Shown here: in pieces, positions 1 through 64,000 of the stretch
Layout of the letters: each line of letters opens with the position of its first letter
How positions within the stretch are numbered: position 1 is the stretch's first letter
From: a virus
Taxonomy: Duplodnaviria; Heunggongvirae; Uroviricota; Caudoviricetes
DNA length: 64,000 nucleotides
IMG/VR virus record: IMGVR_UViG_3300045988_138358
Reading direction: 5' to 3' (one strand)
Position numbers and translations under genes: made by a program
Notes under the pieces: generated by a model
Database searches by the model: none
Seen by the model: only the letters and a program-made list of their open reading frames with translations
Told to the model about the DNA's origin: nothing

Positions 1-617
1 TCACTTGCTGAGTTAATTTCGGAGAGTAAAACTTCGGCGGCTGTCACTGCTGCCCGTAAAGCATCAATTTCATCCTGAGTAATGACTGGAGCCTGAGCGC
101 CCCCAGCACCACCCTGTCCACCATTGCTTTCACCACCACCAGCACTTCCGGTAGCTTCAATTTTTGCGTTAATGGCGTTCATGGCGGTTTTCAGAGCATC
201 AAGTTTTAGCGCCGTCAATGCGTCCGTTAGAGATTGCGGAATGGAAACATTCCCCATTCCCTCAACAAGGGCGAAAGCAGGTATGGGGGTCAGCTCGTTA
301 CCTTTTGCGTAGCATTCCCAGCCAATCTTCATCTGTAACAGCTCTGATGGTTTGGTGTATGGGGAAAGAGAATCAGCCAGTAATGAAGACGCTTTGCTGG
401 CCTCATTGAGCTGTTCGGAAAATCCAAGCAATTGAGTCGTCCAGGCCGACACTGAATCAGGATAGGTTTTATCAGGGTGAACCATTTCCTGTATTGCGCT
501 CGCGAGTGACGAGGCTTTTGAAGAAGCCGCCCGGCTTATGGTTATTGATTCCGGTGTGGAGGCACCAGCACCAGACAGAATTTGGAAGGCTTTAACTTCA
601 CCTATTGAATCAAGCAT
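1..617 (-). CDS. hypothetical phage structural protein, Gly-rich; 3' end lies beyond window start
   Basis: Open frame on minus strand from ATG at 615-617 (MLDSIGEVKAFQ...) running off position 1 with no stop; start overlaps stop of upstream PAAR gene in a TAATG junction. Not in the ORF track because it is incomplete. Confidence 0.4.
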   Translation of the reverse strand, partial: MLDSIGEVKAFQILSGAGASTPESITISRAASSKASSLASAIQEMVHPDKTYPDSVSAWTTQLLGFSEQLNEASKASSLLADSLSPYTKPSELLQMKIGWECYAKGNELTPIPAFALVEGMGNVSIPQSLTDALTALKLDALKTAMNAINAKIEATGSAGGGESNGGQGGAGGAQAPVITQDEIDALRAAVTAAEVLLSEINSAS

Positions 618-901
618 TATGCGACCTGAAAAATATCCTCGCCGTTAGCGATAACAGAACCACAAGAAAGCGGATCGCCTACGCAGACTACTCCCTTTCC
701 ACCTATTGAATACCATGCCCGTGTCGATACAGCCGATCCGGGATGTGCACTGTTGCCATCTGTATGGCTGGGAAACATGGCACCATCCACAACAACTGGC
801 TTACCGTTGACGGTGAACCAGGGAACGGTTTCAGCTACCAGTCGCGGCGGAAATCCTCCGTGACCGGAACAAAGTGTGTCGCTGGTGGCTATTGCGCTCA
901 T
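617..901 (-). CDS. PAAR-repeat spike-tip protein
   Basis: 94 aa; repeated G-x-P / VNGKP...VGD...CG motifs typical of PAAR domain proteins that cap phage or T6SS spikes. Confidence 0.55.
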   Translation of the reverse strand: MSAIATSDTLCSGHGGFPPRLVAETVPWFTVNGKPVVVDGAMFPSHTDGNSAHPGSAVSTRAWYSIGGKGVVCVGDPLSCGSVIANGEDIFQVA

Positions 902-994
902 TCTTCATCTCCTGGTTATTCGCCTATTGTCATCACTTTGTTATTTCGTCACTCAAAGAGAGAGTGAAATCACGGAACATTTACAATTCCCGTT

Positions 995-1153
995 TTGTTC
1001 TCAAATTGTTCTCAAATTGTTCTCACTTCTATCCAAGTGCCCGGCAGGCGATTAAAGATATTCTCAAAACAACCTCAATTATGACTCTTATTTATCTCTA
1101 ATTATGTGGATTTTCGATGCCTCCTCTTTTAAAATCATGATTTGATTCTCAAA
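995..1153. repeat. parC-like centromere/promoter iterons upstream of parM
   Basis: Three tandem 11-bp repeats TTGTTCTCAAA at 995-1027 plus further TTCTCAAA copies at about 1051 and 1146, immediately upstream of parM. Confidence 0.55.
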
Positions 1154-1178
1154 TGTGTCTCAGAAGTGGAGCAAGAAG

Positions 1179-2135
1179 ATGCGCATTTTTATCGACGATG
1201 GTTCAACAAATATCAAAATGCTGTGGGAACACGACGGGGAAACTCGCACGCACATCAGCCCTAACAGCTTTAAGCGCGGATGGTCAGCAACATTTGGTGC
1301 TGGCAAGCCATTTAACTATGTCATTGACGACGAAAAGTATTCGTATGATTTGATCTCGCCAGATGTTCTGCCGACGAATAACGTGGAATGGCAATACAGC
1401 CCGCTTAACGTCCTGGCTGTTCACCACGCCCTGCTGACAAGTGGCATTGAGCCGCAGGAAGTAGAAATTGTGGTTACGCTGCCACTGGCGGAGTTTTACG
1501 ACGACGACGCGCAATACAATCTCGATAACATCGAGCGCAAGAAAGCCAGCCTTATGCGCCCCGTCACGCTGAATAAAGGCAATGTATTCACGATTAAGAA
1601 AGTTACGGTACGCCCGGAGTCTATTCCGGCAGGAATTGGCCTGTGCGACAATCTGACCCCTGCCCACTCTGTTCTTATCGTCGATTTGGGTGGAACTACC
1701 CTTGATGTTTCAATGGTCGCCGGGCAAATGACGGCAGTTTCCCGTGTTTTTGGCGATTCGAATCTTGGCGTCTCTCTGGTTACCAGGGAAGTAAGGCAAG
1801 CACTTGCCAGAGCCAATACCGAAACGTCAAATTACAATGTCGATCAGCTCATTATTAACCGCCACGATGAAGATTATCTGAACGACAATATCAATGACCC
1901 ATCAGCTATTGGTGATGTGAAAAAGGCCATTGCTGCAAGTATTGACCGTCTGCGTACCCGCGTTCTTGATGTGATTGGCGATTTTAAAGGATATACGCAT
2001 GTCATGGTGATCGGTGGCGGCGCACCGCTGGTGGCTGATGCAATTCGCGAGCAAGTTAATATTCGCGATGACCGTTTCTTCGTGGCGGATGACCCGCAAC
2101 TTGCTCTTGTTCATGGCCTGAAAGCAATCGGTTAA
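1179..2135 (+). CDS. parM: actin-like partition ATPase ParM (StbA)
   Basis: MRIFIDDGSTNIK...ISPNSF...WQYSPLNVLAVHHALLTSG closely matches plasmid R1 ParM; start moved to internal Met (ORF track 1155). Confidence 0.85.
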   Translation: MRIFIDDGSTNIKMLWEHDGETRTHISPNSFKRGWSATFGAGKPFNYVIDDEKYSYDLISPDVLPTNNVEWQYSPLNVLAVHHALLTSGIEPQEVEIVVTLPLAEFYDDDAQYNLDNIERKKASLMRPVTLNKGNVFTIKKVTVRPESIPAGIGLCDNLTPAHSVLIVDLGGTTLDVSMVAGQMTAVSRVFGDSNLGVSLVTREVRQALARANTETSNYNVDQLIINRHDEDYLNDNINDPSAIGDVKKAIAASIDRLRTRVLDVIGDFKGYTHVMVIGGGAPLVADAIREQVNIRDDRFFVADDPQLALVHGLKAIG

Positions 2136-2141
2136 CGAGGT

Positions 2142-2486
2142 ATGTCCATGTCTCAGGAACGTAAGAAAGTGATGATTTATCTTCGCCCAGGGGCTTATGC
2201 CAATGAAAAGGCGGCGAGCGAGAAGATAAAAAAACATAGCGATATGGCAAGAACTGCATTGTTGGCAGGGCTTGCGCTGGGAGAAGTCGATAGCAGGCTT
2301 CCTGGATTACTGGCTTCCCTGCTGACCGAAGACAATAACCCGGAGCAGATCCGAAAAATGCTGGCATCCTTCCTGGAATTACCTGCTGCTGTTGAGGAGC
2401 ACCCTGCCGCCATTGAGCCAGCGAAGGAGCAAGTTGTTGCCAAAAGCGTGTCGGCGCGTAATCTTGCTGATTCTCTACCTGATTGA
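2142..2486 (+). CDS. parR: partition adaptor ParR-like
   Basis: Small protein directly after parM with 7-nt gap; position and ALLAGLAL segment fit ParR/StbB. Confidence 0.6.
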   Translation: MSMSQERKKVMIYLRPGAYANEKAASEKIKKHSDMARTALLAGLALGEVDSRLPGLLASLLTEDNNPEQIRKMLASFLELPAAVEEHPAAIEPAKEQVVAKSVSARNLADSLPD

Positions 2487-2506
2487 TGGTCAAAACTCTA
2501 TTTTAA

Positions 2507-2529
2507 GGCTGCAAATTGCAGCCTTTTTT
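2507..2529 (+). terminator. rho-independent terminator after parR
   Basis: GGCTGCAA/TTGCAGCC stem followed by a T-run. Confidence 0.6.
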
Positions 2530-2585
2530 GTTCCTTTTTGGTGTTAAAATGGCATCAAAGCGACACCAAATGGGCGTCGTTAATG

Positions 2586-2730
2586 TACTGGTGCATACTT
2601 GGTGCTAATTTAGTGCTATTCAGGCGCAAAACGTGTACCAGTATCCATCGGATTTGATGTTATACTTCCGGCATTAAGAATGGTGCTATTGCTGTACCGT
2701 TGATGTGTAAAAGTGGTGCCGTTTTAGTGT
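2586..2730. repeat. GGTGC-type repeat array, candidate centromere for ParF/ParG module
   Basis: Several copies of (A/T)GTGGTGC(C/T)A and TGTACCAGT upstream of the Walker ATPase gene; similar copies recur downstream at 3713-3750. Confidence 0.4.
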
Positions 2731-2758
2731 AAAAATAGAGCCAAAATAAAGCCGAGGT

Positions 2759-3406
2759 ATGGACATGATTATCCTGGTAGCAAGTCAAAAGGGAGGCTGT
2801 GGCAAGTCAACCACCAGCGTCAATATTTGTGCCGAGCTGGCCCGAAAAAACAAAGATGTCGTCTTGATTGATGCTGATAAGCAGGGAACGGCAGCTCGAT
2901 GGGCGTCAGACCGTAATTCGTCCGAAGTGACACCAGTTATTCATTGCGTCCAGAAGTTTGGAAATATTCGAGAAACTCTGCTCGATCTTAACAATCGATA
3001 TGAATACGTGGTTGTTGATACCGCAGGTCGTGATAGTAAAGAGATGCGCACAGGTATAACGGCGGCGGATATTCTATTGGTTCCATTCAGGCCGTCTCAG
3101 CCAGATTTGGACACGCTGGCACACTTTGTTGAGGTGTTTGAAGAGGCTTTGGATCTGATGCCTAATCCCAATATTAAGGCGTGCGCAGTCTTAACTATGG
3201 CCCCGTCAAATCCGGTTGTGAATGAAGCAAATGAGGCCAAAGAGTATCTGGCAGAATATCCGCAACTGAAATTGCTGAAAACCATTATTCGCGATCGCAA
3301 GGTTTACCGCGACTGCATGGCTGAAGGAAAGGGTGTTGTTGAGATGGATAACGGTAAGGCGAAAGGTGAAATTCAGATGTTAGTTAAGGAGTTGCTAAGT
3401 GATTAA
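2759..3406 (+). CDS. ParA/ParF-type small Walker partition ATPase
   Basis: 215 aa; deviant Walker A VASQKGGCGKSTTS; size typical of type Ib ParA/ParF. Confidence 0.85.
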   Translation: MDMIILVASQKGGCGKSTTSVNICAELARKNKDVVLIDADKQGTAARWASDRNSSEVTPVIHCVQKFGNIRETLLDLNNRYEYVVVDTAGRDSKEMRTGITAADILLVPFRPSQPDLDTLAHFVEVFEEALDLMPNPNIKACAVLTMAPSNPVVNEANEAKEYLAEYPQLKLLKTIIRDRKVYRDCMAEGKGVVEMDNGKAKGEIQMLVKELLSD

Positions 3407-3683
3407 ACGTCGAGAACCAGCTAAAGCGCCTAAGGCTACTGATCCGGAACTTGAGCGAAGAATTGAAGAGTTCGCCAGCAAAGCGGATTTAATCCCGGAT
3501 GAAATTACAACGGGGAAGGTGCTTGATAAAGATGCGCCGCGCGACTTTAAATCCATACGCGTGAGCTTTAATGAATATGAGTACGGGGTGCTCGATGCGT
3601 TAAGCAAAAAGCTTAACCGCAGCAAATTGAACCTGATTCGACATGCCATCCTCATGCTTGCTGAGTCAGAGGATGCTAAATGA
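3399..3683 (+). CDS. ParG/ParB-like small centromere-binding protein (putative)
   Basis: 94 aa basic protein overlapping the end of the ParA-like gene, as in type Ib partition operons. Confidence 0.5.
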   Translation: MIKRREPAKAPKATDPELERRIEEFASKADLIPDEITTGKVLDKDAPRDFKSIRVSFNEYEYGVLDALSKKLNRSKLNLIRHAILMLAESEDAK

Positions 3684-3802
3684 TACCGATTTGATGCCTT
3701 ATTGGCGTCTATCGTGTACCAGTGCAATAATGTGTCAAAGTGGTGCCATAATGGTGTTAATATACAGCCATATTGATATCAAATTGACACTGTATCGGCA
3801 TC

Positions 3803-3830
3803 AAAAAGCCCCAGGCGGGGCTTTTTCTAT
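3803..3830. terminator. bidirectional hairpin terminator between parG-like and dam
   Basis: GCCCC-AGGC-GGGGC stem with A-run before and T-run after; sits where two converging genes meet. Confidence 0.55.
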
Positions 3831-4732
3831 TTGAGCGTTGCAATGATATCGTTAGCGACTATTCGCGTGGATGCTTTGCATGACACGGACCGTCTGGCTG
3901 GCATGTGGTACAGCTTAAAACCGTTTCTTTCGTACAATTCGCGAATTTTTGGCGCGCCACTGTTTGTTATTACTATCTTTGCACCGCGCTGGTGGGCCGC
4001 CACCAACAGTGATACAAGCCGTTTTTGTTCATCGAAAAGGAAGCTATTTCCTGAATAGCTGGTAAATCCCTCTGTATCTGGCAGCGGCTCATACGGCGGA
4101 TCACAAAAAATCACATCGTCTTCACCAGCCGCCTCGATGACACCAGCAAAGTCACCTGATACAAAGGAAGTGTTTTTGAGTACGTCATCAGCCAAAAATG
4201 CCTTCATCTCTGCATGTGGGAAGTAGGGCGCTTTGTATTTGCCATACCCCACGTTGAACTCGCCATTTTGGTTGTACCGCGTTACGCCATTAAAACAGTG
4301 ACGATTAAGGTACAAAAATGCGGCAGCATGATGTAGTTGGTCATACTTTCCTCTGTTAAATGCCTCACGCACTTCGAGGTAAGCGTCAGCGTTGTTGTAA
4401 TTTTTGAAAAAACTATATGACAGCGTGACGAGCGAATGTCCTTCTCGCTGCAATGTCTGATAGAAGTTAATCAGGTCACCGTTAATATCATTAAGCAGGT
4501 TGTGGCGAAATCCTGCATTCGTAAATACGGAACCGCCACCAACGAATGGTTCTATTAACCGCTTACCGTGTGGTAGATGCTCAAGCACTGTAGGCAATTC
4601 TGAGAATTTACCACCTACCCATTTGAATATCGGACGCTCATATTCATCCGGAGTCCGAATGGTGCGCATATAGCTAATTTCAGCCATCGTATCCTGTTTT
4701 TCTATGGCTATGCTTGCTATAGATTTACTCAT
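3827..4732 (-). CDS. dam: DNA adenine methyltransferase (Dam family)
   Basis: KWVGGK, NRHCFNG and DPPY motifs of Dam-type N6-adenine methyltransferases; start set at MSKS, 2 nt after the stop of the upstream gene (ORF track extends to 4828). Confidence 0.85.
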   Translation of the reverse strand: MSKSIASIAIEKQDTMAEISYMRTIRTPDEYERPIFKWVGGKFSELPTVLEHLPHGKRLIEPFVGGGSVFTNAGFRHNLLNDINGDLINFYQTLQREGHSLVTLSYSFFKNYNNADAYLEVREAFNRGKYDQLHHAAAFLYLNRHCFNGVTRYNQNGEFNVGYGKYKAPYFPHAEMKAFLADDVLKNTSFVSGDFAGVIEAAGEDDVIFCDPPYEPLPDTEGFTSYSGNSFLFDEQKRLVSLLVAAHQRGAKIVITNSGAPKIRELYERNGFKLYHMPARRSVSCKASTRIVANDIIATLK

Positions 4733-5477
4733 AGAGCACCCCCTTATTCGCTTCGAAAACTGCCTTTGCGAATCCATGTGGAGTAGCACTTCGAAAATTA
4801 GCCCTGTCAGGCCCTGGTGGCGCGGCATGGATTCTGTTATCTGGCTTGCCTAATGATTCGTCCATTAGGGCATCAGGCATGACAAAGCCCTGGCCGCTCC
4901 AGAGGCATGTTTTTTTTGTGTAGTTATCTTCCTGACAATATGCAGTGAAGAAGTAAGGGTGAAAGATGTGATCTGGCTTACGCCAGAATGTCGATATTTT
5001 GCTGACCGGATTTTCAATCATGTACGGACAACCGATCATCTTTGCAATGTCATAACACTGCCAGACAACCTGCATTGCTTTGAACTGGAAAACCGGATCT
5101 TTATTAGCCTTGTCCGAAAACCAGCGCGCGCCGGAAACAGCCAGGTCAGTACACGGTGGGAACCCGGCCAGAAACACGATGCGCTGCAAATTCTTACGGA
5201 GAAAAGCGTATACTTCATCGCTATCGATGATCGCACTAATACGCGTCAGAACGGCACCTGATTGCATCCGCTCGTCACTGGTCGATAAGTGCTGTGGATC
5301 GACGATAGCGGCATCGACACCGTATTCCAGCCAGGGGGCAACCATTGCCCCCGTAAAATCACAAAGACTCACAACAAGCTGTCGGTTATTATCGTTCTGC
5401 TTCACCGCCAATGGCCTCCACCAGCGCGTTAAACAGTGCAGATAATTCGCCCGTAAAGAGCACGAAATCAGCATCAA
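4725..5477 (-). CDS. C5-cytosine methyltransferase-like protein (short)
   Basis: FLAGFPPC (PC motif) and IENP (ENV-like) motifs; true start may be a GTG nearer the rdgC stop since the track start overlaps rdgC by about 90 nt. Confidence 0.55.
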
Positions 5478-6294
5478 ATCGTTGTGCTACATCCTCCCGG
5501 TCGATATCGTCGTTCTGGTCATAGAGATCATCACAGAATGTCAGGGCTTTGATACTCATATCATCGTTGACTCTGAACGACGCACGGTCCATCCAGTTAA
5601 TTGCAACGGTCGTAGCTACTTTCCCCGCCTCAATGTGAGACATAATCTCGTCGGACTGTAGATCAACTTTGTTGCAGCGAACGGCACCACCATTATCGAG
5701 CAGACCCTTTAATGTGGCGTCTTCACCTGCTGTAAATCCGGCAGGGAAGCCGCTTTTAAACCACTCGGTCATTGTAATTTCCAGCGGTTCGCGTGGTGTG
5801 AATGGAATGACAGGCAGGCTGCCGAGCGACTTTCGCAATAAAGCCAGCTGGTCCTCTGCCTTTTTGGCGCTGCTTGCCTCAACGAATACCAGATGGTTGC
5901 TGCGGTCGATCAGGATTTTGGCGAGTGATTTTCTCGTGAACGCGCGAGGCAAAAGTGAATGCAGGACTTCATCTTTAAGACTGTCTCTTTCCGTTTTCTT
6001 CAGCTTGCGGGCTTGCTCTTCTTCGAGTTTCAGGACTTTTTTCTGCAACTCTTCCTTGAGCACCTGCGAGGGGAGAATTTTTTCTTCTCGCTTATGCTGT
6101 ATTAGCAGAAAACCCTGGTATTCATGGGTGAGGTTGTCACCAAGAACAGGTGTCCAACCGACTTTAGCTGTGTCCTGAGAACCGCAAGGAGTAAACACGA
6201 ATTTGCTAAGAGCATCGGATACTTCTGCGGCACTCCAGTTAACTTCACGTGAAAGACGATAGATGAAGATGTTTTTGAAAGCGACTGATCTCAT
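5389..6294 (-). CDS. rdgC: recombination-associated protein RdgC
   Basis: Near full-length similarity to E. coli RdgC (YRLSRE..., [41 protein letters not shown] end). Confidence 0.85.
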
Positions 6295-6300
6295 GTTTCA

Positions 6301-6344
6301 CCAATTGTGTTAGAAAATTCTATTCAATTATCTAACACAATTGG
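6301..6344. promoter_or_regulatory. inverted pair of TGTTAGA operator-like half-sites upstream of rdgC
   Basis: CCAATTGTGTTAGA ... TCTAACACAATTGG, perfect 14-bp inverted repeat with 16-bp spacer, ending 7 bp from the rdgC start. Confidence 0.55.
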
Positions 6345-6353
6345 ATGTGTTTT

Positions 6354-7007
6354 CTATCCCTTCTTGAAATCAAAGTTGCTTGCGATGGCCTGGAAGGTGC
6401 CTCCAGCCTTGAAATCAATATTTTCGTCGGCTGTCACAGTAATGTTTTTGCCATTAACGCTGATGTTATCGGCTGATTTGACGTTAACACTCCCTCCCGC
6501 ATTCACTACTACATCAGCCGGACCAATGATGTATATCTGCCCTGATTCATTCATTCCAATCCTTGAGCCTGCTGCCGTATTCGCTATTTCATATCCACCG
6601 CCAGCCGTTCGCACTTCGAGCACATTGTTGCGGTGAATCACGAAATCTTTTGTCGCCGAAAATTGCGGGCGGGGAGGCGCTCCGTCTACTTCTGGTGGCG
6701 TCCAGCCGCTACCATTGCCTGACGCCTCCGGCGCGACGTTTGGTACTCCTCCAGGCGCATCCTGAGCTGCGCCAACTATCATTGGGCGTCTGGTATCAAT
6801 TCGACCATTAACATCCAGATAAGGAAACTCTACCCATACCAGGTCGCCTTTTACTGTAGGTACAAACGCGTTACCTATGGGTAACAGGTATTCTGCCCAG
6901 GGTAGATCGTCATCAGGAACGCCATTCCAGTCTGGTAAAACACGGACCTGAGCACGCATAAGCCCTGCCGGGTGCACAGTTCCAACAATTTGCGCTCTAC
7001 GCTTCAT
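6354..7007 (-). CDS. baseplate spike / gpV-like protein (putative)
   Basis: N-terminal region resembles the gpV OB-fold pattern (IVGTV...RVLP...GDLVWVEF); C-terminal short repeats (NVKSADNISVNGKNITV) typical of spike beta-structure. Confidence 0.45.
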   Translation of the reverse strand: MKRRAQIVGTVHPAGLMRAQVRVLPDWNGVPDDDLPWAEYLLPIGNAFVPTVKGDLVWVEFPYLDVNGRIDTRRPMIVGAAQDAPGGVPNVAPEASGNGSGWTPPEVDGAPPRPQFSATKDFVIHRNNVLEVRTAGGGYEIANTAAGSRIGMNESGQIYIIGPADVVVNAGGSVNVKSADNISVNGKNITVTADENIDFKAGGTFQAIASNFDFKKG

Positions 7008-7984
7008 TTGTTCGGCACTCCTAATATCATTCGTGTTGTGTAGCCTACGCGGTCTTCAAAGTGCGCAACATTTTTTACTATCAGCTTGCGGGGCATTGAT
7101 TCATCAATGCGGTTTTCCTGGTCATAGCGGTATACGATAATCTCTATTACCATTCCCGGTTTTATATCCGGATTGCCTGCGACTTCTATATCCATTTTGG
7201 GGACGAGAGACAGCTGCATATTGCGAAGAGTTTCCATATCAGAGTCGGATATATAACGCACTGGGAGTGAGCTATCGCCATATTCGACGTAGCCATCGGT
7301 CATGGAATACCCAACAAAACGATATTGATTCTTTGCTGTTGTCGCATGTTCCTGTTGGAGTAGGCGCATTTTGGACAAAGTGTATTCTGCTTTAGGGTTA
7401 TTCCCCTCGTAGGTAAATGATGGCGTTTGCTTCATCAGATCAGCCAGGGTGTAAAAGTTAAATTCCCCACGGCATACCCAACATAATGCACCTTTGTCTC
7501 GCGCTATCTGCGAGAGCATTTTTGACGGTTTGTCACCGGCATTCAGATGATATGTAACTGCGCGTTTTAGCACGCTGCTGGTAATTTTAAGCTTGCCGGA
7601 ATATGCCTTGAATATAGCGTCTGGTGTTTTGTTGGTATGTAAATTTGTGCGCGGGGAGGGGATCTTAAACCTGCGCACGTCTTCACTGACAGCAATAACG
7701 GTAACAACATCACCAGCCAGCATTGCAGACGTAACAAAGAAGTCTGTTTTAAAAGTGCCTGCATTACCGTTTGGATCGCCCATTTCAGCCACCAGCGATG
7801 CACCGTATTTGGCTTTCCAGTCATCAATTACAGTGCCGGTAGCGTCATGAATTTCCAGTTTTAGCAAAGGGGCTTTGAGGCTGGTTTTTTCTACATATAC
7901 TGCGGTAAAAATCCAGTCTCGTGGCACTTTGTTATCGTTAATGAGCACTGACTGTAGAAAATATTGTTGTAACTCCTGGGCCAC
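7004..7984 (-). CDS. hypothetical phage protein
   Basis: 326-aa ORF, stop overlaps next gene start; no recognised motif. Confidence 0.5.
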   Translation of the reverse strand: MAQELQQYFLQSVLINDNKVPRDWIFTAVYVEKTSLKAPLLKLEIHDATGTVIDDWKAKYGASLVAEMGDPNGNAGTFKTDFFVTSAMLAGDVVTVIAVSEDVRRFKIPSPRTNLHTNKTPDAIFKAYSGKLKITSSVLKRAVTYHLNAGDKPSKMLSQIARDKGALCWVCRGEFNFYTLADLMKQTPSFTYEGNNPKAEYTLSKMRLLQQEHATTAKNQYRFVGYSMTDGYVEYGDSSLPVRYISDSDMETLRNMQLSLVPKMDIEVAGNPDIKPGMVIEIIVYRYDQENRIDESMPRKLIVKNVAHFEDRVGYTTRMILGVPNK

Positions 7985-7987
7985 TTA

Positions 7988-8755
7988 TCACCCCATAGAT
8001 ATCGAGGTTTCGGTAATAATACGTTTTGCGTCCAACTCCCATGCTGTGATCACGTCTGCAATCACACTTATCGGCGCTTGTGTGGCATAAATACGCTCTT
8101 CTCCAATTGGTGCCGAAACATCCGTAAATCCGACTTCTTTGGCATCCTGTATCGAGCAAATCAGCGGGACCGGGACACGAACAAGGTGAGTGGTTGCTTC
8201 AAATTGTGTACCTGTCATCAGGCGAAGCCGTGCGCCCAGCGAATTACACATCAGACTCATGGTCGCTTTATCAGTTGCCATTAACGTAACGTCATACGTC
8301 AGAATGGCCTGGGTGTATTCCAGTTCTGCTAAAGGCATTCCGGTATCCGGTTCGCAAAAACTGGCTACTTTTTTGCGGTCAATCTGCTGATCATCGTTGA
8401 TATAATTGATATCCATAGTGCGTGAGATATTGACCAGGGGGAGAGCATCCCGGTTAATGTTCTGGTTTTCAGGTTTTCTCCCTTGCCCGGCATTTGCGCG
8501 ACGAACTGCTTTAAGAAACTCGATCGCATTGTCGAAACGGGCCACATAGACACGCTCTGCTGGTGGACGATTCAGGAATGACGCAAAGCGTTTTTCTTCC
8601 GGCGCGGGGGCCACCAGTAAGATATCAGAAAAGATATTGCTGATTAGCGTAGCAAACGCGTTATCCACGTTTTCAAAGCCCGTGGTCTGGAATTTTCCTG
8701 TGCGTGAGGTTTGCCATTCACCTGTTCGCGCCAGGAGGGTTTTATTTGAAGTCAT
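7988..8755 (-). CDS. hypothetical phage protein
   Basis: 255-aa ORF in the same tightly packed minus-strand operon. Confidence 0.5.
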   Translation of the reverse strand: MTSNKTLLARTGEWQTSRTGKFQTTGFENVDNAFATLISNIFSDILLVAPAPEEKRFASFLNRPPAERVYVARFDNAIEFLKAVRRANAGQGRKPENQNINRDALPLVNISRTMDINYINDDQQIDRKKVASFCEPDTGMPLAELEYTQAILTYDVTLMATDKATMSLMCNSLGARLRLMTGTQFEATTHLVRVPVPLICSIQDAKEVGFTDVSAPIGEERIYATQAPISVIADVITAWELDAKRIITETSISMG

Positions 8756-9549
8756 TCGATCACTCCGTTTTGAGTCGTATCAAAATTCCTGGCAGGTATG
8801 CAGTAGTAAAGCGAACCAACATGCTGTGTGCCGTAGCTAAAAATACGGTGCACGTACCACCAGCGGCGGGCTACGCCGTTTACCATCTCTTCATTCCATT
8901 CAAGAATTGATCCGACGGGGACGTTATTTGCTGCAATACGCAGAATCAGAACATCATCGGTTAAGCCATCCTGCTCACCGTCTGCGTCAATCGCATGGAA
9001 AGAGTCACGCCCGTCCGGGTTATCCAGCACATAAACGATTTCAGGTTCCTGGTAAGTCAGTTCGCGCTGGTTGTTATCCAGTTCAGTGAATGACTCTTCT
9101 CCTGTTTCGTCGCTGACTACCCCATATGTGCCAACATCTGGTCGATATAAGAGAGCCTGAAACGCGTCTGGGCTGGATTCAATAATCAGCATCCAGTCTG
9201 CGCGGATTTGGTCGTTAAAGGCTTTATGCCCGTTATAGCGTGCTTTTAGCTGTGGAGTTGGTTCTCTGCCAGCCAGGGAAGGTGGAAGTATGGCTATATC
9301 TGATTCGGCAGCATCCGGAGTAAGGCCAGCGTTGCTATCAGCAAAATTATCATGGCTATCAGCTTTGGCGGCGGGTTGCTCTTCCAGAATGCTGAATGAA
9401 TCCGAACCGGTATTGCCATGTTCCGGCGCACCTCCTGCATTCGCTTCAATCGGCGCTGGCGTTTCTCTCTGCGTGCTGTCATGTTCTGACTCCTTACTTG
9501 CCAGGTTTGCATCGTCAGCAAACCATTCGTCAAAACGGCCCATAAGCAT
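8752..9549 (-). CDS. hypothetical acidic protein
   Basis: ORF track 8752..9645; start moved to internal Met (MLMGRFDEWF) because the first 32 codons look non-coding. Confidence 0.4.
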   Translation of the reverse strand: MLMGRFDEWFADDANLASKESEHDSTQRETPAPIEANAGGAPEHGNTGSDSFSILEEQPAAKADSHDNFADSNAGLTPDAAESDIAILPPSLAGREPTPQLKARYNGHKAFNDQIRADWMLIIESSPDAFQALLYRPDVGTYGVVSDETGEESFTELDNNQRELTYQEPEIVYVLDNPDGRDSFHAIDADGEQDGLTDDVLILRIAANNVPVGSILEWNEEMVNGVARRWWYVHRIFSYGTQHVGSLYYCIPARNFDTTQNGVIE

Positions 9550-9705
9550 CCTCAAAGGTCGATCTGTCAGGTATCGAAAGGAAGATTTTCGGGAGATTGT
9601 GATTTTGGATGAAGGAGGGGGAATCCATAAAATGCACTTGCGCACAGTGCAACAGTGCGCTATAGTTATGGCATTCGGTAATCATCACGGAGGATCAAAT
9701 GACTA

Positions 9706-10008
9706 ATGACCAAAAAAATTAACATAAAGGATTTCAGGGATGCGTGGCTTGATGATTTTTTTGAATTTTCAACACCACATAGAAAGATACCTCCTGATAT
9801 TCATATGACATTGTCACGGAAGTTGGACATTATCAATGCCGCAACTACCTGTAAGGATTTAAGATCACCACCAGGTAATCGGTATGAGGAACTGTCAGGG
9901 AAGCTAAATGGCTATTCATCAGTAAGGGTGAATAAGCAATATAGGTTAATTTTTAAGTGGGTTAACGGAAAGGCCGAGGACTTGTATCTCGACCCTCACA
10001 AATACTAA
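9706..10008 (+). CDS. higB: type II toxin HigB (RelE/ParE superfamily killer protein)
   Basis: 100 aa; toxin-first gene order and C-terminal NGYSSVRVNKQYRLIF pattern typical of HigB-type killer proteins. Confidence 0.75.
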   Translation: MTKKINIKDFRDAWLDDFFEFSTPHRKIPPDIHMTLSRKLDIINAATTCKDLRSPPGNRYEELSGKLNGYSSVRVNKQYRLIFKWVNGKAEDLYLDPHKY

Positions 10009-10078
10009 AACAGATACCCGGTTACGGACCGGGTTCTGACCAGAGTCCACTTAATACGCACGCTAGTAAGGGCAAAAA

Positions 10079-10417
10079 ATGAAACAGGCAACCAGAAAAC
10101 CGACGACCGTAGGTGATATCCTTCTGTACGAATACCTGGAGCCGTTAGAGCTGAAGATCAACGAGTTAGCAGAAATACTTCATGTTCATCGTAACACCGT
10201 AAGTGCTCTTGTTAATAATAATCGTAAGCTAACGATGGATATGGCATATCGCCTGGCAAAAGCATTCGATACTTCTGTAGATTTTTGGATTAATCTTCAG
10301 ACCGCAGTAGATCTGTGGGAAGTCGAAAATGATATGCGCGTTCAGGAAGAGTTAAGTCGTATCAATACTGCTGAAAAATTTATTTCTCAGCGGAACCTGA
10401 ATAAAAAAGCAGCCTGA
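10079..10417 (+). CDS. higA: antitoxin HigA (XRE-family HTH)
   Basis: 112 aa with HTH segment (LAEILHVHRNTVSALVNN) directly downstream of higB. Confidence 0.75.
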   Translation: MKQATRKPTTVGDILLYEYLEPLELKINELAEILHVHRNTVSALVNNNRKLTMDMAYRLAKAFDTSVDFWINLQTAVDLWEVENDMRVQEELSRINTAEKFISQRNLNKKAA

Positions 10418-10435
10418 TATAGTAAAACACATACA

Positions 10436-10466
10436 AAAAGCCCACTTAGCAAGTGGGCTTTCCTTT
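10436..10466 (+). terminator. hairpin terminator after higA
   Basis: GCCCACT-TAGCA-AGTGGGC stem followed by a T-rich tract. Confidence 0.45.
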
Positions 10467-10473
10467 GTAATTA

Positions 10474-10674
10474 ATGAACATTAAACCTATCCGTACAGAA
10501 CAAGATTATGAGGCCGCACTGCGTGCGGTCGAACCGATGTTCGATAACGAACCGGAAATGAATACTCCGGAAGGTGATTTCTTTGAGGTTATGAGTCTTC
10601 TCATTGAGGAGTACGAGAAGAAACATTACCCAATTCAGCCACCATCACCTGTTGAATCTTTTAACTATCCATAA
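10474..10674 (+). CDS. antitoxin-like N-terminal domain protein, lacks HTH domain
   Basis: 66 aa (MNIKPIRTEQDYEAAL...PEGDFFEVMSLLIEEYEKKHYPI) resembles the N-terminal half of HigA-like antitoxins; the ORF ends before any HTH domain. Confidence 0.45.
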   Translation: MNIKPIRTEQDYEAALRAVEPMFDNEPEMNTPEGDFFEVMSLLIEEYEKKHYPIQPPSPVESFNYP

Positions 10675-10695
10675 TAAAAGTAATCAGGATAAGCT

Positions 10696-11424
10696 ATGAT
10701 GTCAGAAAAAGTTACAGATAATCCGTCTATAAATGAAACAGAACTAAAATCATTTTCTGAAATAATAAAAGATAAAATATTTAACAAGGTTTTTGCATAT
10801 GTTGTCATTTCTTTTCTAATTTTTAACTGGAAGGATATTTTAATTATATTAAAGTCAAAGGACGACATCCTATATACATTATCTATTGTTTTTGTTGGTG
10901 GTAATGTCCCGTTCTTTGATAATTGGATTGTATCCCCGTGGGTTTATCACGTTGTAATCCCATTTGTTTATGGAGTATTTGCATCTGTGTTAGCTCCTAT
11001 TCTCACACTGAAGATATCTAAGCTAACAAGTAAATTATACACTGAAATAAGATATTTAGATGAAGCTGCTGATTATGATAAAAGAATAGAATTGCAAAGA
11101 AAGAAAACAAAGTTAAATCAAGCAACCAATGACGCTAAATATTCAAAACAAATCTTAGATGAAAATGAAAATAAACTTAATGACCTAGCTAAGAAACAGC
11201 GAGAAATTTGCGGCGCGATAAAACTATTGCATACTGATGTTGGCAGTATTATTGAGCTATATAAAAATAAGGGGGTTAGCATTGAATCTCCGCAAGATTT
11301 ATGTGATTTTATAGTCGCTATAAAAAGCACATCATTCTATAATGATGACAAGCATTTTAATAAATTGGTGTCTGATATTTCCAGTTTGTTTGATAATACT
11401 GGAATTGATCTTTCAAAAAAATGA
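10696..11424 (+). CDS. low-GC membrane protein with C-terminal coiled coil, unknown function
   Basis: 242 aa; three hydrophobic helices in the N-terminal half, Lys/Glu-rich coiled coil after; GC content clearly lower than neighbours. Confidence 0.6.
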   Translation: MMSEKVTDNPSINETELKSFSEIIKDKIFNKVFAYVVISFLIFNWKDILIILKSKDDILYTLSIVFVGGNVPFFDNWIVSPWVYHVVIPFVYGVFASVLAPILTLKISKLTSKLYTEIRYLDEAADYDKRIELQRKKTKLNQATNDAKYSKQILDENENKLNDLAKKQREICGAIKLLHTDVGSIIELYKNKGVSIESPQDLCDFIVAIKSTSFYNDDKHFNKLVSDISSLFDNTGIDLSKK

Positions 11425-11457
11425 AAGCCCAGCATAAACTACTAGGCTATGTGTGGT

Positions 11458-12651
11458 TTATGCTTTTTTCACGTACTCTATAAACATCTTCTCAGCCTGT
11501 TCTTGTGGCGTTCCAGCCATGACAAGCGCATCAATGAACGCCTGCTTCTTCAGTGCGAACTGATCGGCAAGGCGTTGCTGAAGTTCCTTATTTTTCTGTT
11601 TCTCACGTTGCAAGGCCGCTTCTTTTGCAGCCGCCCGTTTTTTCTGTGCGTCTGACAACTTTCTGGCCCTGGTCAATTGGTCACGTAGCTTGTCGATCTT
11701 GCCGTTGTCCTTTGCCAGTTTTGTACTTAAAGCTGCCTGGCGTTTCTGATAGAGCCTCCATTCGCGTTTGGCGGCTTCAACGTTCGTTTTACTGCTACGA
11801 TTGCGATTAAACTCCTTCTCGTCTTCTTTTGAGAAGTGTTTAGTTGTACGGCGGCGATCGTCACCAAATGCAATTTGCGTTGCAGCCTTTTGTAGCGCAC
11901 GAGCAATACTCATTTGCCAACTGGCGGACTGTAACCGCGTCATTGAGTGGATCACGTGTTTACAGGCGACGCCTTGCAGCTTCGGGTTGCGAACTTTTGG
12001 ATAGGCGTATTCTTTTGGCGGTGCCAGGGCAAAGTTACCCGCAGTGGCGATGTAACGATACCAGTATTGATGACGACCACAGTCACAATCGAAAGACACT
12101 CGCCCGGCGCACAGTGATTTAGTGATTTTGAGAGCTGATTTATCGTCTTCTGCGATGTCATCAACCATCTGATCCCATTCTTCAAAGCGTATCCGGACGA
12201 TATGGTGCTGGTGGACGGATATATCCGATGCTTCTACGCGGATATTAATCACATTGTGGCGAAGAGATACGGGGGTAGCTCTTTTGATACCAGATCCGTC
12301 ATCCACGGCGTTATTTGCACGCTTAATATCGATTGCCTGGCTGGATGCCACCAGCTGGGCGTATGTGATGCCAGCCGTCTTGCTGTCATATTTTTCGCGC
12401 GTTTTACTCCGTAGCTTTTCGAAACCTTTCAGGTCGTCTCGCGTGAAGAACGTGCCGCCTTTTTTCTTCCCTAACTTGAGAATATCTTCGGCGGATTTGT
12501 TCCTCAGTCTACCTGGCGTCAGCGTCCGGTGAGCTTGTCGGCGCTTACGGGTTTGTTCTTTCCTGATAATCTCGAATAAACGCGTGAAGTCCTTAGAGGA
12601 CAGGCCGTCAGTGATATAGCGCCCGTCCTGGTTTTTCAGGAAATCAGGCAT
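11458..12651 (-). CDS. SWIM-type zinc-finger protein with basic coiled-coil tail
   Basis: 397 aa; CxC...CxH arrangement (FDCDCGRHQYW...GVACKHVIH) consistent with a SWIM finger. Confidence 0.5.
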   Translation of the reverse strand: MPDFLKNQDGRYITDGLSSKDFTRLFEIIRKEQTRKRRQAHRTLTPGRLRNKSAEDILKLGKKKGGTFFTRDDLKGFEKLRSKTREKYDSKTAGITYAQLVASSQAIDIKRANNAVDDGSGIKRATPVSLRHNVINIRVEASDISVHQHHIVRIRFEEWDQMVDDIAEDDKSALKITKSLCAGRVSFDCDCGRHQYWYRYIATAGNFALAPPKEYAYPKVRNPKLQGVACKHVIHSMTRLQSASWQMSIARALQKAATQIAFGDDRRRTTKHFSKEDEKEFNRNRSSKTNVEAAKREWRLYQKRQAALSTKLAKDNGKIDKLRDQLTRARKLSDAQKKRAAAKEAALQREKQKNKELQQRLADQFALKKQAFIDALVMAGTPQEQAEKMFIEYVKKA

Positions 12652-12973
12652 TTTCTATCTCCGGTTCCGCGCTTGCGTAATCACGGATCTTGTTCCTCAG
12701 CCATGCCACATCAGGAAGAGTTAACGTGGTCCCTGCGGGCATTTCTTCCATTTCTGACTCATGGCCCACCAGCACCCGGAATACCCAGCGCAAATCTGCA
12801 TTGCCATACGCCCTGTAGGCTGCAAGGTCTGAACGATATACTTCATCAATCTTTATCGTGTACTGGAAATTATCAGAGTGATACTCCGATACCCGCTTAA
12901 TCATTTCCTGGTGAAACAGCGCACGAAAAATATCGTCTTCAATGTACCTATCGTCGAGTCTGCTATAGCCCAT
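12644..12973 (-). CDS. hypothetical protein
   Basis: 109-aa ORF overlapping the start of the downstream gene. Confidence 0.45.
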   Translation of the reverse strand: MGYSRLDDRYIEDDIFRALFHQEMIKRVSEYHSDNFQYTIKIDEVYRSDLAAYRAYGNADLRWVFRVLVGHESEMEEMPAGTTLTLPDVAWLRNKIRDYASAEPEIENA

Positions 12974-13166
12974 AACAAAGCCTCTCAGTCATAACCTGGG
13001 GGAAACTGTATGCAGGGTGTGAAATGCGAGAAACAGACAGGCCACCAGTTCAGGGGGATGTGGTTCATAAATCCCCTCACTGGTGACAAGTGACTTTCAT
13101 TAATCTTTATGCGGGGGCCAGCTTCATTTGCTGGCATTAGATTAAAAATTAAACGGAGTGAATAAC

Positions 13167-13301
13167 ATGGATGTTATCTTCGAATTATTAATGCTAATTG
13201 ATCTGTTTATGAACGCTTCATTGACCACTCAAATACTGGCGTCAATATTTTTGTTACTCTTCTACCTGGTATTGAGGGAGTTAACAAAGCTACTAATGTG
13301 A
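13167..13301 (+). CDS. small hydrophobic peptide, 44 aa (candidate membrane toxin)
   Basis: ATG at 13167 preceded by GGAG; MDVIFELLMLIDLFMNASLTTQILASIFLLLFYLVLRELTKLLM; lies antisense between two minus-strand genes. Below the ORF track cutoff. Confidence 0.3.
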   Translation: MDVIFELLMLIDLFMNASLTTQILASIFLLLFYLVLRELTKLLM

Positions 13302-13955
13302 TCAAAGTATCACGGTATCTTCATCAACTTCTTTCCCAGTCAGTGTCTTTGACTGGGAGGTGCCTGCTTTAACTTTTTCATGCCCAATAATGGACAGGAA
13401 CGAAGCGAGTATGCCTGTTTTTTGCTCTTTCTCGACTGTACCGGTCATCTGCTCTACGTAATCCGCACTGGCTACATTGTGGTATACGGTCGCGTAGCAA
13501 CACAGGATCATCAAAATATGCTCCGGCCTGATATCCTGCCAGTTCACCCGGTAGACTTCTTCTCCGTTACCGTTGTATTCGGTGTCAACGATGGAGTCAG
13601 GGATTTCGAAAGCACCTTTGTTATTTTGCGGCAGGGATAATAGCTTCTGGAGTTTTAACTCTCTGTATCTTTCCATCCCGACGATGATTGCTGCTCTGCC
13701 ATCGGCATGACGGGTCTTGAGAGTCACCTGGCTTGCTCCGGTGCCAGCGGAGATCGTTGGCGTAATTTCGTCTACCAGTACCTTAAATTTGCTTTTCCGC
13801 AGGGCTGCTATAGCTGGAGGAATTTTTTGCTTTTGCTCCAATGCTGACGCGGGAAGGGGTTTTACTTCGTTAATAATGAGAGCACCGTCTTTCAGTATTG
13901 CAGTGAGCATTTGAGGCTTGCTGGTGGTCAGGCTGAATATTGCGATCTTTTCCAT
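13302..13955 (-). CDS. hypothetical protein
   Basis: Start set at MEKIAIFSL with a GGAGGAAGG ribosome-binding site (track start 13997). Confidence 0.5.
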   Translation of the reverse strand: MEKIAIFSLTTSKPQMLTAILKDGALIINEVKPLPASALEQKQKIPPAIAALRKSKFKVLVDEITPTISAGTGASQVTLKTRHADGRAAIIVGMERYRELKLQKLLSLPQNNKGAFEIPDSIVDTEYNGNGEEVYRVNWQDIRPEHILMILCCYATVYHNVASADYVEQMTGTVEKEQKTGILASFLSIIGHEKVKAGTSQSKTLTGKEVDEDTVIL

Positions 13956-14223
13956 TGTCCTTCCTCCACGGATGACGGATACAAAAAAAGGCCGCACATG
14001 GCGGCCTGCTTTGGCGTTATGACTCCCTACCGCGCTTCGGCTGAAAGTTAATCGTCAAAAGAACCTTCAACGGGAGCCGTTAGCGCGATGGATTATGTGC
14101 AGTTTGTGATTTCCAAAATAGTGTCAACCACTTTTGGTGGATTTTATTTTTTAACCGAAATTTGGCCTAAATCATGTTTATGTAGTTAATTGTTTTTATA
14201 ACATAAAACTTCATTTTGTTTGC

Positions 14224-14847
14224 ATGAAGGATGGTGTAGTGAAGTTAAGGGCTTTAGGGGCCGCGCTCGCGGCTATGTTGGGATGCGTATCTGCTAATAC
14301 TGCCAATGCAACTGCGTTACCTGCACAATTCAGGGCAGGGCAGCAGGTTATGAATAACGCTGGTGGAGATCATTCACAAGCGGCCATTATGGACTTTTGC
14401 AAGAGGGAGGGCATTCCATTACGGCCTGTTGGAACTCAGTTTATTGGTAAAACTGACTTTTGCGTTTTTGCATATACAGCATATCTGACGGACAAAGCTA
14501 TAACAAAAACAGGTTATTCAACCAAAGATACTCTTTCCAGATTAAGTCAGGGATGGCAGCAATTCGAAGTGTATCGCCAGCAAGGATTAGGTGAGTTATT
14601 GCAACCTCTTTTTATGCTTGCGTTGGTGCCAGAGGGGCAGCAATTTTTGGTTAAAAAGGGAATGCTTCGCCAAAGTGATATTGCCGGGTTCGATAGCATG
14701 ATGGCTTATGAGCGCAAACTAACCGAGCAGCGAAATAAAAAACCATCTGCTTCATGTGTGCAAAGTAAAACAGCAGAATACAGTGCAGTAGCCGGGCCTT
14801 TAGCCAAACAAATGGCAGAGCAATGGTGTAAAAAATACGGGCAATAA
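14224..14847 (+). CDS. secreted protein or lipoprotein, unknown function
   Basis: N-terminal signal-like segment ending AAMLGC. Confidence 0.5.
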   Translation: MKDGVVKLRALGAALAAMLGCVSANTANATALPAQFRAGQQVMNNAGGDHSQAAIMDFCKREGIPLRPVGTQFIGKTDFCVFAYTAYLTDKAITKTGYSTKDTLSRLSQGWQQFEVYRQQGLGELLQPLFMLALVPEGQQFLVKKGMLRQSDIAGFDSMMAYERKLTEQRNKKPSASCVQSKTAEYSAVAGPLAKQMAEQWCKKYGQ

Positions 14848-14867
14848 GTTACGCAGCGGAGGCAGAA

Positions 14868-15260
14868 TTGAAAAGATTGGCTATTGCTTTACTGGCGTCT
14901 TTCCCTTTGATCGCGAGCGCCGGAAATTTACAAGTTAAGTGCGGTCGGTTTGATATAAAAATCTATCCAGATGCCATATTTCTGAATGGGAATAAGGTTG
15001 ATAACGCACACCGAAAAACTGAATCTGACGTAATGAGCTATGTGTTCCAGGAGTATGCGGAGATGGGGGGAACTTACACGCTGTACTCGCTGGATGTTCC
15101 TTCTCGCGGTGATATGACATTATCCCATCAATGGCAGAACGCCGATGGCGAAGCTCTGCGCGAGGTTAAAACAGAAAAATGTGGCACTTTCCATTCTTTT
15201 AAAGGGAAAGCGCCAAATGTTAAATCTGTGCTTGAAAAACAGCGCGCAGGTGAGCTTTAA
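14868..15260 (+). CDS. secreted protein, unknown function
   Basis: Classic signal peptide MKRLAIALLASFPLIASA. Confidence 0.55.
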   Translation: MKRLAIALLASFPLIASAGNLQVKCGRFDIKIYPDAIFLNGNKVDNAHRKTESDVMSYVFQEYAEMGGTYTLYSLDVPSRGDMTLSHQWQNADGEALREVKTEKCGTFHSFKGKAPNVKSVLEKQRAGEL

Positions 15261-16146
15261 ACACCTTTAACCACGGAGATGCCGTTCCCTGCACGATAGC
15301 GGCGGGGAACGGAATTCTCCATCAGGTCACGAATTACTCCCGCCTCATGTAGTTCCACTGTTTCCCAGTATCTGTTTGTCACCAATTACGCCCCTTTCCG
15401 CCAGGGGAAGGTATGAACGAGCTTCTGCTTCGGTTGCAGCCATGACGCAGATATACAGGTGTTTTTGGCAGGAATAGAAACGCCAGATAAATTCAGAATG
15501 AGTTGGGGTGGGGATAGTAGCGATATTGGCAGCCTCCTTTGACTAAGTTAAGGAGCTACCGCGTGAGGTTCCAATCCCGGCACCCGTTTTTCTAAGGTGC
15601 CGTAGAAATATACCCCACGATAAGGCCAGGGCGCAAAAGTCAGTATTTTATGCTTTGGCGGATTTCTTCCGGGCTTGCTTGCAGGCGTAGGCCATTGCTT
15701 TAGCTTTCACTTCATCCAGCTTCCCGGTGATCACTTCTTTTCCGAGAGTGACAAACCAGTCATAGCAACCGCCAGTGATGTTCTGGATTTGAAAGTTGAG
15801 GTAGCGAACGGTCATTTTGACACCCCCAGCGCGAGTAAAGAATGCAGATTATCGCGTGAGTGGCGGACAACGAGTGATGGGAAAAGACAGTAGCTGTTCA
15901 TAGTGTAGTGACTCCTTGCTTTCGGAGCCGCCTTCGACTGTTCCACGGTCTGGTGGCGGCGCAATAAAGGCTGGAACACCGTGAGTCAACGGGGGCTTTT
16001 CAGCCACCTATATTGCACCGCCATAGGTATAGCGGCGGCAATAATACGAAAAACTAAACAGTTTGTCTCAAAAAGTTGACCGGTGTGCCAATCGGTAGTG
16101 AATGTACATCGGAGAAATTTACAATTCAACTTAAAATGTTAGAAAA

Positions 16147-16725
16147 CTAATTTATCAATTCAATCGCCATCTGATACAACGTCATTTCATCGGCATTGTG
16201 CCGCATGAAATCTGCTTTTCCGCCTATTTTTCCATCAGCATGAACAGGGACCAGCCAGGGATATTGTTCTCGGACCTCGGCTGGCGCTGCGTACTGGTGG
16301 TGCCATTTACACAAAGGGAGGACATATTTATGCGCGTTCTCTGCCGTTCTCCCGAAGATATGGTGCAGGGATACCACTGGGCTATGTTGCCCGTGAATAT
16401 GGCAGGCAATGCAGGGGAGAGTACCGATAGCGGTCTGTATCCGGCGTTCATCGGCTGTGAGTGATCTGCCCTTCAGGCCGCGTGACGTGCGTGTTTTTTT
16501 GGGCGGAGCGGATACCGCTTTATCTTTTCTCCGCTGTTCATATTGCTTTGCTTTTTCAATTTTCTTTTGCCGATATTCAGGCGATGCGGCTTTTTCTCTC
16601 GCTCGCTGCTGCTGGCGTTGAGCTTGTTGAAGGCGCTTTGCCCTTTGTTCCTCTCGCCAGGCTGGGTCAGCCAATTTTTGCATGGCTTTTTGTCTCTGTT
16701 TCTCCCAATAACTCTGTTTCTGCAT
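16147..16725 (-). CDS. ref: HNH-type endonuclease, Ref-like (recombination enhancement function)
   Basis: 192 aa; basic N-terminus then HNH-like core (LPCIACHIHG...SLHHI...LPLCKWHH); size and operator-linked promoter match P1 Ref. Confidence 0.5.
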   Translation of the reverse strand: MQKQSYWEKQRQKAMQKLADPAWREEQRAKRLQQAQRQQQRAREKAASPEYRQKKIEKAKQYEQRRKDKAVSAPPKKTRTSRGLKGRSLTADERRIQTAIGTLPCIACHIHGQHSPVVSLHHIFGRTAENAHKYVLPLCKWHHQYAAPAEVREQYPWLVPVHADGKIGGKADFMRHNADEMTLYQMAIELIN

Positions 16726-16770
16726 GATGGCAGTCTCTTACTTTTCAACGATTTTTCTATGATTGATCAA

Positions 16771-16806
16771 AATTGTTAGATATTCAAAATTGATTTTCTA
16801 ACACAA
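16771..16806. promoter_or_regulatory. inverted pair of TGTTAGA operator-like half-sites, divergent promoter region
   Basis: AATTGTTAGA ... TTTTCTAACAC with 16-17 bp spacer between the Ref-like gene and the plus-strand accessory operon. Confidence 0.55.
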
Positions 16807-16997
16807 AATATTAATATCATTCCTGATAACTGTTTGGAGGACATGATGCTTATAGCTTTAAGTGCGATCCACCAGCCATCTGTGAATGAAATTGGCCTGT
16901 TCTATGTGTTGTTTTTCGGGGCGTTGGCGCTACTTGAGCTTGGTATTGAGCTTTTCGCAGTGCTTATGTTTTGCGTCACGATTTTGGGGAAATTTTG

Positions 16998-17621
16998 ATG
17001 GTGAAACGTGTTTTGAAAATTTACATCGCGGGGCCGATGACTGGTTATCCAGATTACAACCGTGCGGCGTTTAATGCGAAAGCGAGCGAGCTGATGGCTG
17101 AAGGGCATATCGTTCTGAATCCAGCTGTGTTACCTGGTGGCCTTTGTCAGAGTGAATACATGGATATTTGCCTGGCAATGGTGCGTTCTGCTGATGCGAT
17201 CTATCTGCTTAAGGGATGGGATGTGTCCGCAGGAGCACGTGCAGAACACGCTCTGGCTGAAAAACTGGGGTTGACGGTAATTTATGAAGCACCATCTGAC
17301 ACAGATTGCAGAATGGCAGCGCATCTTTACCGTGAACTGGTCGATGCGTTACGTGATGTTGCTATTGAATGTCACGGCACGGATCAGCTTCGCGCTCGCT
17401 TAAGCCAAACCCTTTCCAGTTACCTGTCTTTAGCTGAAGGATACAACCTCCGGCAGCGGAGAATGGTCAAATTAATCACGCGTTTATCTCAATCCCTGGC
17501 AAATGCCGAACCAACTAATCCGCTACCTAATGACGCAATGAATTATCTGAAGTCATGCGGCGTTGTTTCTGAAGATGCAGTTCGTTTTGTGGAGTTTATG
17601 TCTCAGAGGATGTCGGCGTGA
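16998..17621 (+). CDS. DUF4406-like (nucleoside 2-deoxyribosyltransferase-like) protein with C-terminal extension
   Basis: KIYIAGPMTG...N...F segment typical of DUF4406; start at internal Met. Confidence 0.45.
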   Translation: MVKRVLKIYIAGPMTGYPDYNRAAFNAKASELMAEGHIVLNPAVLPGGLCQSEYMDICLAMVRSADAIYLLKGWDVSAGARAEHALAEKLGLTVIYEAPSDTDCRMAAHLYRELVDALRDVAIECHGTDQLRARLSQTLSSYLSLAEGYNLRQRRMVKLITRLSQSLANAEPTNPLPNDAMNYLKSCGVVSEDAVRFVEFMSQRMSA

Positions 17622-17935
17622 GCTGGCGGGGATGGGGAAGGGCAGAAATCATGATACTCCGCCAGTGCGCCGGAACTATGACGGTAGAGAGTATTGGGAA
17701 GCTGATCGGTCGTACCGGTGATGCCGTCAGGACTAAAGCGCGAGAGCTGGGGATCAGAATGATTCTGAAAGGTGACTTTCACCAGTCAGCCAAATATCGG
17801 CAGAGCGATATAGAGCTGGCGCGGCAGCTTCATCAGTGCGGTGTTCCCCGCCGTGAGATCGCAGAAAAACTCGAAATGCCCCTGGGCATGATTAATCAGT
17901 ACGTTTATTTCGAAAGGAGAGTGCATGAAGTCTGA
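17618..17935 (+). CDS. hypothetical HTH-like protein
   Basis: 105-aa ORF overlapping neighbours by 4 nt. Confidence 0.4.
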   Translation: MSWRGWGRAEIMILRQCAGTMTVESIGKLIGRTGDAVRTKARELGIRMILKGDFHQSAKYRQSDIELARQLHQCGVPRREIAEKLEMPLGMINQYVYFERRVHEV

Positions 17936-18626
17936 AGGTTTAACGCCAGAGCAACTGGCGGAGATCGAGCTTTACTATCCGTTACGTGAACGTTATTCAC
18001 CGAAACCAGCGCCTAAATGCCCTGTTTGTGGCGAGGAAATGTCAATGCAGCGCATATCTGGATCACATGTTGTTTATGCCTGTTCCGGCATGGAGGATGA
18101 CGGATGCTTCAAAACTGGACGAACTTATGCTGACGAGCATTACAAAAATTCGCGCATATCAGTAGTTGATGGTAGCGATCCTGATGTGATTGAACTGCTT
18201 GACGAGAAAGTGGAGATGGCCCTAACGCTTGAGAAGCTGCGTGTTGAGCTGGAGGCCGCTAAAAAGTGTATTGCAGAGCTGGAAAGCAATAGCGGGGCGC
18301 TGGTGGCGGAATGCCAAAACAAAAAAGCAGCACTTGAGGCAATTCTTAGCCATCTCCCAATTAATCATCCAGATATAGACATCGCATGCGTAGCGAACAT
18401 AGCTCATAACGAGTTAGGTGAAGCGAAAAGCACTATATCTGAGGCTTATCTTGTAGAAATACAGGCTCAGGGATTGGAGGCATTCGCTTTGACGATGCGC
18501 GATACCGGAGATGATCCATTTTTTGATTCCGTTGCTTCTGCTTGCGCGGATGCGGCCGACAGGTTCGCAGCCCTGCTTCGTAAAGGACAATCCTGCCTGC
18601 GCCCGAACTTTGAAGGGGAAAGATGA
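17925..18626 (+). CDS. Ea22-like protein with N-terminal zinc ribbon
   Basis: C-terminal [27 protein letters not shown] matches the shared tail of the other paralogs here; CPVCGEE...YACSG cysteines at N-terminus. Confidence 0.55.
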
Positions 18627-18949
18627 TGACCACATCTCATTCTGCAATTACCCAGGAAAAAGCCTTCCACATACTCGAACGATTAGAAACGCTCGCTACG
18701 GAGGAGAAGATATCCCCGGAGATGCTGGTCGAGTGCAGCCGTGTGATATTGCGTCGCAAGAACGACATCGCGCGGCTGACATCTGGCGCACCATCCGTAT
18801 CAGCCAGTCCAACGCTTTATTGCAGCTTCTGCAACAAATCCCAGCACACCGTTAAAAAGTTAATTGCCGGGGACAACGCTTTCATCTGCAACGAGTGCGT
18901 GAAAGATTGCAACAACATTATCCAGGAAGAGCAAAGGGAATCAGCATGA
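18623..18949 (+). CDS. ClpX-type zinc-binding domain protein
   Basis: C-terminal [39 protein letters not shown] is near-identical in pattern to the ClpX N-terminal C4 zinc-binding domain. Confidence 0.7.
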
Positions 18950-19662
18950 AATTTTCCAAATTTTCTGAGTTGGTGAATCGTATTTTGTCCGACAACCACA
19001 GCCATCGTCGCGATATGGATGTAACGATCGTTGTTCATTCGCCTGGTCGCATCGGTTCAACACCATCAGTTGAGGTTCAGTCAATTCAGGTGGGTTTTGA
19101 TTGGGATGCCGGGAAAGTGCTGATTTTCCCAGCACAGCCACTGACCACGCTAACACCAGAACAGATTACTGATATCACGGATAGTGTGCGCAAAGGTCAG
19201 TCTTGGCACGCATATCAGGAATACAAGAAGCATAAAGAGCAGTTGGAAAAATTGTCGATTGAACTGGATGCTGCAAGACGGCGCATTACAGAACTGGAGA
19301 GCGAACGCGCGGTGCTGGCGGCGGAGAATGCGGAGCTGAAGTCTGTGCACCCTCAACCATTCGGAGCTGAGATGATGAAGGCTCTTGATGCGTATGAGAA
19401 GCATCAGGATGAAGTGCCAGAGACTGGAATGCTCAATGCATTTTTCATCTTGCGCGACAGTATCTGTGTTGACACCCCAGCCACCGATGCTTTCCTGGCT
19501 GAAGTACGGGCGCAGGGGGTAGAGATGTACGCAGATAACCTCGACAACGGAGCAGACGACGCAGAACGAGGTGGTTTTGATTATGCCGTTAAGTTTCTAC
19601 GCAGTGAAGCGTCTAGTGTACGTTTGTTCGCCGACCAGCTTCGCAAAGGAGGCAGCCAGTGA
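18946..19662 (+). CDS. Ea22-like protein
   Basis: Coiled-coil segment ([22 protein letters not shown]) and conserved [17 protein letters not shown] tail; start at internal Met with AAGGGAA site. Confidence 0.6.
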
Positions 19663-19952
19663 ATATCGACACGACAATAACGATCGATACGCTCCTAAAT
19701 ACCGGTCTGGCACTTCTCGGTTGGCTTTACATCATGTCCCGTACATGGCGATGGCTGGGTTCCATTTTCCTGAAACAGTGGAAAAAACGGCGCAAACAGG
19801 AACTACGCCAGAAGGCATTAGAAGCGTTCTATGACGCATTTGAACTTGGCAGCATTGAACCAGGCACAACAGCGAGGATAGCGACAAAAGGTGACCTGAT
19901 GATCGTGATGTTCCGACAGGAGAAAGCAAATGGCAGCAAAGCGAATGACTAA
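19659..19952 (+). CDS. small membrane protein, unknown
   Basis: 97 aa with one hydrophobic helix. Confidence 0.4.
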   Translation: MNIDTTITIDTLLNTGLALLGWLYIMSRTWRWLGSIFLKQWKKRRKQELRQKALEAFYDAFELGSIEPGTTARIATKGDLMIVMFRQEKANGSKAND

Positions 19953-20157
19953 TCGCGAACTTGTTGATGCCGCGATTGAACTTGCTGGCGATTTTTATTC
20001 CATGATGGGTTACGAGCATCGACCTGGTTTTAAGTATTGGGAGTCACCGCATCCGCAAGAACAACAGGTGTTTGAAATGGCCTGCCGCGCTTTTGAAGTT
20101 ATTCGCGGTTCTGATGTGATGGACGCGGTTGCTGATTTGGAGGATGTTGCAGAATGA
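19930..20157 (+). CDS. hypothetical protein
   Basis: 75-aa ORF coupled to neighbours. Confidence 0.4.
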
Positions 20158-20837
20158 TCACCGTTAACGACCAGGCGTTATATAGCCGTATTGATGGTTC
20201 AGGATACAGAAACATATGGGTTGTTGGTGATTTGCACGGTTGCTACACCCTGCTTATGAATGAACTCCATCGTGTGGATTTTGACCCGGCGCAGGATTTA
20301 CTGATATCAGTCGGCGACCTTATCGATCGCGGCACTGAAAATGTCGAATGCCTGGAGTTATTGCAAATGCCCTGGTTCCGGGCTGTCATGGGTAACCATG
20401 AGCGGTTGATGATCGATGCGTTAAGCCCAGCTGGAAACGTGAATAACTGGCTAATGAATGGCGGTCAGTGGTTCTTTATGCTGGATAGTGATAAGGAAGT
20501 TTTAGCCAGGGCGCTGGTGGAGCTGGTAAGGCAATTGCCTCATATCATTGAGCTGAACACCGGGCAGGAGACTATTGTCATTGCTCATGCTGACTATCCG
20601 GATAGAGAGTATCAGTTCGGTAAGGCTGTGCCGCTTTTCAATGTCATCTGGTCGCGCGACCGTGTTAGTGATTCGATAGATGGCATCGGTGAAGAAATTA
20701 CAGGTGCAGATCGATTTATCTTCGGACACACCCCGGCTAAAAGCCCAAAAGCATTCTGGAACCAGCATTATATCGATACTGGTGCTGTATTTTGCGGAAA
20801 CCTGACGCTAATGCAGGTGAAGGGAGGGCAATCGTAA
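20154..20837 (+). CDS. serine/threonine protein phosphatase (lambda PPase family)
   Basis: GDLHG, GDLIDRG and GNHE metallophosphatase motifs. Confidence 0.85.
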
Positions 20838-20867
20838 GCCGGGTTACATCGTTTACGCGCTCAAAAG

Positions 20868-20900
20868 TGTGTTAGATTGTTGATTTTAATTTTCTAACAT
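20868..20900. promoter_or_regulatory. inverted pair of TGTTAGA operator-like half-sites
   Basis: GTGTGTTAGA ... TTTTCTAACAT followed by TATTAT, upstream of the 20942 gene. Confidence 0.55.
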
Positions 20901-20941
20901 ATTATTTTACCGCTCGGAACAAAACAGAGTCGGTATGCATT

Positions 20942-21937
20942 ATGAGTGCAATAATCACCCCATATGTCGTAAATGAAACTGGTGTGGCTGTCTTTCCTGT
21001 AGATAAGCCCACCAGCAATTACATCGGCGCAGGCCGCCGTTTTCTTATCTCCCCATTGCCGCGCGAACAGGCTGAAAACACCCCTGATGGCGTCGTGGAC
21101 CTGAATTATTCCCTGGTTGCCAACCAGTCACTGACACCCTTTTTTCAAAGTGAGCGCGTATTTAATGCGTTAGGTGGCGAGGATTCTATCGTTCACTGGG
21201 TTAGCACCAACATTCACGATTGCCAGGCGCATGATAAGCGCGATTGTAGCCACCAGCTAACCACTCACTTCTATAACGGTTCTGCCGTTCGCCTGTGCTG
21301 GAAGCATGATGCGGAATACATGATGAAGGGGTACAGCAAGCTGGACGACCAGTTATCCCTGAATCGCGCCAACTGGGTTATGAACTGGGCTGCGAGCGAG
21401 TTAAAACTACCGCCAGAACGCGATCTGAGCATGGTTGAACTCACTTTTTGGGCCATTCGCCGGAATCTGAAAGATGAGCTGCCAGATGAAGCCGGGCGCA
21501 TTGCATTTTGTCAGCCAAAAACTGAAATCCCTACCGGTACGCTGAAAGAATCAGATATCACCTGGGAGCGCAGTACGCGCGAGCTGGTGGACATAACCGC
21601 AGAGCAGATCGTCAACCTGTCTGTAGATGAGGATTCTGGCCTCCTATATATGCGCCGTCCAAAAACCTTACTCGGAAAAAGCCCGGCTTATCTCCGCTTT
21701 GTGGTTTCTCGTCCGTGCATCGGATGCGGTGGCAAAGTTAACCACCCGTTCATGTACCGCGCCCGCTCGTTAAACGAACACGACCGCTGGGCTGTTCCTC
21801 TTTGCGATGACTGCGCCAGAAGCGCAGAAAACGATGTCCGGGCATGGGAAAAAGCACATGGCATACGCCTTTACGTAGCCGCTAACCAGCTTTTTGACTT
21901 CGCCATCGAGCGCGGAGTGATCACGTTCAATAACTGA
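20942..21937 (+). CDS. phage protein with C-terminal HNH-like Cys/His module
   Basis: C-terminal CIGCGGKVNHP...PLCDDCAR resembles the Cys/His core of the Ref-like protein at 16147-16725. Confidence 0.45.
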   Translation: MSAIITPYVVNETGVAVFPVDKPTSNYIGAGRRFLISPLPREQAENTPDGVVDLNYSLVANQSLTPFFQSERVFNALGGEDSIVHWVSTNIHDCQAHDKRDCSHQLTTHFYNGSAVRLCWKHDAEYMMKGYSKLDDQLSLNRANWVMNWAASELKLPPERDLSMVELTFWAIRRNLKDELPDEAGRIAFCQPKTEIPTGTLKESDITWERSTRELVDITAEQIVNLSVDEDSGLLYMRRPKTLLGKSPAYLRFVVSRPCIGCGGKVNHPFMYRARSLNEHDRWAVPLCDDCARSAENDVRAWEKAHGIRLYVAANQLFDFAIERGVITFNN

Positions 21938-21950
21938 TGGGAACAATGCA

Positions 21951-22250
21951 ATGAGTCAAGGTAATGGTGACGGAGCTGCAAAGTGCAGAATCTCCACTTG
22001 TTTGATTAATGACAAAAAAATAGAACCGTGCGCGGCGTTGGCACAATCTCTGGAGCAGGATGCTGAATACACGACGCGGAAAGGTCTGCTGAAATACAAA
22101 ATCTATAACCATGAATTAATTCATTCACAAGACCTGATCATGCTGCGATCAGGCGAGTTTTCTAAATCGCCGATTCGAATTTCATTTTGCCCGTTCTGTG
22201 GTGAAAGTCTGAAAACGCGGGAAGCGGAGGCAACCAGTGAGCAAAATTAA
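21951..22250 (+). CDS. hypothetical protein with possible zinc ribbon
   Basis: 99 aa; CxxxC...CPFCGE cysteines. Confidence 0.4.
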   Translation: MSQGNGDGAAKCRISTCLINDKKIEPCAALAQSLEQDAEYTTRKGLLKYKIYNHELIHSQDLIMLRSGEFSKSPIRISFCPFCGESLKTREAEATSEQN

Positions 22251-22854
22251 CTATCAAGAACTGCGCGAGGCGGCGGAACAGGCAACGCAAGATGAATGGG
22301 TAGCATATATTTTGCCGGGTCATAACGGCATTTATCCTGCGCGCACATCTGAGGGTAGGCATTGCGGATACTTTATTGACTGGCCTGGCATTGATGGACA
22401 AAGGAATGCTGGTGCTAATGCCCGTTATATCGCTGCTATCCCACCAAAAGTTGCGTTGTCACTACTGGATGAAATTAAACGTCAGGAGGACTCAAATATT
22501 GATGCTATGTGCCGTATTGCAGAGCTTGAAACTAATATCGCGGCGCTGGTGGCAGAGAACGCCGGACTGAAACACGCAATGGCCGTAACTCTTGAGCATG
22601 TGTCGGTAACGGATGCAGGGCAGGCCGGAGTTGCTGCGATGATTATTAATGATGCCCTGCACCACAGCGAAACGCCAGCTACCGACGCTTTCATGGCGGA
22701 AGTGCGGGCGCAGGGGGTGGATATGGCTCGTAACGCGATGATTGATTTTGTTGATGGTGAAGTTGGGCCAAACAAGAACGTTCCGGGTCTGATTAGAGGC
22801 GCAGAGATATGCGTAAGTATTGCTGAACAGCTTCGCAAAGGAGGCAACCAGTGA
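22237..22854 (+). CDS. Ea22-like protein
   Basis: INYQELREAAEQAT N-terminus and [16 protein letters not shown] tail shared with paralogs. Confidence 0.6.
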   Translation: MSKINYQELREAAEQATQDEWVAYILPGHNGIYPARTSEGRHCGYFIDWPGIDGQRNAGANARYIAAIPPKVALSLLDEIKRQEDSNIDAMCRIAELETNIAALVAENAGLKHAMAVTLEHVSVTDAGQAGVAAMIINDALHHSETPATDAFMAEVRAQGVDMARNAMIDFVDGEVGPNKNVPGLIRGAEICVSIAEQLRKGGNQ

Positions 22855-23336
22855 GCGAAATTAATTACCAGGCACTGCGTGAGGCGGCGGAACGTGCAAC
22901 TCCAGCAATGGAACGCCTGTTAATGTTGCCAGCTGATGATGATTTGTTAAGTGAACAGGAACTTAAAGATTACGGTGTGGATATTGATGCGCTCAACGCC
23001 TTCAAATTTCTGATCGGACCAGAAACCGTGCTGGCGCTGCTGGATGAACGGGAAAGAAACCAGCAATACATAAAACGCCGCGATCAGGAGAACGAGGATA
23101 TTGCGCTAACGGTAGGGAAGCTGCGCGTTGAGCTTGAGGCAGAAAAACAGCGGGCAAAGGATCTGTTTATGGAAAATGCTCGGCTTAAGTCAGGTATAGC
23201 CGGTCTGATACACCTCGGTATTCGATATGCGGATGTTGAGGTCATGAAAATTGCTGGAGATGCCCAGCTTTCTACCCCATGCACTGACAGCATCATAAAC
23301 AGCATTGCAACAGGCATTCGCATCGAAGGAGAGTGA
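22851..23336 (+). CDS. Ea22-like protein
   Basis: INYQALREAAERAT N-terminus, same paralog family. Confidence 0.55.
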   Translation: MSEINYQALREAAERATPAMERLLMLPADDDLLSEQELKDYGVDIDALNAFKFLIGPETVLALLDERERNQQYIKRRDQENEDIALTVGKLRVELEAEKQRAKDLFMENARLKSGIAGLIHLGIRYADVEVMKIAGDAQLSTPCTDSIINSIATGIRIEGE

Positions 23337-23337
23337 C

Positions 23338-24111
23338 ATGACCACTTTAACCGACAAAGAACTGATTAAAGAAATCAAAGAGCGCATAGGCAGCTTGGAC
23401 GTTCGAGACAATATTGAGCGCCGTGCTTATGAAATTGCACTGGCATCGATGGAAGCAGATCCAGTTGCTTATATTTTCAAACATCCGGCCGGGAAATTAT
23501 TCTGGGCTTTAACGGATGAAAGCAATAAAGAGCAAGCGGACGTTATTCCTGTTTATGCCGCCCCTCCAGTACCAGTAGTACCTGCTGCATTACCTGAGAA
23601 CGACGATGATGACGGGCATGACATTGATTATCTTGAGCCATCTGAAGTTTACTCGCTTGGGCGAACAGCTGGCTGGAACGCCTGCCGTGCTGCCATGCTT
23701 CATGGTGCCGAACCTGTAAGCCAAACTTACAAGTTGCCTCCCCTGTCATCCAACGAAGTAAACGACGCGGCATGGAAATTACGCAACATGCTTACTGAAC
23801 ACGGTCCTCTTAATGGGCGTCAGTTCAACAATCTGAAAGGTTGCTTCTATGAGGCATTAAAGGTCGCAATGCGCAACTATCCGGTAACTCCGGATGGTTG
23901 GATAAGCTGTAGTGAGCGAATGCCGGATACCAAAACAGCCGTTCTTGTTGCCAAGGAGTTTGATAGGAAAGGTGACTGGCGAATGAAATGGGCGACTTAC
24001 ATCCCGGGGCATCCTGACGCTAATGATGGGTGGATCATTCCTGGGGCGTCGTGGAAACCGTCACACTGGATGCCGCTACCAGAACCGCCGCAGGAGGTTA
24101 ACCGTGGCTAA
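23338..24111 (+). CDS. DUF551-like protein
   Basis: C-terminal WISCSERMPD...WMPLPEPP typical of DUF551; start at internal Met with GAAGGAGAG site. Confidence 0.55.
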   Translation: MTTLTDKELIKEIKERIGSLDVRDNIERRAYEIALASMEADPVAYIFKHPAGKLFWALTDESNKEQADVIPVYAAPPVPVVPAALPENDDDDGHDIDYLEPSEVYSLGRTAGWNACRAAMLHGAEPVSQTYKLPPLSSNEVNDAAWKLRNMLTEHGPLNGRQFNNLKGCFYEALKVAMRNYPVTPDGWISCSERMPDTKTAVLVAKEFDRKGDWRMKWATYIPGHPDANDGWIIPGASWKPSHWMPLPEPPQEVNRG

Positions 24112-24385
24112 CCTTCAACTGGCAGTTAACGGTGAATATTTCGACCAGATGAAGTCTGGAGAGAAAACGGAAGAGTATCGCTTGTGTAATGACTACTGGA
24201 ATAAGCGAATTCTGTTCCGCGAGTATGACCGCCTGATTATCACAAAGGGATATCCGAAGCGCGATGATTCCAGCCGCAGAATAGACGTCCCGTATGACGG
24301 ATATGAAATCAAGACAATCACGCATCCCCACTTCGGCGATAAACCGGTAAAGGTTTACGCGATAAAGGTAAATATCAATGGCTAA
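24104..24385 (+). CDS. small ASCH/PUA-like protein (tentative)
   Basis: Probable GTG start after CAGGAGG; the ORF track extends upstream into the previous gene. Confidence 0.35.
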   Translation: MANLQLAVNGEYFDQMKSGEKTEEYRLCNDYWNKRILFREYDRLIITKGYPKRDDSSRRIDVPYDGYEIKTITHPHFGDKPVKVYAIKVNING

Positions 24386-24782
24386 ATTTCAAAGAAATAT
24401 TATTTTTCTGGCAATGTTATCTGCCTGTCATTTATCTCATGCATCGGTTATTGCTGCGGGAGCTGCGGCAACCGCTGTAATTAGCGCCTCATCCGCCAGC
24501 GAGCATGAGCAACGTACTGCAATCAATGCATCTGCCAATACCACCACGGTATCAGTAACACAAGAAAAGCCGAATATCGGCTTTGTTACTTGTGGCAAGC
24601 GATATGGTGAAATGGTTGGCTCTCTTGGTTGCGTAATGTGGCAAGACGACGACCGAACAGAAATTCCGTGGAACTCATGGCCTGGCTACATTCTTGGTAA
24701 GAAGCTGCCCACCAGCTATGAAGTAAATGCTATTTCGTTCGACCAATATAACAGTGTTGCAACGGTCTATTTCTCTTATTAA
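24378..24782 (+). CDS. secreted protein, unknown
   Basis: Signal-like N-terminus NIIFLAMLSACHLSHA. Confidence 0.45.
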   Translation: MAKFQRNIIFLAMLSACHLSHASVIAAGAAATAVISASSASEHEQRTAINASANTTTVSVTQEKPNIGFVTCGKRYGEMVGSLGCVMWQDDDRTEIPWNSWPGYILGKKLPTSYEVNAISFDQYNSVATVYFSY

Positions 24783-24794
24783 CACGGAGTAATT

Positions 24795-25088
24795 ATGTGG
24801 CGCGGTAATAATCATGGTGGAAGCCAGATGATACTTACCGAATATCAGCTCGACCACAAAACCAATAAATCACGCTCAGTATATTTGCTTCGGCACAATA
24901 GCCGCGTAAGGAATACCGTGCTGGAGCAAAATCTGACCGTTGAAATGGATAATTCGGGGAACTTCAAGCCAACAATTTCGCTTGATGATTTTCCGCGTGG
25001 TTTAAGCGAAAGAGAAGCCATGCTGAAATTAGCAGAATGGCTTCAGAGGTTAAGTATTGTTATTGAAGATAACTGGAGTCAACCATAA
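24795..25088 (+). CDS. hypothetical protein
   Basis: 97-aa ORF. Confidence 0.4.
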   Translation: MWRGNNHGGSQMILTEYQLDHKTNKSRSVYLLRHNSRVRNTVLEQNLTVEMDNSGNFKPTISLDDFPRGLSEREAMLKLAEWLQRLSIVIEDNWSQP

Positions 25089-25343
25089 TGAAAAACAGAA
25101 AGAAATTTTGGATTACTTTTTTGTTTGTATGCCTTTGCGGTTTATTTATTTTATTAGCTGGTGGTGTTAAATGGGGTACGGTGGGGTGTGGTTTTTGGAG
25201 CGGGGTTACTCTTTTCGCAGCCTGGCTTATCGCCAACTTTGAGTCAGGCGGAGGGTATTGGTAAGTGGTCTTATTCCCCACTTCATAACGGATATCACGC
25301 TCGTGATAACGGATATTCCAATTTTGATAACGGATAAGGCCAA

Positions 25344-25553
25344 ATGAAGCATTTTTTAAGGTTGGCATTTGTTCTGGCGCTATTTGATCCTCCGGCTGCA
25401 ATGGCTGGAGAACAGCAACATTGCACAAAAGAGAATGAACCCCCTTTCATCGTTATTCAATGCGATGACGGAACGGTGACTGTGGTTAATGTAAGAAATG
25501 ACCGTGTAGCTGTTTGCCGTAAAGGCGAACCATGCAAGGAAATAAAACTATGA
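25344..25553 (+). CDS. small secreted protein
   Basis: Signal peptide MKHFLRLAFVLALFDPPAAMA. Confidence 0.4.
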   Translation: MKHFLRLAFVLALFDPPAAMAGEQQHCTKENEPPFIVIQCDDGTVTVVNVRNDRVAVCRKGEPCKEIKL

Positions 25554-26308
25554 CAAGAATCACTAAAGAGCGTATTTCAGATATTATTTCCCGTATCGAA
25601 ATGTATGGTCACGGTGCTGGATATACGGCAGATGAAGTATTGGCACTTGCCCAAATGGCTTTGGCGGCTTGCAAAGATGATAAAAAAATGAAGCTTATCG
25701 ACTTGTTAGTGAAGGAGCTGCCTAAGTGCGGCGGGTGGCCTGATGGTATGATCGATTGTCGCCTGCTCAGTGCCAATTTAATGGCGCCATGCGCGACTTT
25801 TGCTTTTGGCTCAGACCACAAAAAAGACACGTTCTTTGGGCGCAATTTTTGTTGTGAGATTGAGCTTCCAATTGGTGACCTTGATAGCGATGAATACCTG
25901 TCAGTTGTCACTCGCGAACAATACGAATCAGCTCTCATAGCGTCGCAGAAAGTCGAGTTCAATGGTGATGAACTTGAAAGTAAGACTTACAGGTTGGATT
26001 TTGGGCAATGGCTGGAACAGCAACGCGGGAAAATCGATGTGGACTGTGGTTGTGTGTCCACTGAAACATTCATGCACTGGCTGCGGGTAGCTTACGAGGC
26101 TGGCAACCATCCGGATTTTCCGGATAGTTCCCAACAATCGCCCAAGAAAAGCGTAAAAACCACTCTGGAAAGAGGCTATCTTGAGGCCGCATTAAAGATT
26201 AAGCCTGGCCATACGCTAGGCGTCATTGATGCCATGTTGGTTCATGAAATGGCGAAGGCTTTATTGCCGCTGGTGGCTGATAAAATTCCGAATAAAGCCG
26301 ATATCTGA
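25550..26308 (+). CDS. hypothetical protein
   Basis: Start at internal Met (MTRITKER), 4-nt overlap with upstream stop. Confidence 0.45.
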   Translation: MTRITKERISDIISRIEMYGHGAGYTADEVLALAQMALAACKDDKKMKLIDLLVKELPKCGGWPDGMIDCRLLSANLMAPCATFAFGSDHKKDTFFGRNFCCEIELPIGDLDSDEYLSVVTREQYESALIASQKVEFNGDELESKTYRLDFGQWLEQQRGKIDVDCGCVSTETFMHWLRVAYEAGNHPDFPDSSQQSPKKSVKTTLERGYLEAALKIKPGHTLGVIDAMLVHEMAKALLPLVADKIPNKADI

Positions 26309-26347
26309 TCACCATGCTAAAATCCCCTCAATTCACAGAGGGGATTT

Positions 26348-26620
26348 TTGTATATGTTGCATAGAGTTTTATGGAAAAGCGTTATTGTCGGCGCGATACT
26401 GGCTATATCTGGGTGTGCAATGGTGCAATACAACGACGGTGAAAAGGTAAGCATACAGTCAGATGGTTGGTATGGCCTGGATAGCCTGCAAAAAACCGCA
26501 GATAAAGCCTGTCAGCAATATGGGAAGTCTAAAGCAGTATATCAGCATAGCGCGAACGCTAACCCTCATCTAGCGCCCGGTTCTGGTGTTCAGAATACCA
26601 TCTGGAAATGTGAGCCTTAA
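26348..26620 (+). CDS. small lipoprotein (putative)
   Basis: Signal peptide ending in lipobox-like LAISGC. Confidence 0.45.
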
Positions 26621-26622
26621 AT

Positions 26623-26874
26623 ATGAGCGACTGGAATATTGCAGCTAAAAGTCAGGAAGAACGGGATAAGGTTAACGTTGATCTGGCTGCCAGCGGTGTG
26701 GCGTACAAAGAGCGATTGAACATACCTGTCATAGCTGAACAGGTAGCCCGCGAGCAACCAGAGAATCTGCGCACCTATTTCATGGAACGGCTACGGCACT
26801 ACCGGCAGTTAAGCCTCCAGTTGCCAAAAGGGAGCGATCCGGTGTATCAGAACGAGGATGCACCAAAAAAATAG
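26623..26874 (+). CDS. hypothetical protein
   Basis: 83-aa ORF 3 nt after previous stop. Confidence 0.4.
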
Positions 26875-26959
26875 CGGCAAGATGGGGGAGAAATGTGATT
26901 AGCCCCCAGCGTGGCGCGCCTACAAACCCAGCTTTCACAAACTATGCCTTTTCAATGTA

Positions 26960-26979
26960 TACTGTATGAATAAACAGTA
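26960..26979. promoter_or_regulatory. LexA (SOS) box upstream of humD
   Basis: TACTGTATGAATAAACAGTA fits CTGT-N8-ACAG, centred about 30 bp before the humD start. Confidence 0.75.
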
Positions 26980-26997
26980 TCATTAAGGTAAAACGCT

Positions 26998-27387
26998 ATG
27001 GGCTTCCCTTCTCCTGCGGCGGATTATGCAGAGAGCCGCATTTCTCTTGATCAGCAACTAATCAGACATCCTTCCGCGACCTACTTCATGCGGGCGGCAG
27101 ACAGCCATCACCGTGAGGGAATATTGCAAGGTGCTTTGCTGGTGGTTGATTCCTCACTTACTCCGGTTGATGGTTCACTGCTTATATGCGCTATGGAGGG
27201 TGAATATCGCATAAAGAGATACAGGAAGTATCCGCGCCAGCACCTGGAGGATTTAAGCACCGGGAAGAAAGAGGCGTTACCAGTAGATGACGATGGATAC
27301 ACGGGCAGTAATGCTGTTTTTGGTGTGATCACTCATGTCATCAATGATGCCCGAAGTGGGGAGTTTGATTATAGACCTGTGATTTAA
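26998..27387 (+). CDS. humD: UmuD'-like protein (pre-processed form), HumD-like
   Basis: MGFPSPAADYAE... aligns with UmuD starting just after its autocleavage site; Ser and Lys of the S24 dyad appear retained; no umuC follows. Confidence 0.75.
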   Translation: MGFPSPAADYAESRISLDQQLIRHPSATYFMRAADSHHREGILQGALLVVDSSLTPVDGSLLICAMEGEYRIKRYRKYPRQHLEDLSTGKKEALPVDDDGYTGSNAVFGVITHVINDARSGEFDYRPVI

Positions 27388-27432
27388 GGCGCATAAAGAA
27401 GCCCGCCAGACCAGGCGGGCTTTTTGTTGATA

Positions 27433-28527
27433 TCATTCAATGATTTTTTCGGCTGTCAGCCAGCTAATTTCGTGCCTGTCTTTCGGCGGTTTTAGCATGT
27501 GAGCATATTCAGCGACATGCTCCCACGGAATTGTTTTTGCCCACTCAACGATAGCATTGTGATCTGCAGTGAAGAGTGGAATAGTGTGCGATTTCAACCA
27601 TTCTAATGTCGTGACGCCATGTTTTTTGGCGTGGTGCTGCGCATGATGCCGGGCTATCACTCGTAATGGCATTGTCCATTCACTACCATCAGGCATCGAA
27701 AAGCGCATTGTCTTCGGCATATCTGATTCAAGAACAGCCTCCCTAATACCAGGGAACTCACCAAGAATCATACGACGATAGTCATCACTATTTCGCCCGC
27801 CATACCTTTCGGCAAAATGATCAAGATATTCTTGGGTAATAAATGGTGAATCCTCCGCACTCAGCTTAATGGCTTTATATACACCACTCGGATTATCTTC
27901 AGCTAAAGCACGTCCATGATGTGAATCATAAAAAAAGCCTATTTCCTCTGGTGACGGAATTGAAGTGAGCAATATGCGTGAATCACCACTAGTCATGCTT
28001 GCCCACACAATGCTGTATGCCCGATCGCTGATATGTGCGGAATCCACAATAATGAATAAAAGATGGTCGGCGTAGTGACCTGCAATGCTATCTTCATAGT
28101 TAAGGCGGTAGTTACAAAAGCACATTCCCCAAAATTCATTGAACATCAGACCGCTATCACCGACCTTAAAATACTCAATGATAAAAGGTTGTTTTTTCAG
28201 CAATGCCTCCCAACATTGCCACACATATGCAACAATTCCTCTTTTGCAAACATTTGATTTTGGATAAACAATTACTGTCCGGGAATCAGGATACATAATC
28301 GTATAAAGGGTACTAATAACAGCAAGCACTTGCGGTCGTCCGATCCCATACGGAGTGGTGACAGTAGCTTTTGCATTATTGGGCTGTATAGCTTCAACAA
28401 TTTGTTGTTGCTGGTGGCTTAAATCAATATCAAACAATTCTTTTGCTGCCAGTACCCAATTGTCTTTATATTTCTCCACCAGCGACAGCCAGCGCGGATC
28501 TTTATAAATATTGCTCTTAGTCGCCAT
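27433..28527 (-). CDS. terminase large-subunit paralog with degenerate ATPase motifs and divergent C-terminus
   Basis: Aligns with PacB-like protein at 33675-35183 (HQQQQIVEAIQ, FYDSHHG...NP.G...I.L..E.SPF), but Walker A GTGKS is replaced by GIGRPQ and Walker B DE by DS; start at internal Met. Confidence 0.55.
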   Translation of the reverse strand: MATKSNIYKDPRWLSLVEKYKDNWVLAAKELFDIDLSHQQQQIVEAIQPNNAKATVTTPYGIGRPQVLAVISTLYTIMYPDSRTVIVYPKSNVCKRGIVAYVWQCWEALLKKQPFIIEYFKVGDSGLMFNEFWGMCFCNYRLNYEDSIAGHYADHLLFIIVDSAHISDRAYSIVWASMTSGDSRILLTSIPSPEEIGFFYDSHHGRALAEDNPSGVYKAIKLSAEDSPFITQEYLDHFAERYGGRNSDDYRRMILGEFPGIREAVLESDMPKTMRFSMPDGSEWTMPLRVIARHHAQHHAKKHGVTTLEWLKSHTIPLFTADHNAIVEWAKTIPWEHVAEYAHMLKPPKDRHEISWLTAEKIIE

Positions 28528-29284
28528 CTGCCACTTCCTTAACTTCTTCTTTGGCCTGTTCTGCAATCGCCGCACGGCATTTCGCCCTGGCCGTAGCGAT
28601 TGCTTCAGCACGCACATCATCAGGAATCGTTGACGTGATATACATATCCAGTTCTTCGGCGCGGAACACTGTTTGGTCCAGATATTCGCGTAGCATCCAG
28701 GTAAATTCGAAATCACACGCGATAATCTCTGCGCTACCTTCTGCACCATTTGGGAAATGAATAAAAGCCTGTTTAGCCAAACCGATAACACGACATGCGG
28801 TTGCCAAAACAGCGGCAACCAGGTTTACATTTTCACACGCTACGGGCTGATTAACGCCGGAGATTACTCCATTTAACTGTCGGTTATATGGAAGGTAGTT
28901 TGAGATGCGTTCTACGCGCCATGTGCCAGTCAGGCTGCCATTCTTAAAGATAATTGGTGTAACGGATAGCCCAAGCTCGCGTATAAGTCGTTGCGCTATA
29001 GCAGGATCATTAAACATGTCTAATGCTACACATTCGAAAGACTGTGCAAGGGTAAACAGTTCTTCCAGAGAGTAGTCTTTGCCCCTGGCGGTGATGTAAC
29101 GATGAACGCCGCTTTCTGCATCACTCCATATAGCTACGCCATGCTCTTCATTCAGCTCTTCATTAAAGCCGAGATACGTCATGATAGTACGTTCAATCGT
29201 GTCAAACGGCAGTGACATGTCGGCGTTAACAGCCACCAGCAGGCCATTACGCAAGCGGTATTGAATTGCTTTAGTATTTTCCAC
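28517..29284 (-). CDS. hypothetical protein
   Basis: 255-aa ORF in the dUTPase operon. Confidence 0.5.
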   Translation of the reverse strand: MENTKAIQYRLRNGLLVAVNADMSLPFDTIERTIMTYLGFNEELNEEHGVAIWSDAESGVHRYITARGKDYSLEELFTLAQSFECVALDMFNDPAIAQRLIRELGLSVTPIIFKNGSLTGTWRVERISNYLPYNRQLNGVISGVNQPVACENVNLVAAVLATACRVIGLAKQAFIHFPNGAEGSAEIIACDFEFTWMLREYLDQTVFRAEELDMYITSTIPDDVRAEAIATARAKCRAAIAEQAKEEVKEVADGD

Positions 29285-29290
29285 GTTAAA

Positions 29291-29755
29291 TCACTCCACT
29301 ACAAACCAGTCACATGCCAGTAAGTCGCCTACAGAAGGCGCCCACGGAACAACTACACCTTGTGCATTTTTTAAGGCGAAATAAGCACCATACGGAACGA
29401 GATCGCCGGGGAAATATCCCTTAATGGCTTCCATTCGTGCCGGGTACTGTCCTTCAGGAACCAGCCAGCAGAATTGGTTTTCGCCGTTCCACCCGCGCCG
29501 GGCAACTTTCTTGCCATCCTTCAGCCACATCAGCGCGTCAGAAAAGTCGGCTGCTTCAAGGTCGATTTCTTCTTGCTGGGTGGTGATGCCACCAGCAGAA
29601 ATAGTTACGCTCCCGGTAAGATTAATCATCACGCCGTTGTCATCCGTAATGATGACCGTGGTTCCATTTTTGGAGGCGTCGTTAACCAGGCCATAGCGTT
29701 CCTCAGATGATTTGGGAAGGAACTTAAAAAGCTCTTTCGTTGCCATGTTATTCAT
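29291..29755 (-). CDS. hypothetical protein
   Basis: 154 aa; ALMWLKDGKKVARRGW motif is shared with the protein at 37437-38012. Confidence 0.45.
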   Translation of the reverse strand: MNNMATKELFKFLPKSSEERYGLVNDASKNGTTVIITDDNGVMINLTGSVTISAGGITTQQEEIDLEAADFSDALMWLKDGKKVARRGWNGENQFCWLVPEGQYPARMEAIKGYFPGDLVPYGAYFALKNAQGVVVPWAPSVGDLLACDWFVVE

Positions 29756-29769
29756 AGTCTTTTCTCTGC

Positions 29770-30264
29770 TTATAACTTTTCGTACTGAAGCGGTGAACGC
29801 TTAATTTCAAAGTGGCCTTCCGATGTGCTACCAAAGCCACCAGCGCCTCGCTCTGTTTCATCGAGTTCATCAACTTCTACCAGCGATACCGGTTCAACAC
29901 GCTCAAAAATGCCTTGCATGACCGCCATTCCTGGCTTGAGGCAAACGCCTTCACCACCGGGATCTGTAATCAGTTTTGCCATGATTTCACCGCGATAATC
30001 GGAGTCGATAATTCCTACGCAGTTAGCCAGGCGAGTATGTTTTTTGCAGCCCAATCCGGAACGCGGATAGAGTTTCAGACACCAGCCGGGCGGGATCTCC
30101 ATAGCCAGTCCGGTGTACACCCACCAGCTTGAGGAAATTGCACCATTGCTATCGACACATGGTTTTATTTCAACAGCCTCAAAATCCATCGCCGCCGATC
30201 CGGAGGTGGCATAAGCTGGAAGTTTTGCTGCCGGATGTAGGCGTTTCACTTTTACGTAAATCAT
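29770..30264 (-). CDS. dut: dUTP diphosphatase (trimeric dUTPase)
   Basis: PRSGL, GIIDSDYRGEI and GGFGSTS motifs. Confidence 0.85.
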   Translation of the reverse strand: MIYVKVKRLHPAAKLPAYATSGSAAMDFEAVEIKPCVDSNGAISSSWWVYTGLAMEIPPGWCLKLYPRSGLGCKKHTRLANCVGIIDSDYRGEIMAKLITDPGGEGVCLKPGMAVMQGIFERVEPVSLVEVDELDETERGAGGFGSTSEGHFEIKRSPLQYEKL

Positions 30265-30737
30265 TGTTTTTTAGCTCTCTGCGTGAATGTGTAAACCCGA
30301 CGTTTGATATGTGGAACGGTAGGAACAGGAAGACAGGAACTTTCAATAACTCCTTGCTCCTCCAGCGATCGCACCGCCCGCAAGAACTGCGACGTGTCGC
30401 CGCCAAACTGGCGGGCATAGGTGCTGCCGTTATGAAGTATTTGAGCTATTACCCGAGCTTTTGTCTGGCTGTCACGATATGCGAATAGCCGCACGGCCTC
30501 TTCTGGCGCAATCGCTAACTGATAGCCTTTCCCGGCACGGTGTCGAATGAATCCATGCGCCAGTAGGTTTTTGAGTTCGTTACGAGTGCGAACAGATCCG
30601 TAACCCAGGAAGTGTGGATTGATAACGACTGGCTTAAACCATTCCGTAGGTGCTTTAGCTAATAGAGCTAACAGCTTCCCGGATAATTCTGGATAGGAAG
30701 ACGGGTAACAATTCAGAGATGGGTAATAAGTTTTCAC
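30261..30737 (-). CDS. hypothetical protein
   Basis: 158-aa ORF, 4-nt overlap with dut. Confidence 0.45.
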   Translation of the reverse strand: MKTYYPSLNCYPSSYPELSGKLLALLAKAPTEWFKPVVINPHFLGYGSVRTRNELKNLLAHGFIRHRAGKGYQLAIAPEEAVRLFAYRDSQTKARVIAQILHNGSTYARQFGGDTSQFLRAVRSLEEQGVIESSCLPVPTVPHIKRRVYTFTQRAKKQ

Positions 30738-31078
30738 CGACGCCCCCTTGCAGGATATCGACCGGCATTAGTATCCGGTGCAATAAAGCCGGTAGTGGGG
30801 CGAGTGAAAGCGAGATTAATCTTCTCGACCATAGTGCGATAATTTTCCTGATAGTGGGCCAGGAGTTTTTCGGCGGCAATGATGGTTACTTTCCGGACGT
30901 AGCTTTCTGCTTCCTCCAGATTTCGCCAGTTTTTTTCGAGGGTAAACACAGGGACGGCCTCAAGCCCGGTCATGATGCCGAACACAACGACAGCATGACT
31001 GTTCTTAACACCAGCGGCGAAGGTTACGGTGTAACCATCCACCTTGAAGCGTCTTGATTCCGTGATTTGACTCTGCAA
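30734..31078 (-). CDS. hypothetical protein
   Basis: 114-aa ORF; first gene after an operator-like motif at about 31137. Confidence 0.45.
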   Translation of the reverse strand: MQSQITESRRFKVDGYTVTFAAGVKNSHAVVVFGIMTGLEAVPVFTLEKNWRNLEEAESYVRKVTIIAAEKLLAHYQENYRTMVEKINLAFTRPTTGFIAPDTNAGRYPARGRR

Positions 31079-31151
31079 AGCACCCTCCTAAATAGGCGAG
31101 GGTACTTTACAGCAAAGACGTTAATCTAAAAAGATGTGTTAGAAATTTAAT

Positions 31152-32180
31152 TTACGAATCCATCAGGCGGCTATTAGCCCCCACAGACACGCCGCCACGG
31201 CGAAGATACCGCATAAGTGTTTCCGGTTTCTTCCAGGTTCCTTCCTGCATGATCTCCACCATAGACACCTGCTTTTCAGCCATATCAATAGCGGCCCCGA
31301 CGCGTGCACTATGCCCGGTCCACGTCCGGTATCTTCCTTTGTTTGGCGTAGCATCTCTTTTATTCAGCAACACCCAGGCGTCGCTGAATATTTTCTCCAT
31401 TGCAGGTGCAGTAAGGGGCGTTGTCGTGATCCTGGCCTTATTGCTACGGTGTATCGGCGGGAACAGCACTGCGTCAGGATGTTCGCGAAGCCCGGAAACA
31501 TCCAGCCAGTCATTCAGCACAGCGGTAGTGCGACGGGAAAGCACCTTATCAAGCCCGGCGGCGGTCGTTATTGTCTTCGTGTGTGAAATATGTAGCGTGA
31601 CAGTGTCACCTGTTTGGTCCAGATCTCCTACACGAATACGCGAGATTTCCGACATACGCATCAGCGTATTGTATGCAACAAAGAGAAAAGCCCGGTTGCG
31701 CAGGTCCACCAGCCGTTCTGACCTGGACAACAGGACGTCGAGCAGTTTCAGATCGTCCCACCGCAGCGGTATAGCCTGGCCTGTTCGTTCGCCTTTTTCA
31801 GTTGCCGCTTCGCGCCGGATGCGCCGCATAGCCAGAGAAACACTTTTATCATCCGAAAGTGGCGGAAGGCCACAATGCGAAAGCAGCATGTTCAGCATGG
31901 CGTAGTGCTTATCAATGGTGGTCGAAGCCAGATCGGCATCATGCAGCTGAAGAAAATACTCGCGGGCCATTTCTGGTGAGATCGGAAACCAGGCAAGCTG
32001 GCGAGCGTGACACCAGCGCGCCCAGGAATGAAACACCAAACGGAGGTCGCGCAGAGTATTCGGCGCATAAGCTCCCTGGTCATTCATGAACCGCATAAAG
32101 TTTTCTGCGGCTTCCTGGTACTCTTTGCCAATGTTGCGCAGAAAACCACCGGAACTGCCAGAGATAATTAATTCACTCAT
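31152..32180 (-). CDS. dre: Cre-family tyrosine recombinase, Dre-like
   Basis: Roughly 45% identity to P1 Cre by eye across the catalytic domain (SLAMRRIRRE, AYNTLMRMSEISRIRV, WTGHSARVGAA, LMRYLR); paired with a rox-like site. Confidence 0.9.
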   Translation of the reverse strand: MSELIISGSSGGFLRNIGKEYQEAAENFMRFMNDQGAYAPNTLRDLRLVFHSWARWCHARQLAWFPISPEMAREYFLQLHDADLASTTIDKHYAMLNMLLSHCGLPPLSDDKSVSLAMRRIRREAATEKGERTGQAIPLRWDDLKLLDVLLSRSERLVDLRNRAFLFVAYNTLMRMSEISRIRVGDLDQTGDTVTLHISHTKTITTAAGLDKVLSRRTTAVLNDWLDVSGLREHPDAVLFPPIHRSNKARITTTPLTAPAMEKIFSDAWVLLNKRDATPNKGRYRTWTGHSARVGAAIDMAEKQVSMVEIMQEGTWKKPETLMRYLRRGGVSVGANSRLMDS

Positions 32181-32332
32181 GAAACTATTTAACCTCTATA
32201 TACAGATGACGCTACGCGAAAAATATAAAAATGACAGGGTAGCTATAAGTTAATTTTCAAGATTCAAGCCTTTGATTCGATGCACGTATTTTCAGTGATG
32301 TCAATACTGATCATCTACCCATGATTATAGCC

Positions 32333-32364
32333 TAACTTTAAATAATGCCAATTATCTAAAGTTA
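32333..32364. other. rox-like recombination site (14-bp inverted arms, 4-bp spacer)
   Basis: TAACTTTAAATAAT-GCCA-ATTATCTAAAGTTA; differs at one right-arm position from the D6 rox site as recalled; 152 bp upstream of the recombinase start. Confidence 0.8.
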
Positions 32365-32565
32365 GAAATTTAGGAATTTTTTTCCTTTCCGCGCAGATGG
32401 GCAATGCATTGCTGGTGTGGGCTTTAAGTTATGCCTGGCAGTTTTTAAGCAGAATTTTCTAAATTGGATGATAAAAAAATGCATCTTGATCCTTTACTCA
32501 CCCTGTTATTCGGCATAGATTTGTCATAGTAATTTTATGTTAGAAAACTAAATCGAGTAGGAATA

Positions 32566-33603
32566 ATGAGTAAGAAGTCGATCGAGAAAGAGTACAAACG
32601 GTTCCTGCAAACCGCTGAACGGTGGAAAGAGCTGGTGGTCGCAAACTCTGTTTTCCATGATACCAGTTATTCCGGCGAGGAATTCCGCCATGTTGCACTA
32701 ACACATGATCAGAATGTGCTAGAAGAAGCTGAAAAGTGCCTCACAGAATGGAAAGCCTTTGTTGACTTGTGCCGTAACGCTGACGGCAAAGCGTCTAACA
32801 TTGTTGAGTCTGTATATTCTCCGATCCCATTCATTATCGAGGACACAAATCAAAGCACGCATATTGTTGTGCAAAGCGCGACCACCACCCGCTCATTTAC
32901 GCGCGAAAATCTGCTCAAAAAATATGATGCAATTATAAAGAAAAGCCTGAAAAACAAGATATTTTCGCAGATTGTTGGTGCACTTGAAGAAGAGCGCCGT
33001 TTTTTCGCATCAGAACCTGAAGGGGAAGTTTACCGGGCGCGCAAAGATGGATACACAGATGTAGTGCTTACAACAAACATTGAAGGCAGCAATGCTCTGT
33101 CACGATTCAGGGTAGGCGCACACGGAGCCTTAGTGTTCGCAAAACTTCCGAACACCACAGTGCCCGTTGTTAATAATGTCGGCGAACGTCGCAGCATTAC
33201 TATTTATTCTGGGGTTGAGTCGATACCTTGCGGCCTGCTTGGTGACTTTAGTCTCTATCGCGTTCGCGATCTGGAGAAACACCAACCAAGCTATGTTGCG
33301 AAGTCATACATCTTGCGAAACATCGACATCCGCAATGAGAGCTTAAAGAACAAATCAGCCAAAATGCTTGAGGAAGCCGATCCGGCTATTCGCCATATCA
33401 TTGAGCGTAAAATACAGACAGCACGCGAAGCGATGGCGAGACTGAATAAAATGGATCTGGAGTTGTTAGACGTAATGATGACATCCGGAGATGACCTGAC
33501 AGGCATAAAACTGACAGACGCGCGGAAAAGATACGGTAAAACCATAGAAGAACGTTACGGGTTCACTTTCTCCCAAACACAGCACGCCGCTAAACTCTGG
33601 TAA
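32566..33603 (+). CDS. hypothetical protein, candidate regulator
   Basis: 345 aa; an operator-like motif (TATGTTAGAAAACTAAAT) sits about 15 bp upstream of its ribosome-binding site. Confidence 0.45.
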   Translation: MSKKSIEKEYKRFLQTAERWKELVVANSVFHDTSYSGEEFRHVALTHDQNVLEEAEKCLTEWKAFVDLCRNADGKASNIVESVYSPIPFIIEDTNQSTHIVVQSATTTRSFTRENLLKKYDAIIKKSLKNKIFSQIVGALEEERRFFASEPEGEVYRARKDGYTDVVLTTNIEGSNALSRFRVGAHGALVFAKLPNTTVPVVNNVGERRSITIYSGVESIPCGLLGDFSLYRVRDLEKHQPSYVAKSYILRNIDIRNESLKNKSAKMLEEADPAIRHIIERKIQTAREAMARLNKMDLELLDVMMTSGDDLTGIKLTDARKRYGKTIEERYGFTFSQTQHAAKLW

Positions 33604-33674
33604 TCACAAGCCCCGCATTGCCGGGGCTTTATCCGGTGCGCCGTAAAACCCCGTCCTTCAGGGCGTGGAGGATG

Positions 33675-35183
33675 TCAAATATCCAGATCTGGCATTTCTA
33701 CATCTGCAAGAACCTGATCGCGGAAGGTAGCCATTTCAGCGCCGATATCTTCATTAGCAGGAACATAGTCCACCAGCATTGTAAAGCAGTAGGTATCCCA
33801 TCGGTCAGGTGATTTGATGTTCAGCTTTTGCCGCATGTGCTCCTTGCGCATCATCGCCATCTTCCCTTCTTCATTAAGTAAAAAGGGGATTTTTGACGCT
33901 TGCTCTGCCGTTTTAGGGTCGCTGTCTATTCGCATACGACCTGACTTTATGGCATCACGAGCCATAATATTTGCGTAGGCACGCTGGTTAACAAAACGCT
34001 CCTTGTCTTTGTTCGAAAACATGGGTTTCCCCCACCGAATCCGTACCGGATTAGCCCCACGGCGCACCAGCTGCGCACAGGTATCTGAACCAAAACCGTC
34101 TGCGTCAACCGCGATTGTAATATTCGGGTATTTATCCGGCGTGCATTCGTTGTATATAAAGTCAGCAAAAGCCAGCGGGTCCATAGTCCCTGGCATTTCC
34201 ATTACCTTAAAGTTAACAACACGCCGCTTTTCCCGGTGACCAGACACTTTACAGATATTAAGAACTGACTTGTCTCGCCCGTTACCAACGTCAGCAGTAG
34301 CCACCCATCCCCAGTTTTTCTCCAACAACACCTTGCGCCGCGCAGCGCGATCGCATTCATCACGACCAAGCAAATAGCCGTTAATCTCCCGAGGAAACTG
34401 ACCAAGAACCTTGACCATGTACTCAATAGAATCGCGCCCGCCATATTCTAGGAGTTTCTGCCTGATGAATTGTGGTGTGACGAACGGTGATTCTTCTGAG
34501 TTAAGAACAATTGCTGTCCAGATCCCTTTCGGGTTGTCTGGGGTTTTAGCTTGAGAATGGTGCGAATCGTAGAAATAACCACTTGGCCTTGTTGGCTGGG
34601 ATAGCATCAACATTCGGTTATCTTCTTCAGTCAGAGCGCCAGTCATTACGCCGATCGCTTTATCAGATATACCTGATGCTTCATCCAGAATTAGAAGCAA
34701 ATGTGCCGCGTGCTCCCCCGCCAGAGCTTCTTCGTTACCGAGTCGATAGCCTTTGCAGAGAACTTCCCAGATCCCCTTTCGAGAGCGTTCATAAAACATG
34801 GTGTCAGACAGGACAAAATAGGTCTGTAACCACCCATGACGCTTAACGGCATTCGCCCAATACTGTTTAACGTATTTGAATACACCTGTCTTAACCTGAC
34901 CTATTTTGTTAGCAACAATGATGACACGGGCATCGGGGAACAGAATCAAATAAATCAGCAACAACATAGCCGTTAGCGACGATTTCCCTGTACCGTGACC
35001 AGAGGTAACAGTGGTTCTGCTCCCTTTTTGCTGTACGGACTGGATAATCTCCTGCTGCTGGTGGGAGGGAAACATCCCGAATATATCAACAACAGCCTGG
35101 GTAAAGTTGTAGCGGTATTTGATTACCATATCGCGCCAGCGTGGATCGCTGGTGACGCATTTAATCTTGCGCCCACCAGCCAT
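33675..35183 (-). CDS. pacB: terminase large subunit (PacB-like)
   Basis: Walker A TSGHGTGKS, Walker B LLILDEASG, C-terminal Asp-rich nuclease-like domain. Confidence 0.85.
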   Translation of the reverse strand: MAGGRKIKCVTSDPRWRDMVIKYRYNFTQAVVDIFGMFPSHQQQEIIQSVQQKGSRTTVTSGHGTGKSSLTAMLLLIYLILFPDARVIIVANKIGQVKTGVFKYVKQYWANAVKRHGWLQTYFVLSDTMFYERSRKGIWEVLCKGYRLGNEEALAGEHAAHLLLILDEASGISDKAIGVMTGALTEEDNRMLMLSQPTRPSGYFYDSHHSQAKTPDNPKGIWTAIVLNSEESPFVTPQFIRQKLLEYGGRDSIEYMVKVLGQFPREINGYLLGRDECDRAARRKVLLEKNWGWVATADVGNGRDKSVLNICKVSGHREKRRVVNFKVMEMPGTMDPLAFADFIYNECTPDKYPNITIAVDADGFGSDTCAQLVRRGANPVRIRWGKPMFSNKDKERFVNQRAYANIMARDAIKSGRMRIDSDPKTAEQASKIPFLLNEEGKMAMMRKEHMRQKLNIKSPDRWDTYCFTMLVDYVPANEDIGAEMATFRDQVLADVEMPDLDI

Positions 35184-36547
35184 TAGTCATCCTCCGGCGG
35201 TTCTATCGCAATATCATCATCTCCGGCGTCATACCCTGCATCTGATGCATCATAATCACCGTAAATTTCAGCCGTTGCCGAAGGGTCAATGTCCAACTCT
35301 TCATCGTTGGCCTCGAATTCCCCAGCCTTACGCTCGCCATTGTGGTCGTAATCTCCGCACCCCAGATCTTCAACAATGGTTGCCACATCCGCCCGGCGCT
35401 CTGCCAGCCATTGCGGATGGTTAGCCTGAAGCGATGCAAACTCCTTCGCTTCTTTGTCCAGCTGTTCATCATCAACATCATTGATGTCAGAAACTGGAGG
35501 TTCGAGAAGAGTGATAGCTTTCGCCGCGCGCGCCGCGAGGATAGCCGGGACACTGACACCCTGACGCTCGATGTATTCAGCAACACCGATATCGTCCAGC
35601 TCCTCGCGCTCACGCATACGTATAGCGGCGGCGATAACTCTGGCTGCGCGTGCGTCAGCGCCAATGCGATATTCAATCTCTTTGCCACGCTGTTCGGCCT
35701 GTAGGCGTGCTAATTCGAGTTTTTCTCTGGCCTCGGCCTCTCTGAATGCTTGCTGGCGAGCACCCTGACGAAGTTTTTCATCACCCTGTCGCAGCTTTTG
35801 TTCGGACTGATATATCGCTGCCAACCTACTGATAAAATCGTTCATGTAGTAGGCCGCGTCACTGATTAGACCGAGAAGTCGCTGCCCAGGGTGCATTCCT
35901 TCTGGCTGTTCATCACCCAGGGCGTCTATCTCCGCCTGTAGGCGTTCGGCCTCCTGATCAACAATGCTTTGGTACTGAAGTGCGCGTTCTTGCGCCATTT
36001 GAATTGCTAACCGCAGGTGCTCTTCTGCGCCGTTCTTCATCATGTCGCGAGCCACACTCGTAGTGGGCAACGTGGCACGCTGCACAGCACCGCCAGGGAT
36101 CATTGCTGAAGATCCCTCGATTTTTGAGGCGCATTTATCTTCGGTGGGGATCATTTTCGCCATTTTTTCGCGCAATGATCTCCTGACAGATTCTTTTATC
36201 TCATTGTTATTATTTGCATTATTTTCATGATCCGAAGTTTTCTTTCTCGGCATACTTCGGAAAGAACCTGTGCCCTGCGAATTGTCAATTTCTGTAAATT
36301 TTGTTGTTTCTGTACCCTCTTCTGGTCTTTTTTTTGCTCTTCCTGCCCGTTTTTTTTGAGGTGATTTGGTGCTTTTTTTTGTAGTCTTCACCTGCGACCG
36401 CACCTCATTTTTTTTCATATTGAGATGCTTTCTGGCGGTATTGAAGCTAAGGTCGTGTTGCTCGCAGTATTCCTTTACGGTGATCCCTTTTTCTTCACGC
36501 AACGCTATAAATTTGGCGCGGTGCTCTTCCCAATTAACCAGACTCAT
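35183..36547 (-). CDS. pacA: terminase small-subunit / pac-recognition protein (PacA-like)
   Basis: N-terminal HTH (EYCEQHDLSFNTARKHL), long basic and acidic coiled regions; stop overlaps pacB start. Confidence 0.65.
   Translation of the reverse strand: MSLVNWEEHRAKFIALREEKGITVKEYCEQHDLSFNTARKHLNMKKNEVRSQVKTTKKSTKSPQKKRAGRAKKRPEEGTETTKFTEIDNSQGTGSFRSMPRKKTSDHENNANNNNEIKESVRRSLREKMAKMIPTEDKCASKIEGSSAMIPGGAVQRATLPTTSVARDMMKNGAEEHLRLAIQMAQERALQYQSIVDQEAERLQAEIDALGDEQPEGMHPGQRLLGLISDAAYYMNDFISRLAAIYQSEQKLRQGDEKLRQGARQQAFREAEAREKLELARLQAEQRGKEIEYRIGADARAARVIAAAIRMREREELDDIGVAEYIERQGVSVPAILAARAAKAITLLEPPVSDINDVDDEQLDKEAKEFASLQANHPQWLAERRADVATIVEDLGCGDYDHNGERKAGEFEANDEELDIDPSATAEIYGDYDASDAGYDAGDDDIAIEPPEDD
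36095..36235. other. candidate pac site: GATC-hexamer cluster inside pacA
   Basis: Five GATC within about 135 bp (near 36098, 36111, 36149, 36177, 36229), each in a TGATC-like hexamer; P1 pac is a cluster of TGATCA hexamers in the 5' part of pacA. Confidence 0.4.
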
Positions 36548-36936
36548 AAAGCAACACCACGCTTTTTAACGGCGGCATTCCACAGCTTATTCGCCATGTC
36601 CACCAGCTCTCGTTGCTCTTTTCGCGCCTGTTCGACTGATTTCCTGCTACAGTTTTTAACCAGTAAGCTACCGTATTCAGGGGTGCGCCCGCGCACCTTG
36701 AACTGATATCCGTTCAGGCCATGCAACCAGTATTTCCGTGGGTAAACACGATCATCAAGCTCACAAATAGCTCGGCTTGACCGCACAAAATGCCGAATGA
36801 TGTTGGTTACACTTACTCGTGAAACATGAAGGTGAGGATATTTTTCTTTAGCTAGAGTGGTGATTTCGGTGACTGTCAGATAGCAGTCAGCCCTAATCAT
36901 GATATCCGCAATTTCTGCGCTGCTGATATGCTCCAT
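36544..36936 (-). CDS. small HTH protein upstream of pacA, possible late-promoter activator (Lpa-like)
   Basis: 130 aa; first gene after an operator pair; assignment is by position only. Confidence 0.3.
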   Translation of the reverse strand: MEHISSAEIADIMIRADCYLTVTEITTLAKEKYPHLHVSRVSVTNIIRHFVRSSRAICELDDRVYPRKYWLHGLNGYQFKVRGRTPEYGSLLVKNCSRKSVEQARKEQRELVDMANKLWNAAVKKRGVAL

Positions 36937-37011
36937 TAATCCCCCAGGCAGGAAATGACCGAGGGGATGATAATGAGAATGTTATTTCTGTATAGACTGG
37001 CAAAAAGTTGG

Positions 37012-37046
37012 TTATATTAGAAAATTAATTCCATTCATCTAACACT
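37012..37046. promoter_or_regulatory. inverted pair of TGTTAGA operator-like half-sites upstream of the pac operon
   Basis: TATTAGAAAATT ... TCTAACAC; on the gene strand the distal half-site is followed by TATAAC. Confidence 0.55.
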
Positions 37047-37437
37047 ACCAGCGAGATAAGCGAACGACGTGTTTTACCTTAGCGATCCACTTACCACGTG
37101 AGTTATTAATTACGGCCTGCGCCACCTTTAAGCTGACTTCAAAATCAGCCTTACGACCATCAGAATCCACCAGCGTTGCACCGTCTATTTCCGGCAGGCT
37201 TAAATAATCCTGTTCTACCTCTAATGGCATTGACGGCTCTCTGAATGGTGTCAATTGCCGAGCTTTCCAGATAAAGCGAACTCTCAATCCCCTATAAGCC
37301 ATTACCATGTAGCCTGTTATCGTGCTCTTATGGCCTGCATCAGTACGCGCAGCATTACACGATACAATCTTACAGGTGACGATATTCCACTCCACGTTGG
37401 AGACTTCGTGAATGCTTAATTTTGTTGTCTCGTACAT
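37045..37437 (-). CDS. hypothetical protein
   Basis: 130-aa ORF. Confidence 0.4.
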   Translation of the reverse strand: MYETTKLSIHEVSNVEWNIVTCKIVSCNAARTDAGHKSTITGYMVMAYRGLRVRFIWKARQLTPFREPSMPLEVEQDYLSLPEIDGATLVDSDGRKADFEVSLKVAQAVINNSRGKWIAKVKHVVRLSRW

Positions 37438-38012
37438 CAGAATGCCTCCCAGTCAGTTGCGATAATATCCACGCCAGTTGCGAACCAGTCTGTCTGCGCC
37501 TGTAAATCCCCATTCATCATTACCAGGCGAGGCATAACCATCACATCGCACCCTTCCACAATATCGAATGCCTCTTCCGGCAAGAATTCGAAGAGCTTTT
37601 CTTTGCTGCCAATGCTGCCACGGAACATCGATAAATAGCTCCCTTTAGGCCATGATGCCCGGCGGGCATCCAGCCCCTTCATCATCCAGAACATGGCGGC
37701 AGAAAAATTGATGTTCTTTTTGGCGATGAAAACATTATTGGCTTCTGTTTGCTTCAGAAACTTAATTAGCCTTGCCATCGACTCGGATAACGCTACGTAT
37801 GGCTCATGATTGGCTGCGGACACGCTCACACCATGTAATCCAACACTGACTACCGTCATATCGCCGCTTTGAGCGGTTTCAATGTTGACACCTTTGCGAA
37901 CTAACGAGGCATAAAGTTCCTCTCGCTTTTGTGTCCAGCGTTCCCGCTGACCGATGAAGTCACTCAATATGAGGTCTGCTTCTGCATACGCGTTATCGTT
38001 CGCCGTTAACAT
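37437..38012 (-). CDS. hypothetical protein
   Basis: 191 aa; AMFWMMKGLDARRASW motif similar to the protein at 29291-29755. Confidence 0.45.
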   Translation of the reverse strand: MLTANDNAYAEADLILSDFIGQRERWTQKREELYASLVRKGVNIETAQSGDMTVVSVGLHGVSVSAANHEPYVALSESMARLIKFLKQTEANNVFIAKKNINFSAAMFWMMKGLDARRASWPKGSYLSMFRGSIGSKEKLFEFLPEEAFDIVEGCDVMVMPRLVMMNGDLQAQTDWFATGVDIIATDWEAF

Positions 38013-38465
38013 AACGTCTCCTTTTTACACGCGCGACCATCCCTCGGTTAAACCGATAGAGATGTCGAAACTTCGTATTAATTAAGGGTTACAGCCTGAG
38101 CGGCTATATGATGAATTGAAAGGAGTTGTGGCGGTGGTGCCTCCACCTGCCAGGTTAGCCACTCCTGGCGACGTCACTTATCAGAACGTAGTGAATGAAA
38201 ATGGCTTCGTCACGAGCGCATAGCCGCAATTACCACAACGGAAACGGCGCTCACGCTAATTAAACGCCTTTTCCTGTTGTGCGCCGTACTCTTCCGGCTG
38301 TCACACCGAATCGCCAGGGTGGTGAGTCCTCGGTCCGACGATATGAACGGGGCTTGCACATTCCGGCTACCTGGTTTGTTGCCTGAGCTAGGGGAAAAGG
38401 TAACCCCTTTAACGTCACCAGACCGCTAACGACGCATGTGCCATACGCCGTGTTACAACCAAATA

Positions 38466-38541
38466 TGGTGGCCCCTACCGGACTTGAACCGGTGACCGTG
38501 CGATTATGAGTCGCCAGCTCTAACCACTGAGCTAAAGGGCC
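38466..38541 (-). tRNA. tRNA-Ile (anticodon CAT, ileX-like; Met not excluded)
   Basis: Reverse complement folds as a canonical cloverleaf with anticodon loop CTCATAA and encoded CCA; very close to E. coli ileX as recalled. Confidence 0.8.
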
Positions 38542-38953
38542 AGATTACTGTTAATTCCGCTTACGCTTTTTGCCAGAACCGCGTAAGGCTTTTGCCGCTT
38601 GCTCGATCCCATATGCAACCACCAGCAGAAATAAAAATGTCCAACCAGGGTTCTTATCGGCAAAGGCCCAAAAATCCATCACTTGCAGCTACCTTTTAAG
38701 ACAAAACGCCATTGCTGTTAGATTGCGGTGCCTGGTGCCTCCAGGTGACGTTAACCAGTTAACAATTAACGCCGGGATGTTTGATTTAACCACTAAGGAG
38801 GATTGTTTTAACTGTTCCGCGTGCGCTTAGCCGCATTCACCGCAATGGTAAGAGCACTTGGCTGGCTGGGCGGCGATGACGCCTGTACGCATTTGGTGAT
38901 CCGGTTCTGCTTCCGGCATTCGCTTAATTAGCCAAATACTCTTAACGTTGCGC

Positions 38954-39040
38954 TGGCGGAGAGTAATGGAATCGAACCATCATCGCTTGCGCAATGGGAC
39001 GGTTTTCAAGACCGCTTGAGCACCATGCTCCCTACTCTCC
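38954..39040 (-). tRNA. class II tRNA, probably Ser (anticodon TGA), atypical D-arm
   Basis: 87 nt; 7-bp acceptor stem, anticodon loop CTTGAAA, long variable arm, T-arm GATGG-TTCGATT-CCATT, G73, CCA; D-arm does not fold canonically. Confidence 0.45.
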
Positions 39041-39185
39041 GGCCGTTGTGGTGGCCGGTACTGAATCTCCGGCATACGGTGCAGCCAATTAGGACTACGG
39101 ACGATCACCGCTCGCGAAAGGGAAGATTTGCGGCCGCATTTCCCTAACATCCAAGAAAGCTATCGCATCAGTCTGCGAATCCACC

Positions 39186-39277
39186 ACAACGTTGAGAACA
39201 CTGGTTGTCACGCTGCAACGCAACATTTATTCGTAGATTGGGATATGACCCCGTTACGTCAGTGTTCTCAACGTTGT
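39186..39277. repeat. perfect 18-bp inverted repeat with 56-nt loop
   Basis: ACAACGTTGAGAACACTG at 39186-39203 and its exact reverse complement at 39260-39277, in the non-coding tRNA region. Confidence 0.6.
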
Positions 39278-39420
39278 AGTACCGGTTACGGTTCCGGCCA
39301 GGCCTCTTCCTCAACGGGGTATTCTCCATACGGACTACCGTTTATTGGTCGTTCCTGCGGTTTATGTTGTGAAGCCAGATGCTTATCTTCTGGTTGCTTC
39401 AAAGAGCTGCACTTCATCAC

Positions 39421-39500
39421 AACGGTAAGGGTACTTCGTAGGGATTCGAACCCTCTGCCAAGCACGGCGATCTCCGACGTCGCAAAATACCCTTACCTGT
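39421..39500 (-). pseudogene. tRNA-like remnant
   Basis: GGGTTCGAATCCC T-arm-like element enclosed by a 10-bp helix (GGTAAGGGTA/TACCCTTACC); no canonical cloverleaf can be drawn. Confidence 0.25.
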
Positions 39501-39505
39501 TGTGT

Positions 39506-39581
39506 TGGTGCCGATTAACGGACTCGAACCGCTGACATCCTGCTTACAAGGCAGGCGCTCTACCAACTGAGCTAAACCGGC
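39506..39581 (-). tRNA. tRNA-Thr (anticodon TGT)
   Basis: Canonical cloverleaf, anticodon loop CTTGTAA, T-loop TTCGAGT, CCA encoded. Confidence 0.85.
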
Positions 39582-39583
39582 AT

Positions 39584-39660
39584 TGGCGATGGTGGGTGGA
39601 TTCGAACCACCGACCGACAGCTTAGAAGGCTGCTGCTCTATCCTACTGAGCTACACCATC
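39584..39660 (-). tRNA. tRNA-Arg (anticodon TCT)
   Basis: Canonical cloverleaf, anticodon loop CTTCTAA, T-loop TTCGAAT, CCA encoded; 2 nt from tRNA-Thr. Confidence 0.8.
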
Positions 39661-40163
39661 ACTTGCCGGTTACGTCTCCGGCGAGGGCTTCCACCTCCGT
39701 ATGCTTTTCGGCGCACCGCGCCCTGGCTGCAATTCGGTAACAGGGGATGCACAACCCTGGCTTCCAGCGTGATTAGCGCCTTCAGCATGACGGGATATAC
39801 CCGTAACCAACAAACTTTCCCATATACCATCAAACAATGGCTGTTACGCGGGAGGGACGTAACAGGTAAGGGCGCTGACCAGAAAGACCTGACCCTTCTC
39901 ATTCATCTGGTTAATCACACCAGCGCCCTTGCCTGTTATGCCTCCCCGTTCCCTAATACACAGACGGGGACACTCTGCGGTCGATTTTTTGACGGGGGAC
40001 GACTCATACCCCGTGGCGTCTGGCTTCTTAGGCCGCTACCATCATCAGATCATCGTTTGCATTTACTTTAATGGTCGGTTTCTAAACCGCCGCAAAGCCG
40101 CTAACCATGACGAAAACCCTAAAAAAGCCCACCCGAAGATGGGCAAATACGCTACATCTCACA

Positions 40164-40242
40164 CAAGAAAGAAGCCGACTGCCTGAGCTGGATTCACTTT
40201 CAAATGCCCGCAGAAAGGGAACACAAGTCGGCTTCTTTCTTG
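40164..40242. repeat. perfect 17-bp inverted repeat with 45-nt loop
   Basis: CAAGAAAGAAGCCGACT at 40164-40180 and its exact reverse complement at 40226-40242. Confidence 0.6.
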
Positions 40243-40899
40243 ATGCGGCACTCTCTCCGCCCGTCACCGCTCTGTCTCGGTTGTCGCGTTTGCCACGCCA
40301 GCCATAACGAGGTTTAAAGTCTTTGCACGTTTCCATCACTCGACTGCCGTCTGTGGCTGTTCGTTGCAGCGGGGGTGCCTCCCCCTGGGGATATCCCCGG
40401 CCTTACCCCATTCTTTCAAGACACAATGCAAGGCCGCATCCGCATAGGTGCATTACCGCAACATTAAGGAGACTTAGGGCAAAAGGTAATCGCCACAAAA
40501 AAATCCCTATGCCTCCTTAATGTTGAGGATGTGCATTGATGATGATTCGATGCGGCGAGTCCCGTTACTCTCTGCCGGACCATCATCAATGAACATCTTA
40601 AAAAGACCTTCCGTGGCTCAACATGTCTTGTCGTTTACTCCGTAAAGTGCTCTCTCTGAAACCACTTTACGCACTAAACCTGCTGAACTTTGGCTTGCTC
40701 GGTGCCAAAGCGAATCCCTGTATGCATGTAATTTTCTAACACTTTAATTTGTTATTTGCTGGTGGGCGAACAACAACCAATAAGTGACTATCAAGCCCAG
40801 CAAGCGAAATGTGGCAACGCTCCACCAGCAAGGAAAATTCTAAGTTAAGTTACTCTCACAATCAATATGTTCGTTTGGTGAAATTAGATTTCTAACACA

Positions 40900-42106
40900 T
40901 TATTTCCCATAAAGATCTTCTACGCCCCCATTCTTCTTGTCCCATTCGTTAGCCCACACCCGGCAGGCATCAATAATTTCTTGACGACGGTCGCCCTGCA
41001 TAAAGGGGATGCTTTCATGAAAACTACTTGGGATACAGGCCACGCTGAATACGGTATCAAACGCAGTCTGTTTGATAGCTTCCAACGTCTCTGGGCGCAT
41101 TTTCAATTCATCGATCGGCGCATCCTTAGAGTCCATAATCCGGCGATGCAGGCGCGGGAAATCAGTCTCCAGGTACGCCATAATTTTATCTGCCAGGCAT
41201 TCGTCTATATCGGTATTCCAGTCCGTTTCGAAGCCGGGCAGGCGATAGTAAAGCGGCGTTCCCCATACTGATGGGATCACATCCATCGTCAGCAGGCGGT
41301 TGGTTCTAATTTGTTGATGGTAATTAGCCGTCAACAGAGCTTCACCACGCTGACCAGTCTCCGCAACCAGACCATGCGGGTACTCATGGATATAGGCAAT
41401 AGCATCCACCCCGTCATACATGAGCGGGAATGTCTCTGGCCTTTGTCCCATACCACAAGCGCGGTTCAGATCATGACCAAGCTGTGAGCACTCTCGTTTC
41501 AGCGTTTCAATAATGTTCTGCGCTGCTGCTAACTTTTTACGCAGTGTGACGCCTTCGCCTTGATACTTAATGCATTGCTGATTCAGCTCTGTTAAACGCT
41601 CTTTTAGTTCCCGACGCTCTCTTTTCAGCGCACGGTTATCCTTCTCCGCAACATCCAGTCGTTTTGACAGACTGGCTGGATAGTCTTTTTTGTAACGACT
41701 CAAATCGGCTTCTGCGGATTTGCGCAGTGTGTTTGCCTGTTCAAGACGCGCTTCCAGATTGCCGATCTCACTACGCATATTCGCGGCAAATTGATTAACA
41801 GCATTGCCAAGACTTTCAACTGTCGCTGATACGCCTGTGACTTGTGAAAAACGGATCAAGCCATCATTAACGGCTTGTTGATATTCCTCAAACTGATCCA
41901 CCAGCTTGTTGTAATCAACCGTCCCTTCCTCAAGTAGCTGGTTGATCTCCGCGACCAGGTTATCAGTAGTGGCAATGACGCTCTCATGTAGCCGTCTAGA
42001 CAGGTCATCCCCCGGATTCCGCTTTTGAATAAGGGCGATCTGTGTCCGCAGCGTTTCAATCGCGGCTGAGATGATTTCCAGATTAGAAGTATCAGTTTGT
42101 TGACTC
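40900..42106 (-). CDS. coiled-coil protein, unknown function
   Basis: About 400 aa; long N-terminal heptad-rich region; start at MSQQTD; operator-like motif just upstream. Confidence 0.5.
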
Positions 42107-42189
42107 ATTGCAGTTCCCATTGTTTTTGCAAAATTAGTTTTCTAACATATTTTATTAGTATGAGAACAAGATCGAAAGATGTGATAAAC

Positions 42190-42216
42190 AAAAAACCCGC
42201 TAATCGGCGGGTTTTT
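42190..42216. terminator. bidirectional hairpin terminator
   Basis: A-run, CCCGC-TAATCG-GCGGG stem, T-run. Confidence 0.6.
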
Positions 42217-42222
42217 GAGCGG

Positions 42223-42537
42223 TTATTGTGTCATTGCCTGGTAGATAAAATACACGATGCATACCGGTACGATAGCCCATTGCAGCAATGAAAGCAGCCT
42301 CATGGCTGTCATTGGAGTAACTCCGTCTACGTATTCCTTCTCTGACATTTTCCCTAACCAACTAACCGACAAAAGGGTCGAGTTCTCCCCCATTTCCAGC
42401 TCCCTGAGGGCTTCCCGGATTAAAGGCGCTGTTACCACCTTGCGGGCAGTGTTGAGCGTAATGCTCCGCGTCCTCCCGGCGTCATCGGCAAACGCCAGGT
42501 TCACATGATATTTTTTGCTCAATGTACAAACTCCCAA
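42223..42537 (-). CDS. hypothetical protein with C-terminal hydrophobic helix
   Basis: 104-aa ORF. Confidence 0.4.
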   Translation of the reverse strand: MGVCTLSKKYHVNLAFADDAGRTRSITLNTARKVVTAPLIREALRELEMGENSTLLSVSWLGKMSEKEYVDGVTPMTAMRLLSLLQWAIVPVCIVYFIYQAMTQ

Positions 42538-42719
42538 TCATCAGCGCCTGTACTTTCCGGGGTAATGTGAACCTTATCACCAGTGACAATATTCCGAGCC
42601 TCTATTGTTCCATTGCTGTGTTTCAACAACTCAACACACAATGGTTGCTGCCAGGAACGACGGCGAGCAACAACGTTAGCACCAGCAGGGATAAGTTCAG
42701 CCACGTTAAGTAAACGCAA
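42519..42719 (-). CDS. hypothetical small protein
   Basis: 66-aa ORF. Confidence 0.35.
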   Translation of the reverse strand: MRLLNVAELIPAGANVVARRRSWQQPLCVELLKHSNGTIEARNIVTGDKVHITPESTGADDWEFVH

Positions 42720-42733
42720 AACGATTTCTCCGT

Positions 42734-43225
42734 TTAATCAAGACAAACATATTCCGTGATAGCTTTTATGGCTTCAGCGGCACTGCGCGCCTCAAAGCAG
42801 TAGTAACCTGCTTCGGTGAGGCGAGTCATCCAGACGAGTTGTTCGGGAGTCAGGCGATTTCTCCCATGTTTCATCTCAATGCGCATTCCGTGGTATCCCC
42901 CACAAGCAAGGTCTATAGAAAGATCGGGATATCCCTTCTTTTGGCCCTCTGCCACCATTTTTATTGCCGTCCTTATGCCTCGCAGACCGCCGTTTGGAGT
43001 GGCGTGTGTATGCTCATACACATAGCGCATATTGCGATACAACCAATCCAGGACGCGTACCTGCTCGTAATGCTCATGGTTCCTTTTGATTAGATCTGGG
43101 TTTTTCTCCAGTTCTCTGAGAGCTGCGGCATGTGGTGATGTTTCAGAATATTCACTGCGACGCCTTCTTTTTCTCGCTATTTTTCTAACACACCCATTGA
43201 TAGTAAATAAGCGAAATAATAACAA
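42734..43225 (-). CDS. VRR-NUC domain nuclease
   Basis: KGYPDLSIDLACGGYHGMRIEMKHGRNRLTPEQLVWMTRLTEAGYY fits the VRR-NUC core; the 5' end is uncertain because the frame opens on TTG. Confidence 0.55.
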   Translation of the reverse strand: MLLFRLFTINGCVRKIARKRRRRSEYSETSPHAAALRELEKNPDLIKRNHEHYEQVRVLDWLYRNMRYVYEHTHATPNGGLRGIRTAIKMVAEGQKKGYPDLSIDLACGGYHGMRIEMKHGRNRLTPEQLVWMTRLTEAGYYCFEARSAAEAIKAITEYVCLD

Positions 43226-43364
43226 CTGCGTTAGATTTGTAAAACAAGAGAGATACTACTCAAGGCTGGGCTATATGCAACAGGTCGGATTTGCTTTTAG
43301 AGTAAAAAGTGACCTTAATCAACAAGGAGGGTAAATCGCATGGCATTTACCCAACTTGTTATTT

Positions 43365-43625
43365 TTAAAGGTTTATTTTATCCGGTTCGGATATTTCTGT
43401 GATTGTCTTGTCGATTGCGATCAACCACCCTTCATAGGTTAAATCATCAACAAGCTCTACCAGTTTGTCTTCTGTATGAGGGAAGTATACCCAGCTCCAG
43501 CTCGCTGGGTTTTCTGCTTTTCGCAGCGTAAAAACCTTCTTGTAACGGTGAAACTCAAGGACATACCCCTTCGATATGGAATATTCCTTTAGGTCTTCGA
43601 CCGTAAACCTACGATTCTTTCGCAT
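43365..43625 (-). CDS. hypothetical protein
   Basis: 86-aa ORF. Confidence 0.4.
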   Translation of the reverse strand: MRKNRRFTVEDLKEYSISKGYVLEFHRYKKVFTLRKAENPASWSWVYFPHTEDKLVELVDDLTYEGWLIAIDKTITEISEPDKINL

Positions 43626-43627
43626 GG

Positions 43628-44062
43628 CTACCCCATGATTCGATATTTCTCTATTGACTCGTCGTAACTTGTGTACACGTATGGCTCTGTATCATCAGCA
43701 TAAGGTGCGACTTCCAGAGCATGAACGGGATTGTATACCGCGTCATTTTCCAGGCGATCGCTCGAATACAGATGCCCAGCCAAAACCGTAAGCGCCGGGC
43801 GACTCATTTTGTAGATCTCTGCCACATCACTATCTACAACTTGTCCAAATGATATGTCGCCGCGCTCCAGCAATATCGTTTTGAGCGCGGGCCACCACGG
43901 ACCATAAAGGTGATAAAGCTGTGGATTTTTCTTCAGTCTTTCTACCATGCCATCAAGATAAACTGTCAGGTATTCTTCTTCACTCCTGCCATTGAGTGCC
44001 TGCGGCAAGATTTCCTCAAGGTAGGATTCCGTCGGTTTTACAGTGTCAATTAGTGTCGTCAT
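43628..44062 (-). CDS. hypothetical protein
   Basis: 144-aa ORF directly downstream of the giant gene. Confidence 0.45.
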   Translation of the reverse strand: MTTLIDTVKPTESYLEEILPQALNGRSEEEYLTVYLDGMVERLKKNPQLYHLYGPWWPALKTILLERGDISFGQVVDSDVAEIYKMSRPALTVLAGHLYSSDRLENDAVYNPVHALEVAPYADDTEPYVYTSYDESIEKYRIMG

Positions 44063-44098
44063 TCAAATTCGGCCCCGGTTGGGGCCGCTCCTTATCTG

Positions 44099-47000
44099 TT
44101 AGGCCGCATCGGCGATTATTTTACGCAGTTCATCTACCGAGTAACGCGTAGATACCATCCACGCCGGACGGTCAAAGTTCACATCAGCAACCGGGTTTGC
44201 TTCAAAATTCCAGAAACGCCCGCCAATCTTCTTAATCGCGTCTTTGGCGTTCCGTATTGTCGAGGAACCTGGCTGGTCGGCAATGAGATAAACCGCGCCA
44301 ACGTCTTCGCTGACGCTCCACCAGCGCCCGCGAACACGCGCCTTAGCGCGAATCGGCTTATCATTAACCACAATGATATAGTCATCATTCGCCGCTTCAT
44401 CAGCTCTGGCTTCAGCCACTGCCGCCTGCTCTTCTCTTTTGCTTTCAGCCTGCTCAAGCCTTTCCGCGATCTCTGATTCAGTGGCCCCGCCGTTTTTCAG
44501 CGATACATAGTCCTGCCACGTTGCCGATTTGAGCGCATCCGGCAACTCATTCACATAGTCGCCGTCTTTCAACTCACGGGCGCGACGGGTAGCCATTTCT
44601 ACCAGGCGATTAACAGAAACAGCATCAGCAAAATCGTCCTTACTAATGTGTTTTTCATCAAATGCATTGATGACAGCCCCCACCTTAATCCACTGTGCTG
44701 CTGGCGAATCCAGAGGATTATCGGCCTGAACAATGGCTAATTTCGCTCCATCGACACCATTATTAGCCAGCTGCTCCAATGCCGACCAGCCATCGGCATC
44801 GCTGAGTGATTTATATTGCTCAAACAATGCATCGCGCCAGGCCACCAGCGCAGCTCGTGTTTTCTCAATTTTCGCCGTAATTTTCGCGGCCTTCACCTGA
44901 TTAAACATCCGTTCAATGTCATCAGTGTTGCTAAAGGCTTTCATCCTGCCCTGGAATAAACGGTATGCCACCACGGTCTTCCAGAAAGATTCCAGCCCTT
45001 CTCCGGACGGTTTACGGAACAGGCTAAGAATATCTTCAGAAGTAACTTTATTAAGTGAGCGACCGGACAAACCACGCCCTGCCATCCAGTTTTCAAACTC
45101 CTGGGAAACATCATCCATCGTGGCCTGTGACCCCCATGCCTGCATTCCCTGGATGTAATCATATCCATACAATGCCTGGAGGAATCCCTCTCCGTCCACG
45201 ATATTCAGCGGGTTATCACTGGCTTGTATTTTTGCCACTTCACGCTTCAGCGCCTCATCGTTGCCATCAGGGTAAATCCACCGCTCAGGCGCTATATCCG
45301 ATGCTCGCCCGATTTTTTGACCTATTACGCCATCATAAGCCGATGACAGTGCAATCTGACCATCATCGGTGCGATAAGCCCAGTATTTAATAGCTGAACC
45401 ACCGCCCCATACTCTACCAGGCTTCCCGGCAGTGACATTCATTACCCCATTGCGAATAGCATCATAGAACTGATCGCGCGTAAGTGTTGTTGATAGCTGG
45501 TGGCATTGAACACCACGTGCAGCTGTTTCACGCGATTCTGCAACTCCCTCTTCAAAGGTTACCGATTCAATTATCAGGTTAAAGGGCAAAAATAATGCCG
45601 TCCCCGGAGAACGAGAGTAACGACTAGCCACATCCAGCCAGGATATGCGGCACGTACACCCGCCCCTTTCCGCATCAATGGCGGTAACACGAACAATTGC
45701 TGTCGTATTGTGATTCTCATCGATGATCGCGCGATAATGGCTGCCCTTGTGCAACAAGATATTTTTCTCAGTGCGTACATACTCCTGTGGGTTCTGCAAT
45801 ACATCGGCATCAAGCTCCAGAACCCCGGCTTTAATCGCACGTTCCAGATCACCACGAGAACGTTTCATAACGGTGTCAGCGTCTTTAGCTCTGGTGATCG
45901 CAAAGCGTAGCTCCCGCACACGTTTTCTGTAGTCTCGCAACTGTTCCAGAACATATTTCTGCCCGTTCCTGTTCGTCCCCGCTTTAATCAGGTCGTCAAC
46001 ATTGCGCTGGTAATGCTCTACCTGCTCCATCGCGCTTTTCAGTTCAGTCTCCATCATGCCGATATCTTTCCCGGCAGCATTCGCCGCTTTCAGGTAGTTA
46101 TCGAGAGCATTATTGGCTTCGCGTAGGGCTTTCAGTTTCAGACGTTCTTCACGCTCTTGCGCCTGACGACTCATGATTGCACGGCGTTCTTCCGGATTTG
46201 CCGCCAGCATAATGGCGCGTTCATCTGCGTCATCCGCATCACCATTGGCGATCTCTGACATGTCGGAGGTCATCACCATATTGATCCAGTCCTTCTTACG
46301 TTTCAGCGTATCCAGACGGAAGTCATCAAATGTGCCTTTGCCACAATAGTAGTGAACATTGACCTTTTCTTGTGGTGAGCCTACCCGAGCGCCGCGTCCA
46401 TTACGTTGGTCGATACTGGCAGGAGTCCAGGGTAGTGTCAGATGGTGGATATCGGTTGTCCCGATGTGCAAGTTAATACCTACTTCAGCCTTCTTGTTAC
46501 AGATTATGATGCGCGTGCGACCTTCGTTATAGTCGGCGGCAATACCTTCCATGCCCTCAAGGCCAGCATCATTTTTAGCTGAGAGATAATCCTCATATTG
46601 GGCAAGTTTGCTGTAGTAGGTTTCCCATGCACCTTCTTTGTATTCACCGTTTTTATTTGGCGTAGGTTCAGTCGGCTTATTCACCTTCTTCAGCTTGACG
46701 CCGCCAGCCTGGCTAACTGTCGTCGCATTGATAATGCCTATCTCCTGCTCCGGCATTTGCAGTGCACTGGCAATAATACGGCGCAGCTTCTGGTGCTGGG
46801 CTTTTTCATCAATGAAGACGATTTGTTTACCGTTCTTCAGACCTTCACGAAGGTTTTCGATCAGCGCGGCATACTTCGGCGGGATGGGGTGTGATACCTG
46901 CTGCATATCAATACCGGCAGCCGCAATGGCCTTCAGTATTTCAGCTTCCAGTTCAATGCCAGCACGTATTTCAACATGCGACGGATGTTCGCTAAAGGTG

Positions 47001-50000
47001 GTCTTCACTACCTTGCTGGTACGCGTACTGACCAGCCCACCAGCGCCATCTTCTTCGGCATCGTCTACATCATCTGCCACTTTACCGCCAGCTACTTTTG
47101 GCAGGGCATCAGCAATAGCTTTTACCTTGTCTGCAAGCTCAACGGGGAACTGGAATGTAATCGCACTGGCATACAGATCAGGATCTATAGCAACCTTATC
47201 CATGTCGCGGATGATGGAGAAGATGAAATCATCCGGTTTTTCGTTTGTGATATGCCCGTTTTCATCGACCGTCAGCGCATCTTTACTGCTTAACTCCTGT
47301 GCACGCTTACGAAGTTCTTCGTAAATGGCCTCTTGCTCTCCTGTCATCGGGATCTGCAAGGTATTCTCGACAATATCAGGGATTTTTACCGTCGCCCCGA
47401 CGTCAGCAGCAGTCTTCAGAGTAGTCCAGCGATGGAAAATACCACGCAGACCATCCAGGTTCTGGAAGCCCACCAGTCCCTGCTTCTCTTCCACCTCACC
47501 GGAAATTTTCTGAACCTGAACTGTGGCTGTTTTACCGAACACGCGAACGAAATCATCCGGCGTAACAATACCCATGCGCATCCACTCTTCCTGCGGAATG
47601 ACAGTAGACAGCATGTTGAAAGCATCAATCGGGCTGTTCACCAGCGGTGTTGCCGTCAGCATAACCACACCACGCCCGTTGTTGCGTTTCATCATGTACG
47701 CAGCTTTTACAGCCATGTCGCGGGCCATTTTGGATACTGCCGGGTTAGGCAAATATGCCAGTTGCCCCGCTTCGCGCCCGGCGCTAAAGGAGTTGCGGTA
47801 GTTATGCCCTTCGTCGGCAATTACGCTATCGAAGTTCATATCCTCAAAGTACGGGATATTCTGCTTCTTCGTTGTACCGGTATTTGCGGCCTGGTCCTTA
47901 ATCTTGTTCTTCTTCTGCGCGTCACGGTGTTTGCCAGATGCCAGGTCAAGACGCCCCATTTCCACAGCATTAAAGACCGCTTGCTGTGAGTTTTCCTCAA
48001 TGGTTTCTTCTCGTAGCGGGATAGACGCGAATTGCTCTTTTGTCATGATGACCGTTCGCCAATTTGACGACGGGATCATGTTCATGCGCTGAACGATAAC
48101 GGCGCTGGCGGACTCTTTCACAACATTTCTGGTAAGAGCCTGCCCGTTACTGTCGAGGCGTGGTTCGCCATTTTCATCAAGCACCGGCGCGGTCAGAATA
48201 TTTCCGCTGTCATCACGAACTTCATCCAAACCGATAAACATCATATTGGCGAAGGCATCAGCACTGTAGAAACTCTGTGCCTCGTGATACCAGTTCTGAT
48301 AAACCGCCTTCGGAACAACAATACACGTGCGTTTAGTGCGACCTGTTTCGAAGTTATACGCCTCAAGCGCAAGCGCGGTCGTGGTTTTACCCAGCCCGGT
48401 GCCAAATCCCATGATGCCGCGCCCATCTTCTGATAAGCGACGAACTTCTTCATTCTGATAAGTCAGAGGAATGCGCTTCCCACTAATCCCCTCCAGGCCA
48501 AGCGGTGCGTCAGAATGCGTAAACGGGATGAAGCCATTAAATGCGTCGTTATAGTCGCGGGCTATCTGATCAGCCTGCGGGTGAGTGCGTAACCAGTCGT
48601 TGAAGCTAATTTCCAGTTGAGCAATCTTATCCAGGTACTCGTTAGCGTTCTGCCCACGCGGTTTAATGCCGTTCAGGTAGTTTTCTAACTGGTTCAGGAA
48701 GCCGTCTTTATTGTTGGCCTTCTTGAACTCATTCCCGTTTTTGCCGTTTACGGTTCGTAGTTGATAGCCAGTAAATACCCCGTCCTTACCTTCGTAATCG
48801 TCCGGAGATACCAGAATGCCGTCCTCAACCTTAAGGTCGGGTTCTGTATACTTAAACTCGTCATAGCCTTGCTCTGCCAGGAACTCTTTTATCAAGCGGC
48901 GATCCAGCCAGCGGGCGTTCAGATTAACGGTGACTTTATTTAGTGGCGTGAAAATGCGTTTCTCTTCGATTTTCGCCAACTGACGCTCAAAGTTCGCTTT
49001 CTGCTCACCTGTTGACGCATCACGCCAGCCCACCAGCAATGCTGTTTTGGTTGCAATATCGCCGCTGGTGGCGCGGTCCATAGGCAGCAGGCAGCCATAC
49101 CCATCAATAGCGATATCATCAAATTTCGCCAGGTATTCCAGAGCAGCATCGTCGTCTCCTGGCAGTTCGCCAGCAAACGCCTCACGAAAATAGTCCAGTG
49201 TGATTGGATTAAGTGCCACGTCACTGAAAAGGTGGGTTACAACTTGTTCCGGGCGTGTAAAGTCAATACCGGCAGCACCATCCGTTACATCAAGTCGTCC
49301 AGCAAGGAGGTCAGAAGCAGAGCCGTCCTGTTTCACGTTGCCAGTGAAAGTCATCCAGTTTTTAGCGCCAGCTTCAGCAATCCCATTCAGCTTAATCGCG
49401 TGCGGCGGACCATACTTCGCAATTTCGGCTTCCGCCAGGCGCGCGGCATCAGCAAGTTCATCATCAACATTTTCCCCCAGATTACGCTTATCAAGCGCCT
49501 TGTTGATCAACTGCCCTATCAGTGCGCCGCGCATAACGCGTTCTCTGTCTTTTTCTCTCTGCTTGCCAGCAAAGCGAATCATTGCCGCTACTTCATCACT
49601 GATAACCGACGGATAGTCGGACGCGATCGCCGATATCTGGTCCCATGACAACGCCAGAATGCCATTTGTTGACTGAAACGCGATCTGCAGATCACCAAAC
49701 GTCGTAACACCATATCGATTTACATCAAGCGCGGAGGATTTGGTTGTCGCGTCCTTGACCCATTTCAGACCATCAAACTCATGCCAGATGCCGCCTACAA
49801 GGCGTTTATCGCCCACTTTCGCGCCCTGCCATGCCTGAGTAGTTACGCCAAGCAAATCCCAATTAATGCGGCTTTCAAAGCGGCGCGATAGAGCGGTTTT
49901 CATCGACTCATTGGATACACGACCGTCCTTTTTCACCACCAGGGTATTGCGGAAGCTGGTACGCTCCATATCGCCGTAAACAAATCGCTTCCCTTCGGTT

Positions 50001-50938
50001 GTAAACCATTTCCCTTTGAGGAAGGTATCCCAAAGGACGTTTGCCGACTTGAGCGTTGCATCATCCGTGTCGGGGATCATCTCCAGGAAGGTTTCCGGGT
50101 GTTTACGCAATACCCATACGTCCACCACTGTATCTGTACCGGATTCGCTGAACGTACCAGAAGGCATACGATGTGCGCCCAAAAATTCCGCTTTACGGCT
50201 GACTTTATCGCGCAATTTTTTGTATTTCGTACCATCGGTCATGCCATTCGGCACCACCAATACAATTAGTCCACCAGGCTTAACCTTGTCGATCGTGCGC
50301 AGCACAAAATAATTGCCAACGTTCTTCTCGTTTGCATATGCCGGATCAAGCCCGGCGACACCGGAACGCCCTTCGCCAAACGGTACGTTACCAACAGCAT
50401 GGTCATACATTGCGTCTTTCGCCGCCAGAGCTTCAAACGCCCCGATATTCACATCGTCTTCCGGGTGCAAAAGCTGGTTTATTCGACCGGAAATCGGAGA
50501 CAGTTCGGCGCTGGTCATTATCATGCCCTGCCGTTTTGTCTCCTGGAAAATACCTGTGCCCGCTGATGGTTCCAGTACGTGCCCACCATCAATACCGTAG
50601 TCAGCAAACAGATCCCATATACCTTCAGCCATAAACTGTGGCGTGTAGTATTCGTATTGGCTGCCCTCACCATCTGTCAGGCCACCTTCACCGGTATACC
50701 CGGCAAGAATCTGACGTTGTTCGTCAGTTAATTTCGCCCCATCGAAGCCGGGCGGAAGGGAATTAAGAAGATTTACTGCGGCATTGTTTGCTGCCCGGCG
50801 TGTTTTCTGAATACTGACGCCATCGGCTTTCCTGACGCCAAAGGTCGCAACAGCACGTAATTTATGCAACCGACTAACAATTTCAATCAGTTCGCCTAAG
50901 CTGGAGGCTTCACTGATTGAATGAAGTAGTTTGTCCAA
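44099..50938 (-). CDS. darB: giant methyltransferase-helicase, DarB-like anti-restriction protein
   Basis: 2279 aa; N-terminal methyltransferase-like region (GNVPFG), central helicase motifs (GFGTGLGKTTTA, VIADEGHNYRNS); size and domain order match P1 DarB. Confidence 0.75.
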   Translation of the reverse strand: MDKLLHSISEASSLGELIEIVSRLHKLRAVATFGVRKADGVSIQKTRRAANNAAVNLLNSLPPGFDGAKLTDEQRQILAGYTGEGGLTDGEGSQYEYYTPQFMAEGIWDLFADYGIDGGHVLEPSAGTGIFQETKRQGMIMTSAELSPISGRINQLLHPEDDVNIGAFEALAAKDAMYDHAVGNVPFGEGRSGVAGLDPAYANEKNVGNYFVLRTIDKVKPGGLIVLVVPNGMTDGTKYKKLRDKVSRKAEFLGAHRMPSGTFSESGTDTVVDVWVLRKHPETFLEMIPDTDDATLKSANVLWDTFLKGKWFTTEGKRFVYGDMERTSFRNTLVVKKDGRVSNESMKTALSRRFESRINWDLLGVTTQAWQGAKVGDKRLVGGIWHEFDGLKWVKDATTKSSALDVNRYGVTTFGDLQIAFQSTNGILALSWDQISAIASDYPSVISDEVAAMIRFAGKQREKDRERVMRGALIGQLINKALDKRNLGENVDDELADAARLAEAEIAKYGPPHAIKLNGIAEAGAKNWMTFTGNVKQDGSASDLLAGRLDVTDGAAGIDFTRPEQVVTHLFSDVALNPITLDYFREAFAGELPGDDDAALEYLAKFDDIAIDGYGCLLPMDRATSGDIATKTALLVGWRDASTGEQKANFERQLAKIEEKRIFTPLNKVTVNLNARWLDRRLIKEFLAEQGYDEFKYTEPDLKVEDGILVSPDDYEGKDGVFTGYQLRTVNGKNGNEFKKANNKDGFLNQLENYLNGIKPRGQNANEYLDKIAQLEISFNDWLRTHPQADQIARDYNDAFNGFIPFTHSDAPLGLEGISGKRIPLTYQNEEVRRLSEDGRGIMGFGTGLGKTTTALALEAYNFETGRTKRTCIVVPKAVYQNWYHEAQSFYSADAFANMMFIGLDEVRDDSGNILTAPVLDENGEPRLDSNGQALTRNVVKESASAVIVQRMNMIPSSNWRTVIMTKEQFASIPLREETIEENSQQAVFNAVEMGRLDLASGKHRDAQKKNKIKDQAANTGTTKKQNIPYFEDMNFDSVIADEGHNYRNSFSAGREAGQLAYLPNPAVSKMARDMAVKAAYMMKRNNGRGVVMLTATPLVNSPIDAFNMLSTVIPQEEWMRMGIVTPDDFVRVFGKTATVQVQKISGEVEEKQGLVGFQNLDGLRGIFHRWTTLKTAADVGATVKIPDIVENTLQIPMTGEQEAIYEELRKRAQELSSKDALTVDENGHITNEKPDDFIFSIIRDMDKVAIDPDLYASAITFQFPVELADKVKAIADALPKVAGGKVADDVDDAEEDGAGGLVSTRTSKVVKTTFSEHPSHVEIRAGIELEAEILKAIAAAGIDMQQVSHPIPPKYAALIENLREGLKNGKQIVFIDEKAQHQKLRRIIASALQMPEQEIGIINATTVSQAGGVKLKKVNKPTEPTPNKNGEYKEGAWETYYSKLAQYEDYLSAKNDAGLEGMEGIAADYNEGRTRIIICNKKAEVGINLHIGTTDIHHLTLPWTPASIDQRNGRGARVGSPQEKVNVHYYCGKGTFDDFRLDTLKRKKDWINMVMTSDMSEIANGDADDADERAIMLAANPEERRAIMSRQAQEREERLKLKALREANNALDNYLKAANAAGKDIGMMETELKSAMEQVEHYQRNVDDLIKAGTNRNGQKYVLEQLRDYRKRVRELRFAITRAKDADTVMKRSRGDLERAIKAGVLELDADVLQNPQEYVRTEKNILLHKGSHYRAIIDENHNTTAIVRVTAIDAERGGCTCRISWLDVASRYSRSPGTALFLPFNLIIESVTFEEGVAESRETAARGVQCHQLSTTLTRDQFYDAIRNGVMNVTAGKPGRVWGGGSAIKYWAYRTDDGQIALSSAYDGVIGQKIGRASDIAPERWIYPDGNDEALKREVAKIQASDNPLNIVDGEGFLQALYGYDYIQGMQAWGSQATMDDVSQEFENWMAGRGLSGRSLNKVTSEDILSLFRKPSGEGLESFWKTVVAYRLFQGRMKAFSNTDDIERMFNQVKAAKITAKIEKTRAALVAWRDALFEQYKSLSDADGWSALEQLANNGVDGAKLAIVQADNPLDSPAAQWIKVGAVINAFDEKHISKDDFADAVSVNRLVEMATRRARELKDGDYVNELPDALKSATWQDYVSLKNGGATESEIAERLEQAESKREEQAAVAEARADEAANDDYIIVVNDKPIRAKARVRGRWWSVSEDVGAVYLIADQPGSSTIRNAKDAIKKIGGRFWNFEANPVADVNFDRPAWMVSTRYSVDELRKIIADAA

Positions 50939-51089
50939 AGGATTTCCCCCTCTAAACCGTAAAAAATTCCGCTATGCGGTACGGTTGAGAGGGTATGGAG
51001 AATGTTATTTTCATGGGGACGATACTACCGTCAAAATCACATACTCCCCATAGTTTGCCTACTTATTAACCCATGACCGGGAGAAAAAT

Positions 51090-51575
51090 ATGGCAAATAT
51101 TGAACCTCGCTGGCTAATTGAAGCCCGTAAGCACATTGGCCTGACTGAAATAAAAGGCGCTAAACACAACCCTGAAATCGTTCAGTTCTGGCGCGACATC
51201 AAGCGCGGCGGAATTAAAGACGATGAAACGCCGTGGTGCGCAGCATTTGTCGGTGCAATGCTGGAACGTGTAGGCATCCACTCAACAAGATTTGAGTCGG
51301 CAAAATCCTATCTGGATTGGGGCGAGAAATTAGATACACCGGCATACGGATGTATCGTTGTATTTACCCGCGTAGGCGGTGGGCACGTAGGCTTCGTTGT
51401 CGGACGCCGTGCCAATGGCGATCTGCTTGTCCTGGGTGGGAACCAGGGGGATGCGGTTAATATTCGCGCATTCCCAACATCAAGAGTGTCTGGCTATCGC
51501 TGGCCTGCTGGCGAACCACGCAATACCGCTCTGTTACCAGTCGGAGACGCAGCAACCTCAACTAATGAGGCATGA
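51090..51575 (+). CDS. NlpC/P60-CHAP-like peptidoglycan hydrolase (putative)
   Basis: Candidate Cys (ETPWCAAFVGA) and His (GGGHVGFVVG) catalytic segments. Confidence 0.55.
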   Translation: MANIEPRWLIEARKHIGLTEIKGAKHNPEIVQFWRDIKRGGIKDDETPWCAAFVGAMLERVGIHSTRFESAKSYLDWGEKLDTPAYGCIVVFTRVGGGHVGFVVGRRANGDLLVLGGNQGDAVNIRAFPTSRVSGYRWPAGEPRNTALLPVGDAATSTNEA

Positions 51576-51804
51576 AAAAAGCCCCGGCCTGGCCGGGGCA
51601 TCACGCTTCAAGTCACGATCCAATCATTACCGACTATATCAGCCGTCGATAAATCAACTTCCCGGATCTGGAGTCCATTAATACAAAACCATCCGGTAGT
51701 AGAGTAATTATCAGGCCAGGCCCATACACCAACACTCCATGCTTTACGGCGGCACACTTCAGCCTGTTCTTCCCTGATTTTTTTTACCGCCTGCATGATG
51801 TCCA

Positions 51805-52512
51805 TCACTCACCTCCCCAACCGATCACCTGGAATTGCCCCATTTTTGGGTGATACCAGCGTTTTCCTCGGTGTTCAGCCTCCGACATCATCCGGTTAAA
51901 AGCATTCATGAAGGGAGATAAGGCCACGATGGATCGACGCGACAATACCCCCTCTGGAGTTAAAAACTCATGTGTATCGGTGGGAATCCGGTAAGCGTTG
52001 ACCAGGTTGCGACATTTGGCTTTGGTCAGGCCGCATTTTGCCGCCAGCTGGCGGTAGCCAATGTAGCCTTCCGGCATATTGCCTTTCTTGATTTGCTCAA
52101 CGGTTTCAGCGACCTGGCTAACCTTTGACTCAACAGCATGAAGCCGCTTTTGCTGCTGAACTGCATTTGCAGCCATTGCGGCGATCATCTCTATTTCGGT
52201 CAACGGCTGGCGTACTTGTTCTTCCAGTTCGCGCCAGCGGTCCACCAGCCGGGCGGTGAATTCCGGAGAGAGCTGCGCAACGACAATAATGCTGTCTCGT
52301 TTGCCTTGCTCGCCTTCGAAGACGTAAGCCTCGACACTACGGCGTAGTCCTAAGTTATTGATTTTTTCGAAAACCTGCAATGCAGGAAGTTGAATAACTC
52401 CAGATTTAGCCAGGCGCTCTATTGATATTTTTACGTTATCTGGACGACTTCCCACCAGCTCCGCGATCTCAATGCTGGTCATTGATGGCTTTTCAAGAAT
52501 GCAGATATCCAT
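51805..52512 (-). CDS. Rha/antirepressor-like regulatory protein
   Basis: N-terminal TSIEIAELVGSRPDNVKISIERL resembles Rha-family N-termini; start at internal Met. Confidence 0.55.
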   Translation of the reverse strand: MDICILEKPSMTSIEIAELVGSRPDNVKISIERLAKSGVIQLPALQVFEKINNLGLRRSVEAYVFEGEQGKRDSIIVVAQLSPEFTARLVDRWRELEEQVRQPLTEIEMIAAMAANAVQQQKRLHAVESKVSQVAETVEQIKKGNMPEGYIGYRQLAAKCGLTKAKCRNLVNAYRIPTDTHEFLTPEGVLSRRSIVALSPFMNAFNRMMSEAEHRGKRWYHPKMGQFQVIGWGGE

Positions 52513-52934
52513 CAGTGTGCCTCCGCAATTCCGGGATTGGTAATATTGCGATACCAAGGATTAGTGTTTGGTTGTGATGAAGTAGAGAAACGGCCAGTCA
52601 GGACGCCATGTTGATCAGGGATCAGAGAACGGGCTTCTTTTTCAGTTGCGGCAATTGCGAAGTGATCACAGTGTTTTTGCAGGGAGTGGAAACGCCAGAT
52701 AAATTCCGGGCGCGAGCAAGGATTGGCATTAACCATAGTTACGGCCTCATTCGTAGGTTTAACAACCTGCGCCCCGCTGCTAAACGGGTGGCAGGACGTG
52801 ACGGGGTTAGCAGACTGGCACGAATGAAACCAGCAGGCCGAAGCCTCCCCATCACGCCCCACCATAATTCGGGCGTAACGTGGTTTTACGGACACAAAAA
52901 TACCGCAATATCGGATATCTGCGGTTGTCCGCAT
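52512..52934 (-). CDS. Icd/Ash-like small protein (tentative)
   Basis: Overlaps the start of the Rha/Ant-like gene as icd does in P1; the 5' part may be structured leader RNA rather than coding. Confidence 0.3.
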   Translation of the reverse strand: MRTTADIRYCGIFVSVKPRYARIMVGRDGEASACWFHSCQSANPVTSCHPFSSGAQVVKPTNEAVTMVNANPCSRPEFIWRFHSLQKHCDHFAIAATEKEARSLIPDQHGVLTGRFSTSSQPNTNPWYRNITNPGIAEAH

Positions 52935-53066
52935 TCGTATTCAGGCTGCTAAACCCGGTCGCAGAATTTGCTACGACGACATGAATATAAGCCTGAAAAC
53001 ATGGAAGATCAACTAAAAATTTCAGCAATGGATGACTTCAGTCGATGATGCAGATCATACATTCCG

Positions 53067-53097
53067 ATTTAGAAACAGCAAATTAATTTTCTAACAC
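53067..53097. promoter_or_regulatory. operator pair and promoter for the icd/ant-like operon
   Basis: On the minus strand: TGTGTTAGAAAAT, 16 bp, TTCTAAAT, then TGTATGAT (extended -10-like). Confidence 0.5.
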
Positions 53098-53150
53098 AAA
53101 TTATCGGGCGAGCATTTTCCGATCATTGGGATGCTTTGTAGACACACAGG

Positions 53151-54113
53151 TCATCCCCTAAATCCCGCAGGGATTGACCAATCCTCACGGTCAAATTCAG
53201 ACCGATAGCCACGCTGTTTCATCAGGTCAAAGGCTTCACCAATGGTTGCACACCCCTGGGAGCCAGAATAATCCATTGAGAAATCCAGGGCACTGGATTG
53301 TTTAGGCTTATTCACTGCGGTAGCGGCACTACGTATCCATGCAAATTTTTTTGCCAGCTTTTCAGCGGTACGATACAGAGCCTGCCGTTTTGTGTGCCCC
53401 TCGTCTGAACGACGCTTTGCAGCTCTCGCTTTTGCCGCCGCCAGGCAGTGGTTGGTATGTTCTTCCCTGATTGCTGTTTTTTTATCCAGTACCCCGTGAT
53501 CCGTTTGAGAACTATCTGCTGGTGAAGCCTTTGGCTGAACCGCGCATGATCTTTCTCTTCTTTTGGCTATAGAGTGACTCTTATTTTCTATTGGCTGTTC
53601 ATTTTGAACATGGGGGGACTTGTTCAATTTGAACAGGGGGTTCCCAGTTTCAAAAAAATAACGAACCTTTGAAATCAACTGCTTAACCAGTTTTGTGGCG
53701 TTGGCAAATTTGATGCCCTGCTTACCCCCTATCTCCATTGCTACATGAATGAAGTGGAGAAATTGTGTCGTAAACCGATATACGTTACACACCTGGGCAT
53801 TGTTATTCGCTACCTGATGTTGCTTAACAAGCATTCCGCACTTCGTCGCTTCAGCAAATGCCCGGCGTACAGTAGAAATACTGCGTCCTGTAATCTCGGA
53901 CATATCAGCATATGAGCGACGGATCATGTATTCATCGGTAGACCCTGCCAGGTTGGCGAACTCGGCAATAATGGCGCTATGTGAAGGAGAAAGAAGACCA
54001 CTATGACGAGCAAAAAAACTCAACTGATGACCTTTGATTTTTTTGTGGTATTCAGTGTTGTTTTTATACTCAGAAGTGTTGAAAGTTACTGAAACTGAAT
54101 TTAAAATATTCAT
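53151..54113 (-). CDS. repL: RepL-like replication protein (putative)
   Basis: HTH segment DMSEITGRSISTVRRAFAEATKCGMLV; internal repeats and an operator-linked promoter parallel the P1 lytic replicon. Confidence 0.4.
   Translation of the reverse strand: MNILNSVSVTFNTSEYKNNTEYHKKIKGHQLSFFARHSGLLSPSHSAIIAEFANLAGSTDEYMIRRSYADMSEITGRSISTVRRAFAEATKCGMLVKQHQVANNNAQVCNVYRFTTQFLHFIHVAMEIGGKQGIKFANATKLVKQLISKVRYFFETGNPLFKLNKSPHVQNEQPIENKSHSIAKRRERSCAVQPKASPADSSQTDHGVLDKKTAIREEHTNHCLAAAKARAAKRRSDEGHTKRQALYRTAEKLAKKFAWIRSAATAVNKPKQSSALDFSMDYSGSQGCATIGEAFDLMKQRGYRSEFDREDWSIPAGFRG
53604..53640. repeat. TTGAACA / TGTTCAA repeats with G-runs inside the repL-like gene (candidate origin)
   Basis: TTGAACATGGGGGGAC-TTGTTCAA-TTTGAACAGGGGG. 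Confidence 0.35.
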
Positions 54114-54173
54114 CAGATAGTTCCGTGCAAAAATCTATCTACCGTATAAATCTATGCCAGTGGATTTATACAC

Positions 54174-54207
54174 CAAAAAGCCGCTTCTCAGCGGCTTTTG
54201 CTTTTTT
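54174..54207. terminator. bidirectional hairpin terminator
   Basis: A-run, GCCGC-TTCTCA-GCGGC stem, T-run. Confidence 0.55.
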
Positions 54208-54313
54208 TGGCAGTCGCTACCGGAGCAGTGACCGCGATCCTACTCGATCACATCGGACAGGATCAACAGTGTATATAAATACACTATGTTAGAAATTTAA
54301 TTTCATGCAGCGG

Positions 54314-55312
54314 TTATCCCCGTCGCGAAACGAAGAGTAATGGGGTAGTATTTTTGCTCTCCTTCGGCGATAACTCCGGCTCTTTCTTGCCTGATATCGG
54401 CAAGCCATAAGTCGCATTTGCCCCCAGAGATTCAAGCATCGCAGCCACTATGCGAGCATCATCTTCAGACTGCATACGGCAGAGCGCCCGACGCTGTTCT
54501 GCGCTGATAAAAACAGGCAGCTCCTGGATAGCATCACGCAAAATCCTACGGCATTTCTTCGCATCTTCGCCCTGGCTTTCCATCATTGCGGCCTGGTTGC
54601 GTAATTTGTCGCGAAGTTGCATATTTTCCACTTCAAGGAGCATCAATTCTGACTCAAGGGCTTCACGCTGTGCTGACTCGAAAATAGCCTGCTGATTCTT
54701 CATTGCTGAAAAGTGGTGAACAAGATCCGTAGCCGCGTTATCGGTAAAACCTTGTTCGATAAGTGCCGCATGAATAGCCGCGTCGCGCTCTTCTGCTGAT
54801 TCAAGCATCAGGCTTTTCTTGTCGAGGCTGATATAGTTAGGAACAGTTACGTAATCAAAGCCGTGGAAAGACTTTACCAGGGATACCGATGAATCTGGAC
54901 CAGATGTAGCCCACGACCAACCACCAGCACCAGAGTTAATCATGCCCTGAACAATACGCCCGGTGTCTGTATCCAGTATTTCCTGCGTATGAGTAACAAT
55001 GCCGTTGTCGTCAATCGAAATGTCGATAGTCCTGTTTGACGGCACGTTCTCCAATACAACAGGCTTCCCATCTACCATCACAACAGAGACTTCCGGCAAG
55101 TTCAGGCTTTTCGTTTTGTTATAGTGCATCGCCCGGCGACCATGACCGTAATAACCATACATCTCACCCAGCGCGATACGCTCTTTTGTTTCTGGCGAGT
55201 TGAATGTGTCTCGTACCGACTGAATGACGTAATTTCGGTTGTTCTGCGGTGTGTGTTTGCGGATTTTCTCTACCAGGGAGAAGCGATCCGTAACAGTATT
55301 CAGTGATTGCAT
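54314..55312 (-). CDS. head morphogenesis protein (protease or scaffold, tentative)
   Basis: 332 aa with C-terminal coiled coil, immediately after the putative portal gene. Confidence 0.3.
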   Translation of the reverse strand: MQSLNTVTDRFSLVEKIRKHTPQNNRNYVIQSVRDTFNSPETKERIALGEMYGYYGHGRRAMHYNKTKSLNLPEVSVVMVDGKPVVLENVPSNRTIDISIDDNGIVTHTQEILDTDTGRIVQGMINSGAGGWSWATSGPDSSVSLVKSFHGFDYVTVPNYISLDKKSLMLESAEERDAAIHAALIEQGFTDNAATDLVHHFSAMKNQQAIFESAQREALESELMLLEVENMQLRDKLRNQAAMMESQGEDAKKCRRILRDAIQELPVFISAEQRRALCRMQSEDDARIVAAMLESLGANATYGLPISGKKEPELSPKESKNTTPLLFVSRRG

Positions 55313-55325
55313 TATTTCCCTCCGG

Positions 55326-57008
55326 TTAATTGCTCATCACAAATTTTGCAAAGTTTATTAACTGTTCTGGCGTCCAGTTTTCCGGATCGTCACCGGACGA
55401 CAACGGCGCGGATTCGTACATACCATGCTCGTTGTTTTGCTCTGATTCATTCGCCTTAAACTCTTTGATCATGGTGTTGAGAGTGTCATCGTCGATGTGC
55501 AACTGCTCAGTGAACAGATAACGCATAAACGCGTCGCTACCAGCCAGTTTCGGGTTGTTCTGGATCTGGTCCATAATTTGGGAGATGACAGCAACAAAGT
55601 TGGCGCGTGCATCCAGTTCTCGGTTTTCCTCTTCCTGGATAGCAGTGTTCATTGAGTTGAATTGCACGTCATAAGGGCGGTTTGTTTCGGTGTAAACCTT
55701 GCCGTATTTATAAGCGAGGTGAATGTCCAGAAGCCGATAAATAGTTCGCTGGGCGGCCTGTCTGATCCAGTTCGCACGCAATGCAGCCTGGATAGCAGTT
55801 TGCTGCCAGCCGCCTTCTCCAAGCCCTCCGCTCATCTGATCAGCCCAGCCAAGCATTGTTGCGTCAATGCCGAGGCTTGCAGCAAGCTGCCGGAGGTGAA
55901 ACATAACGTCTTCGATACCACTGATATCTGCGGGTATGGATTGCGTATCAATGGTGATGCCGTTCTTCCCGTCTCCCATAACAGGTATCAGATGGTTAAG
56001 CACAGTCGGAATAGCGTTGGCATTAATCGACCTTTGCGCCACCAGGTCACTATGACGCTTCAATGCCTGGCTGACGCCACGCGTATAGTTCGCCGCATTA
56101 ACCGGGTCCAGTGTGTTCGTCGTAAGAGCAATCAGGCGGTCAATTTTGGCTGCATTATTTCGCGTTGATTTCAGCGCGGCGAGCGAAGCACATAAATTAA
56201 GGTAAGGTTCATAGCTGTATTCCAGGAATGAAGTTCCGTAATTCTGCGTCTCCATTAACGGCTTATCAGCCTGATCACTTAACAGTGAATACCCTTTTGT
56301 ACCGTAGCTAACCGGAATAACCTTATGCTGCGGCGTCCAATACGGGTTTTTCATGGAAACAAGATTCCACGGTTCGGTTATTACCCTGCGCAAACTATGC
56401 GTATCCAGAATGTAATCACCACTGAAACCGACCAGCTGGCTACCGCGATAAAATTCCTGGACGAAGTGTGGAAGAGTGTAATAACTGGATTCAATGCCAG
56501 TTATCCCTCTGCCCTGTTCAGCATAAGGTCGGACATAAGACACCCCAAAGATCGCCATAATCATGGCCCATGAAGGAAGTCCGTCATTAATCATTGCCCC
56601 CAAATCAGCTGTTAACTCTTCACACCTACTTACCGCCTCGGCATCGGAACCATCTTTTGGCGAAAGCATGAATGCCAGCCCGGTTTTCTTTGAAGGCGCA
56701 AGCGCATGTGCAATATGAATGTTTAAAGCCGTTGAGATAGTCGGGCTTTTAGCCATCGTTTCCAGGATGTTGTACTTTTGCAGGCGCTCGCCGGGCAGTT
56801 CAGCGGATAAAGAAATTGAATCTGCTGCACTCGTCATGCCATCGCTGTTGCCACCCAGGATGCCTGGACGTAAAGCGGACAGGCCGGAACGAGCAACGAC
56901 ACTATGCCCGCTCGTAAAAACGACCGGATCGGCGGGCGTAACATCACCACCGTTGAAGGCTTTCTTCAATGCCGACAGAAAGCCTTTGTTTTTGTCTTTC
57001 GTTGCCAT
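55326..57008 (-). CDS. portal-like protein (putative)
   Basis: 560-aa protein preceding the head gene; assigned by size and position only. Confidence 0.35.
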   Translation of the reverse strand: MATKDKNKGFLSALKKAFNGGDVTPADPVVFTSGHSVVARSGLSALRPGILGGNSDGMTSAADSISLSAELPGERLQKYNILETMAKSPTISTALNIHIAHALAPSKKTGLAFMLSPKDGSDAEAVSRCEELTADLGAMINDGLPSWAMIMAIFGVSYVRPYAEQGRGITGIESSYYTLPHFVQEFYRGSQLVGFSGDYILDTHSLRRVITEPWNLVSMKNPYWTPQHKVIPVSYGTKGYSLLSDQADKPLMETQNYGTSFLEYSYEPYLNLCASLAALKSTRNNAAKIDRLIALTTNTLDPVNAANYTRGVSQALKRHSDLVAQRSINANAIPTVLNHLIPVMGDGKNGITIDTQSIPADISGIEDVMFHLRQLAASLGIDATMLGWADQMSGGLGEGGWQQTAIQAALRANWIRQAAQRTIYRLLDIHLAYKYGKVYTETNRPYDVQFNSMNTAIQEEENRELDARANFVAVISQIMDQIQNNPKLAGSDAFMRYLFTEQLHIDDDTLNTMIKEFKANESEQNNEHGMYESAPLSSGDDPENWTPEQLINFAKFVMSN

Positions 57009-57092
57009 GAATCACCGCGAATTGTTTCCAGTTTCGCGGCAGCATAATCAGTATGTGATTTGATAGGAGAGTTTTATTGGTGCTGTTAATGA

Positions 57093-57425
57093 TTACTTAC
57101 ACGCTTCCCTGCCCACATAGTCAGCGATGGAACCACTTACAATCCCCACCATTTTGGGATCAGGTTTTGAATTTTTCATCTGTTCAAGCGTCTCCCCAGA
57201 ACCAAGATACTTCACTTCATTTGTCATGCAATTATATATTCTCTTCGAATATGCTGTCCCAGATGGGCCTTCCCTTTTTGTAATGATAGTTTTATATTCA
57301 CCTTCACGACCAATATCCAGCACTGTATAAGTAGCTTTTGGATCAGAAGGGATTTTTATCTTATAGGGCGCAGCACAAACTGATGCAGAAGCTAATAAAG
57401 CACAAACCAGGATTATATTTCTCAT
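57093..57425 (-). CDS. small secreted protein, low GC
   Basis: Signal peptide MRNIILVCALLASASVCA. Confidence 0.45.
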   Translation of the reverse strand: MRNIILVCALLASASVCAAPYKIKIPSDPKATYTVLDIGREGEYKTIITKREGPSGTAYSKRIYNCMTNEVKYLGSGETLEQMKNSKPDPKMVGIVSGSIADYVGREACK

Positions 57426-57469
57426 AACTATACTCCATGTTATAAATTATCAAAGCTAAGTAAGTAAAA

Positions 57470-58027
57470 CTAATCTGGATCAACAATAAGTTGTGAAACC
57501 TTCGCTGCAAGTCTTATATAGCGTTCAGCTTCATTTCTGGTGATTTCAAAATCCAGAAAGTGCGCGGCTTCATTTCTTAGCGAGCGAAGCCGTTTTAACA
57601 GCAAAGCAGCGGAATCTTCAAGTTTTCCTTCTTGAATCAACCAGTCAATGAATAGTTCTGGATTCCGTTTCGGCTTTAACCCTCCCTGTATAAAACCAGA
57701 GCGCCCGGCAGCCTCCTCTACCATCAACCATGACTCCATAATAGCAGCTCTAGGTGAAAAATCAGCAATTCTCTCTAATTGTGCGATTTTATTTATATAT
57801 TCAGAGTTATTATTACCATTGTTAATATTTTTATTCCCAACTGATGCATCTGTTGCTAATACTTCTGCTGCGGTTAGTCCCGCATTAAACTCAGCTTCAG
57901 CTGCTCCAATCTTGAATCTACTCAGACGTACTATTAACTCCTTAATATCAACCCCATACTTATTAACAAACCACACAAACACCAATGGCCATGCAAGAGC
58001 TGAAACCAAATCTGTAAATGATGACAT
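57470..58027 (-). CDS. HEPN-motif protein with N-terminal transmembrane helix, low GC
   Basis: 185 aa; hydrophobic helix LVSALAWPLVFVWFV then R-x4-H motif (LRSLRNEAAHF) near the C-terminus. Confidence 0.55.
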   Translation of the reverse strand: MSSFTDLVSALAWPLVFVWFVNKYGVDIKELIVRLSRFKIGAAEAEFNAGLTAAEVLATDASVGNKNINNGNNNSEYINKIAQLERIADFSPRAAIMESWLMVEEAAGRSGFIQGGLKPKRNPELFIDWLIQEGKLEDSAALLLKRLRSLRNEAAHFLDFEITRNEAERYIRLAAKVSQLIVDPD

Positions 58028-58152
58028 CGGTTATCCTCATTCATTATATTCTCAGCTAGTTTACATATTATTAAACAGGAACAAAAATGAATTATGCGCC
58101 CATCTTCAGATATGTTATGAACGCACAGAAAGAGCATTAAGTTACATTGATG

Positions 58153-59517
58153 TTACCCAACAGAGGTTGACTCAAACATAGAAAAAATTAACCCTTTACC
58201 TTCGCCAAACTCAGTCTCAATTTCATCAGAAACGGCAGATAAAATGCTACGCAGATCGACATCTCCGCCGCCGAACATATCGCCTAACGCTTGTTGCTGG
58301 TGAATAAGCTCATCGTTAATTTTTTGCGCCAGTTTCTTGAAAGCAGCCCCCATACGCTTAGCGCTTCTGTTGTTGGCAACAATAAACAGAGCAAGCGCTT
58401 CCGCTTCCGGAGTGCTATCTCCAAACAATCCGCGCTGTGCGATCACCTCTTCTACTGCCTGACCGTTATCTTTTGCTTCACGAACAAGGTTAATTGCTTC
58501 CTGTAGCGCGGCAATAGCCTGTTTATCCAGCCCATTCAATTGCTCTATGCCGTCTACTAGTCCGGTTACCGTGTCATGGTGAACATCGCCTGAAAGTGAC
58601 TGCATTTGCGCAAAATCGCTGGCTGCCGTATTTAATGCGGTAAGGATGTTACGCATTTCCGGATCTGGCTCTTCCGCCACCAGCCGGACAAGCCTTTCAT
58701 CCTTGTACGCTTTGGCAAAAATTGCATTCTGGATGCGGTCGATAAGTTGTTTCGTTGGACGCCCATCGGCAGTAAGCAAACCTGCCGTCGCCGTATCACC
58801 TATTTCGCGCAGAAACGCACGAATAAACGCATCATTGGACCGCGCCAGTAGATTCCCATCATCTGAAGGATTAAATAGCGCCATGACGCTCTCAGTGAGA
58901 AATTGCGCATCCGCATACGCTTTTTCACTTGCAGCCATCTCTTGCAGATCGCTGATGTTTGAATCGCGGGCAAATTGTGCGCGGTCTACATCTGTGAGTC
59001 TTTCGCGCACCAATACGGGCATAGACATTTGTGAAATGTCGTCAGGATTCAGACCAAACTCTTTTGCATGATCGATCAGGTACTGGCGATATTCATCCGC
59101 CTGCCCTTGCTCATAGGCACGCCAGATACCCATGCTCCTTCCGTTGCCGGATTCAACAACGTTGTCCGGACCAACTATCGGCGCTCCGTGGCTGCTCATG
59201 CCGGAATCCGTTAATTGTGCCGGGCGTAAATTGGAGGCAATACGGTTAACCTGGAGTTTGCTGGATAGCCGTGTACGGTCACGTGGCTGGAGTTCTTCCG
59301 GGAAGGCCGGATTAATCGTACCGTCAAGGTTGTTCGAAATGATCAGGCTGCTGGCATCAACGACCTTAAAAGCCGTCTTTACCTCTGCCCCTTTACTGGT
59401 GACTACGTAACTACTGCGCCCCTGGCGTGTTTCTCGCCTCTCTAATGAAGAAACCAGCGCAATAACACTGTTAATGTCTGCTGCTTCGGATATCGCGGAA
59501 GTAACTGACTTGTTCAA
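58153..59517 (-). CDS. hypothetical protein, possibly virion-associated
   Basis: 454-aa ORF in the darA-like operon. Confidence 0.45.
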   Translation of the reverse strand: MNKSVTSAISEAADINSVIALVSSLERRETRQGRSSYVVTSKGAEVKTAFKVVDASSLIISNNLDGTINPAFPEELQPRDRTRLSSKLQVNRIASNLRPAQLTDSGMSSHGAPIVGPDNVVESGNGRSMGIWRAYEQGQADEYRQYLIDHAKEFGLNPDDISQMSMPVLVRERLTDVDRAQFARDSNISDLQEMAASEKAYADAQFLTESVMALFNPSDDGNLLARSNDAFIRAFLREIGDTATAGLLTADGRPTKQLIDRIQNAIFAKAYKDERLVRLVAEEPDPEMRNILTALNTAASDFAQMQSLSGDVHHDTVTGLVDGIEQLNGLDKQAIAALQEAINLVREAKDNGQAVEEVIAQRGLFGDSTPEAEALALFIVANNRSAKRMGAAFKKLAQKINDELIHQQQALGDMFGGGDVDLRSILSAVSDEIETEFGEGKGLIFSMFESTSVG

Positions 59518-59610
59518 AATACACTCCCCTTACATAGAAAGCAGGAAGTGTAAAAAGTGTGTGATTTATGGACTTACAGGAAAGTGAAAGGGGCATTTCA
59601 GCCCCTTTGA

Positions 59611-59979
59611 TTACCCTGCATAACCGTTGGCTTTCACCCAGCTTATGGTCTGCTCTTTAGCCTGTTCCAACGTAAGGAACTCGCCTACATAGTTTGAGAT
59701 CCCACGTAGCGCATCAATAAATTCCATTTGCGTGGACTTTGTGAATGCACCTCCAAGGAAGTCTGTCACTATCTTAGGAATGTCACCTGCAACAGTATCT
59801 GGCTGCGCCTGCGGGTCCGATACTGATTGGGCCGCAGCCCCAAGCCCCAGTTTAAGCATCACATCAACAATCTGCTTACCAATTGAGACGCGTTGCAATA
59901 CTGGCGCGGTTTTCTGCGCCTGCATTAGATCTGATAGCTCTTTACCTAATTTCAGGCGTTCTAAAACAGAGATAGCCAT
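59611..59979 (-). CDS. hypothetical protein
   Basis: 122-aa ORF. Confidence 0.4.
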   Translation of the reverse strand: MAISVLERLKLGKELSDLMQAQKTAPVLQRVSIGKQIVDVMLKLGLGAAAQSVSDPQAQPDTVAGDIPKIVTDFLGGAFTKSTQMEFIDALRGISNYVGEFLTLEQAKEQTISWVKANGYAG

Positions 59980-61910
59980 TAAGCACCTCCCTGCTGAATT
60001 TCAGCCAGAATATTGATCAGGTAGTCAACGGCTGCACCTACAGTTGCTTCGTTCTCGTCATATCGACCAGCACTGATTAGAGCGTTTGCTGCTTCCTGCA
60101 CATGATCAAGTTCAGCACTGATGACCGTCAGATCGCGGGATGTAAACTGCTTCGGCACGGATTTCAGGTACTCCAGCGCTTTATCTGCCTCCTGATCAGC
60201 TTCACTTGCTGATTCACCAGCTTCTTCTGGCTCCGGCTCCTGTTCTGGTGCTGGTTGTGGTTGTGATTCCGGCTCAACCACATGCTCTGTTTTTACTTCG
60301 CTTGAATGATTTTGAAGGGCGTTATACACGTCCATAATGAAAAGGTTCTCCCCATCACCAAGTGGATACGCCACGTTTGGAAACGCTTTGCGGAAAAGAA
60401 TTTTCACTTGCGCCTTGAATGTTTTCAGGTCACTGCCAAACAGGTCTACATAGCCATCAATATGTTTCGACATGCTGGACACAACCAATTGGCCTGCAAA
60501 ATCTTTCAGCTCATCTTCATCAGGAAGATAGAGCAACTCGTACTGGCTGACTTCTTCATCTGTCAGTTTACGGTCATACGTAATGATACCGTGACGAGCA
60601 TATTCGTAATACTGATCAGCCTGGTCAGGACGATCAAGCACGGCTTTATTTCCATCCGGCACAGCACCAACACCAGCCGGGCGAGATTGAAGTGCATAGT
60701 GGTATTTACCTACATCTTGGCTCTCTGGTTGTGATACTGGGTTCGTCTCGGGGTCTGTCTGTGGTGGTTCGGAGTCTTCCTGCTGGCCTGGTAACACATC
60801 AACTTTATATTTATCTGCGTTATGCTCTCGGTAGGCTTTAAGTAATTTGGTTGCAGCATCTGCCAAACTGCCTCCTTTGACAGCACTGGCATCAATACTG
60901 AATTTACCTTCAGGTGCTACTATCGTAACGAAATTGTCACTGCCGGACGTGACATAATTAACTTCAGCGCCATTATCCAGCACTGTTTTTCCGTCAATGG
61001 CAAGATTATGTTTTACATGTCGCAGCTGGTCACTAAACGCTCGTTCTTTCGTTTTTTCACCTTTAGCAGACAACAATTTATCGCGTTTTGCTTGTAATTC
61101 CTCGTTGATGGCTTTCTGGGCATCAAGTTTTTTTTGCATCTCCGTAAGAGCAGCACGCTTTTCAGTCAGCCCACGTTGTGCAACGTCCACCTGATCAATC
61201 ATTATTGACCGTTCTTCTGCCAGTTTATCTGCCTCATTGAGATAACTCTCAATATCTGCCTTCATTTTGTCCTGGCGCTCTTTTGCTTTCTTAAATTTTT
61301 CGCTGTTACGCTCAATCAAATTAGATAGCGCCTGGCATACCTGGCTTAAAGAAACATCTCTCCCACCAATCGGGGCGACAACGTGAGTTACGTTACGCTT
61401 ATTAAGTAAAAACTGAAATGCAACAAGCTCGTCGTTACTCTTTATTTTTGCCCCGTCAGCTGTTGGAGAGTGGAAAATTATGCTTGTACTCTGCCCGTCA
61501 GTAAGCGGTATCTGCGCGGTCAAAACAGGGATATTAGCTACCCGACGCACACGACCGATAATCGCACCACCAATACAATTACGTCCATTTTCATCGGTCC
61601 CGGCTTCATCAGTCCCTGCCATAATATTCGTACCATTCAGGCCACGATTCAGCGCACGGACGAAAGCTCGCATTGTTTGAGCTAACCGAATTCTGGTTGT
61701 AGTTATGGACTCAAACATAGCTTCGTCAGACACAACCAGTATTTCATTGCCCATATAGGCAAGCTCAATATCTTCTAAGGTCGCCGCCTCAAAAATCAGG
61801 TCATCTTCGCTTAATTCTTCTGAAGACCAGCGACTTGGCACATAGCCGGGGATCGTATCAGCAAAAGTAGACTGAATATTAATTCGTAAAGGATTGTTAA
61901 TCATGCTCAT
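59979..61910 (-). CDS. DarA-like virion protein (tentative)
   Basis: About 640 aa with central coiled coil and acidic tail, placed after lydA/lydB-like genes as darA is in P1; start at internal Met. Confidence 0.35.
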   Translation of the reverse strand: MSMINNPLRINIQSTFADTIPGYVPSRWSSEELSEDDLIFEAATLEDIELAYMGNEILVVSDEAMFESITTTRIRLAQTMRAFVRALNRGLNGTNIMAGTDEAGTDENGRNCIGGAIIGRVRRVANIPVLTAQIPLTDGQSTSIIFHSPTADGAKIKSNDELVAFQFLLNKRNVTHVVAPIGGRDVSLSQVCQALSNLIERNSEKFKKAKERQDKMKADIESYLNEADKLAEERSIMIDQVDVAQRGLTEKRAALTEMQKKLDAQKAINEELQAKRDKLLSAKGEKTKERAFSDQLRHVKHNLAIDGKTVLDNGAEVNYVTSGSDNFVTIVAPEGKFSIDASAVKGGSLADAATKLLKAYREHNADKYKVDVLPGQQEDSEPPQTDPETNPVSQPESQDVGKYHYALQSRPAGVGAVPDGNKAVLDRPDQADQYYEYARHGIITYDRKLTDEEVSQYELLYLPDEDELKDFAGQLVVSSMSKHIDGYVDLFGSDLKTFKAQVKILFRKAFPNVAYPLGDGENLFIMDVYNALQNHSSEVKTEHVVEPESQPQPAPEQEPEPEEAGESASEADQEADKALEYLKSVPKQFTSRDLTVISAELDHVQEAANALISAGRYDENEATVGAAVDYLINILAEIQQGGA

Positions 61911-62532
61911 CCTCCAGGCGCGCGATTTCTTCTTTAAGAGCACGTGTCTTAGCTACTTCCTGAGACAAGGCAGCTTTAACGTTACCCGTATCTTGCATTA
62001 CTTTGTCTGACTTGCTCTGGAGTTTAGACAGTTTGTCGTTAGCATTAGCGATATCTTCACGGAGTGCATCACGTGATTCTTTCGCTTCAGCTAATTTCTG
62101 AGCGTTAGATTTAACTCCCTGCCGCTTCTTATTTCCGTCATCAATATTTTTTGCTGCACGAGCAAGTTTTCGAGCTAATGACTTCTGGAAAGAAGTTGCT
62201 CCGCGATTAAATAAAGCCGCAAGAGATTGCCCCAAAGCCGACATTGTTTTTACTGGCTTGAACGGTACTGTTTTACCATTCAGTTTGATCCCAGATATAT
62301 CACCGGTATCGTTAACCTGAACTTCCATTGTCTGTTCATCAATACCAATAAGGGTAAACGTGCGCGTCATGATCCCATCTTTCTTCCTGCCATTACTTGC
62401 AGGGATCACCCTCGCTATCTTGTAACCACCTTTGCTGATTTCTTTGACGAGTTTTGCCAGCCCCTTTTCGTTTAACTCATCATAATTAAGAAGAACATAA
62501 TTATTCTTATTTGACATCCCAGTCTCCTTCAC
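61897..62532 (-). CDS. hypothetical basic coiled-coil protein
   Basis: 211-aa ORF between the lydB-like and darA-like genes. Confidence 0.4.
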   Translation of the reverse strand: MKETGMSNKNNYVLLNYDELNEKGLAKLVKEISKGGYKIARVIPASNGRKKDGIMTRTFTLIGIDEQTMEVQVNDTGDISGIKLNGKTVPFKPVKTMSALGQSLAALFNRGATSFQKSLARKLARAAKNIDDGNKKRQGVKSNAQKLAEAKESRDALREDIANANDKLSKLQSKSDKVMQDTGNVKAALSQEVAKTRALKEEIARLEDEHD

Positions 62533-62953
62533 GCTTTTCGATCGTAAACTGGCGCTCTATGCAGTCATTGATAGGGAAAATGCGATAAAGCGGATTCAGT
62601 CGACAGTTACCGTTAGTCAATGTGACTTTCAGATCCCACTTCGTTGGCTCAAGATATTTCGTATCGATGAGCAAATACTCTTCTCTCTCACCGCGTTTTG
62701 AGGCGTCAACTGGTCGCGTTTTCCCTGAAATAACCACAGATGGATTTTTCAGGTCTTGCAACCAATATTCGATTTGAGCATTGCTGACCCAGCTTCGCTT
62801 AACACGTAGCGAAACAGGAAATGCTATAGCGGATTCTTTCACTACAGCGTCACCAATACTCAAAATCTCAACACTCTTGCGACGAAAAATGAAACGGTCA
62901 ATGATGGCAACAAATGCCATGATAAAAATGAAATAATTTCCAAAGTTACCCAT
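62507..62953 (-). CDS. LydB-like protein (tentative)
   Basis: 148 aa with N-terminal hydrophobic helix, directly after the holin-like gene; P1 LydB is of similar size. Confidence 0.35.
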   Translation of the reverse strand: MGNFGNYFIFIMAFVAIIDRFIFRRKSVEILSIGDAVVKESAIAFPVSLRVKRSWVSNAQIEYWLQDLKNPSVVISGKTRPVDASKRGEREEYLLIDTKYLEPTKWDLKVTLTNGNCRLNPLYRIFPINDCIERQFTIEKREGDWDVK

Positions 62954-63279
62954 TATTTCTCTCCACCTTTTCCCCCATTCGCTATTACGCTTAAGAGATT
63001 CAAGACGTTACTAGCTCTGGACTTCAAGCCCTGTAAAATTTCACTACCGTTGTTACTGGCAATCAGAACAACGCAGAAAATGATACCTTCAGGCCATTCT
63101 TGGCTAACCGCCACCCCATACCCCGCAAGCCCGGCTGTTACCGCAGTAAACAATTCACTCGCAAGATTGAGCAGGGACGCAGAAATGCGCCCGTCTCTAA
63201 CTCCGAGAAGGAATACGCCGGTTCCACTTAGTAGGGATGTTATGACTACTACAGCCAGATTTTCATAATCTGCAAACAT
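62953..63279 (-). CDS. holin-like membrane protein (LydA-like)
   Basis: 108 aa with three predicted transmembrane helices; first gene of the operon. Confidence 0.45.
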   Translation of the reverse strand: MFADYENLAVVVITSLLSGTGVFLLGVRDGRISASLLNLASELFTAVTAGLAGYGVAVSQEWPEGIIFCVVLIASNNGSEILQGLKSRASNVLNLLSVIANGGKGGEK

Positions 63280-63357
63280 ACCCCTCCAGAAATAACATCT
63301 AATGCGCCACTAACTTAGTCAGTTTGTTATTTCCTTACAGGACATCTTCTAGAATCT

Positions 63358-63380
63358 CCCCCCTTAACATACAAGGGGGG
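63358..63380 (+). promoter_or_regulatory. hairpin that sequesters the cin ribosome-binding site
   Basis: CCCCCCTT-AACATAC-AAGGGGGG; the 3' arm is the only Shine-Dalgarno-like sequence, 4 nt before the cin ATG. Confidence 0.4.
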
Positions 63381-63384
63381 ACAT

Positions 63385-63945
63385 ATGCTTATTGGATACA
63401 TTCGCGTATCAACTAATGACCAAAACACCGCTTTACAACGAAACGCCCTTGAAAGCGCAGGATGTGAGCTAATTTTTGAGGATAAGGCGAGCGGCAAAAA
63501 GGCTGAACGCCCAGGGTTAAAAAAGGTTCTGCGTATTCTTTCCAGAGGTGACACCCTGGTCGTATGGAAGTTAGATCGTCTTGGGCGCAGCATGCGTCAC
63601 TTGGTTGTGCTGGTGGAAGAGCTGCGTGACAGAGGCATTAACTTCCGGAGTCTCACTGACTCCATCGACACCAGTACACCAATGGGGCGCTTTTTCTTTC
63701 ACGTAATGGGGGCGCTGGCAGAAATGGAACGTGAGCTTATCATTGAACGTACACGCGCTGGACTTGATGCAGCTCGCGCAGAAGGTCGTATAGGTGGGCG
63801 TCGGCCTAAATACCAAGAAGAAACATGGCAGCAAATGCGGCGATTGCTGGAGAAGGGCATCCCTCGTAAGCAAGTTGCAATCATCTATGATGTGGCTGTT
63901 TCCACGCTTTATAAGAAGTTTCCGGCATCATCATTTCAATCCTAA
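63385..63945 (+). CDS. cin: serine DNA invertase Cin
   Basis: MLIGYIRVSTNDQNT...TLVVWKLDRLGRSM...GRFFFHVMGALAEMERELIIERT...GIPRKQVAIIYDVAVSTLYKK, near-identical in pattern to P1 Cin and the Hin/Gin family. Confidence 0.9.
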   Translation: MLIGYIRVSTNDQNTALQRNALESAGCELIFEDKASGKKAERPGLKKVLRILSRGDTLVVWKLDRLGRSMRHLVVLVEELRDRGINFRSLTDSIDTSTPMGRFFFHVMGALAEMERELIIERTRAGLDAARAEGRIGGRRPKYQEETWQQMRRLLEKGIPRKQVAIIYDVAVSTLYKKFPASSFQS

Positions 63946-63962
63946 ACCTTGGTTTAAGAGAA
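63937..63962. other. cix-like inversion crossover site
   Basis: CAATCCTAAACC-TT-GGTTTAAGAGAA: 12-bp imperfect inverted half-sites around a 2-bp core, overlapping the cin stop codon. Confidence 0.65.
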
Positions 63963-64000
63963 CTCGGTACCAGCGGTGAAAAGATCCCCCTGTTGAGTAC

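Follow-up and report, generated by a model that had tools for sequence, protein, structure and literature searches.

Tandem type II and type Ib partition modules with separate repeat arrays in a D6-like phage-plasmid

The centromere of plasmid R1, parC, is composed of ten 11-bp iterons, arranged in two sets that flank the promoter. Phage P1 carries a type Ia system, parABS, made up of a large ParA whose N-terminus forms a regulatory domain, a ParB of the HTH type and the site parS. A known case of two systems on one element is plasmid pB171. According to PMC4270457 and PMC13245405, which cite Ebersbach & Gerdes 2001 and Ringgaard et al. 2007 for the original work, its par1 is a type II system (ParMRC) and its par2 a type Ib system made up of ParA, ParB, parC1 and parC2, the two centromeres flanking parAB (PMC4270457). 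The combination of a type II with a type-I ribbon-helix-helix (RHH) system occurs on 971 PLSDB plasmids, with pB171 as the prototype (PMC13245405). In the comparisons below, pB171 is represented by the pB171-type locus L007, which was located via the ParR fragment in the 2jd3 alignment.

The DNA analysed here is a stretch of 64,000 nucleotides from a virus of the Caudoviricetes (IMG/VR record IMGVR_UViG_3300045988_138358), hereafter the window. Positions 995-3826 hold a type II partition module followed, in the same direction, by a type Ib module, and each of the two has a repeat array to itself (Table 1). This anatomy had been proposed in a sequence-only reading, which described two side-by-side partition systems, each with its own array. 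All of the elements that it listed were recovered with slightly corrected coordinates: a ParM/ParR module, with Pfam and PDB matches for both genes; 11-bp iterons before parM; a small partner gene directly after that of the ATPase; and GGTGC-type repeats on both flanks of the latter operon. The extent given there, 995-3750, is slightly too short, as the locus continues to the terminator at 3803-3826. Taken as a whole, the region is probably the double par locus of a D6-like phage-plasmid, with two mechanistically different systems that would between them account for all partitioning of the prophage plasmid.

Table 1. Features of the double partition locus (positions in the window; strand given as + or, for the bidirectional element, as a point)
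Feature	Position	Strand	Evidence
parC-like centromere/operator (putative), ~9 iterons of 11 bp, core (T)TCTCA	995-1166	+	repeats, periodicity, conservation
Putative parM promoter: TGGATT 1107-1112, 17-nt spacer, TAAAAT 1130-1135	1107-1135	+	conservation
parM (stbA), actin-like segregation ATPase, 318 aa	1179-2135	+	Pfam, PDB
parR (stbB), centromere-binding adaptor, 112 aa; alternative start 2142	2148-2486	+	Pfam, PDB
Intrinsic terminator, 9-bp stem + T-run, ends parMR operon	2505-2531 (hairpin 2505-2525)	+	terminator scan, fold
Upstream centromere/operator array (putative), ~17 units phased at 11 bp	2539-2757	+	k-mer enrichment, periodicity
Putative extended -10 TGtTATACT, parA operon	2658-2666	+	conservation
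parA, type Ib deviant-Walker-A partition ATPase, 213 aa	2765-3406	+	Pfam, PDB, PHROG
Type Ib centromere-binding protein (predicted), 94 aa	3399-3683	+	AF2/Foldseek, remote relatives, synteny
Downstream array (parC2-like), ~8-10 units phased at 11 bp, TGGTGC/GGTAC cores	3687-3803	+	family D1, periodicity
Bidirectional terminator hairpin AAAAGCCCC-AGGC-GGGGCTTTT	3803-3826	.	fold

The likeness to pB171 lies in the adjoining position of the same two system types and in the type Ib operon, which is flanked by arrays in the manner of parC1 and parC2. The arrangement is different: in L007 the operons diverge around a shared parC1, whereas here they are co-directional and in tandem, with a terminator between them and no shared centromere. 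The repeats also differ, with TGGTGC at 11-bp spacing here and ATGAAAT/TCATAA-type motifs in L007, and the predicted centromere-binding protein of the second module comes from another RHH family. Furthermore, the locus resides on a P1-like myovirus prophage, whereas pB171 is a conjugative IncF plasmid.

For the first module, all the components of a type II (ParMRC) system are found, namely an actin-fold ATPase, a small ParR gene right after parM, and direct iterons upstream of parM. The parM product matches Pfam StbA_N (1.7e-69) and ParM_N (5.5e-55), both over the cut-offs, and aligns over its full length with the R1 ParM structures in the PDB (E 1e-110 to 1e-111); its identity to the pB171-type ParM is 43%. 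The parR product, whose start was chosen after the RefSeq annotation of a 99.3%-identical plasmid, matches Pfam Plasmid_stab_B (2.2e-11; 43.9 bits, cut-off 25 bits), PHROG 8671 (partition protein) and the PDB entry 2jd3, StbB/ParR (E 1.5e-6). It shares 32% identity with the pB171-type ParR across the N-terminal 75 aa, and its own N-terminal 60 aa are almost invariant among relatives. With 2jd3 as the sole match, this ParR is nearer to the StbB family of pB171 than to the ParR of R1.

As in R1 ParMRC, the adaptor gene lies downstream of parM and 11-bp direct iterons are placed around the parM promoter, which is putative here. The R1 array differs from the present one, which has about nine iterons with another core sequence in three clusters (3+4+2). 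These are in phase with one another, at 995-1027 (3 units), 1058-1099 (4 units) and 1143-1164 (2 units). The unit TTGTTCTCAAA is exact at 995 and 1006, has two mismatches at 1017, and recurs in weaker copies at 1058, 1143 and 1154 (repeat family D3); the middle cluster shows CTCA/CTCT cores at 1063, 1074, 1085 and 1096. Exact TTCTCA is found five times on the + strand of the 277-bp spacer, against about 0.07 expected from its 32 copies on both strands of the whole 64 kb, and the spacer gives a lag-11 self-similarity of z = 5.7. Across six relatives, 25 of 28 iteron-core positions are invariant, compared with 32 of the 109 positions outside the cores (Fisher P = 7.5e-9, the cores having been picked partly after alignment). 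The putative promoter sits between the middle and proximal clusters, inside the array; TTTTAAAAT and T.TGGAT are unchanged in the six relatives.

The parMR operon is closed by an intrinsic terminator with a folding energy of -13.5 kcal/mol (z = -4.3), which is almost invariant in the six relatives, with a single loop substitution in E. fergusonii. This element insulates the parMR operon from the second module, so that the two modules constitute separate transcription units. At the other end of the locus, a second hairpin (-15 kcal/mol, z = -3.4) is common to the locus and to the convergent Dam-type methylase gene. The terminator scan did not list this hairpin; the Shigella relative has it as well. 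The spacer that follows the first terminator contains a putative promoter of the parA operon, suggested by the sequence TG.TATACT, which is unchanged in all six relatives inside an otherwise diverged region and has repeat clusters on both sides. A two-hexamer consensus promoter scan called neither the parM nor the parA promoter, and both assignments, derived from conserved letters, are candidates.

The ATPase of the second module has the properties of a type Ib enzyme: it is small, it carries a deviant Walker A motif, KGGCGKS (residues 9-15), the sole KGGxxK[ST] motif within the window, and it is without an N-terminal HTH domain. It matches Pfam AAA_31, MipZ, CbiA and VirC1 and PHROG 164 (ParA-like). 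Against NCBIfam NF041546 (ParA_partition) it scores 162 bits, under the cut-off of 180, and it is a relative of that family below equivalog-level membership. Its best PDB match, over the full length, is TP228 ParF (E 1.1e-17). The earlier label of a ParF-type ATPase names the correct class, type Ib; the closest characterised relative is instead the pB171-type par2 ParA, with 43% identity.

The partner gene begins with a GTG that overlaps the parA stop by 8 nt and is translationally coupled to parA through this overlap. Its product begins with a basic tail (MIKRR...) and is predicted to contain a helix at residues 16-29 and a C-terminal ribbon-helix-helix at about 50-91. As a query it matches nothing by sequence in Pfam, NCBIfam or the PDB, even with a shallow profile. 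Among its 124 remote relatives, a NikA-like match is obtained for 15 of 82 and an RHH_1 match for 6 of 82. An AF2 model built on an 82-sequence alignment reaches a pLDDT of 85, and more than 90 for residues 41-90; a version from 13 sequences (pLDDT 55) was set aside. In a Foldseek search with the model, nearly all top matches are RHH proteins (target-normalised TM 0.7-0.84, rmsd 1.0-1.7 A), with ParG (1p94) at rank 4 over 75 aligned columns. Their E-values (0.17-1) are weak, which a domain of only 45 residues would lead one to expect. On this model, the partner is predicted to be a ribbon-helix-helix protein with a flexible N-terminal tail, as is usual for type Ib systems.

The second module resembles TP228 ParF/ParG/parH, in that a small ParA, lacking a DNA-binding domain at its N-terminus, is paired with a partner that, as modelled, combines a basic tail with a C-terminal RHH. 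The differences concern the partner, which has no detectable sequence similarity to ParG (no PDB match, profiles included), the repeat unit, which is an 11-bp core plus spacer, and the arrays, which lie on both sides of the operon here. Comparison of the partner with the pB171-type ParB gave a BLASTP E of 0.12 and a family-HMM E of 0.004-0.3 in a database of 12 sequences, values that do not establish homology. The protein would work like ParG or pB171 ParB, and appears to belong to a distinct RHH family (PHROG 9169, where its function is unassigned). In distant relatives it is always encoded just 3' of a small ParA, a synteny that holds across genera; these distant pairs sit on plasmids, and one of them adjoins a Rep_3 replication initiator.

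Repeat arrays lie beside the type Ib operon on both flanks and are putative centromeres. In the upstream array, each unit is a 6-bp core (TGGTGC, TGGTGT, TAGTGC, TGTACC, or the inverted GCATCA/ACACCA) followed by an AT-rich spacer, and the units form clusters at 2539-2588, 2589-2643 and 2681-2757. Periodicity is evident at lags 11, 22 and 33 (z = 5.0, 3.0 and 3.8), and the alleles of D6, Shigella and E. fergusonii preserve the same motif class and periodicity in DNA that is 66-73% identical. The two sequences bordering the parA operon together hold five copies of TGGTGC, where 0.15 would be expected (P = 5e-7), and the density of this motif reaches its window-wide maximum in the upstream flank. 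On the other side, the promoter-proximal block of 41 nt at 2703-2743 is repeated at 3730-3770 with 80% identity (family D1). The downstream array has a lag-11 z of 4.2 with harmonics at 22 and 33, and its strict GGTRC count in this window is marginal (2 versus 0.33 expected, P = 0.04); it is better supported by the periodicity and the 41-nt block than by that count. Its motif is enriched in all six relatives, and it co-travels with the partner gene in recombinant relatives. In the distant relative L016, GGTRC is weakly enriched by strict count and the 11-bp periodicity is weaker, so that a motif tracking the partner family beyond the Enterobacteriaceae is tentative.

The two modules do not share motifs: GGTRC is absent upstream of parM, TCTCA is absent from the flanks of the parA operon, and a search for cross-binding sites between the two sets of arrays, of the kind behind pB171-style cross-talk, found none. 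Short cores (5-6 bp) and the degeneracy of many units are what chance, or the composition of AT-rich intergenic DNA, could also produce. Such an origin has practically no probability left: the enrichments reach P values of 5e-7 to 1e-12, lag-11 self-similarity is strong in all three intergenic regions (z = 4-6, with harmonics in the two regions beside the parA operon) in the window and independently in diverged alleles that are 58-73% identical, and core positions are more conserved than spacers, as given above. The enrichment, periodicity and core-conservation tests refute it.

It is also conceivable that the TGGTGC arrays are only operators, or replication or copy-control iterons, and that the ParA/RHH pair has a role other than partition. 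RHH proteins are mostly repressors, ParA-like ATPases position non-DNA cargo as well, and the upstream array does enclose the conserved -10 element. This explanation is nevertheless very unlikely: the second array is placed beyond the end of the operon, where a repressor would have no target, and it repeats the upstream block and follows the partner gene in recombinants. The two-sided layout mirrors parC1/parC2 of pB171 par2 (PMC4270457), the ATPase is akin to a partition ParA, and the distant pairs are plasmid-borne, one of them beside an initiator gene. Replication iterons in particular were ruled out, with the RepB gene about 11 kb away and the arrays bracketing the parA operon. Centromeric arrays of a second partition module are the preferred reading.

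Regarding the lineage, the window is colinear with phage D6 and not with P1, which the sequence-only reading had taken as its reference. D6 (MF356679) has all four genes, likewise ordered, as orf58-orf61, where GenBank labels StbA, StbB and a 'possible ParA'; the counterpart of the partner, orf61, is called hypothetical in databases. Gene order and position, with the upfC/PAAR gene on one side of the locus and the methylase region on the other, are identical in D6 and in plasmids like pYU39_89, on which parM, stbB and parA are annotated (PMC6799933). Between D6 and the window, ParM is 99% and ParA 93% identical, whereas the alleles of the intergenic arrays are 66% and 61% identical and the N-terminal half of the partner is another allele. 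In D6 the locus is followed by glnS, which the window lacks.

Like P1 parABS, the locus would ensure that a low-copy plasmid prophage, one with a P1-like virion, is stably inherited. No type Ia ParA/ParB/parS was found in the window, D6 or a close relative, the sole Walker-type ParA of the window being that of 213 aa. The annotations of D6 and of a 98.7%-identical plasmid likewise list no P1-type ParA/ParB, and around the RepB replicon those of D6 and the close relative show no further par genes. The exchange of modules relative to P1 that had been suggested consequently holds at the level of the lineage only, and not as a recent addition to a P1 backbone. Besides D6, some 118-122 plasmids in PLSDB, from E. 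coli, Salmonella and Shigella, hold close copies of the locus or its genes, and the pair of modules is therefore ancestral equipment of the lineage.

Selection on the four genes is strongly purifying, with dN/dS of 0.01-0.11 at dS values up to saturation (0.01-0.04 for parM, 0.00-0.03 for parA), which rules out one module as a decaying remnant. These data also bear on the proposal that a single module partitions the plasmid in its usual host, the other being useful under certain conditions (a different host or copy number, or the presence of other plasmids) or serving chiefly in regulation. A precedent exists in SCP1, a dual-system plasmid of which only one system is critical under laboratory conditions (PMC13245405), and segments of the locus are reshuffled among relatives, which suggests selection on specificity or compatibility. 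We consider this proposal unlikely, although it is the most serious of the alternatives: purifying selection acts on all four genes while synonymous divergence saturates, both modules are intact in every relative examined (four species), and the PLSDB records are nearly equal in number for ParM (119), ParA (118) and the partner (118).

Under the preferred reading of two working systems, ParR dimers would bind the TTCTCA iterons that straddle the parM promoter, with formation of the partition complex and repression of the operon. Filaments of ParM-ATP, capped by ParR/parC complexes, would then push sister plasmids apart. [quoted passage not shown] Plasmids would thereby be positioned along the nucleoid by following the distribution of ParA-ATP. 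Since the upstream array surrounds the parA promoter, it would also give autoregulation, which is probably a property of both operons. The assignment of each protein to its repeats, as well as plasmid stabilisation by both modules, is inferred; a literature search, which did not extend to the D6 genome paper (Gilcrease & Casjens 2018), found no experimental work on any D6-like par module.

The locus reveals no new mechanism, the combination of a type II with a type-I RHH system being known and common, and its practical value is modest. A further, rather improbable idea starts from the contrast between ParM and ParA, which are near-constant, and the arrays and the variable N-terminal half of the partner, which would be evolving fast and be reshuffled by recombination. 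The locus might then act as a diversifying 'partition-incompatibility barcode', a tandem recombination cassette with breakpoints in the intergenic arrays. If so, it would allow a number of phage-plasmids of the D6-like or P1-like kind to share a host or to displace each other. Beyond this, a role is proposed, on the strength of the structural model, for a protein that databases call hypothetical (D6 orf61, PHROG 9169). Finally, the analysis provides an anatomical map of inheritance, with centromere arrays, likely promoters and terminators, for the widespread D6-like phage-plasmids of E. coli, Salmonella and Shigella, some of which carry resistance genes.

The four genes of the partition locus lie within 900-3900 of the window and all point in the same direction (see the table), with gene starts that match those in the RefSeq annotation of the 99.3%-identical plasmid NZ_CP122510.1; parR has an alternative start at 2142. 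The product of parM, the first gene of the type II module, matches the solved structures of R1 ParM from end to end (E ~1e-111). The type Ib module comprises parA, the sole KGGxxK[ST] open reading frame within the 64-kb window, and a 94-aa partner, whose gene has a ribosome-binding site (AAGGAG) 7 nt upstream of its GTG start. The closest relative of ParA among solved structures is ParF of TP228 (E 1.1e-17). The hairpin behind the partner gene is common to the par locus and the convergent Dam-type methylase gene; it is absent from the terminator-scan output, having been spotted by eye in the sequence and then confirmed by folding.

Features of the par locus and of the adjoining genes, in window coordinates
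Feature	Coordinates	Strand	Evidence or remark
94-aa ORF, P1 upfC homologue	617-901	-	PAAR-like motif; Pfam score 26.7 against a 27-bit cut-off; RefSeq relatives annotated as PAAR domain protein
parM	1179-2135	+	Pfam StbA_N 1.7e-69, ParM_N 5.5e-55
parR/StbB adaptor	2148-2486	+	Pfam Plasmid_stab_B 43.9 bits; PDB 2jd3 'StbB protein' E 1.5e-6
Hairpin after parR, 9-bp stem and T-run	2505-2531	+	Terminator scan; fold -13.5 kcal/mol, z = -4.3
parA, deviant-Walker-A ATPase, 213 aa	2765-3406	+	KGGCGKS at residues 9-15
Partner ORF, 94 aa	3399-3683	+	GTG start; 8-nt overlap with parA stop
Bidirectional terminator hairpin, 10-bp stem	3803-3826		Fold -15 kcal/mol, z = -3.4
Dam-type N6-adenine methyltransferase gene	3827-4828	-	Pfam MethyltransfD12 1.2e-55
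250-aa ORF, overlapped by the Dam-type gene	4725-5477	-	No match in the Pfam search; sits where D6 has orf64 'putative DNA-cytosine methylase'

As a single sequence, the partner gave no match in Pfam, NCBIfam or the PDB, and PHROGs places it under unknown function. An exhaustive profile search yielded 124 remote relatives of 54-284 aa, mostly below 100 aa; the Pfam families found among 82 aligned relatives are NikA-like (15), RHH_1 (6), DUF6290 (6), RHH_7 (3), TraY (3) and TacA1 (2), most or all of which we take to be ribbon-helix-helix (RHH) families. The family profile also aligns in register, albeit weakly, with CopG (E ~0.16). AlphaFold2 supplied with a deep alignment reached a mean pLDDT of 85, with residues 41-90 above 90; a shallow alignment gave just 55. 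Foldseek comparison of the model with the PDB returned a nearly pure RHH list (CopA-SO, ParG 1p94, TacA1, CopG, ORF56 and Arc), with ParG at rank 4 and aligned over 75 columns. The RHH matches show target-normalised TM scores of 0.7-0.84 and rmsd values of 1.0-1.7 Å over about 42 residues, their E-values being weak (0.17-1), as a domain of this size would lead one to expect. From its basic N-terminal end (family consensus MxKxR) the partner runs through a short helix and a linker to the RHH domain, the same architecture as in type Ib centromere-binding proteins, ParG among them. On the predicted model, the partner is a ribbon-helix-helix protein. In distant relatives its gene is always directly downstream of a small ParA gene, often overlapping it; one such pair adjoins a Rep_3 initiator, and in Serratia, Aeromonas, Arsenophonus and Marinobacter plasmids the partner match lies directly against a gene labelled 'AAA family ATPase/MipZ'.

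The region upstream of parM contains TTGTTCTCAAA as exact copies at 995 and 1006 and as a two-mismatch copy at 1017, with additional copies at 1058, 1143 and 1154. Exact TTCTCA is found five times on the + strand in the 277 bp upstream of parM, against ~0.07 expected from the 32 copies on both strands of the entire window. The CTCA/CTCT cores form three clusters (1000, 1011, 1022; 1063, 1074, 1085, 1096; 1148, 1159), each with an 11-bp register. When this region is aligned with that of five relatives with spacers at 73-79% identity and of a sixth at 99%, the invariant positions number 25 of 28 in the cores and 32 of 109 outside them (Fisher P = 7.5e-9, somewhat inflated since the last few cores were picked with the alignment in view).

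The two parA flanks (2539-2757 and 3687-3803) are characterized by a different motif. TGGTGC occurs there five times against 0.15 expected (P = 5e-7), the top-enriched words are TGGTGC, GGTGC, TGTAC and GTACC, and the window-wide density of this motif class peaks in the upstream flank. Both flanks follow an 11-bp register, with units made up of a 6-bp core and an AT-rich spacer (for example TGGTGCATACT, TGGTGCTAATT and TAGTGCTATTC; farther along, TGGTGCCGTTT and TAGTGTAAAAA), and the promoter-proximal 41-nt block at 2703-2743 has a second copy downstream of the operon at 3730-3770 (80% identity). Inverted variants of the core with one mismatch are also present: GGCATCAAA at the outer edges of both arrays (2551-2559 and 3797-3805), and its inverse, TTTGATGCC, directly past the partner stop codon (3690-3698). 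These copies may mark the array boundaries.

The periodicity was gauged by self-similarity: lag 11 is the strongest signal upstream of parM (z = 5.7), upstream of parA (z = 5.0) and downstream of the partner gene (z = 4.2), with harmonics at lags 22 and 33 in both regions flanking the parA operon. Lag 11 is also top, or nearly so, in the tested D6, Shigella and E. fergusonii alleles, lag 10 (z = 3.0) slightly exceeding lag 11 (z = 2.9) downstream of the E. fergusonii partner gene. The two motif sets stay apart in the window: GGTRC is absent from the region upstream of parM, and TCTCA from the parA flanks. Collectively, motif enrichment, 11-bp periodicity and core conservation place the sequence-only reading of two side-by-side partition modules, each with its own repeats, on solid statistical ground.

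With regard to regulation, TG.TATACT at 2658-2666, with repeat clusters on both sides, is invariant in 6/6 relatives amid diverged DNA and reads as a putative extended -10 element. A second putative -10 element, TAAAAT at 1130-1135, has the middle TTCTCA cluster on one side and the proximal one on the other, and a conserved TGGAT precedes it at a distance of 17 nt. A consensus promoter scan called a promoter at neither 1130-1135 nor 2658-2666. By analogy with R1 parC, TP228 parH and pB171, where the centromere-binding protein exerts autorepression, in both layouts the module's own centromere-binding protein would repress its operon.

Pairwise Nei-Gojobori dN/dS values among six alleles, with dS ranging up to saturation, are 0.01-0.04 for parM, 0.07-0.26 for parR, 0.00-0.03 for parA and 0.04-0.11 for the partner gene; judged from sequence, both modules look functional. 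Between allele types, the intergenic arrays are 58-73% identical versus 73-98% for the genes, and the diverged arrays still share motif class and periodicity, a pattern that would be expected if only the short cores are read. Hardly any variation is seen in the N-terminal, DNA-binding half of ParR or in the partner's RHH strand, KSIRV[S/G]FNEYEY, which fits the invariant cores. Segments of the locus (902-3803, compared with D6 and four further relatives) are reassorted, which shows recombination within it. Relative to pEHP91H1-2, identity drops from 99% upstream of parM to 82% in parR and 72% upstream of parA, climbs to 95% in parA, and falls again to 75% in the partner gene and 60% in the region downstream. 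The partner gene and downstream array form one linked unit (97-100% in D6, pEHP91H1-2 and a Salmonella Blockley plasmid), and the parR 3' end and upstream array a second (98% between Shigella and pEHP91H1-2).

The double par locus of pB171 type was represented by an IncF plasmid found via the 2jd3 ParR sequence (100% identity over 77 aa). Its ParA, ParM and ParR are 43%, 43% and 32% identical to those of the window, its repeats are of a different sequence type, and its 91-aa ParB has no similarity to the partner detectable by BLASTP (E 0.12) or HMM. ParA relatives of 41-45% identity in Providencia, Aeromonas and Pantoea phage G19 are paired with pB171-ParB-type partners; therefore, the window's partner represents a separate RHH family associated with the same ParA clade. 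Furthermore, the pB171-type modules diverge around a shared region, whereas those of the window lie one behind the other, are divided by a terminator and have separate motifs. The two-sided arrays agree with pB171 par2, whose centromeres parC1 and parC2 lie one on each side of parAB (PMC4270457). A 2026 survey counted type-I RHH plus type II systems on 971 PLSDB plasmids and noted that this pairing had been reported before (PMC13245405).

Colinearity of the window with phage D6 extends from D6 position 55973 via the origin to 32199, with 87-97% identity; the window is therefore a D6-like relative of P1 rather than P1. The same four genes are D6 orf58-61, where the annotations read StbA type, StbB type, 'possible ParA partitioning function' and hypothetical. 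At a distance of about 11 kb, both D6 and a 98.7%-identical plasmid carry an initiator of the RepA/RepB family, and neither has an annotated P1-type parA/parB. At the DNA level, 122 PLSDB records match the locus; ParM is found in 119 and ParA in 118 at no less than 80% protein identity, the partner in 118 at 60% or more, and both modules in all 40 of the DNA matches listed. D6 is the only sequenced phage with both.

The glutaminyl-tRNA synthetase gene glnS directly follows the par locus in D6 (region compared: 8786-10715 of the D6 locus L001) and in three further relatives (L004, L005 and L006); the window and Shigella dysenteriae plasmids are without glnS, and the downstream array runs straight into the methylase terminator (3684-3830). 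By blastn, 14282-15571, 18932-19648, 22269-26901 and 27380-28543 have no D6 counterpart. The largest segment encodes two Ead/Ea22-like proteins and one DUF551 protein, the other ORFs tested gave no Pfam match, and the segments look like ordinary variable phage accessory cargo. In NZ_CP122510.1, the closest relative, an IS91-family transposase (9128-10327 of locus L002) is inserted beside rdgC, on the downstream side of the par locus and within a few kb of it.

In D6-like Salmonella plasmids, parA, stbB and parM have already been given as partition functions (PMC6799933). The anatomy first read from the sequence stands, and the view of the element as P1 with something added does not, since the double locus makes up the ancestral partition equipment of the D6 lineage and had been annotated before. 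The new, minor contributions to its biology are the RHH assignment of the partner, predicted from its model, the complete map of three 11-bp-phased arrays and their mosaic evolution, and the layout of the modules in tandem with insulation between them.

Follow-up and report, generated by a model that had tools for sequence, protein, structure and literature searches.

A D6-type rdgC, cytosine-methyltransferase-like and dam operon behind a paired operator-like repeat in a plasmid prophage

We have identified in a D6-like plasmid prophage a three-gene operon, encoding RdgC, a short C5-cytosine-methyltransferase-like protein and a Dam-family adenine methyltransferase, that is probably the D6-lineage version of the C1-repressed uhr-hrdC-dmt early operon of phage P1. 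The window, meaning the whole 64,000-nucleotide stretch analysed (IMG/VR record IMGVR_UViG_3300045988_138358), is assigned to this type of element by sequence, with 100% identity to E. coli plasmid NZ_AP027678.1 and 94% DNA identity to phage D6. Gene identities and overlaps, the upstream repeat and the spread of its motif, conservation, purifying selection and cassette exchange are all direct observations. The P1 hrdC-dmt operon was described two decades ago and the present operon is already annotated in D6; it is ordinary apart from the large, biochemically uncharacterised family to which its small C5-like gene belongs. With considerable reserve, we suggest that this family (>2,500 clusters at 50% identity, 1,580 phage genomes, no Pfam model) consists of minimal C5-methyltransferase-like enzymes that are interchangeable at one locus with the C5 domain of Dmt, and that covariation in the outer arms of the repeat may point to an RNA hairpin.

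The original prediction of an rdgC, C5-like and Dam operon was borne out, with all three genes on the minus strand: rdgC at 6294-5389, an open reading frame (ORF) of 226 aa at 5405-4725 and the Dam gene at 4732-3827. The rdgC stop and the start of the middle ORF overlap by 17 nt, the middle-ORF stop and the dam ATG by 8 nt (ATGAGTAA), and both junctions are kept in relatives. The operon is flanked by a 19-nt inverted repeat at 6301-6344 and, directly 3' of the dam stop codon, by a terminator-like hairpin at 3803-3826 (AAAAAGCCCC-AGGC-GGGGCTTTTT, either strand), which was read from the sequence and was not listed by the consensus terminator and promoter scan; its sequence suggests a role as terminator.

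RdgC and Dam are secure members of their families, as had been predicted, and their NCBIfam scores exceed the cutoffs. The 301-aa RdgC product matches PF04381 over its full length (5e-103, profile positions 3-298 of 298) and NF001462 at 381 bits (cutoff 330). Its D6 counterpart, D6_65, is annotated as 'similar to P1 hrdC', and rdgC has a dN/dS of 0.05-0.13. The 301-aa Dam product, starting at the ATG at 4732, matches the MethyltransfD12 family PF02086 (1e-55, 189 bits, cutoff 22) and TIGR00571 (248 bits, cutoff 115), and contains EPFVGGGS and CDPPYEP, which carry the FVGGG and DPPY motifs. It is 67% identical to residues 531-806 of P1-type Dmt, the C-terminal Dam half, and this identity points to GATC specificity. 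Against the E. coli Dam equivalog model it scores 237, below the cutoff of 441. Separately, the pacA homologue of the window contains a cluster of GATC sites; in P1, Dam methylation of GATC is required for pac cutting.

An operator pair, predicted to be perfect, was expected ahead of the operon, and an operator-like pair is indeed present there, with one mismatch. The arms (6301-6319 and 6326-6344) are 19 nt each, separated by a 6-nt gap, and their outer 14 bp are perfect (CCAATTGTGTTAGA / TCTAACACAATTGG). The upstream arm (6326-6344; minus-strand sequence CCAATTGTGTTAGATAATT) includes the -10-like hexamer GATAAT. The downstream arm (6301-6319), an inverted copy of the motif in plus-strand orientation, covers the likely transcript start and the 5'UTR as far as GGTGA, the ribosome-binding site of rdgC. 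A consensus scan placed a sigma-70-like promoter on the minus strand at 6327-6356, with the -35 element TAGAAA (6356-6351), an 18-nt spacer and GATAAT (6332-6327) as the -10 element, and we infer that this element functions as a promoter.

The core pattern of the arms, TRTTAGAWAWYT, is found at 12 sites across the window where 0.15 would be expected, a count reached by 0 of 100 shuffles, the pattern having been derived from the same data on which it was counted. The inverted repeat is kept in 27 related IMG/VR loci. GATAAT and both motif cores are invariant in 15 distinct relatives, and TAGMAA (17-18 nt upstream) and GATAAT are retained in all relatives. In D6, copies of the motif stand immediately ahead of c1, lpa, pmgS, the icd/antirepressor operon, rdgC, pdcB and the orf117 operon. 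This dispersal, and the position of the motif before the c1 homologue and other D6 genes, support reading the repeat as an operator pair, as does the annotation of a C1 operator before uhr-hrdC-dmt in P1; binding of a repressor to it is proposed purely by analogy. The presumed binder is the c1-like gene at 32566-33603 on the plus strand (D6_1, 'prophage repressor, similar to P1 C1'), which has a motif copy at 32538-32549, 17 nt upstream of its ATG, and whose product is 20% identical to P1 C1 over 239 aa (pairwise E 6e-8).

The outer arms of the repeat covary, which a plain two-operator model leaves unexplained. Outer-arm positions, which lie outside the dispersed motif, vary on both sides yet remain complementary (6 pairs, 20 cells), the variants being CCAATTG/CAATTGG, CCATTTG/CAAATGG, GCAAAACTG/CAGTTTTGC and CAATG/CATTG. 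Pairing holds in 91.8% of cells against 84.1% in shuffles (reached by 0 of 500) and 35-47% in slid controls, where the shuffle control is not to be taken as a probability, since the sequences are related. It is possible, though on balance we doubt it, that the repeat acts mainly as a nucleic-acid hairpin, instead of or besides an operator pair. An mRNA stem-loop at the junction of gene 5 and rdgC might be processed or might stabilise late transcripts, or it might mask the rdgC ribosome-binding site in read-through transcripts, while transcripts that begin within the repeat, and so have no left arm, would be translated. The predicted RNA fold of the repeat (-22.7 kcal/mol, z = -6.1) is consistent with such a structure, as is a second bivalent motif site in the window (20865-20904), which has the same 6-nt geometry but flanks that are not complementary. 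Against a hairpin, the invariant part of the repeat is exactly the dispersed motif plus GATAAT, and an Rfam search of 3500-6600 gave no match. Additionally, templated quasipalindrome mutation can keep inverted-repeat arms symmetric, and could have preserved the symmetry here independently of any function. A role as intrinsic terminator was rejected, as no U-tract follows the stem 3'. We keep the operator pair as the preferred reading.

The program-called middle ORF begins at a TTG at 5477, and the likely start is the GTG at 5405, which has GGAGG upstream at 9-nt spacing; from there to 4725 it encodes 226 aa, equal to D6_64. The protein is a full-length member of phrog_757 (4e-78 over residues 2-224), a family labelled 'DNA methyltransferase' in PHROG that includes ECO1230-10 Orf43 and homologues from Arthrobacter, Klebsiella and Vibrio phages. 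Homologues are present in 1,580 phage records, and the family comprises >7,900 clusters at 90% identity and 2,588 representatives at 50% identity, nearly all of them standalone proteins of ~210-260 aa and many from unrelated phages. In most phages the gene occurs on its own among replication and recombination (nin-type) genes. A general association of the family with N6-adenine methylases was considered and rejected: at 57 loci outside the D6 group, just 5 of the 104 flanking ORFs are DNA methyltransferases. Tight coupling to Dam characterises the D6 lineage and a small number of others.

The short protein had no match in Pfam, NCBIfam or PDB sequences (the last searched with the single sequence and two profiles), PF00145 was absent at E<=10 in 34 family members, and BLASTP found no similarity to Dmt. 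A 75-member family profile gave hhalign E-values of 0.41 against P1 Dmt alone and 0.25 against a Dmt C5 profile, neither of them significant, the latter profile being narrow (9 sequences, as the homologue search gave only close P1-like relatives). These non-significant alignments are collinear over motifs I, IV and VI. The original prediction set the fused Dmt of P1 against separate genes here. Two separate genes are indeed present, but the short ORF is not a detached Dmt C5 domain, because it shows no BLASTP similarity, no PF00145 and no significant hhalign match, and belongs instead to phrog_757.

Several features nevertheless argue for a C5-methyltransferase-like enzyme. The Pro-Cys of C5 motif IV and the Glu-Asn-Val of motif VI have counterparts in the family as PPC85 and E131-N-P-V, and D36, C85 (PPC), E131 and P133 (ENPV) are invariant across 75 diverse members. 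The Cys-to-Glu spacing is 46 residues in the window's protein, 38 in M.HhaI and 49 in P1 Dmt, a C5-like distance. Conserved acidic residues D36 and D61 fall at the motif II and III positions and make AdoMet binding by the family plausible. In one member (P0227) an intein is inserted at GFPP|C. A homologue of this intein (31% identity, E 3e-39) sits at GGTP|C, the motif IV cysteine of a canonical P1-type Dmt, and that cysteine aligns with motif IV of M.HhaI (GFPCQAFS). Another member (P0121) is a natural fusion in which the short domain is followed by a D12 Dam domain, in the order of the window. The operator-like repeat and rdgC occur together in 27 D6-like loci; 22 of these have the short gene and dam, and the other 5 (L013, L016, L021, L026 and L028) carry a P1-type C5-Dam fusion in that slot. 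D6-like phage-plasmids thus exchange two unrelated-looking cytosine-methylase modules at one slot before the same Dam gene.

It is unlikely, in our judgement, that the 226-aa protein is instead a Rossmann-fold enzyme that acts on a different substrate or by a different chemistry (RNA, another base or another C5-pyrimidine modification), or a non-catalytic partner that modulates Dam. The missing PF00145, NCBIfam and PDB sequence matches and the non-significant hhalign results would fit such a protein, as would its motifs. The FxGxG AdoMet loop of motif I is not present in the family, where the consensus is LCDxTGxM, and the variable target-recognition domain between motifs VIII and IX is absent, ~90 well-conserved residues following motif VI with no variable insert. 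Since its motif I is non-canonical and the protein is too small to hold a normal target-recognition domain, its activity or specificity could be unlike those of known enzymes. Structure comparison gives both sides something: in Foldseek searches with an AF2 model (pLDDT 85.5), DNMT3B (E 5e-3, TM 0.39) and MET1 were among the best named matches and viral C5 methyltransferases matched at E 1e-5 to 8e-3 (TM 0.41-0.51), but other Rossmann enzymes scored alike, the top PDB folds also included FtsJ-like and ribosome-biogenesis methyltransferases and E1-like Rossmann proteins (TM 0.3-0.4), and TM-scores to canonical C5 enzymes were low throughout (0.39-0.51). The invariant Cys and Glu, the acidic positions, the homologous intein at the same catalytic cysteine, the exchange in situ with a canonical C5 domain and the viral C5 fold matches weigh against a different chemistry, and we continue to favour a minimal C5-like enzyme.

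That the three genes lack a promoter of their own and simply close a same-strand late operon of tail and baseplate genes (7-24-6-5) seems improbable to us. The gene 5 stop lies 59 nt from the rdgC start, and no terminator separates the tail genes from the operon. Against a purely late mode stand the conserved -35/-10 pair embedded in the conserved operator-like pair, and the example of P1, where a C1-controlled promoter in other genomic surroundings drives the homologous genes. Both modes could operate side by side: as the operon lies 3' of same-strand tail genes with no intervening terminator, late read-through may also express it.

The middle ORF is under purifying selection, with a dN/dS of about 0.1 (0.07-0.12, like its neighbours), and is intact in each of the 22 D6-like loci where it occurs, with its own Shine-Dalgarno sequence and its start codon kept as well. 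The original prediction had named a frameshifted remnant of a single fused gene as one finding that would overturn it, and we reject this as scarcely credible: the 8-nt overlap with dam in a different frame could be fused or split by a 1-nt indel, and fused forms exist in P1 Dmt and P0121, but the ORF is dissimilar to the Dmt C5 domain, has thousands of same-length standalone homologues in unrelated phages and is an intact, selected gene.

We propose that in the plasmid-prophage state the C1-like repressor would bind the two inverted operator copies. The upstream copy contains the -10 hexamer and the downstream copy covers the transcript start, so that a bound repressor should block transcription. 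On infection or induction the sigma-70 promoter would fire and yield a single mRNA ending at the post-dam hairpin, on which the overlapping stop and start codons would couple translation of RdgC, the 226-aa protein and Dam. Dam would then methylate GATC on rapidly replicating phage DNA, and the 226-aa protein, as a minimal C5-cytosine-methyltransferase-like enzyme filling the exact slot of the canonical Dmt C5 domain of P1 and some D6-like relatives, would most likely add a second, protective cytosine methylation. RdgC presumably serves as a DNA-binding modulator of RecA-dependent reactions.

If the short family is active, it may supply a cytosine methylase of unusually short or relaxed specificity, or a different C5 modification, and its target would matter for interpreting phage methylomes and restriction escape. 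Searches of the literature turned up no study testing whether Dmt or the short family methylates cytosine, and the module swap in D6-like phage-plasmids is a natural pointer to the function of the latter. If the outer arms mark an RNA hairpin, expression of rdgC and the methylases could differ between late read-through and repressor-controlled transcripts.

The closest known system is phage D6, whose genome (GenBank MF356679) was reportedly described by Gilcrease and Casjens in 2018. Its orf65 (RdgC, similar to hrdC), orf64 (putative DNA-cytosine methylase) and orf63 (adenine methylase, similar to the C-terminal half of P1 dmt) share gene content, order, overlaps and the upstream repeat with the window, and the short ORF and Dam are 99% and 95% identical, respectively, at the protein level. 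The two differ in that D6 has a glutaminyl-tRNA synthetase gene adjoining dam, which the window does not have, and in one compensated base-pair difference in the outer arms of the repeat.

P1 shares with the window an RdgC homologue followed by a C5 or C5-like module and a Dam module in the same order, with a C1-type operator, putative in the window, at the promoter ahead of them. An opposite order had been predicted, wrongly: P1-type Dmt has its C5 domain (PF00145) at the N terminus, where residues 51-131 of P1 Dmt align to motifs IV-VI of M.HhaI, and its Dam domain at the C terminus (residues 546-778). The comparison with P1 is thus corrected to one of equal module order with a non-orthologous C5 module. 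In P1 a monovalent C1 operator, Odmt (=Op68), and the promoter Pdmt are annotated before uhr-hrdC-dmt, and dmt itself is annotated as bifunctional, for GATC N6-adenine and 'perhaps' C5-cytosine methylation. That operator is single and of different sequence (ATTGCTCTAATAAATAT), whereas the window has two inverted operator-like copies. P1 also has the extra first gene uhr, which is missing from the window and had no match in any D6-like locus, and the genomic neighbourhood of the operon differs. The C5 module of P1 is canonical and forms a single 754-aa protein with Dam, whereas the C5-like module of the window is encoded by a separate, non-orthologous gene for a 226-aa protein.

Compared with canonical C5 methyltransferases more widely (M.HhaI, Dcm and DNMT; PF00145), the short protein probably shares the Rossmann methyltransferase fold, with a Pro-Cys loop after strand 4 and Glu-Asn after strand 5 at compatible spacing, and its family has the same intein insertion point. 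It differs from them in showing no sequence-profile similarity, in its LCDxTGxM motif I, in its length of only 226 aa and in having no standard target-recognition domain.

The three genes behind the paired inverted repeat lie on the minus strand and are tightly packed. The first, rdgC (6294..5389; 301 aa), matches Pfam RdgC end to end (5e-103) and scores above the NCBIfam RdgC cutoff, and the last, dam (ATG 4732..3827; 301 aa), encodes a D12-class N6-adenine methylase (Pfam, 1e-55) with a TIGR00571 score of 248 bits against a cutoff of 115. Between them is a C5-cytosine-methyltransferase-like gene of 226 aa, the short ORF; a mechanical ORF listing starts it at TTG 5477, and the likely start is GTG 5405 (5405..4725), which has GGAGG 9 nt upstream and is also the start in the D6 annotation. 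The rdgC stop and short ORF start overlap by 17 nt, the short ORF stop and dam start overlap in ATGAGTAA, and both junctions are conserved among relatives. Directly 3' of the dam stop the sequence reads as a hairpin, AAAAAGCCCC-AGGC-GGGGCTTTTT (3803-3826). Because the ORFs, overlaps, hairpin and inverted repeat were all found in the sequence, the original prediction of a three-gene operon behind the repeat holds in its coordinates and description.

This operon is already known from D6, as the counterpart of the Odmt-controlled hrdC-dmt operon of P1. The region matches E. coli plasmid NZ_AP027678.1 at 100% identity, is contained in 119 plasmid records, and shares 94% identity with D6, a phage that is a P1-like plasmid prophage. 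The D6 annotation describes orf65 as RdgC family and similar to P1 hrdC, orf64 as a putative DNA-cytosine methylase, and orf63 as an adenine methylase that resembles P1 dmt in its C-terminal half only; thus, the gene set had been described previously. Additionally, the spot beside dam (3682-3818) looks like a variable cargo site: the D6 glutaminyl-tRNA synthetase gene, located between the parA-like genes and dam, is absent from it, and near position 3838, just left of dam, many related plasmids part from the window.

We found that two non-orthologous cytosine-methylase modules swap at one slot across D6-like loci. The repeat and rdgC are kept in 27/27 loci, and the short gene and dam in 22 of them. 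A fused P1-type C5-Dam gene with a PF00145-type N-terminus replaces these two genes in the other five (L013, L016, L021, L026 and L028; locus positions ~4405-6700, window slot 3827-5405), and therefore the modules alternate. Between the window (4725-5405) and the D6-type relative L014 (4390-5070), dS is 0.007 for the short gene versus about 0.24-0.25 for the flanking rdgC and dam, which suggests that the middle gene was exchanged by recent recombination.

The short ORF belongs to PHROG 757, 'DNA methyltransferase', which it matches over the full length (4e-78). Its family is large, with >7,900 clusters at 90% identity and 2,588 representatives at 50% identity, and 1,580 phage records contain a homologue; almost all of these proteins stand alone and are 210-260 aa long. 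Invariant residues, the AF2 model, an intein, the locus exchange and a natural fusion together point to a C5-like catalytic core. D36, C85 (PPC) and E131 (ENPV) are invariant in 75 diverse members, and the Cys-to-Glu spacing matches that of C5 enzymes. A confident AF2 model (pLDDT 85.5) resembles DNMT3B and MET1 weakly and gives fold matches to several viral C5 methylases (E 1e-5 to 8e-3). The short protein has an atypical motif I and lacks a normal target-recognition domain. No PF00145 match at E<=10 was obtained in 34 family members, NCBIfam gave none for the short ORF, and two profiles found none for the family in the PDB. Alignment of the family to Dmt C5 domains with hhalign was not significant, with motifs I, IV and VI nonetheless collinear. 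A C5 domain freed from Dmt is ruled out, as the short ORF has no similarity to that domain. The original prediction had also raised a frameshifted remnant of a fused gene, which we reject because the short gene is under purifying selection (dN/dS 0.07-0.12, similar to rdgC and dam).

The family member P0227 carries a Hint+LAGLIDADG intein directly before the invariant Cys, at GFPP|C, and the P1-type Dmt variants P0369 and P0389 have a homologous one (31% identity, E 3e-39) at the catalytic cysteine, GGTP|C. In another homologue, P0121 (563 aa), the short domain (residues 2-253) is naturally fused to a D12 Dam domain (303-546), in the same order; this fusion is independent of that in P1 Dmt, because the linkers differ. 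The family is not generally paired with adenine methylases: at 57 other phage loci, DNA methyltransferases accounted for only 5 of the 104 flanking ORFs. The family usually lies beside genes for replication and recombination, for example NinB, NinG, RusA, SSB and DnaB.

The repeat upstream of rdgC consists of 19-nt arms (6301-6319 and 6326-6344) with one mismatch and a 6-nt spacer. Both arms contain TRTTAGAWAWYT, present in 12 copies in the window versus 0.15 expected, a very large excess that no shuffle reaches, even though the pattern was derived from the same data. Further 12-nt sites are at 16137, 20888, 31137, 32538, 37015, 40730, 40886, 42136, 53085 and 54287, with looser sites at, for example, 16792-16808 and 20865-20881; the pair at 20865-20904 has the tail-to-tail geometry and 6-nt gap of the rdgC pair, without complementary flanks. 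In D6 a copy of the motif closely precedes c1, lpa, pmgS, the icd/antirepressor genes, rdgC, pdcB and the orf117 operon. The dispersed copies are probably the regulon of a C1-like repressor. One copy lies 17 nt upstream of the ATG of a c1-like gene (32566-33603), whose product is distantly homologous to P1 C1 (20% identity, pairwise E 6e-8). A -10-like GATAAT lies within the upstream arm, and 18 nt farther upstream is TAGAAA; GATAAT and both motif cores are invariant among 15 distinct relatives. The P1 record annotates the C1 operator Odmt (formerly Op68) and promoter Pdmt before uhr-hrdC-dmt. By analogy, the rdgC-methylase operon is most likely repressed in the prophage and would be expressed early upon induction.

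The outer arm positions (6301-6307/6338-6344) fall outside the dispersed motif, and vary on both sides while staying complementary across lineages in an alignment of the repeat. Such changes involve 6 pairs and 20 cells, and the share of cells that pair is 91.8%, versus 84.1% in shuffles and 35-47% in slid controls. The predicted RNA fold is -22.7 kcal/mol (z = -6.1); there is no U-tract 3' of the stem, and Rfam gave no match across 3500-6600. The stem may be an mRNA hairpin located between tail gene 5 and rdgC, in which case transcripts from the internal promoter would be without it. It is also possible that the symmetry is a functionless product of templated quasipalindrome mutation.

Across the window, GATC sites are densest at 36098-36229, with 5 in about 130 bp; taken alone, this cluster has only weak significance. 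It falls within the 5' portion of the pacA homologue, and P1 has its Dam-dependent pac site at that place in pacA.

The interpretation in the original prediction is partly right, and its reversed module order relative to P1 Dmt is wrong. In P1-type Dmt the C5 domain (PF00145) is N-terminal, with motifs IV-VI of M.HhaI aligning to P1 Dmt residues 51-131, and the Dam domain occupies residues 546-778; the window Dam shares 67% identity with residues 531-806. The order is therefore C5-like then Dam in both phages. P1 fuses a canonical C5 domain and Dam in one protein, whereas here a C5-like protein and Dam are encoded by two overlapping genes in the same order.

What the first reader, a model, noticed from the sequence alone, without database searches (positions are those of the whole stretch)
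6301..6344. Genome-wide operator-like motif network (TGTTAGAAAAT, often as inverted pairs)
The same element recurs at more than ten promoter regions: inverted pairs at about 6301-6344 (rdgC-dcm-dam), 16771-16806 (Ref-like / accessory operon), 20868-20900, 37012-37046 (pac operon) and 53067-53097 (icd/ant-like); single copies at about 16137, 31137, 32538, 40735, 40884, 42140, 43184 and 54288 (repL-like). Paired sites have half-sites about 23 bp centre to centre, with a -10-like hexamer right after the second one. The motif sits before genes whose P1 counterparts (ref, the pac operon, ant, repL) are C1-repressed, and is absent before the lydA-darA late operon. It resembles the P1 C1 operator as recalled (ATTGCTCTAATAAATTT) without being identical, which suggests a diverged C1-type repressor regulon.
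Basis: partly seen in the sequence, partly recalled or inferred. Interest (0 to 1): 0.65.

Follow-up and report, generated by a model that had tools for sequence, protein, structure and literature searches.

The report
Repressor operator network of D6-like prophage
A 19-bp asymmetric DNA motif found at 13 non-coding places in this D6-like plasmid prophage is almost certainly the set of binding sites of its master lysogeny repressor C1, the expected counterpart of the classic phage P1 system but with a different recognition sequence; the less expected result is that the repressor models as a Tus-like fold.

Summary
The window is a phage D6-like plasmid prophage. TGTTAGAAAAT (≤1 mismatch) occurs 14 times against 1.5 expected. 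It extends to an asymmetric 19-mer, T[G/A]TGTTAGAAAA[T/C]TAA[T/A]TT.

There are 17 sites at 13 loci, all non-coding. Four loci hold inverted pairs with identical 15-bp register. The claimed fifth pair (53067-53097) is a single site. One site (14187, before mat) was missed.

- ORF 32566-33603 is C1: 90% identical to D6 C1 and a remote homologue (20%) of P1 C1.
- One site lies 12 bp before its ATG.
- The other loci map almost one-to-one onto the annotated P1 C1 operators (hrdC-dmt, mat, ref, lpa, pmgS, pmgM, c4-icd-ant, repL, tRNA leader).
- All sites are present in D6.
- A Citrobacter relative (C1 28% identical) carries CCTTAGAA at the same positions.
- P1-type operators are absent, and similarity to the P1 consensus is no better than chance.

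Binding itself is untested, and the D6 papers could not be read. Verdict: new member of a known kind, ordinary in concept.

One unexpected by-product: AlphaFold models of both D6-type and P1-type C1 match only E. coli Tus in the PDB (Foldseek E about 1e-8).

The parts
6306..6339 (.). Bivalent operator: 6306-6324(+) at 23.9 bits and 6321-6339(-) at 22.4 bits. It lies directly upstream of hrdC/rdgC-dcm-dam (5389-6294, -) and corresponds to P1 Odmt.
   Evidence: Promoter-like TAGAAA-18-GATAAT with its -10 inside the right half-site. P1 Odmt before uhr-hrdC-dmt. Orthologous pair in D6.
14187..14205 (-). Weaker single operator (TATGTTATAAAAACAATTA, 16.7 bits) in the divergent mat / simB-like intergenic region.
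   Evidence: Conserved in D6, core 10/10. P1 Omat.
16135..16153 (+). Single operator (27.2 bits) overlapping the stop codon of ref, upstream of the next minus-strand genes. It points opposite to the direction of transcription.
   Evidence: Identical in D6.
16772..16805 (.). Bivalent operator: 16772-16790(+) at 16.8 bits and 16787-16805(-) at 28.4 bits. It lies between ref (16147-16725, -) and the rightward accessory operon that contains ppp. It corresponds to P1 Oref and Oppp.
   Evidence: TTGATT / TTGAAT -35-like hexamers in the overlap region (weak). P1 Oref and Oppp.
20868..20901 (.). Bivalent operator: 20868-20886(+) at 13.7 bits and 20883-20901(-) at 27.4 bits. It lies upstream of the pdcB-like/DUF968 gene (20942-21937, +).
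   Evidence: The weak half diverges in D6 (core 6/10) while the strong half is kept (10/10).
31135..31153 (+). Single operator (29.4 bits) overlapping the stop of dre, upstream of the orf117-orf116-dut operon (-).
   Evidence: Identical in D6. A lineage-specific site sits at the same position in the Enterobacter and Citrobacter relatives.
32448..32466 (-). Distal, reverse-oriented weak site (CAATTTAGAAAATTCTGCT) about 100 bp before c1. Its TTCTAA core is invariant in all 8 relatives aligned.
32536..32554 (+). c1-proximal operator (TATGTTAGAAAACTAAATC, 26.7 bits). It ends 12 bp before the c1 ATG, just upstream of the Shine-Dalgarno sequence. Presumed autoregulatory site.
   Evidence: Invariant in relatives whose C1 is 71-100% identical.
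32566..33603 (+). c1, the presumed binding protein (345 aa).
   Evidence: Annotated c1 in D6. 90% identical to D6 C1. 20% identity, E 6e-8, to P1 C1. phrog_1678, NF041318, PF27008. AF2 model pLDDT 85.
37013..37046 (.). Bivalent operator: 37013-37031(+) at 24.6 bits and a degenerate partner 37028-37046(-) at 8.2 bits. It lies upstream of lpa (36544-36936, -), the late-promoter activator, and corresponds to P1 Olpa.
   Evidence: lpa identified by PF25716. P1 Olpa. Lineage-specific site before lpa in Enterobacter and Citrobacter.
40725..40743 (-). Single operator (22.4 bits) in the leader of a minus-strand non-coding/tRNA unit.
   Evidence: tRNAs at 38466-39660(-).
40881..40899 (-). Single operator (28.3 bits) that ends one base before the pmgS stop codon (pmgS 40900-42120, -), at the head of the tRNA-containing unit. 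It is followed by TTGATT-17-TAGAAT. Functionally comparable to P1 Oban, which precedes the P1 tRNAs.
   Evidence: P1 Obanab followed by tRNA genes.
42131..42149 (-). Single operator (29.1 bits) 11 bp upstream of pmgS (40900-42120, -). It corresponds to P1 OpmgR.
   Evidence: Identical in D6 although the flanks are only 83% identical. P1 OpmgRa/b.
43174..43192 (-). Single operator (16.7 bits) downstream of a TTTACA-16-TATTAT promoter-like site and upstream of the pmgM/VRR-NUC gene (42735-43043, -). It corresponds to P1 O26 (Op82).
   Evidence: Gene start taken from the PGAP annotation of pTB423. P1 O26.
53080..53098 (-). Single operator (perfect consensus, 30.8 bits) upstream of the c4 antisense RNA-icd-ant immunity module. 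It corresponds to P1 Oc4 (Op51). It is not a pair.
   Evidence: C4 RNA at 52784-52869(-) and c4-a1b1 at 52938-52990(-). P1 Oc4 overlapping the -35 of P2c4.
54285..54303 (+). Single operator (28.9 bits) between the pro stop and repL (53151-54113, -). It is the positional counterpart of P1 OrepL. It lies 172 nt from the repL ATG, with a terminator-like hairpin in between.
   Evidence: The D6 copy has one core change. The Citrobacter counterpart is at the same position.

Best explanation
The motif is the operator of the element's own C1 repressor (32566-33603).

Inferred by analogy with P1: C1 binds each asymmetric 19-bp site, T[G/A]TGTTAGAAAA[T/C]TAA[T/A]TT, as a monomer. At four promoters two sites are placed tail to tail with a fixed 15-bp offset, forming bivalent operators.

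In the lysogen, bound C1 would occlude the -35/-10 region of early promoters or sit as a roadblock just downstream of them. This would silence:
- lytic replication (repL);
- the antirepressor module (c4-icd-ant);
- the late-gene activator lpa, and through it all late operons, which carry no site themselves;
- ref, hrdC-dcm-dam, mat, pmgS, pmgM, a tRNA unit and two accessory operons.
The site 12 bp before the c1 ATG would autoregulate c1.

Shown here: the motif, its statistics, its non-coding placement, its fixed pair geometry, its conservation, the presence of a C1 homologue, and the positional match with the P1 regulon.

Inferred, not shown: that C1 is the binder, the stoichiometry, and repression of each promoter.
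For: (1) Enrichment and placement. 14 against 1.5 expected and 13 against 0.87 expected. 17 sites of at least 13 bits, all non-coding, p=4e-15. The motif words are the top intergenic 8-mers.

(2) A C1 homologue is encoded in the window, with a strong site immediately before its start codon.

(3) Positional match with the operators annotated in the P1 record.
- P1 operators: Odmt, Omat, Oref, Oppp, Olpa, OpmgR, O26, Oc4, OrepL, Oban-tRNA, Oc1.
- Window sites: before hrdC-dcm-dam, mat, ref, the ppp operon, lpa, pmgS, pmgM, c4-icd-ant, repL, the tRNA leader and c1.

(4) Same architecture as in P1: an asymmetric site, either monovalent or as inverted overlapping pairs with the 5' heads outward (P1 Obanab; window pairs).

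(5) All 17 sites have orthologues in phage D6. Core identity is 163/170 against 1854/2041 in the flanks (p=0.023). The strong sites are kept, the weak partners drift.

(6) Co-variation with the repressor.
- Relatives with C1 71-100% identical keep TATGTTAGAAAAC before c1.
- An Enterobacter element (C1 42.5%) has [TA/AT/CG]TTAGAAAA heads after the recombinase, before c1 and before lpa.
- A Citrobacter element (C1 28%) has CCTTAGAA 9 times in one half of the plasmid (1.15 expected, 0 in the other half). The copies lie before rdgC, ref, c1, lpa and repL, and after the recombinase and pmgS.

(7) P1-type and D6-type operators are mutually exclusive, as expected for distinct immunity specificities.

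(8) The orientation relative to the downstream gene is not fixed: 3 of 9 single sites are reversed. This fits an operator and not a promoter element.
Against: - No binding or expression data exist here.
- Promoter predictions around the sites are weak. The strict scan finds a promoter overlapping the site only at hrdC, and counts are not above shuffles. The occlusion or roadblock assignment for each site is therefore tentative.
- The repL site is 172 nt from the gene, with a terminator-like hairpin between them.
- Conservation relative to D6 is only modestly above the flanks, because the genomes are close.
- The P1 accessory proteins Lxc and Coi were not found, so the circuit may differ from P1.
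- The operator sequence is not significantly similar to the P1 consensus. The link to C1 rests on position and on protein homology, not on sequence resemblance.
Confidence: 0.85

Rival explanations
1. The sites are operators, but for a different DNA-binding protein of the element or of the host (for example another phage regulator, or a nucleoid protein that prefers AT-rich DNA), not for C1.
For: No binding data exist. The motif is AT-rich. The window encodes other small regulators, such as HigA-type proteins and a 'DNA-binding protein' in the accessory operon. Lxc and Coi homologues were not detected, so the P1 analogy is incomplete.
Against: - The loci coincide with the P1 C1 regulon, including c1 itself, lpa, repL and c4-ant.
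- The head of the motif changes between lineages in step with C1 divergence while the positions are kept. A host protein would not predict that.
- The information content is concentrated in a G-containing 10-mer. It is not a generic AT preference.
Confidence: 0.08
2. The motif is a promoter element recognised by RNA polymerase or by an activator, rather than a repressor site. Candidates are an extended -10-like box, or the Lpa-dependent late-promoter box.
For: TAGAAAAT and GATAAT inside the motif resemble a -10 hexamer. At hrdC the only promoter-like match uses it.
Against: - The orientation relative to the downstream gene is not fixed, and four loci are inverted pairs.
- The motif stands before early/immunity genes and before lpa itself. 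It is absent from every structural and lysis operon.
- P1 late promoters use a different box (ACAAGTGACT-type). That box has only two matches in the window.
Confidence: 0.04
3. The repeats are non-functional: chance AT-rich similarity, or remnants of recombination between modules.
For: At 2 mismatches the 11-mer is no longer enriched: 60 against 59 expected.
Against: - 14 against 1.5 expected and 13 against 0.87 expected at stricter thresholds.
- Exclusively non-coding placement, p=4e-15.
- Identical 15-bp register in four pairs.
- Retention in D6 and, with a changed head, in distant relatives at the same positions.
Confidence: 0.02

Closest known systems
Phage P1/P7 C1 repressor and its dispersed operators (immC; Op2...Op99, renamed Oref, Omat, Ossb, Oc4, OrepL, Odmt, Oban, O26, Oppp, OpmgR, OpmgT, Olpa, Oc1)
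   Same: - One master repressor of the same protein family.
- More than a dozen asymmetric 17-19-bp operators scattered over a ~90-kb plasmid prophage.
- Mono- and bivalent forms, the bivalent ones being inverted, overlapping and with 5' heads outward.
- The same target genes: c1, lpa, repL, c4-icd-ant, ref, mat, hrdC-dmt, pmgR/S, pmgL/M and a tRNA leader.
- Late genes controlled only indirectly, through lpa.
(background in PMC8546580.)
   Different: - The operator sequence is unrelated at the level of statistics: 0 P1-type sites in the window, and consensus similarity p about 0.8.
- C1 is only 20% identical and is 62 aa longer.
- Bivalent spacing is a 15-bp offset over 34 bp, against 11 bp over 28 bp in P1 Obanab.
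- The c1-proximal operator abuts the ribosome-binding site.
- No Lxc or Coi homologue was detected.
- No operator before an ssb or ban gene.
Phage D6 (MF356679 / NC_050154; immC region AY753669)
   Same: The window is a close relative: roughly 82-99% DNA identity around the sites, and C1 90% identical. Every one of the 17 sites has an orthologue in D6. This is the same regulon.
   Different: - The three D6 records annotate c1, rox and cix but no operator.
- Tails and weak partner sites differ in sequence.
- D6 has at least one further site, at 54201-54217, in a region outside this window.
- Whether the D6 papers (Gilcrease & Casjens 2018; Sauer & McDermott 2004) list the operators could not be checked, because neither is held.
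E. coli Tus-Ter (replication terminus site-binding protein, PF05472)
   Same: - Tus is a monomer that binds an asymmetric site and autoregulates its own gene through such a site (PMC10331603). P1 C1 operators are likewise asymmetric (PMC8546580).
   Different: - No sequence similarity: hmmsearch finds none and hhalign gives probability 0.3.
- TM-scores are only 0.35-0.43.
- Ter and the operator are not significantly alike.
- Tus arrests replication forks. Nothing here shows that C1 does.

Membership tests
P1-type C1 repressor/operator regulon (immC) | Encodes a C1-family repressor | tested here: met
   Window 32566-33603. BLASTP against P1 C1 gives 20% identity over 239 aa, E 6e-8. Both proteins fall in phrog_1678. 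NF041318 phage_rep_C1 scores 23 bits, E 3.8e-5, far below its 500-bit equivalog cut-off. Homologues carry PF27008. This is a remote member, not an equivalog.
P1-type C1 repressor/operator regulon (immC) | Many dispersed copies of one asymmetric 17-19-bp operator in promoter/non-coding regions | tested here: met
   17 sites at 13 loci, all non-coding. The information profile is asymmetric.
P1-type C1 repressor/operator regulon (immC) | Operators match the P1/P7 consensus ATTGCTCTAATAAATTT | tested here: not met
   0 matches with up to 3 mismatches in the window, against 14 in half of P1. Consensus-to-consensus similarity is 9/17, p about 0.8. The element therefore has a different immunity specificity.
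P1-type C1 repressor/operator regulon (immC) | Operators precede the same functional set of genes (c1, lpa, repL, c4-icd-ant, ref, mat, hrdC-dmt, pmgR/S, pmgL/M, tRNA/ban leader) | tested here: met
   P1 protein_bind features compared with the window sites and their flanking genes.
P1-type C1 repressor/operator regulon (immC) | Bivalent operators made of two inverted, overlapping sites | tested here: met
   Four pairs with an identical 15-bp offset. P1 Obana/Obanb have the same orientation, but an 11-bp offset.
P1-type C1 repressor/operator regulon (immC) | C1 physically binds the sites and represses the adjacent promoters | not testable with these tools
   Needs EMSA or footprinting, ChIP, or RNA-seq of lysogens.
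P1-type C1 repressor/operator regulon (immC) | Accessory modulators Lxc (co-repressor) and Coi (C1 inactivator) | tested here: inconclusive
   The ORF in the Lxc position (43365-43625) has no similarity to P1 Lxc. No coi-sized ORF lies between dre and c1. Small, fast-evolving proteins could be missed.
P1-type C1 repressor/operator regulon (immC) | immI module (c4 antisense RNA-icd-ant) under a C1 operator | tested here: met
   Rfam C4 (71.9 bits) and c4-a1b1 (52.2 bits) lie downstream of the site 53080-53098.
Tus/Ter family (PF05472, TIGR02648) | Sequence membership in the Tus family | tested here: not met
   No Pfam hit in the local library. hmmsearch of the C1 profile against PDB sequences finds nothing. 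hhalign against E. coli Tus gives probability 0.3. NCBIfam finds Tus models only for Tus itself.
Tus/Ter family (PF05472, TIGR02648) | Tus fold | tested here: inconclusive
   [not shown]
Tus/Ter family (PF05472, TIGR02648) | Ter-like recognition sequence | tested here: not met
   Best match of operator variants to TerB (read) is 13/19 with a gap, p 0.12-0.19.
Promoter element (sigma-70 -10 box or Lpa late-promoter box) | Fixed orientation and distance relative to the transcribed gene | tested here: not met
   Three single sites are reversed relative to the downstream gene and four loci are inverted pairs. Distance to the start codon ranges from 11 to about 170 nt. The motif is absent from the late operons.

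The most novel reading that the evidence does not exclude
The C1 master repressors of P1-like and D6-like phage-plasmids (PF27008) share the fold, and possibly the ancestry, of the replication terminator Tus. On this reading C1 is a monomeric clamp that reads a long asymmetric site. That would explain the long-known oddity that C1 operators are asymmetric and that C1 has no recognisable helix-turn-helix. It would also tie the narrowly distributed, origin-unknown Tus-Ter system of Enterobacterales to a repressor of enterobacterial plasmid prophages. A corollary worth testing is that C1-operator complexes act as polar barriers to replication or transcription.
Probability: 0.45. Interest if true: 0.75.

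Novelty: new member of a known kind. Interest (0 to 1): 0.4.

Why it matters
The operator network itself gives a concrete, testable map of the lysogeny regulon of D6-like phage-plasmids. These are common in E. coli, Salmonella and Shigella: the C1 search alone matched 155 plasmid records. The GenBank records of D6 do not annotate these sites.

The map defines an immunity specificity distinct from P1. With the Enterobacter and Citrobacter variants, it also suggests that two bases in the operator head (TG, CC or others before TTAGAA) distinguish the lineages. That is useful for predicting superinfection immunity and for building orthogonal repressor/operator pairs.

Conceptually it is what a P1 specialist would expect. 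The part that could matter more is the by-product. If the Tus-like fold of C1 holds, it gives a structural mechanism for monomeric recognition of asymmetric operators. It also gives a candidate relative for Tus, whose origin has been proposed to lie in plasmids (PMC10331603).

Tried and rejected
- Literature. The D6 genome paper (PMC5800970, DOI 10.1016/j.virol.2017.12.019) and the pac-c1 comparison paper (PMC534624, DOI 10.1093/nar/gkh941) are not held. Full-text searches for the motif string, for 'D6-like'+operator and for 'phage D6'+operator/repressor found nothing relevant. I therefore cannot say whether the operators were published.
- Fifth inverted pair at 53067-53097: rejected. The partner scores -6.7.
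- Weak hits at 32351-32376 as extra c1-region operators: rejected. They are the right arm of rox, 32333-32364.
- Site 43174 'inside coding sequence': rejected. It lies inside only the longest TTG-start ORF, and PGAP starts the gene at 43043.
- Sequence homology between the D6-type and P1 operators, in either orientation: not above chance. A shared TTAGA core in the reverse complement of the P1 consensus is noted but unproven.
- Ter-like sequence in the operator (TATGTT...AACTAA): not significant.
- Lxc homologue next to ulx: no similarity. Coi: no ORF.
- P1 late-promoter box as an alternative identity of the motif: the P1 box is a different sequence and is nearly absent from the window. TGTGATTT, another recurrent intergenic word, showed no consistent context.
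- Sequence-level link between C1 and Tus: none. The Tus homologues returned were all at least 81% identical, so no useful Tus profile could be built.
- Strict promoter scans around the sites were mostly negative.
Full report
WHAT THE WINDOW IS. The window is a plasmid prophage of the phage D6 type.
- Positions 30001-38000 align with the D6 immC region (AY753669) at 91% identity and with the D6 genome at 89%.
- Positions 1-25000 align with dozens of ~90-kb E. coli, Shigella and Salmonella plasmids at 95-97%.
- The D6 records name the ORF at 32566-33603 c1, 'similar to the C1 repressor of phage P1'.
- None of the three D6 records annotates an operator.

THE OBSERVATION. TGTTAGAAAAT with up to one mismatch occurs 14 times against 1.52 expected, and no shuffle reaches 14. 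With two mismatches the 11-mer is no longer enriched, so the signal lies in a defined set of good sites.

Aligning those sites shows that the motif is longer and asymmetric: T[G/A]TGTTAGAAAA[T/C]TAA[T/A]TT. It has a nearly invariant head, TGTTAGAAAA, and a less constrained AT-rich tail. As a 17-mer with up to 3 mismatches it occurs 13 times against 0.87 expected.

A PWM gives 17 sites of at least 13 bits at 13 loci.
- Sixteen lie in the 10.6% of the window left uncovered by a deliberately greedy ORF map (p=4e-15).
- The seventeenth (43174) lies only inside the longest TTG-start version of pmgM. PGAP starts that gene 131 nt further down.
- The motif's 8-mers are the most widely distributed intergenic words of the window.

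PAIRS. Four loci (6306-6339, 16772-16805, 20868-20901, 37013-37046) carry two sites in inverted orientation.
- The heads point outward and the tails overlap.
- The offset is always exactly 15 bp, spanning 34 bp in all.
- One half is usually strong and the other weaker.
The partner position scores -6.7.
- The '-10 hexamer right after the second half-site' is seen at 16812 (TAATAT) and 20900 (TATTAT), and loosely at lpa. It is not seen at hrdC, where the pair ends 11 nt before the ATG and the only promoter-like match places its -10 (GATAAT) inside the operator.

- 14187-14205, before mat.
- A weak reverse-oriented site at 32448-32466, whose TTCTAA core is invariant in eight relatives.
- Weak hits at 32351-32376 are simply the right arm of the rox site, 32333-32364.

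WHY C1. Four lines of evidence point to C1.

(a) The window ORF is 90% identical to D6 C1. It is a remote but real homologue of P1 C1: 20% identity over 239 residues, E 6e-8; the same PHROG; NF041318 at 23 bits; PF27008.

(b) A strong site ends 12 bp before its ATG.

(c) The P1 GenBank record annotates the experimentally defined C1 operators. Their targets match the genes flanking the window's sites almost one for one:

| P1 operator | P1 target | Window site |
|---|---|---|
| Odmt | uhr-hrdC-dmt | 6306-6339 |
| Omat | mat | 14187 |
| Oref | ref | 16772-16805 |
| Oppp | the operon ending in ppp | same pair, rightward |
| Olpa | lpa | 37013-37046 |
| OpmgRa/b | pmgR/S | 42131 |
| O26 | pmgL/M | 43174 |
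| Oc4 | c4-icd-ant | 53080 |
| OrepL | kilA-repL | 54285 |
| Obanab | unit containing tRNA genes | 40881 and 40725 |

For 53080, the C4 RNA and its a1b1 targets were found by Rfam just downstream. For 40881 and 40725, the sites head a minus-strand non-coding stretch with four tRNAs. No site precedes any structural or lysis operon. This fits control of late genes through lpa alone.

(d) P1 also has monovalent operators and one divalent operator built exactly like the pairs here: + site then - site, with overlapping 3' ends. Its offset is 11 bp rather than 15 bp.

COMPARATIVE TEST.
- Every site has an orthologue in D6. The 10-nt core is 163/170 identical against 1854/2041 for +/-60-nt flanks (Fisher p=0.023). 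The strong sites are essentially invariant, for example 42131 is 19/19 in flanks that are 83% identical. The weak partners drift.
- Plasmid databases hold C1 variants at about 100, 90, 81, 71-73, 42.5 and 27-28% identity.
- In the 71-100% group the c1-proximal operator is unchanged.
- The Enterobacter element (42.5%) has TATATTAGAAAAC before c1, TTATTAGAAAATG after the recombinase gene and TTCGTTAGAAAATTAATGC before lpa.
- The Citrobacter element (28%) has no TGTTAGAAAA network. Instead it has CCTTAGAA 9 times in one half of the plasmid (1.15 expected) and none in the other half. Those copies lie before rdgC, ref, c1, the lpa-like gene and the repL-like gene, and right after the recombinase and pmgS-like genes. 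Their tail is TTnAnGTWATTT.
- So the positions are conserved, the TTAGAA core is conserved, and the two bases before it change with the repressor lineage. This is the pattern expected of the repressor's own operators, and it is hard to reconcile with a host factor.
- P1-type operators are absent from the window. D6-type operators are absent from P1.

HOW IT PROBABLY WORKS (inferred). This is by analogy with P1, where C1 binds 22 dispersed operators with the asymmetric consensus ATTGCTCTAATAAATTT and thereby represses repL, lpa and other lytic functions (PMC8546580).
- At the pairs, the -35-like hexamers (TTGATT, TTGAAT) fall in the tail-overlap region and the -10 follows or overlaps the second head. 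Two bound monomers would then cover the promoter.
- At c4-icd-ant the site overlaps a -35-like TTTGCT, as Oc4 overlaps P2c4 in P1. A second promoter-like site, about 70 bp downstream (TTGATC-17-TATATT), lies outside it, like P1's constitutive P1c4.
- At c1, pmgS and pmgM the site lies between a promoter-like match and the start codon, acting as a roadblock or autoregulatory site.
- These promoter assignments are weak. The strict scanner finds little above shuffles.
- The repL site is 172 nt from the gene, with a terminator-like hairpin in between.

RIVALS.
- Another regulator is possible but is not supported by the lineage co-variation.
- A promoter element is excluded by the variable orientation and by absence from the late operons. 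The P1 late-promoter box is a different sequence.
- Chance is excluded by the statistics.

COMPARISON WITH WHAT IS KNOWN. The system works like, and belongs to the kind of, the P1 immC regulon. It fails one defining feature of the P1/P7 immunity group, the operator sequence: 0 hits, and consensus similarity of 9/17, p about 0.8. It is therefore a distinct specificity class, not a P1 operator set. What is shared is the architecture. Lxc and Coi were not found.

AN UNEXPECTED BY-PRODUCT. C1 has no hit in the local Pfam library and none in PDB sequences.
- An AlphaFold2 model of the window C1 (pLDDT 85) matches only E. coli Tus-Ter complexes in the PDB by Foldseek: E 9.5e-8 to 5.6e-6, probability 1.00, about 303 aligned columns. 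The next hit is at E 0.09.
- A second model, of a P1-type C1 that is 20% identical to the window protein, gives the same result: four Tus chains at E 1.9e-8 to 6.2e-8, next hit 0.12. Its alignment did include D6-type sequences, so the two models are not wholly independent.
- Cautions: TM-scores are only 0.35-0.43 and there is no sequence-level signal. The operator is not significantly Ter-like.
- Tus is a monomer that binds an asymmetric site and represses its own gene through one. It is confined to Enterobacterales and a few neighbouring groups, and has been proposed to derive from plasmids (PMC10331603).
- No paper in the searchable library mentions both Tus and the C1 repressor.
- I treat this as a lead with roughly even odds.

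VERDICT. The finding is a new member of a known kind and could be already known if the D6 papers list the sites. Interest is moderate to low for the network itself and higher for the possible C1-Tus relationship.

Noticed in passing
[not shown]
   Followed up: partly
L016 (Citrobacter portucalensis plasmid NZ_CP099371, 42001-84106) and L008 (Enterobacter plasmid NZ_CP074151): Distant relatives carry the same kind of network at the same gene positions but with a different operator head. The Citrobacter element (C1 28% identical) uses CCTTAGAA(TTnAnGTWATTT). The Enterobacter element (C1 42.5%) uses [TA/AT/CG]TTAGAAAA. TTAGAA is the common core, and the two bases before it look like the specificity determinant.
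   Followed up: partly
L002 (phage D6 MF356679) 6084-7850; window 38466-39660: The D6 GenBank record places its three tRNA genes on the + strand. ARAGORN places them on the - strand and finds a fourth, unannotated tRNA-Met(cat) at 6084-6159. In the window, ARAGORN and Rfam also place the homologous genes on the - strand. The window has tRNA-Arg(tct) where D6 has tRNA-Asn(gtt).
   Followed up: partly
window 32333-32364 and 32324-32356: The rox site of the Dre recombinase is present (TAACTTTAAATAATGCCAATTATCTAAAGTTA). It is overlapped by the best sigma-70-like promoter of the dre-c1 intergenic region (TTGGCA-16-TATAAT, 11 of 12 matches), which points towards dre. The right arm appears to carry a C where I recall the published rox having a T; this was not checked.
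   Followed up: no
window 54114-54313: Several structures lie between the operator at 54285-54303 and the repL start: a palindrome (AGTGTATTTATATACACT), a second inverted repeat, and a strong bidirectional terminator-like hairpin (54176-54199). The leader of repL therefore looks more complex than a simple operator-promoter arrangement.
   Followed up: no
window 43365-43625 (-) and 32181-32565: The ORF in the position of P1 lxc (next to ulx and darB) has no similarity to Lxc and belongs to a PHROG of unknown function (phrog_6844). No coi-like ORF lies upstream of c1. The co-repressor and anti-repressor layer of P1 may be missing or replaced.
   Followed up: partly
L004/L007 8201-8217 (phage D6 54201-54217): D6 has a further motif copy (TGTTAGAAAACCAAAAT) between the major capsid gene and orf52. 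This is a part of the genome not covered by the window, so the complete element probably has at least 14 operator loci.
   Followed up: no
window 13086-13106 (+): This is the only good match in the window to the P1 late-promoter box plus -10 (ACAAGTGACTTTCATTAATCT). It lies in the gp26/mat intergenic region, where P1 has LP26/LPpmgL. The other late operons lack it, so the Lpa box of this lineage probably differs from that of P1.
   Followed up: no
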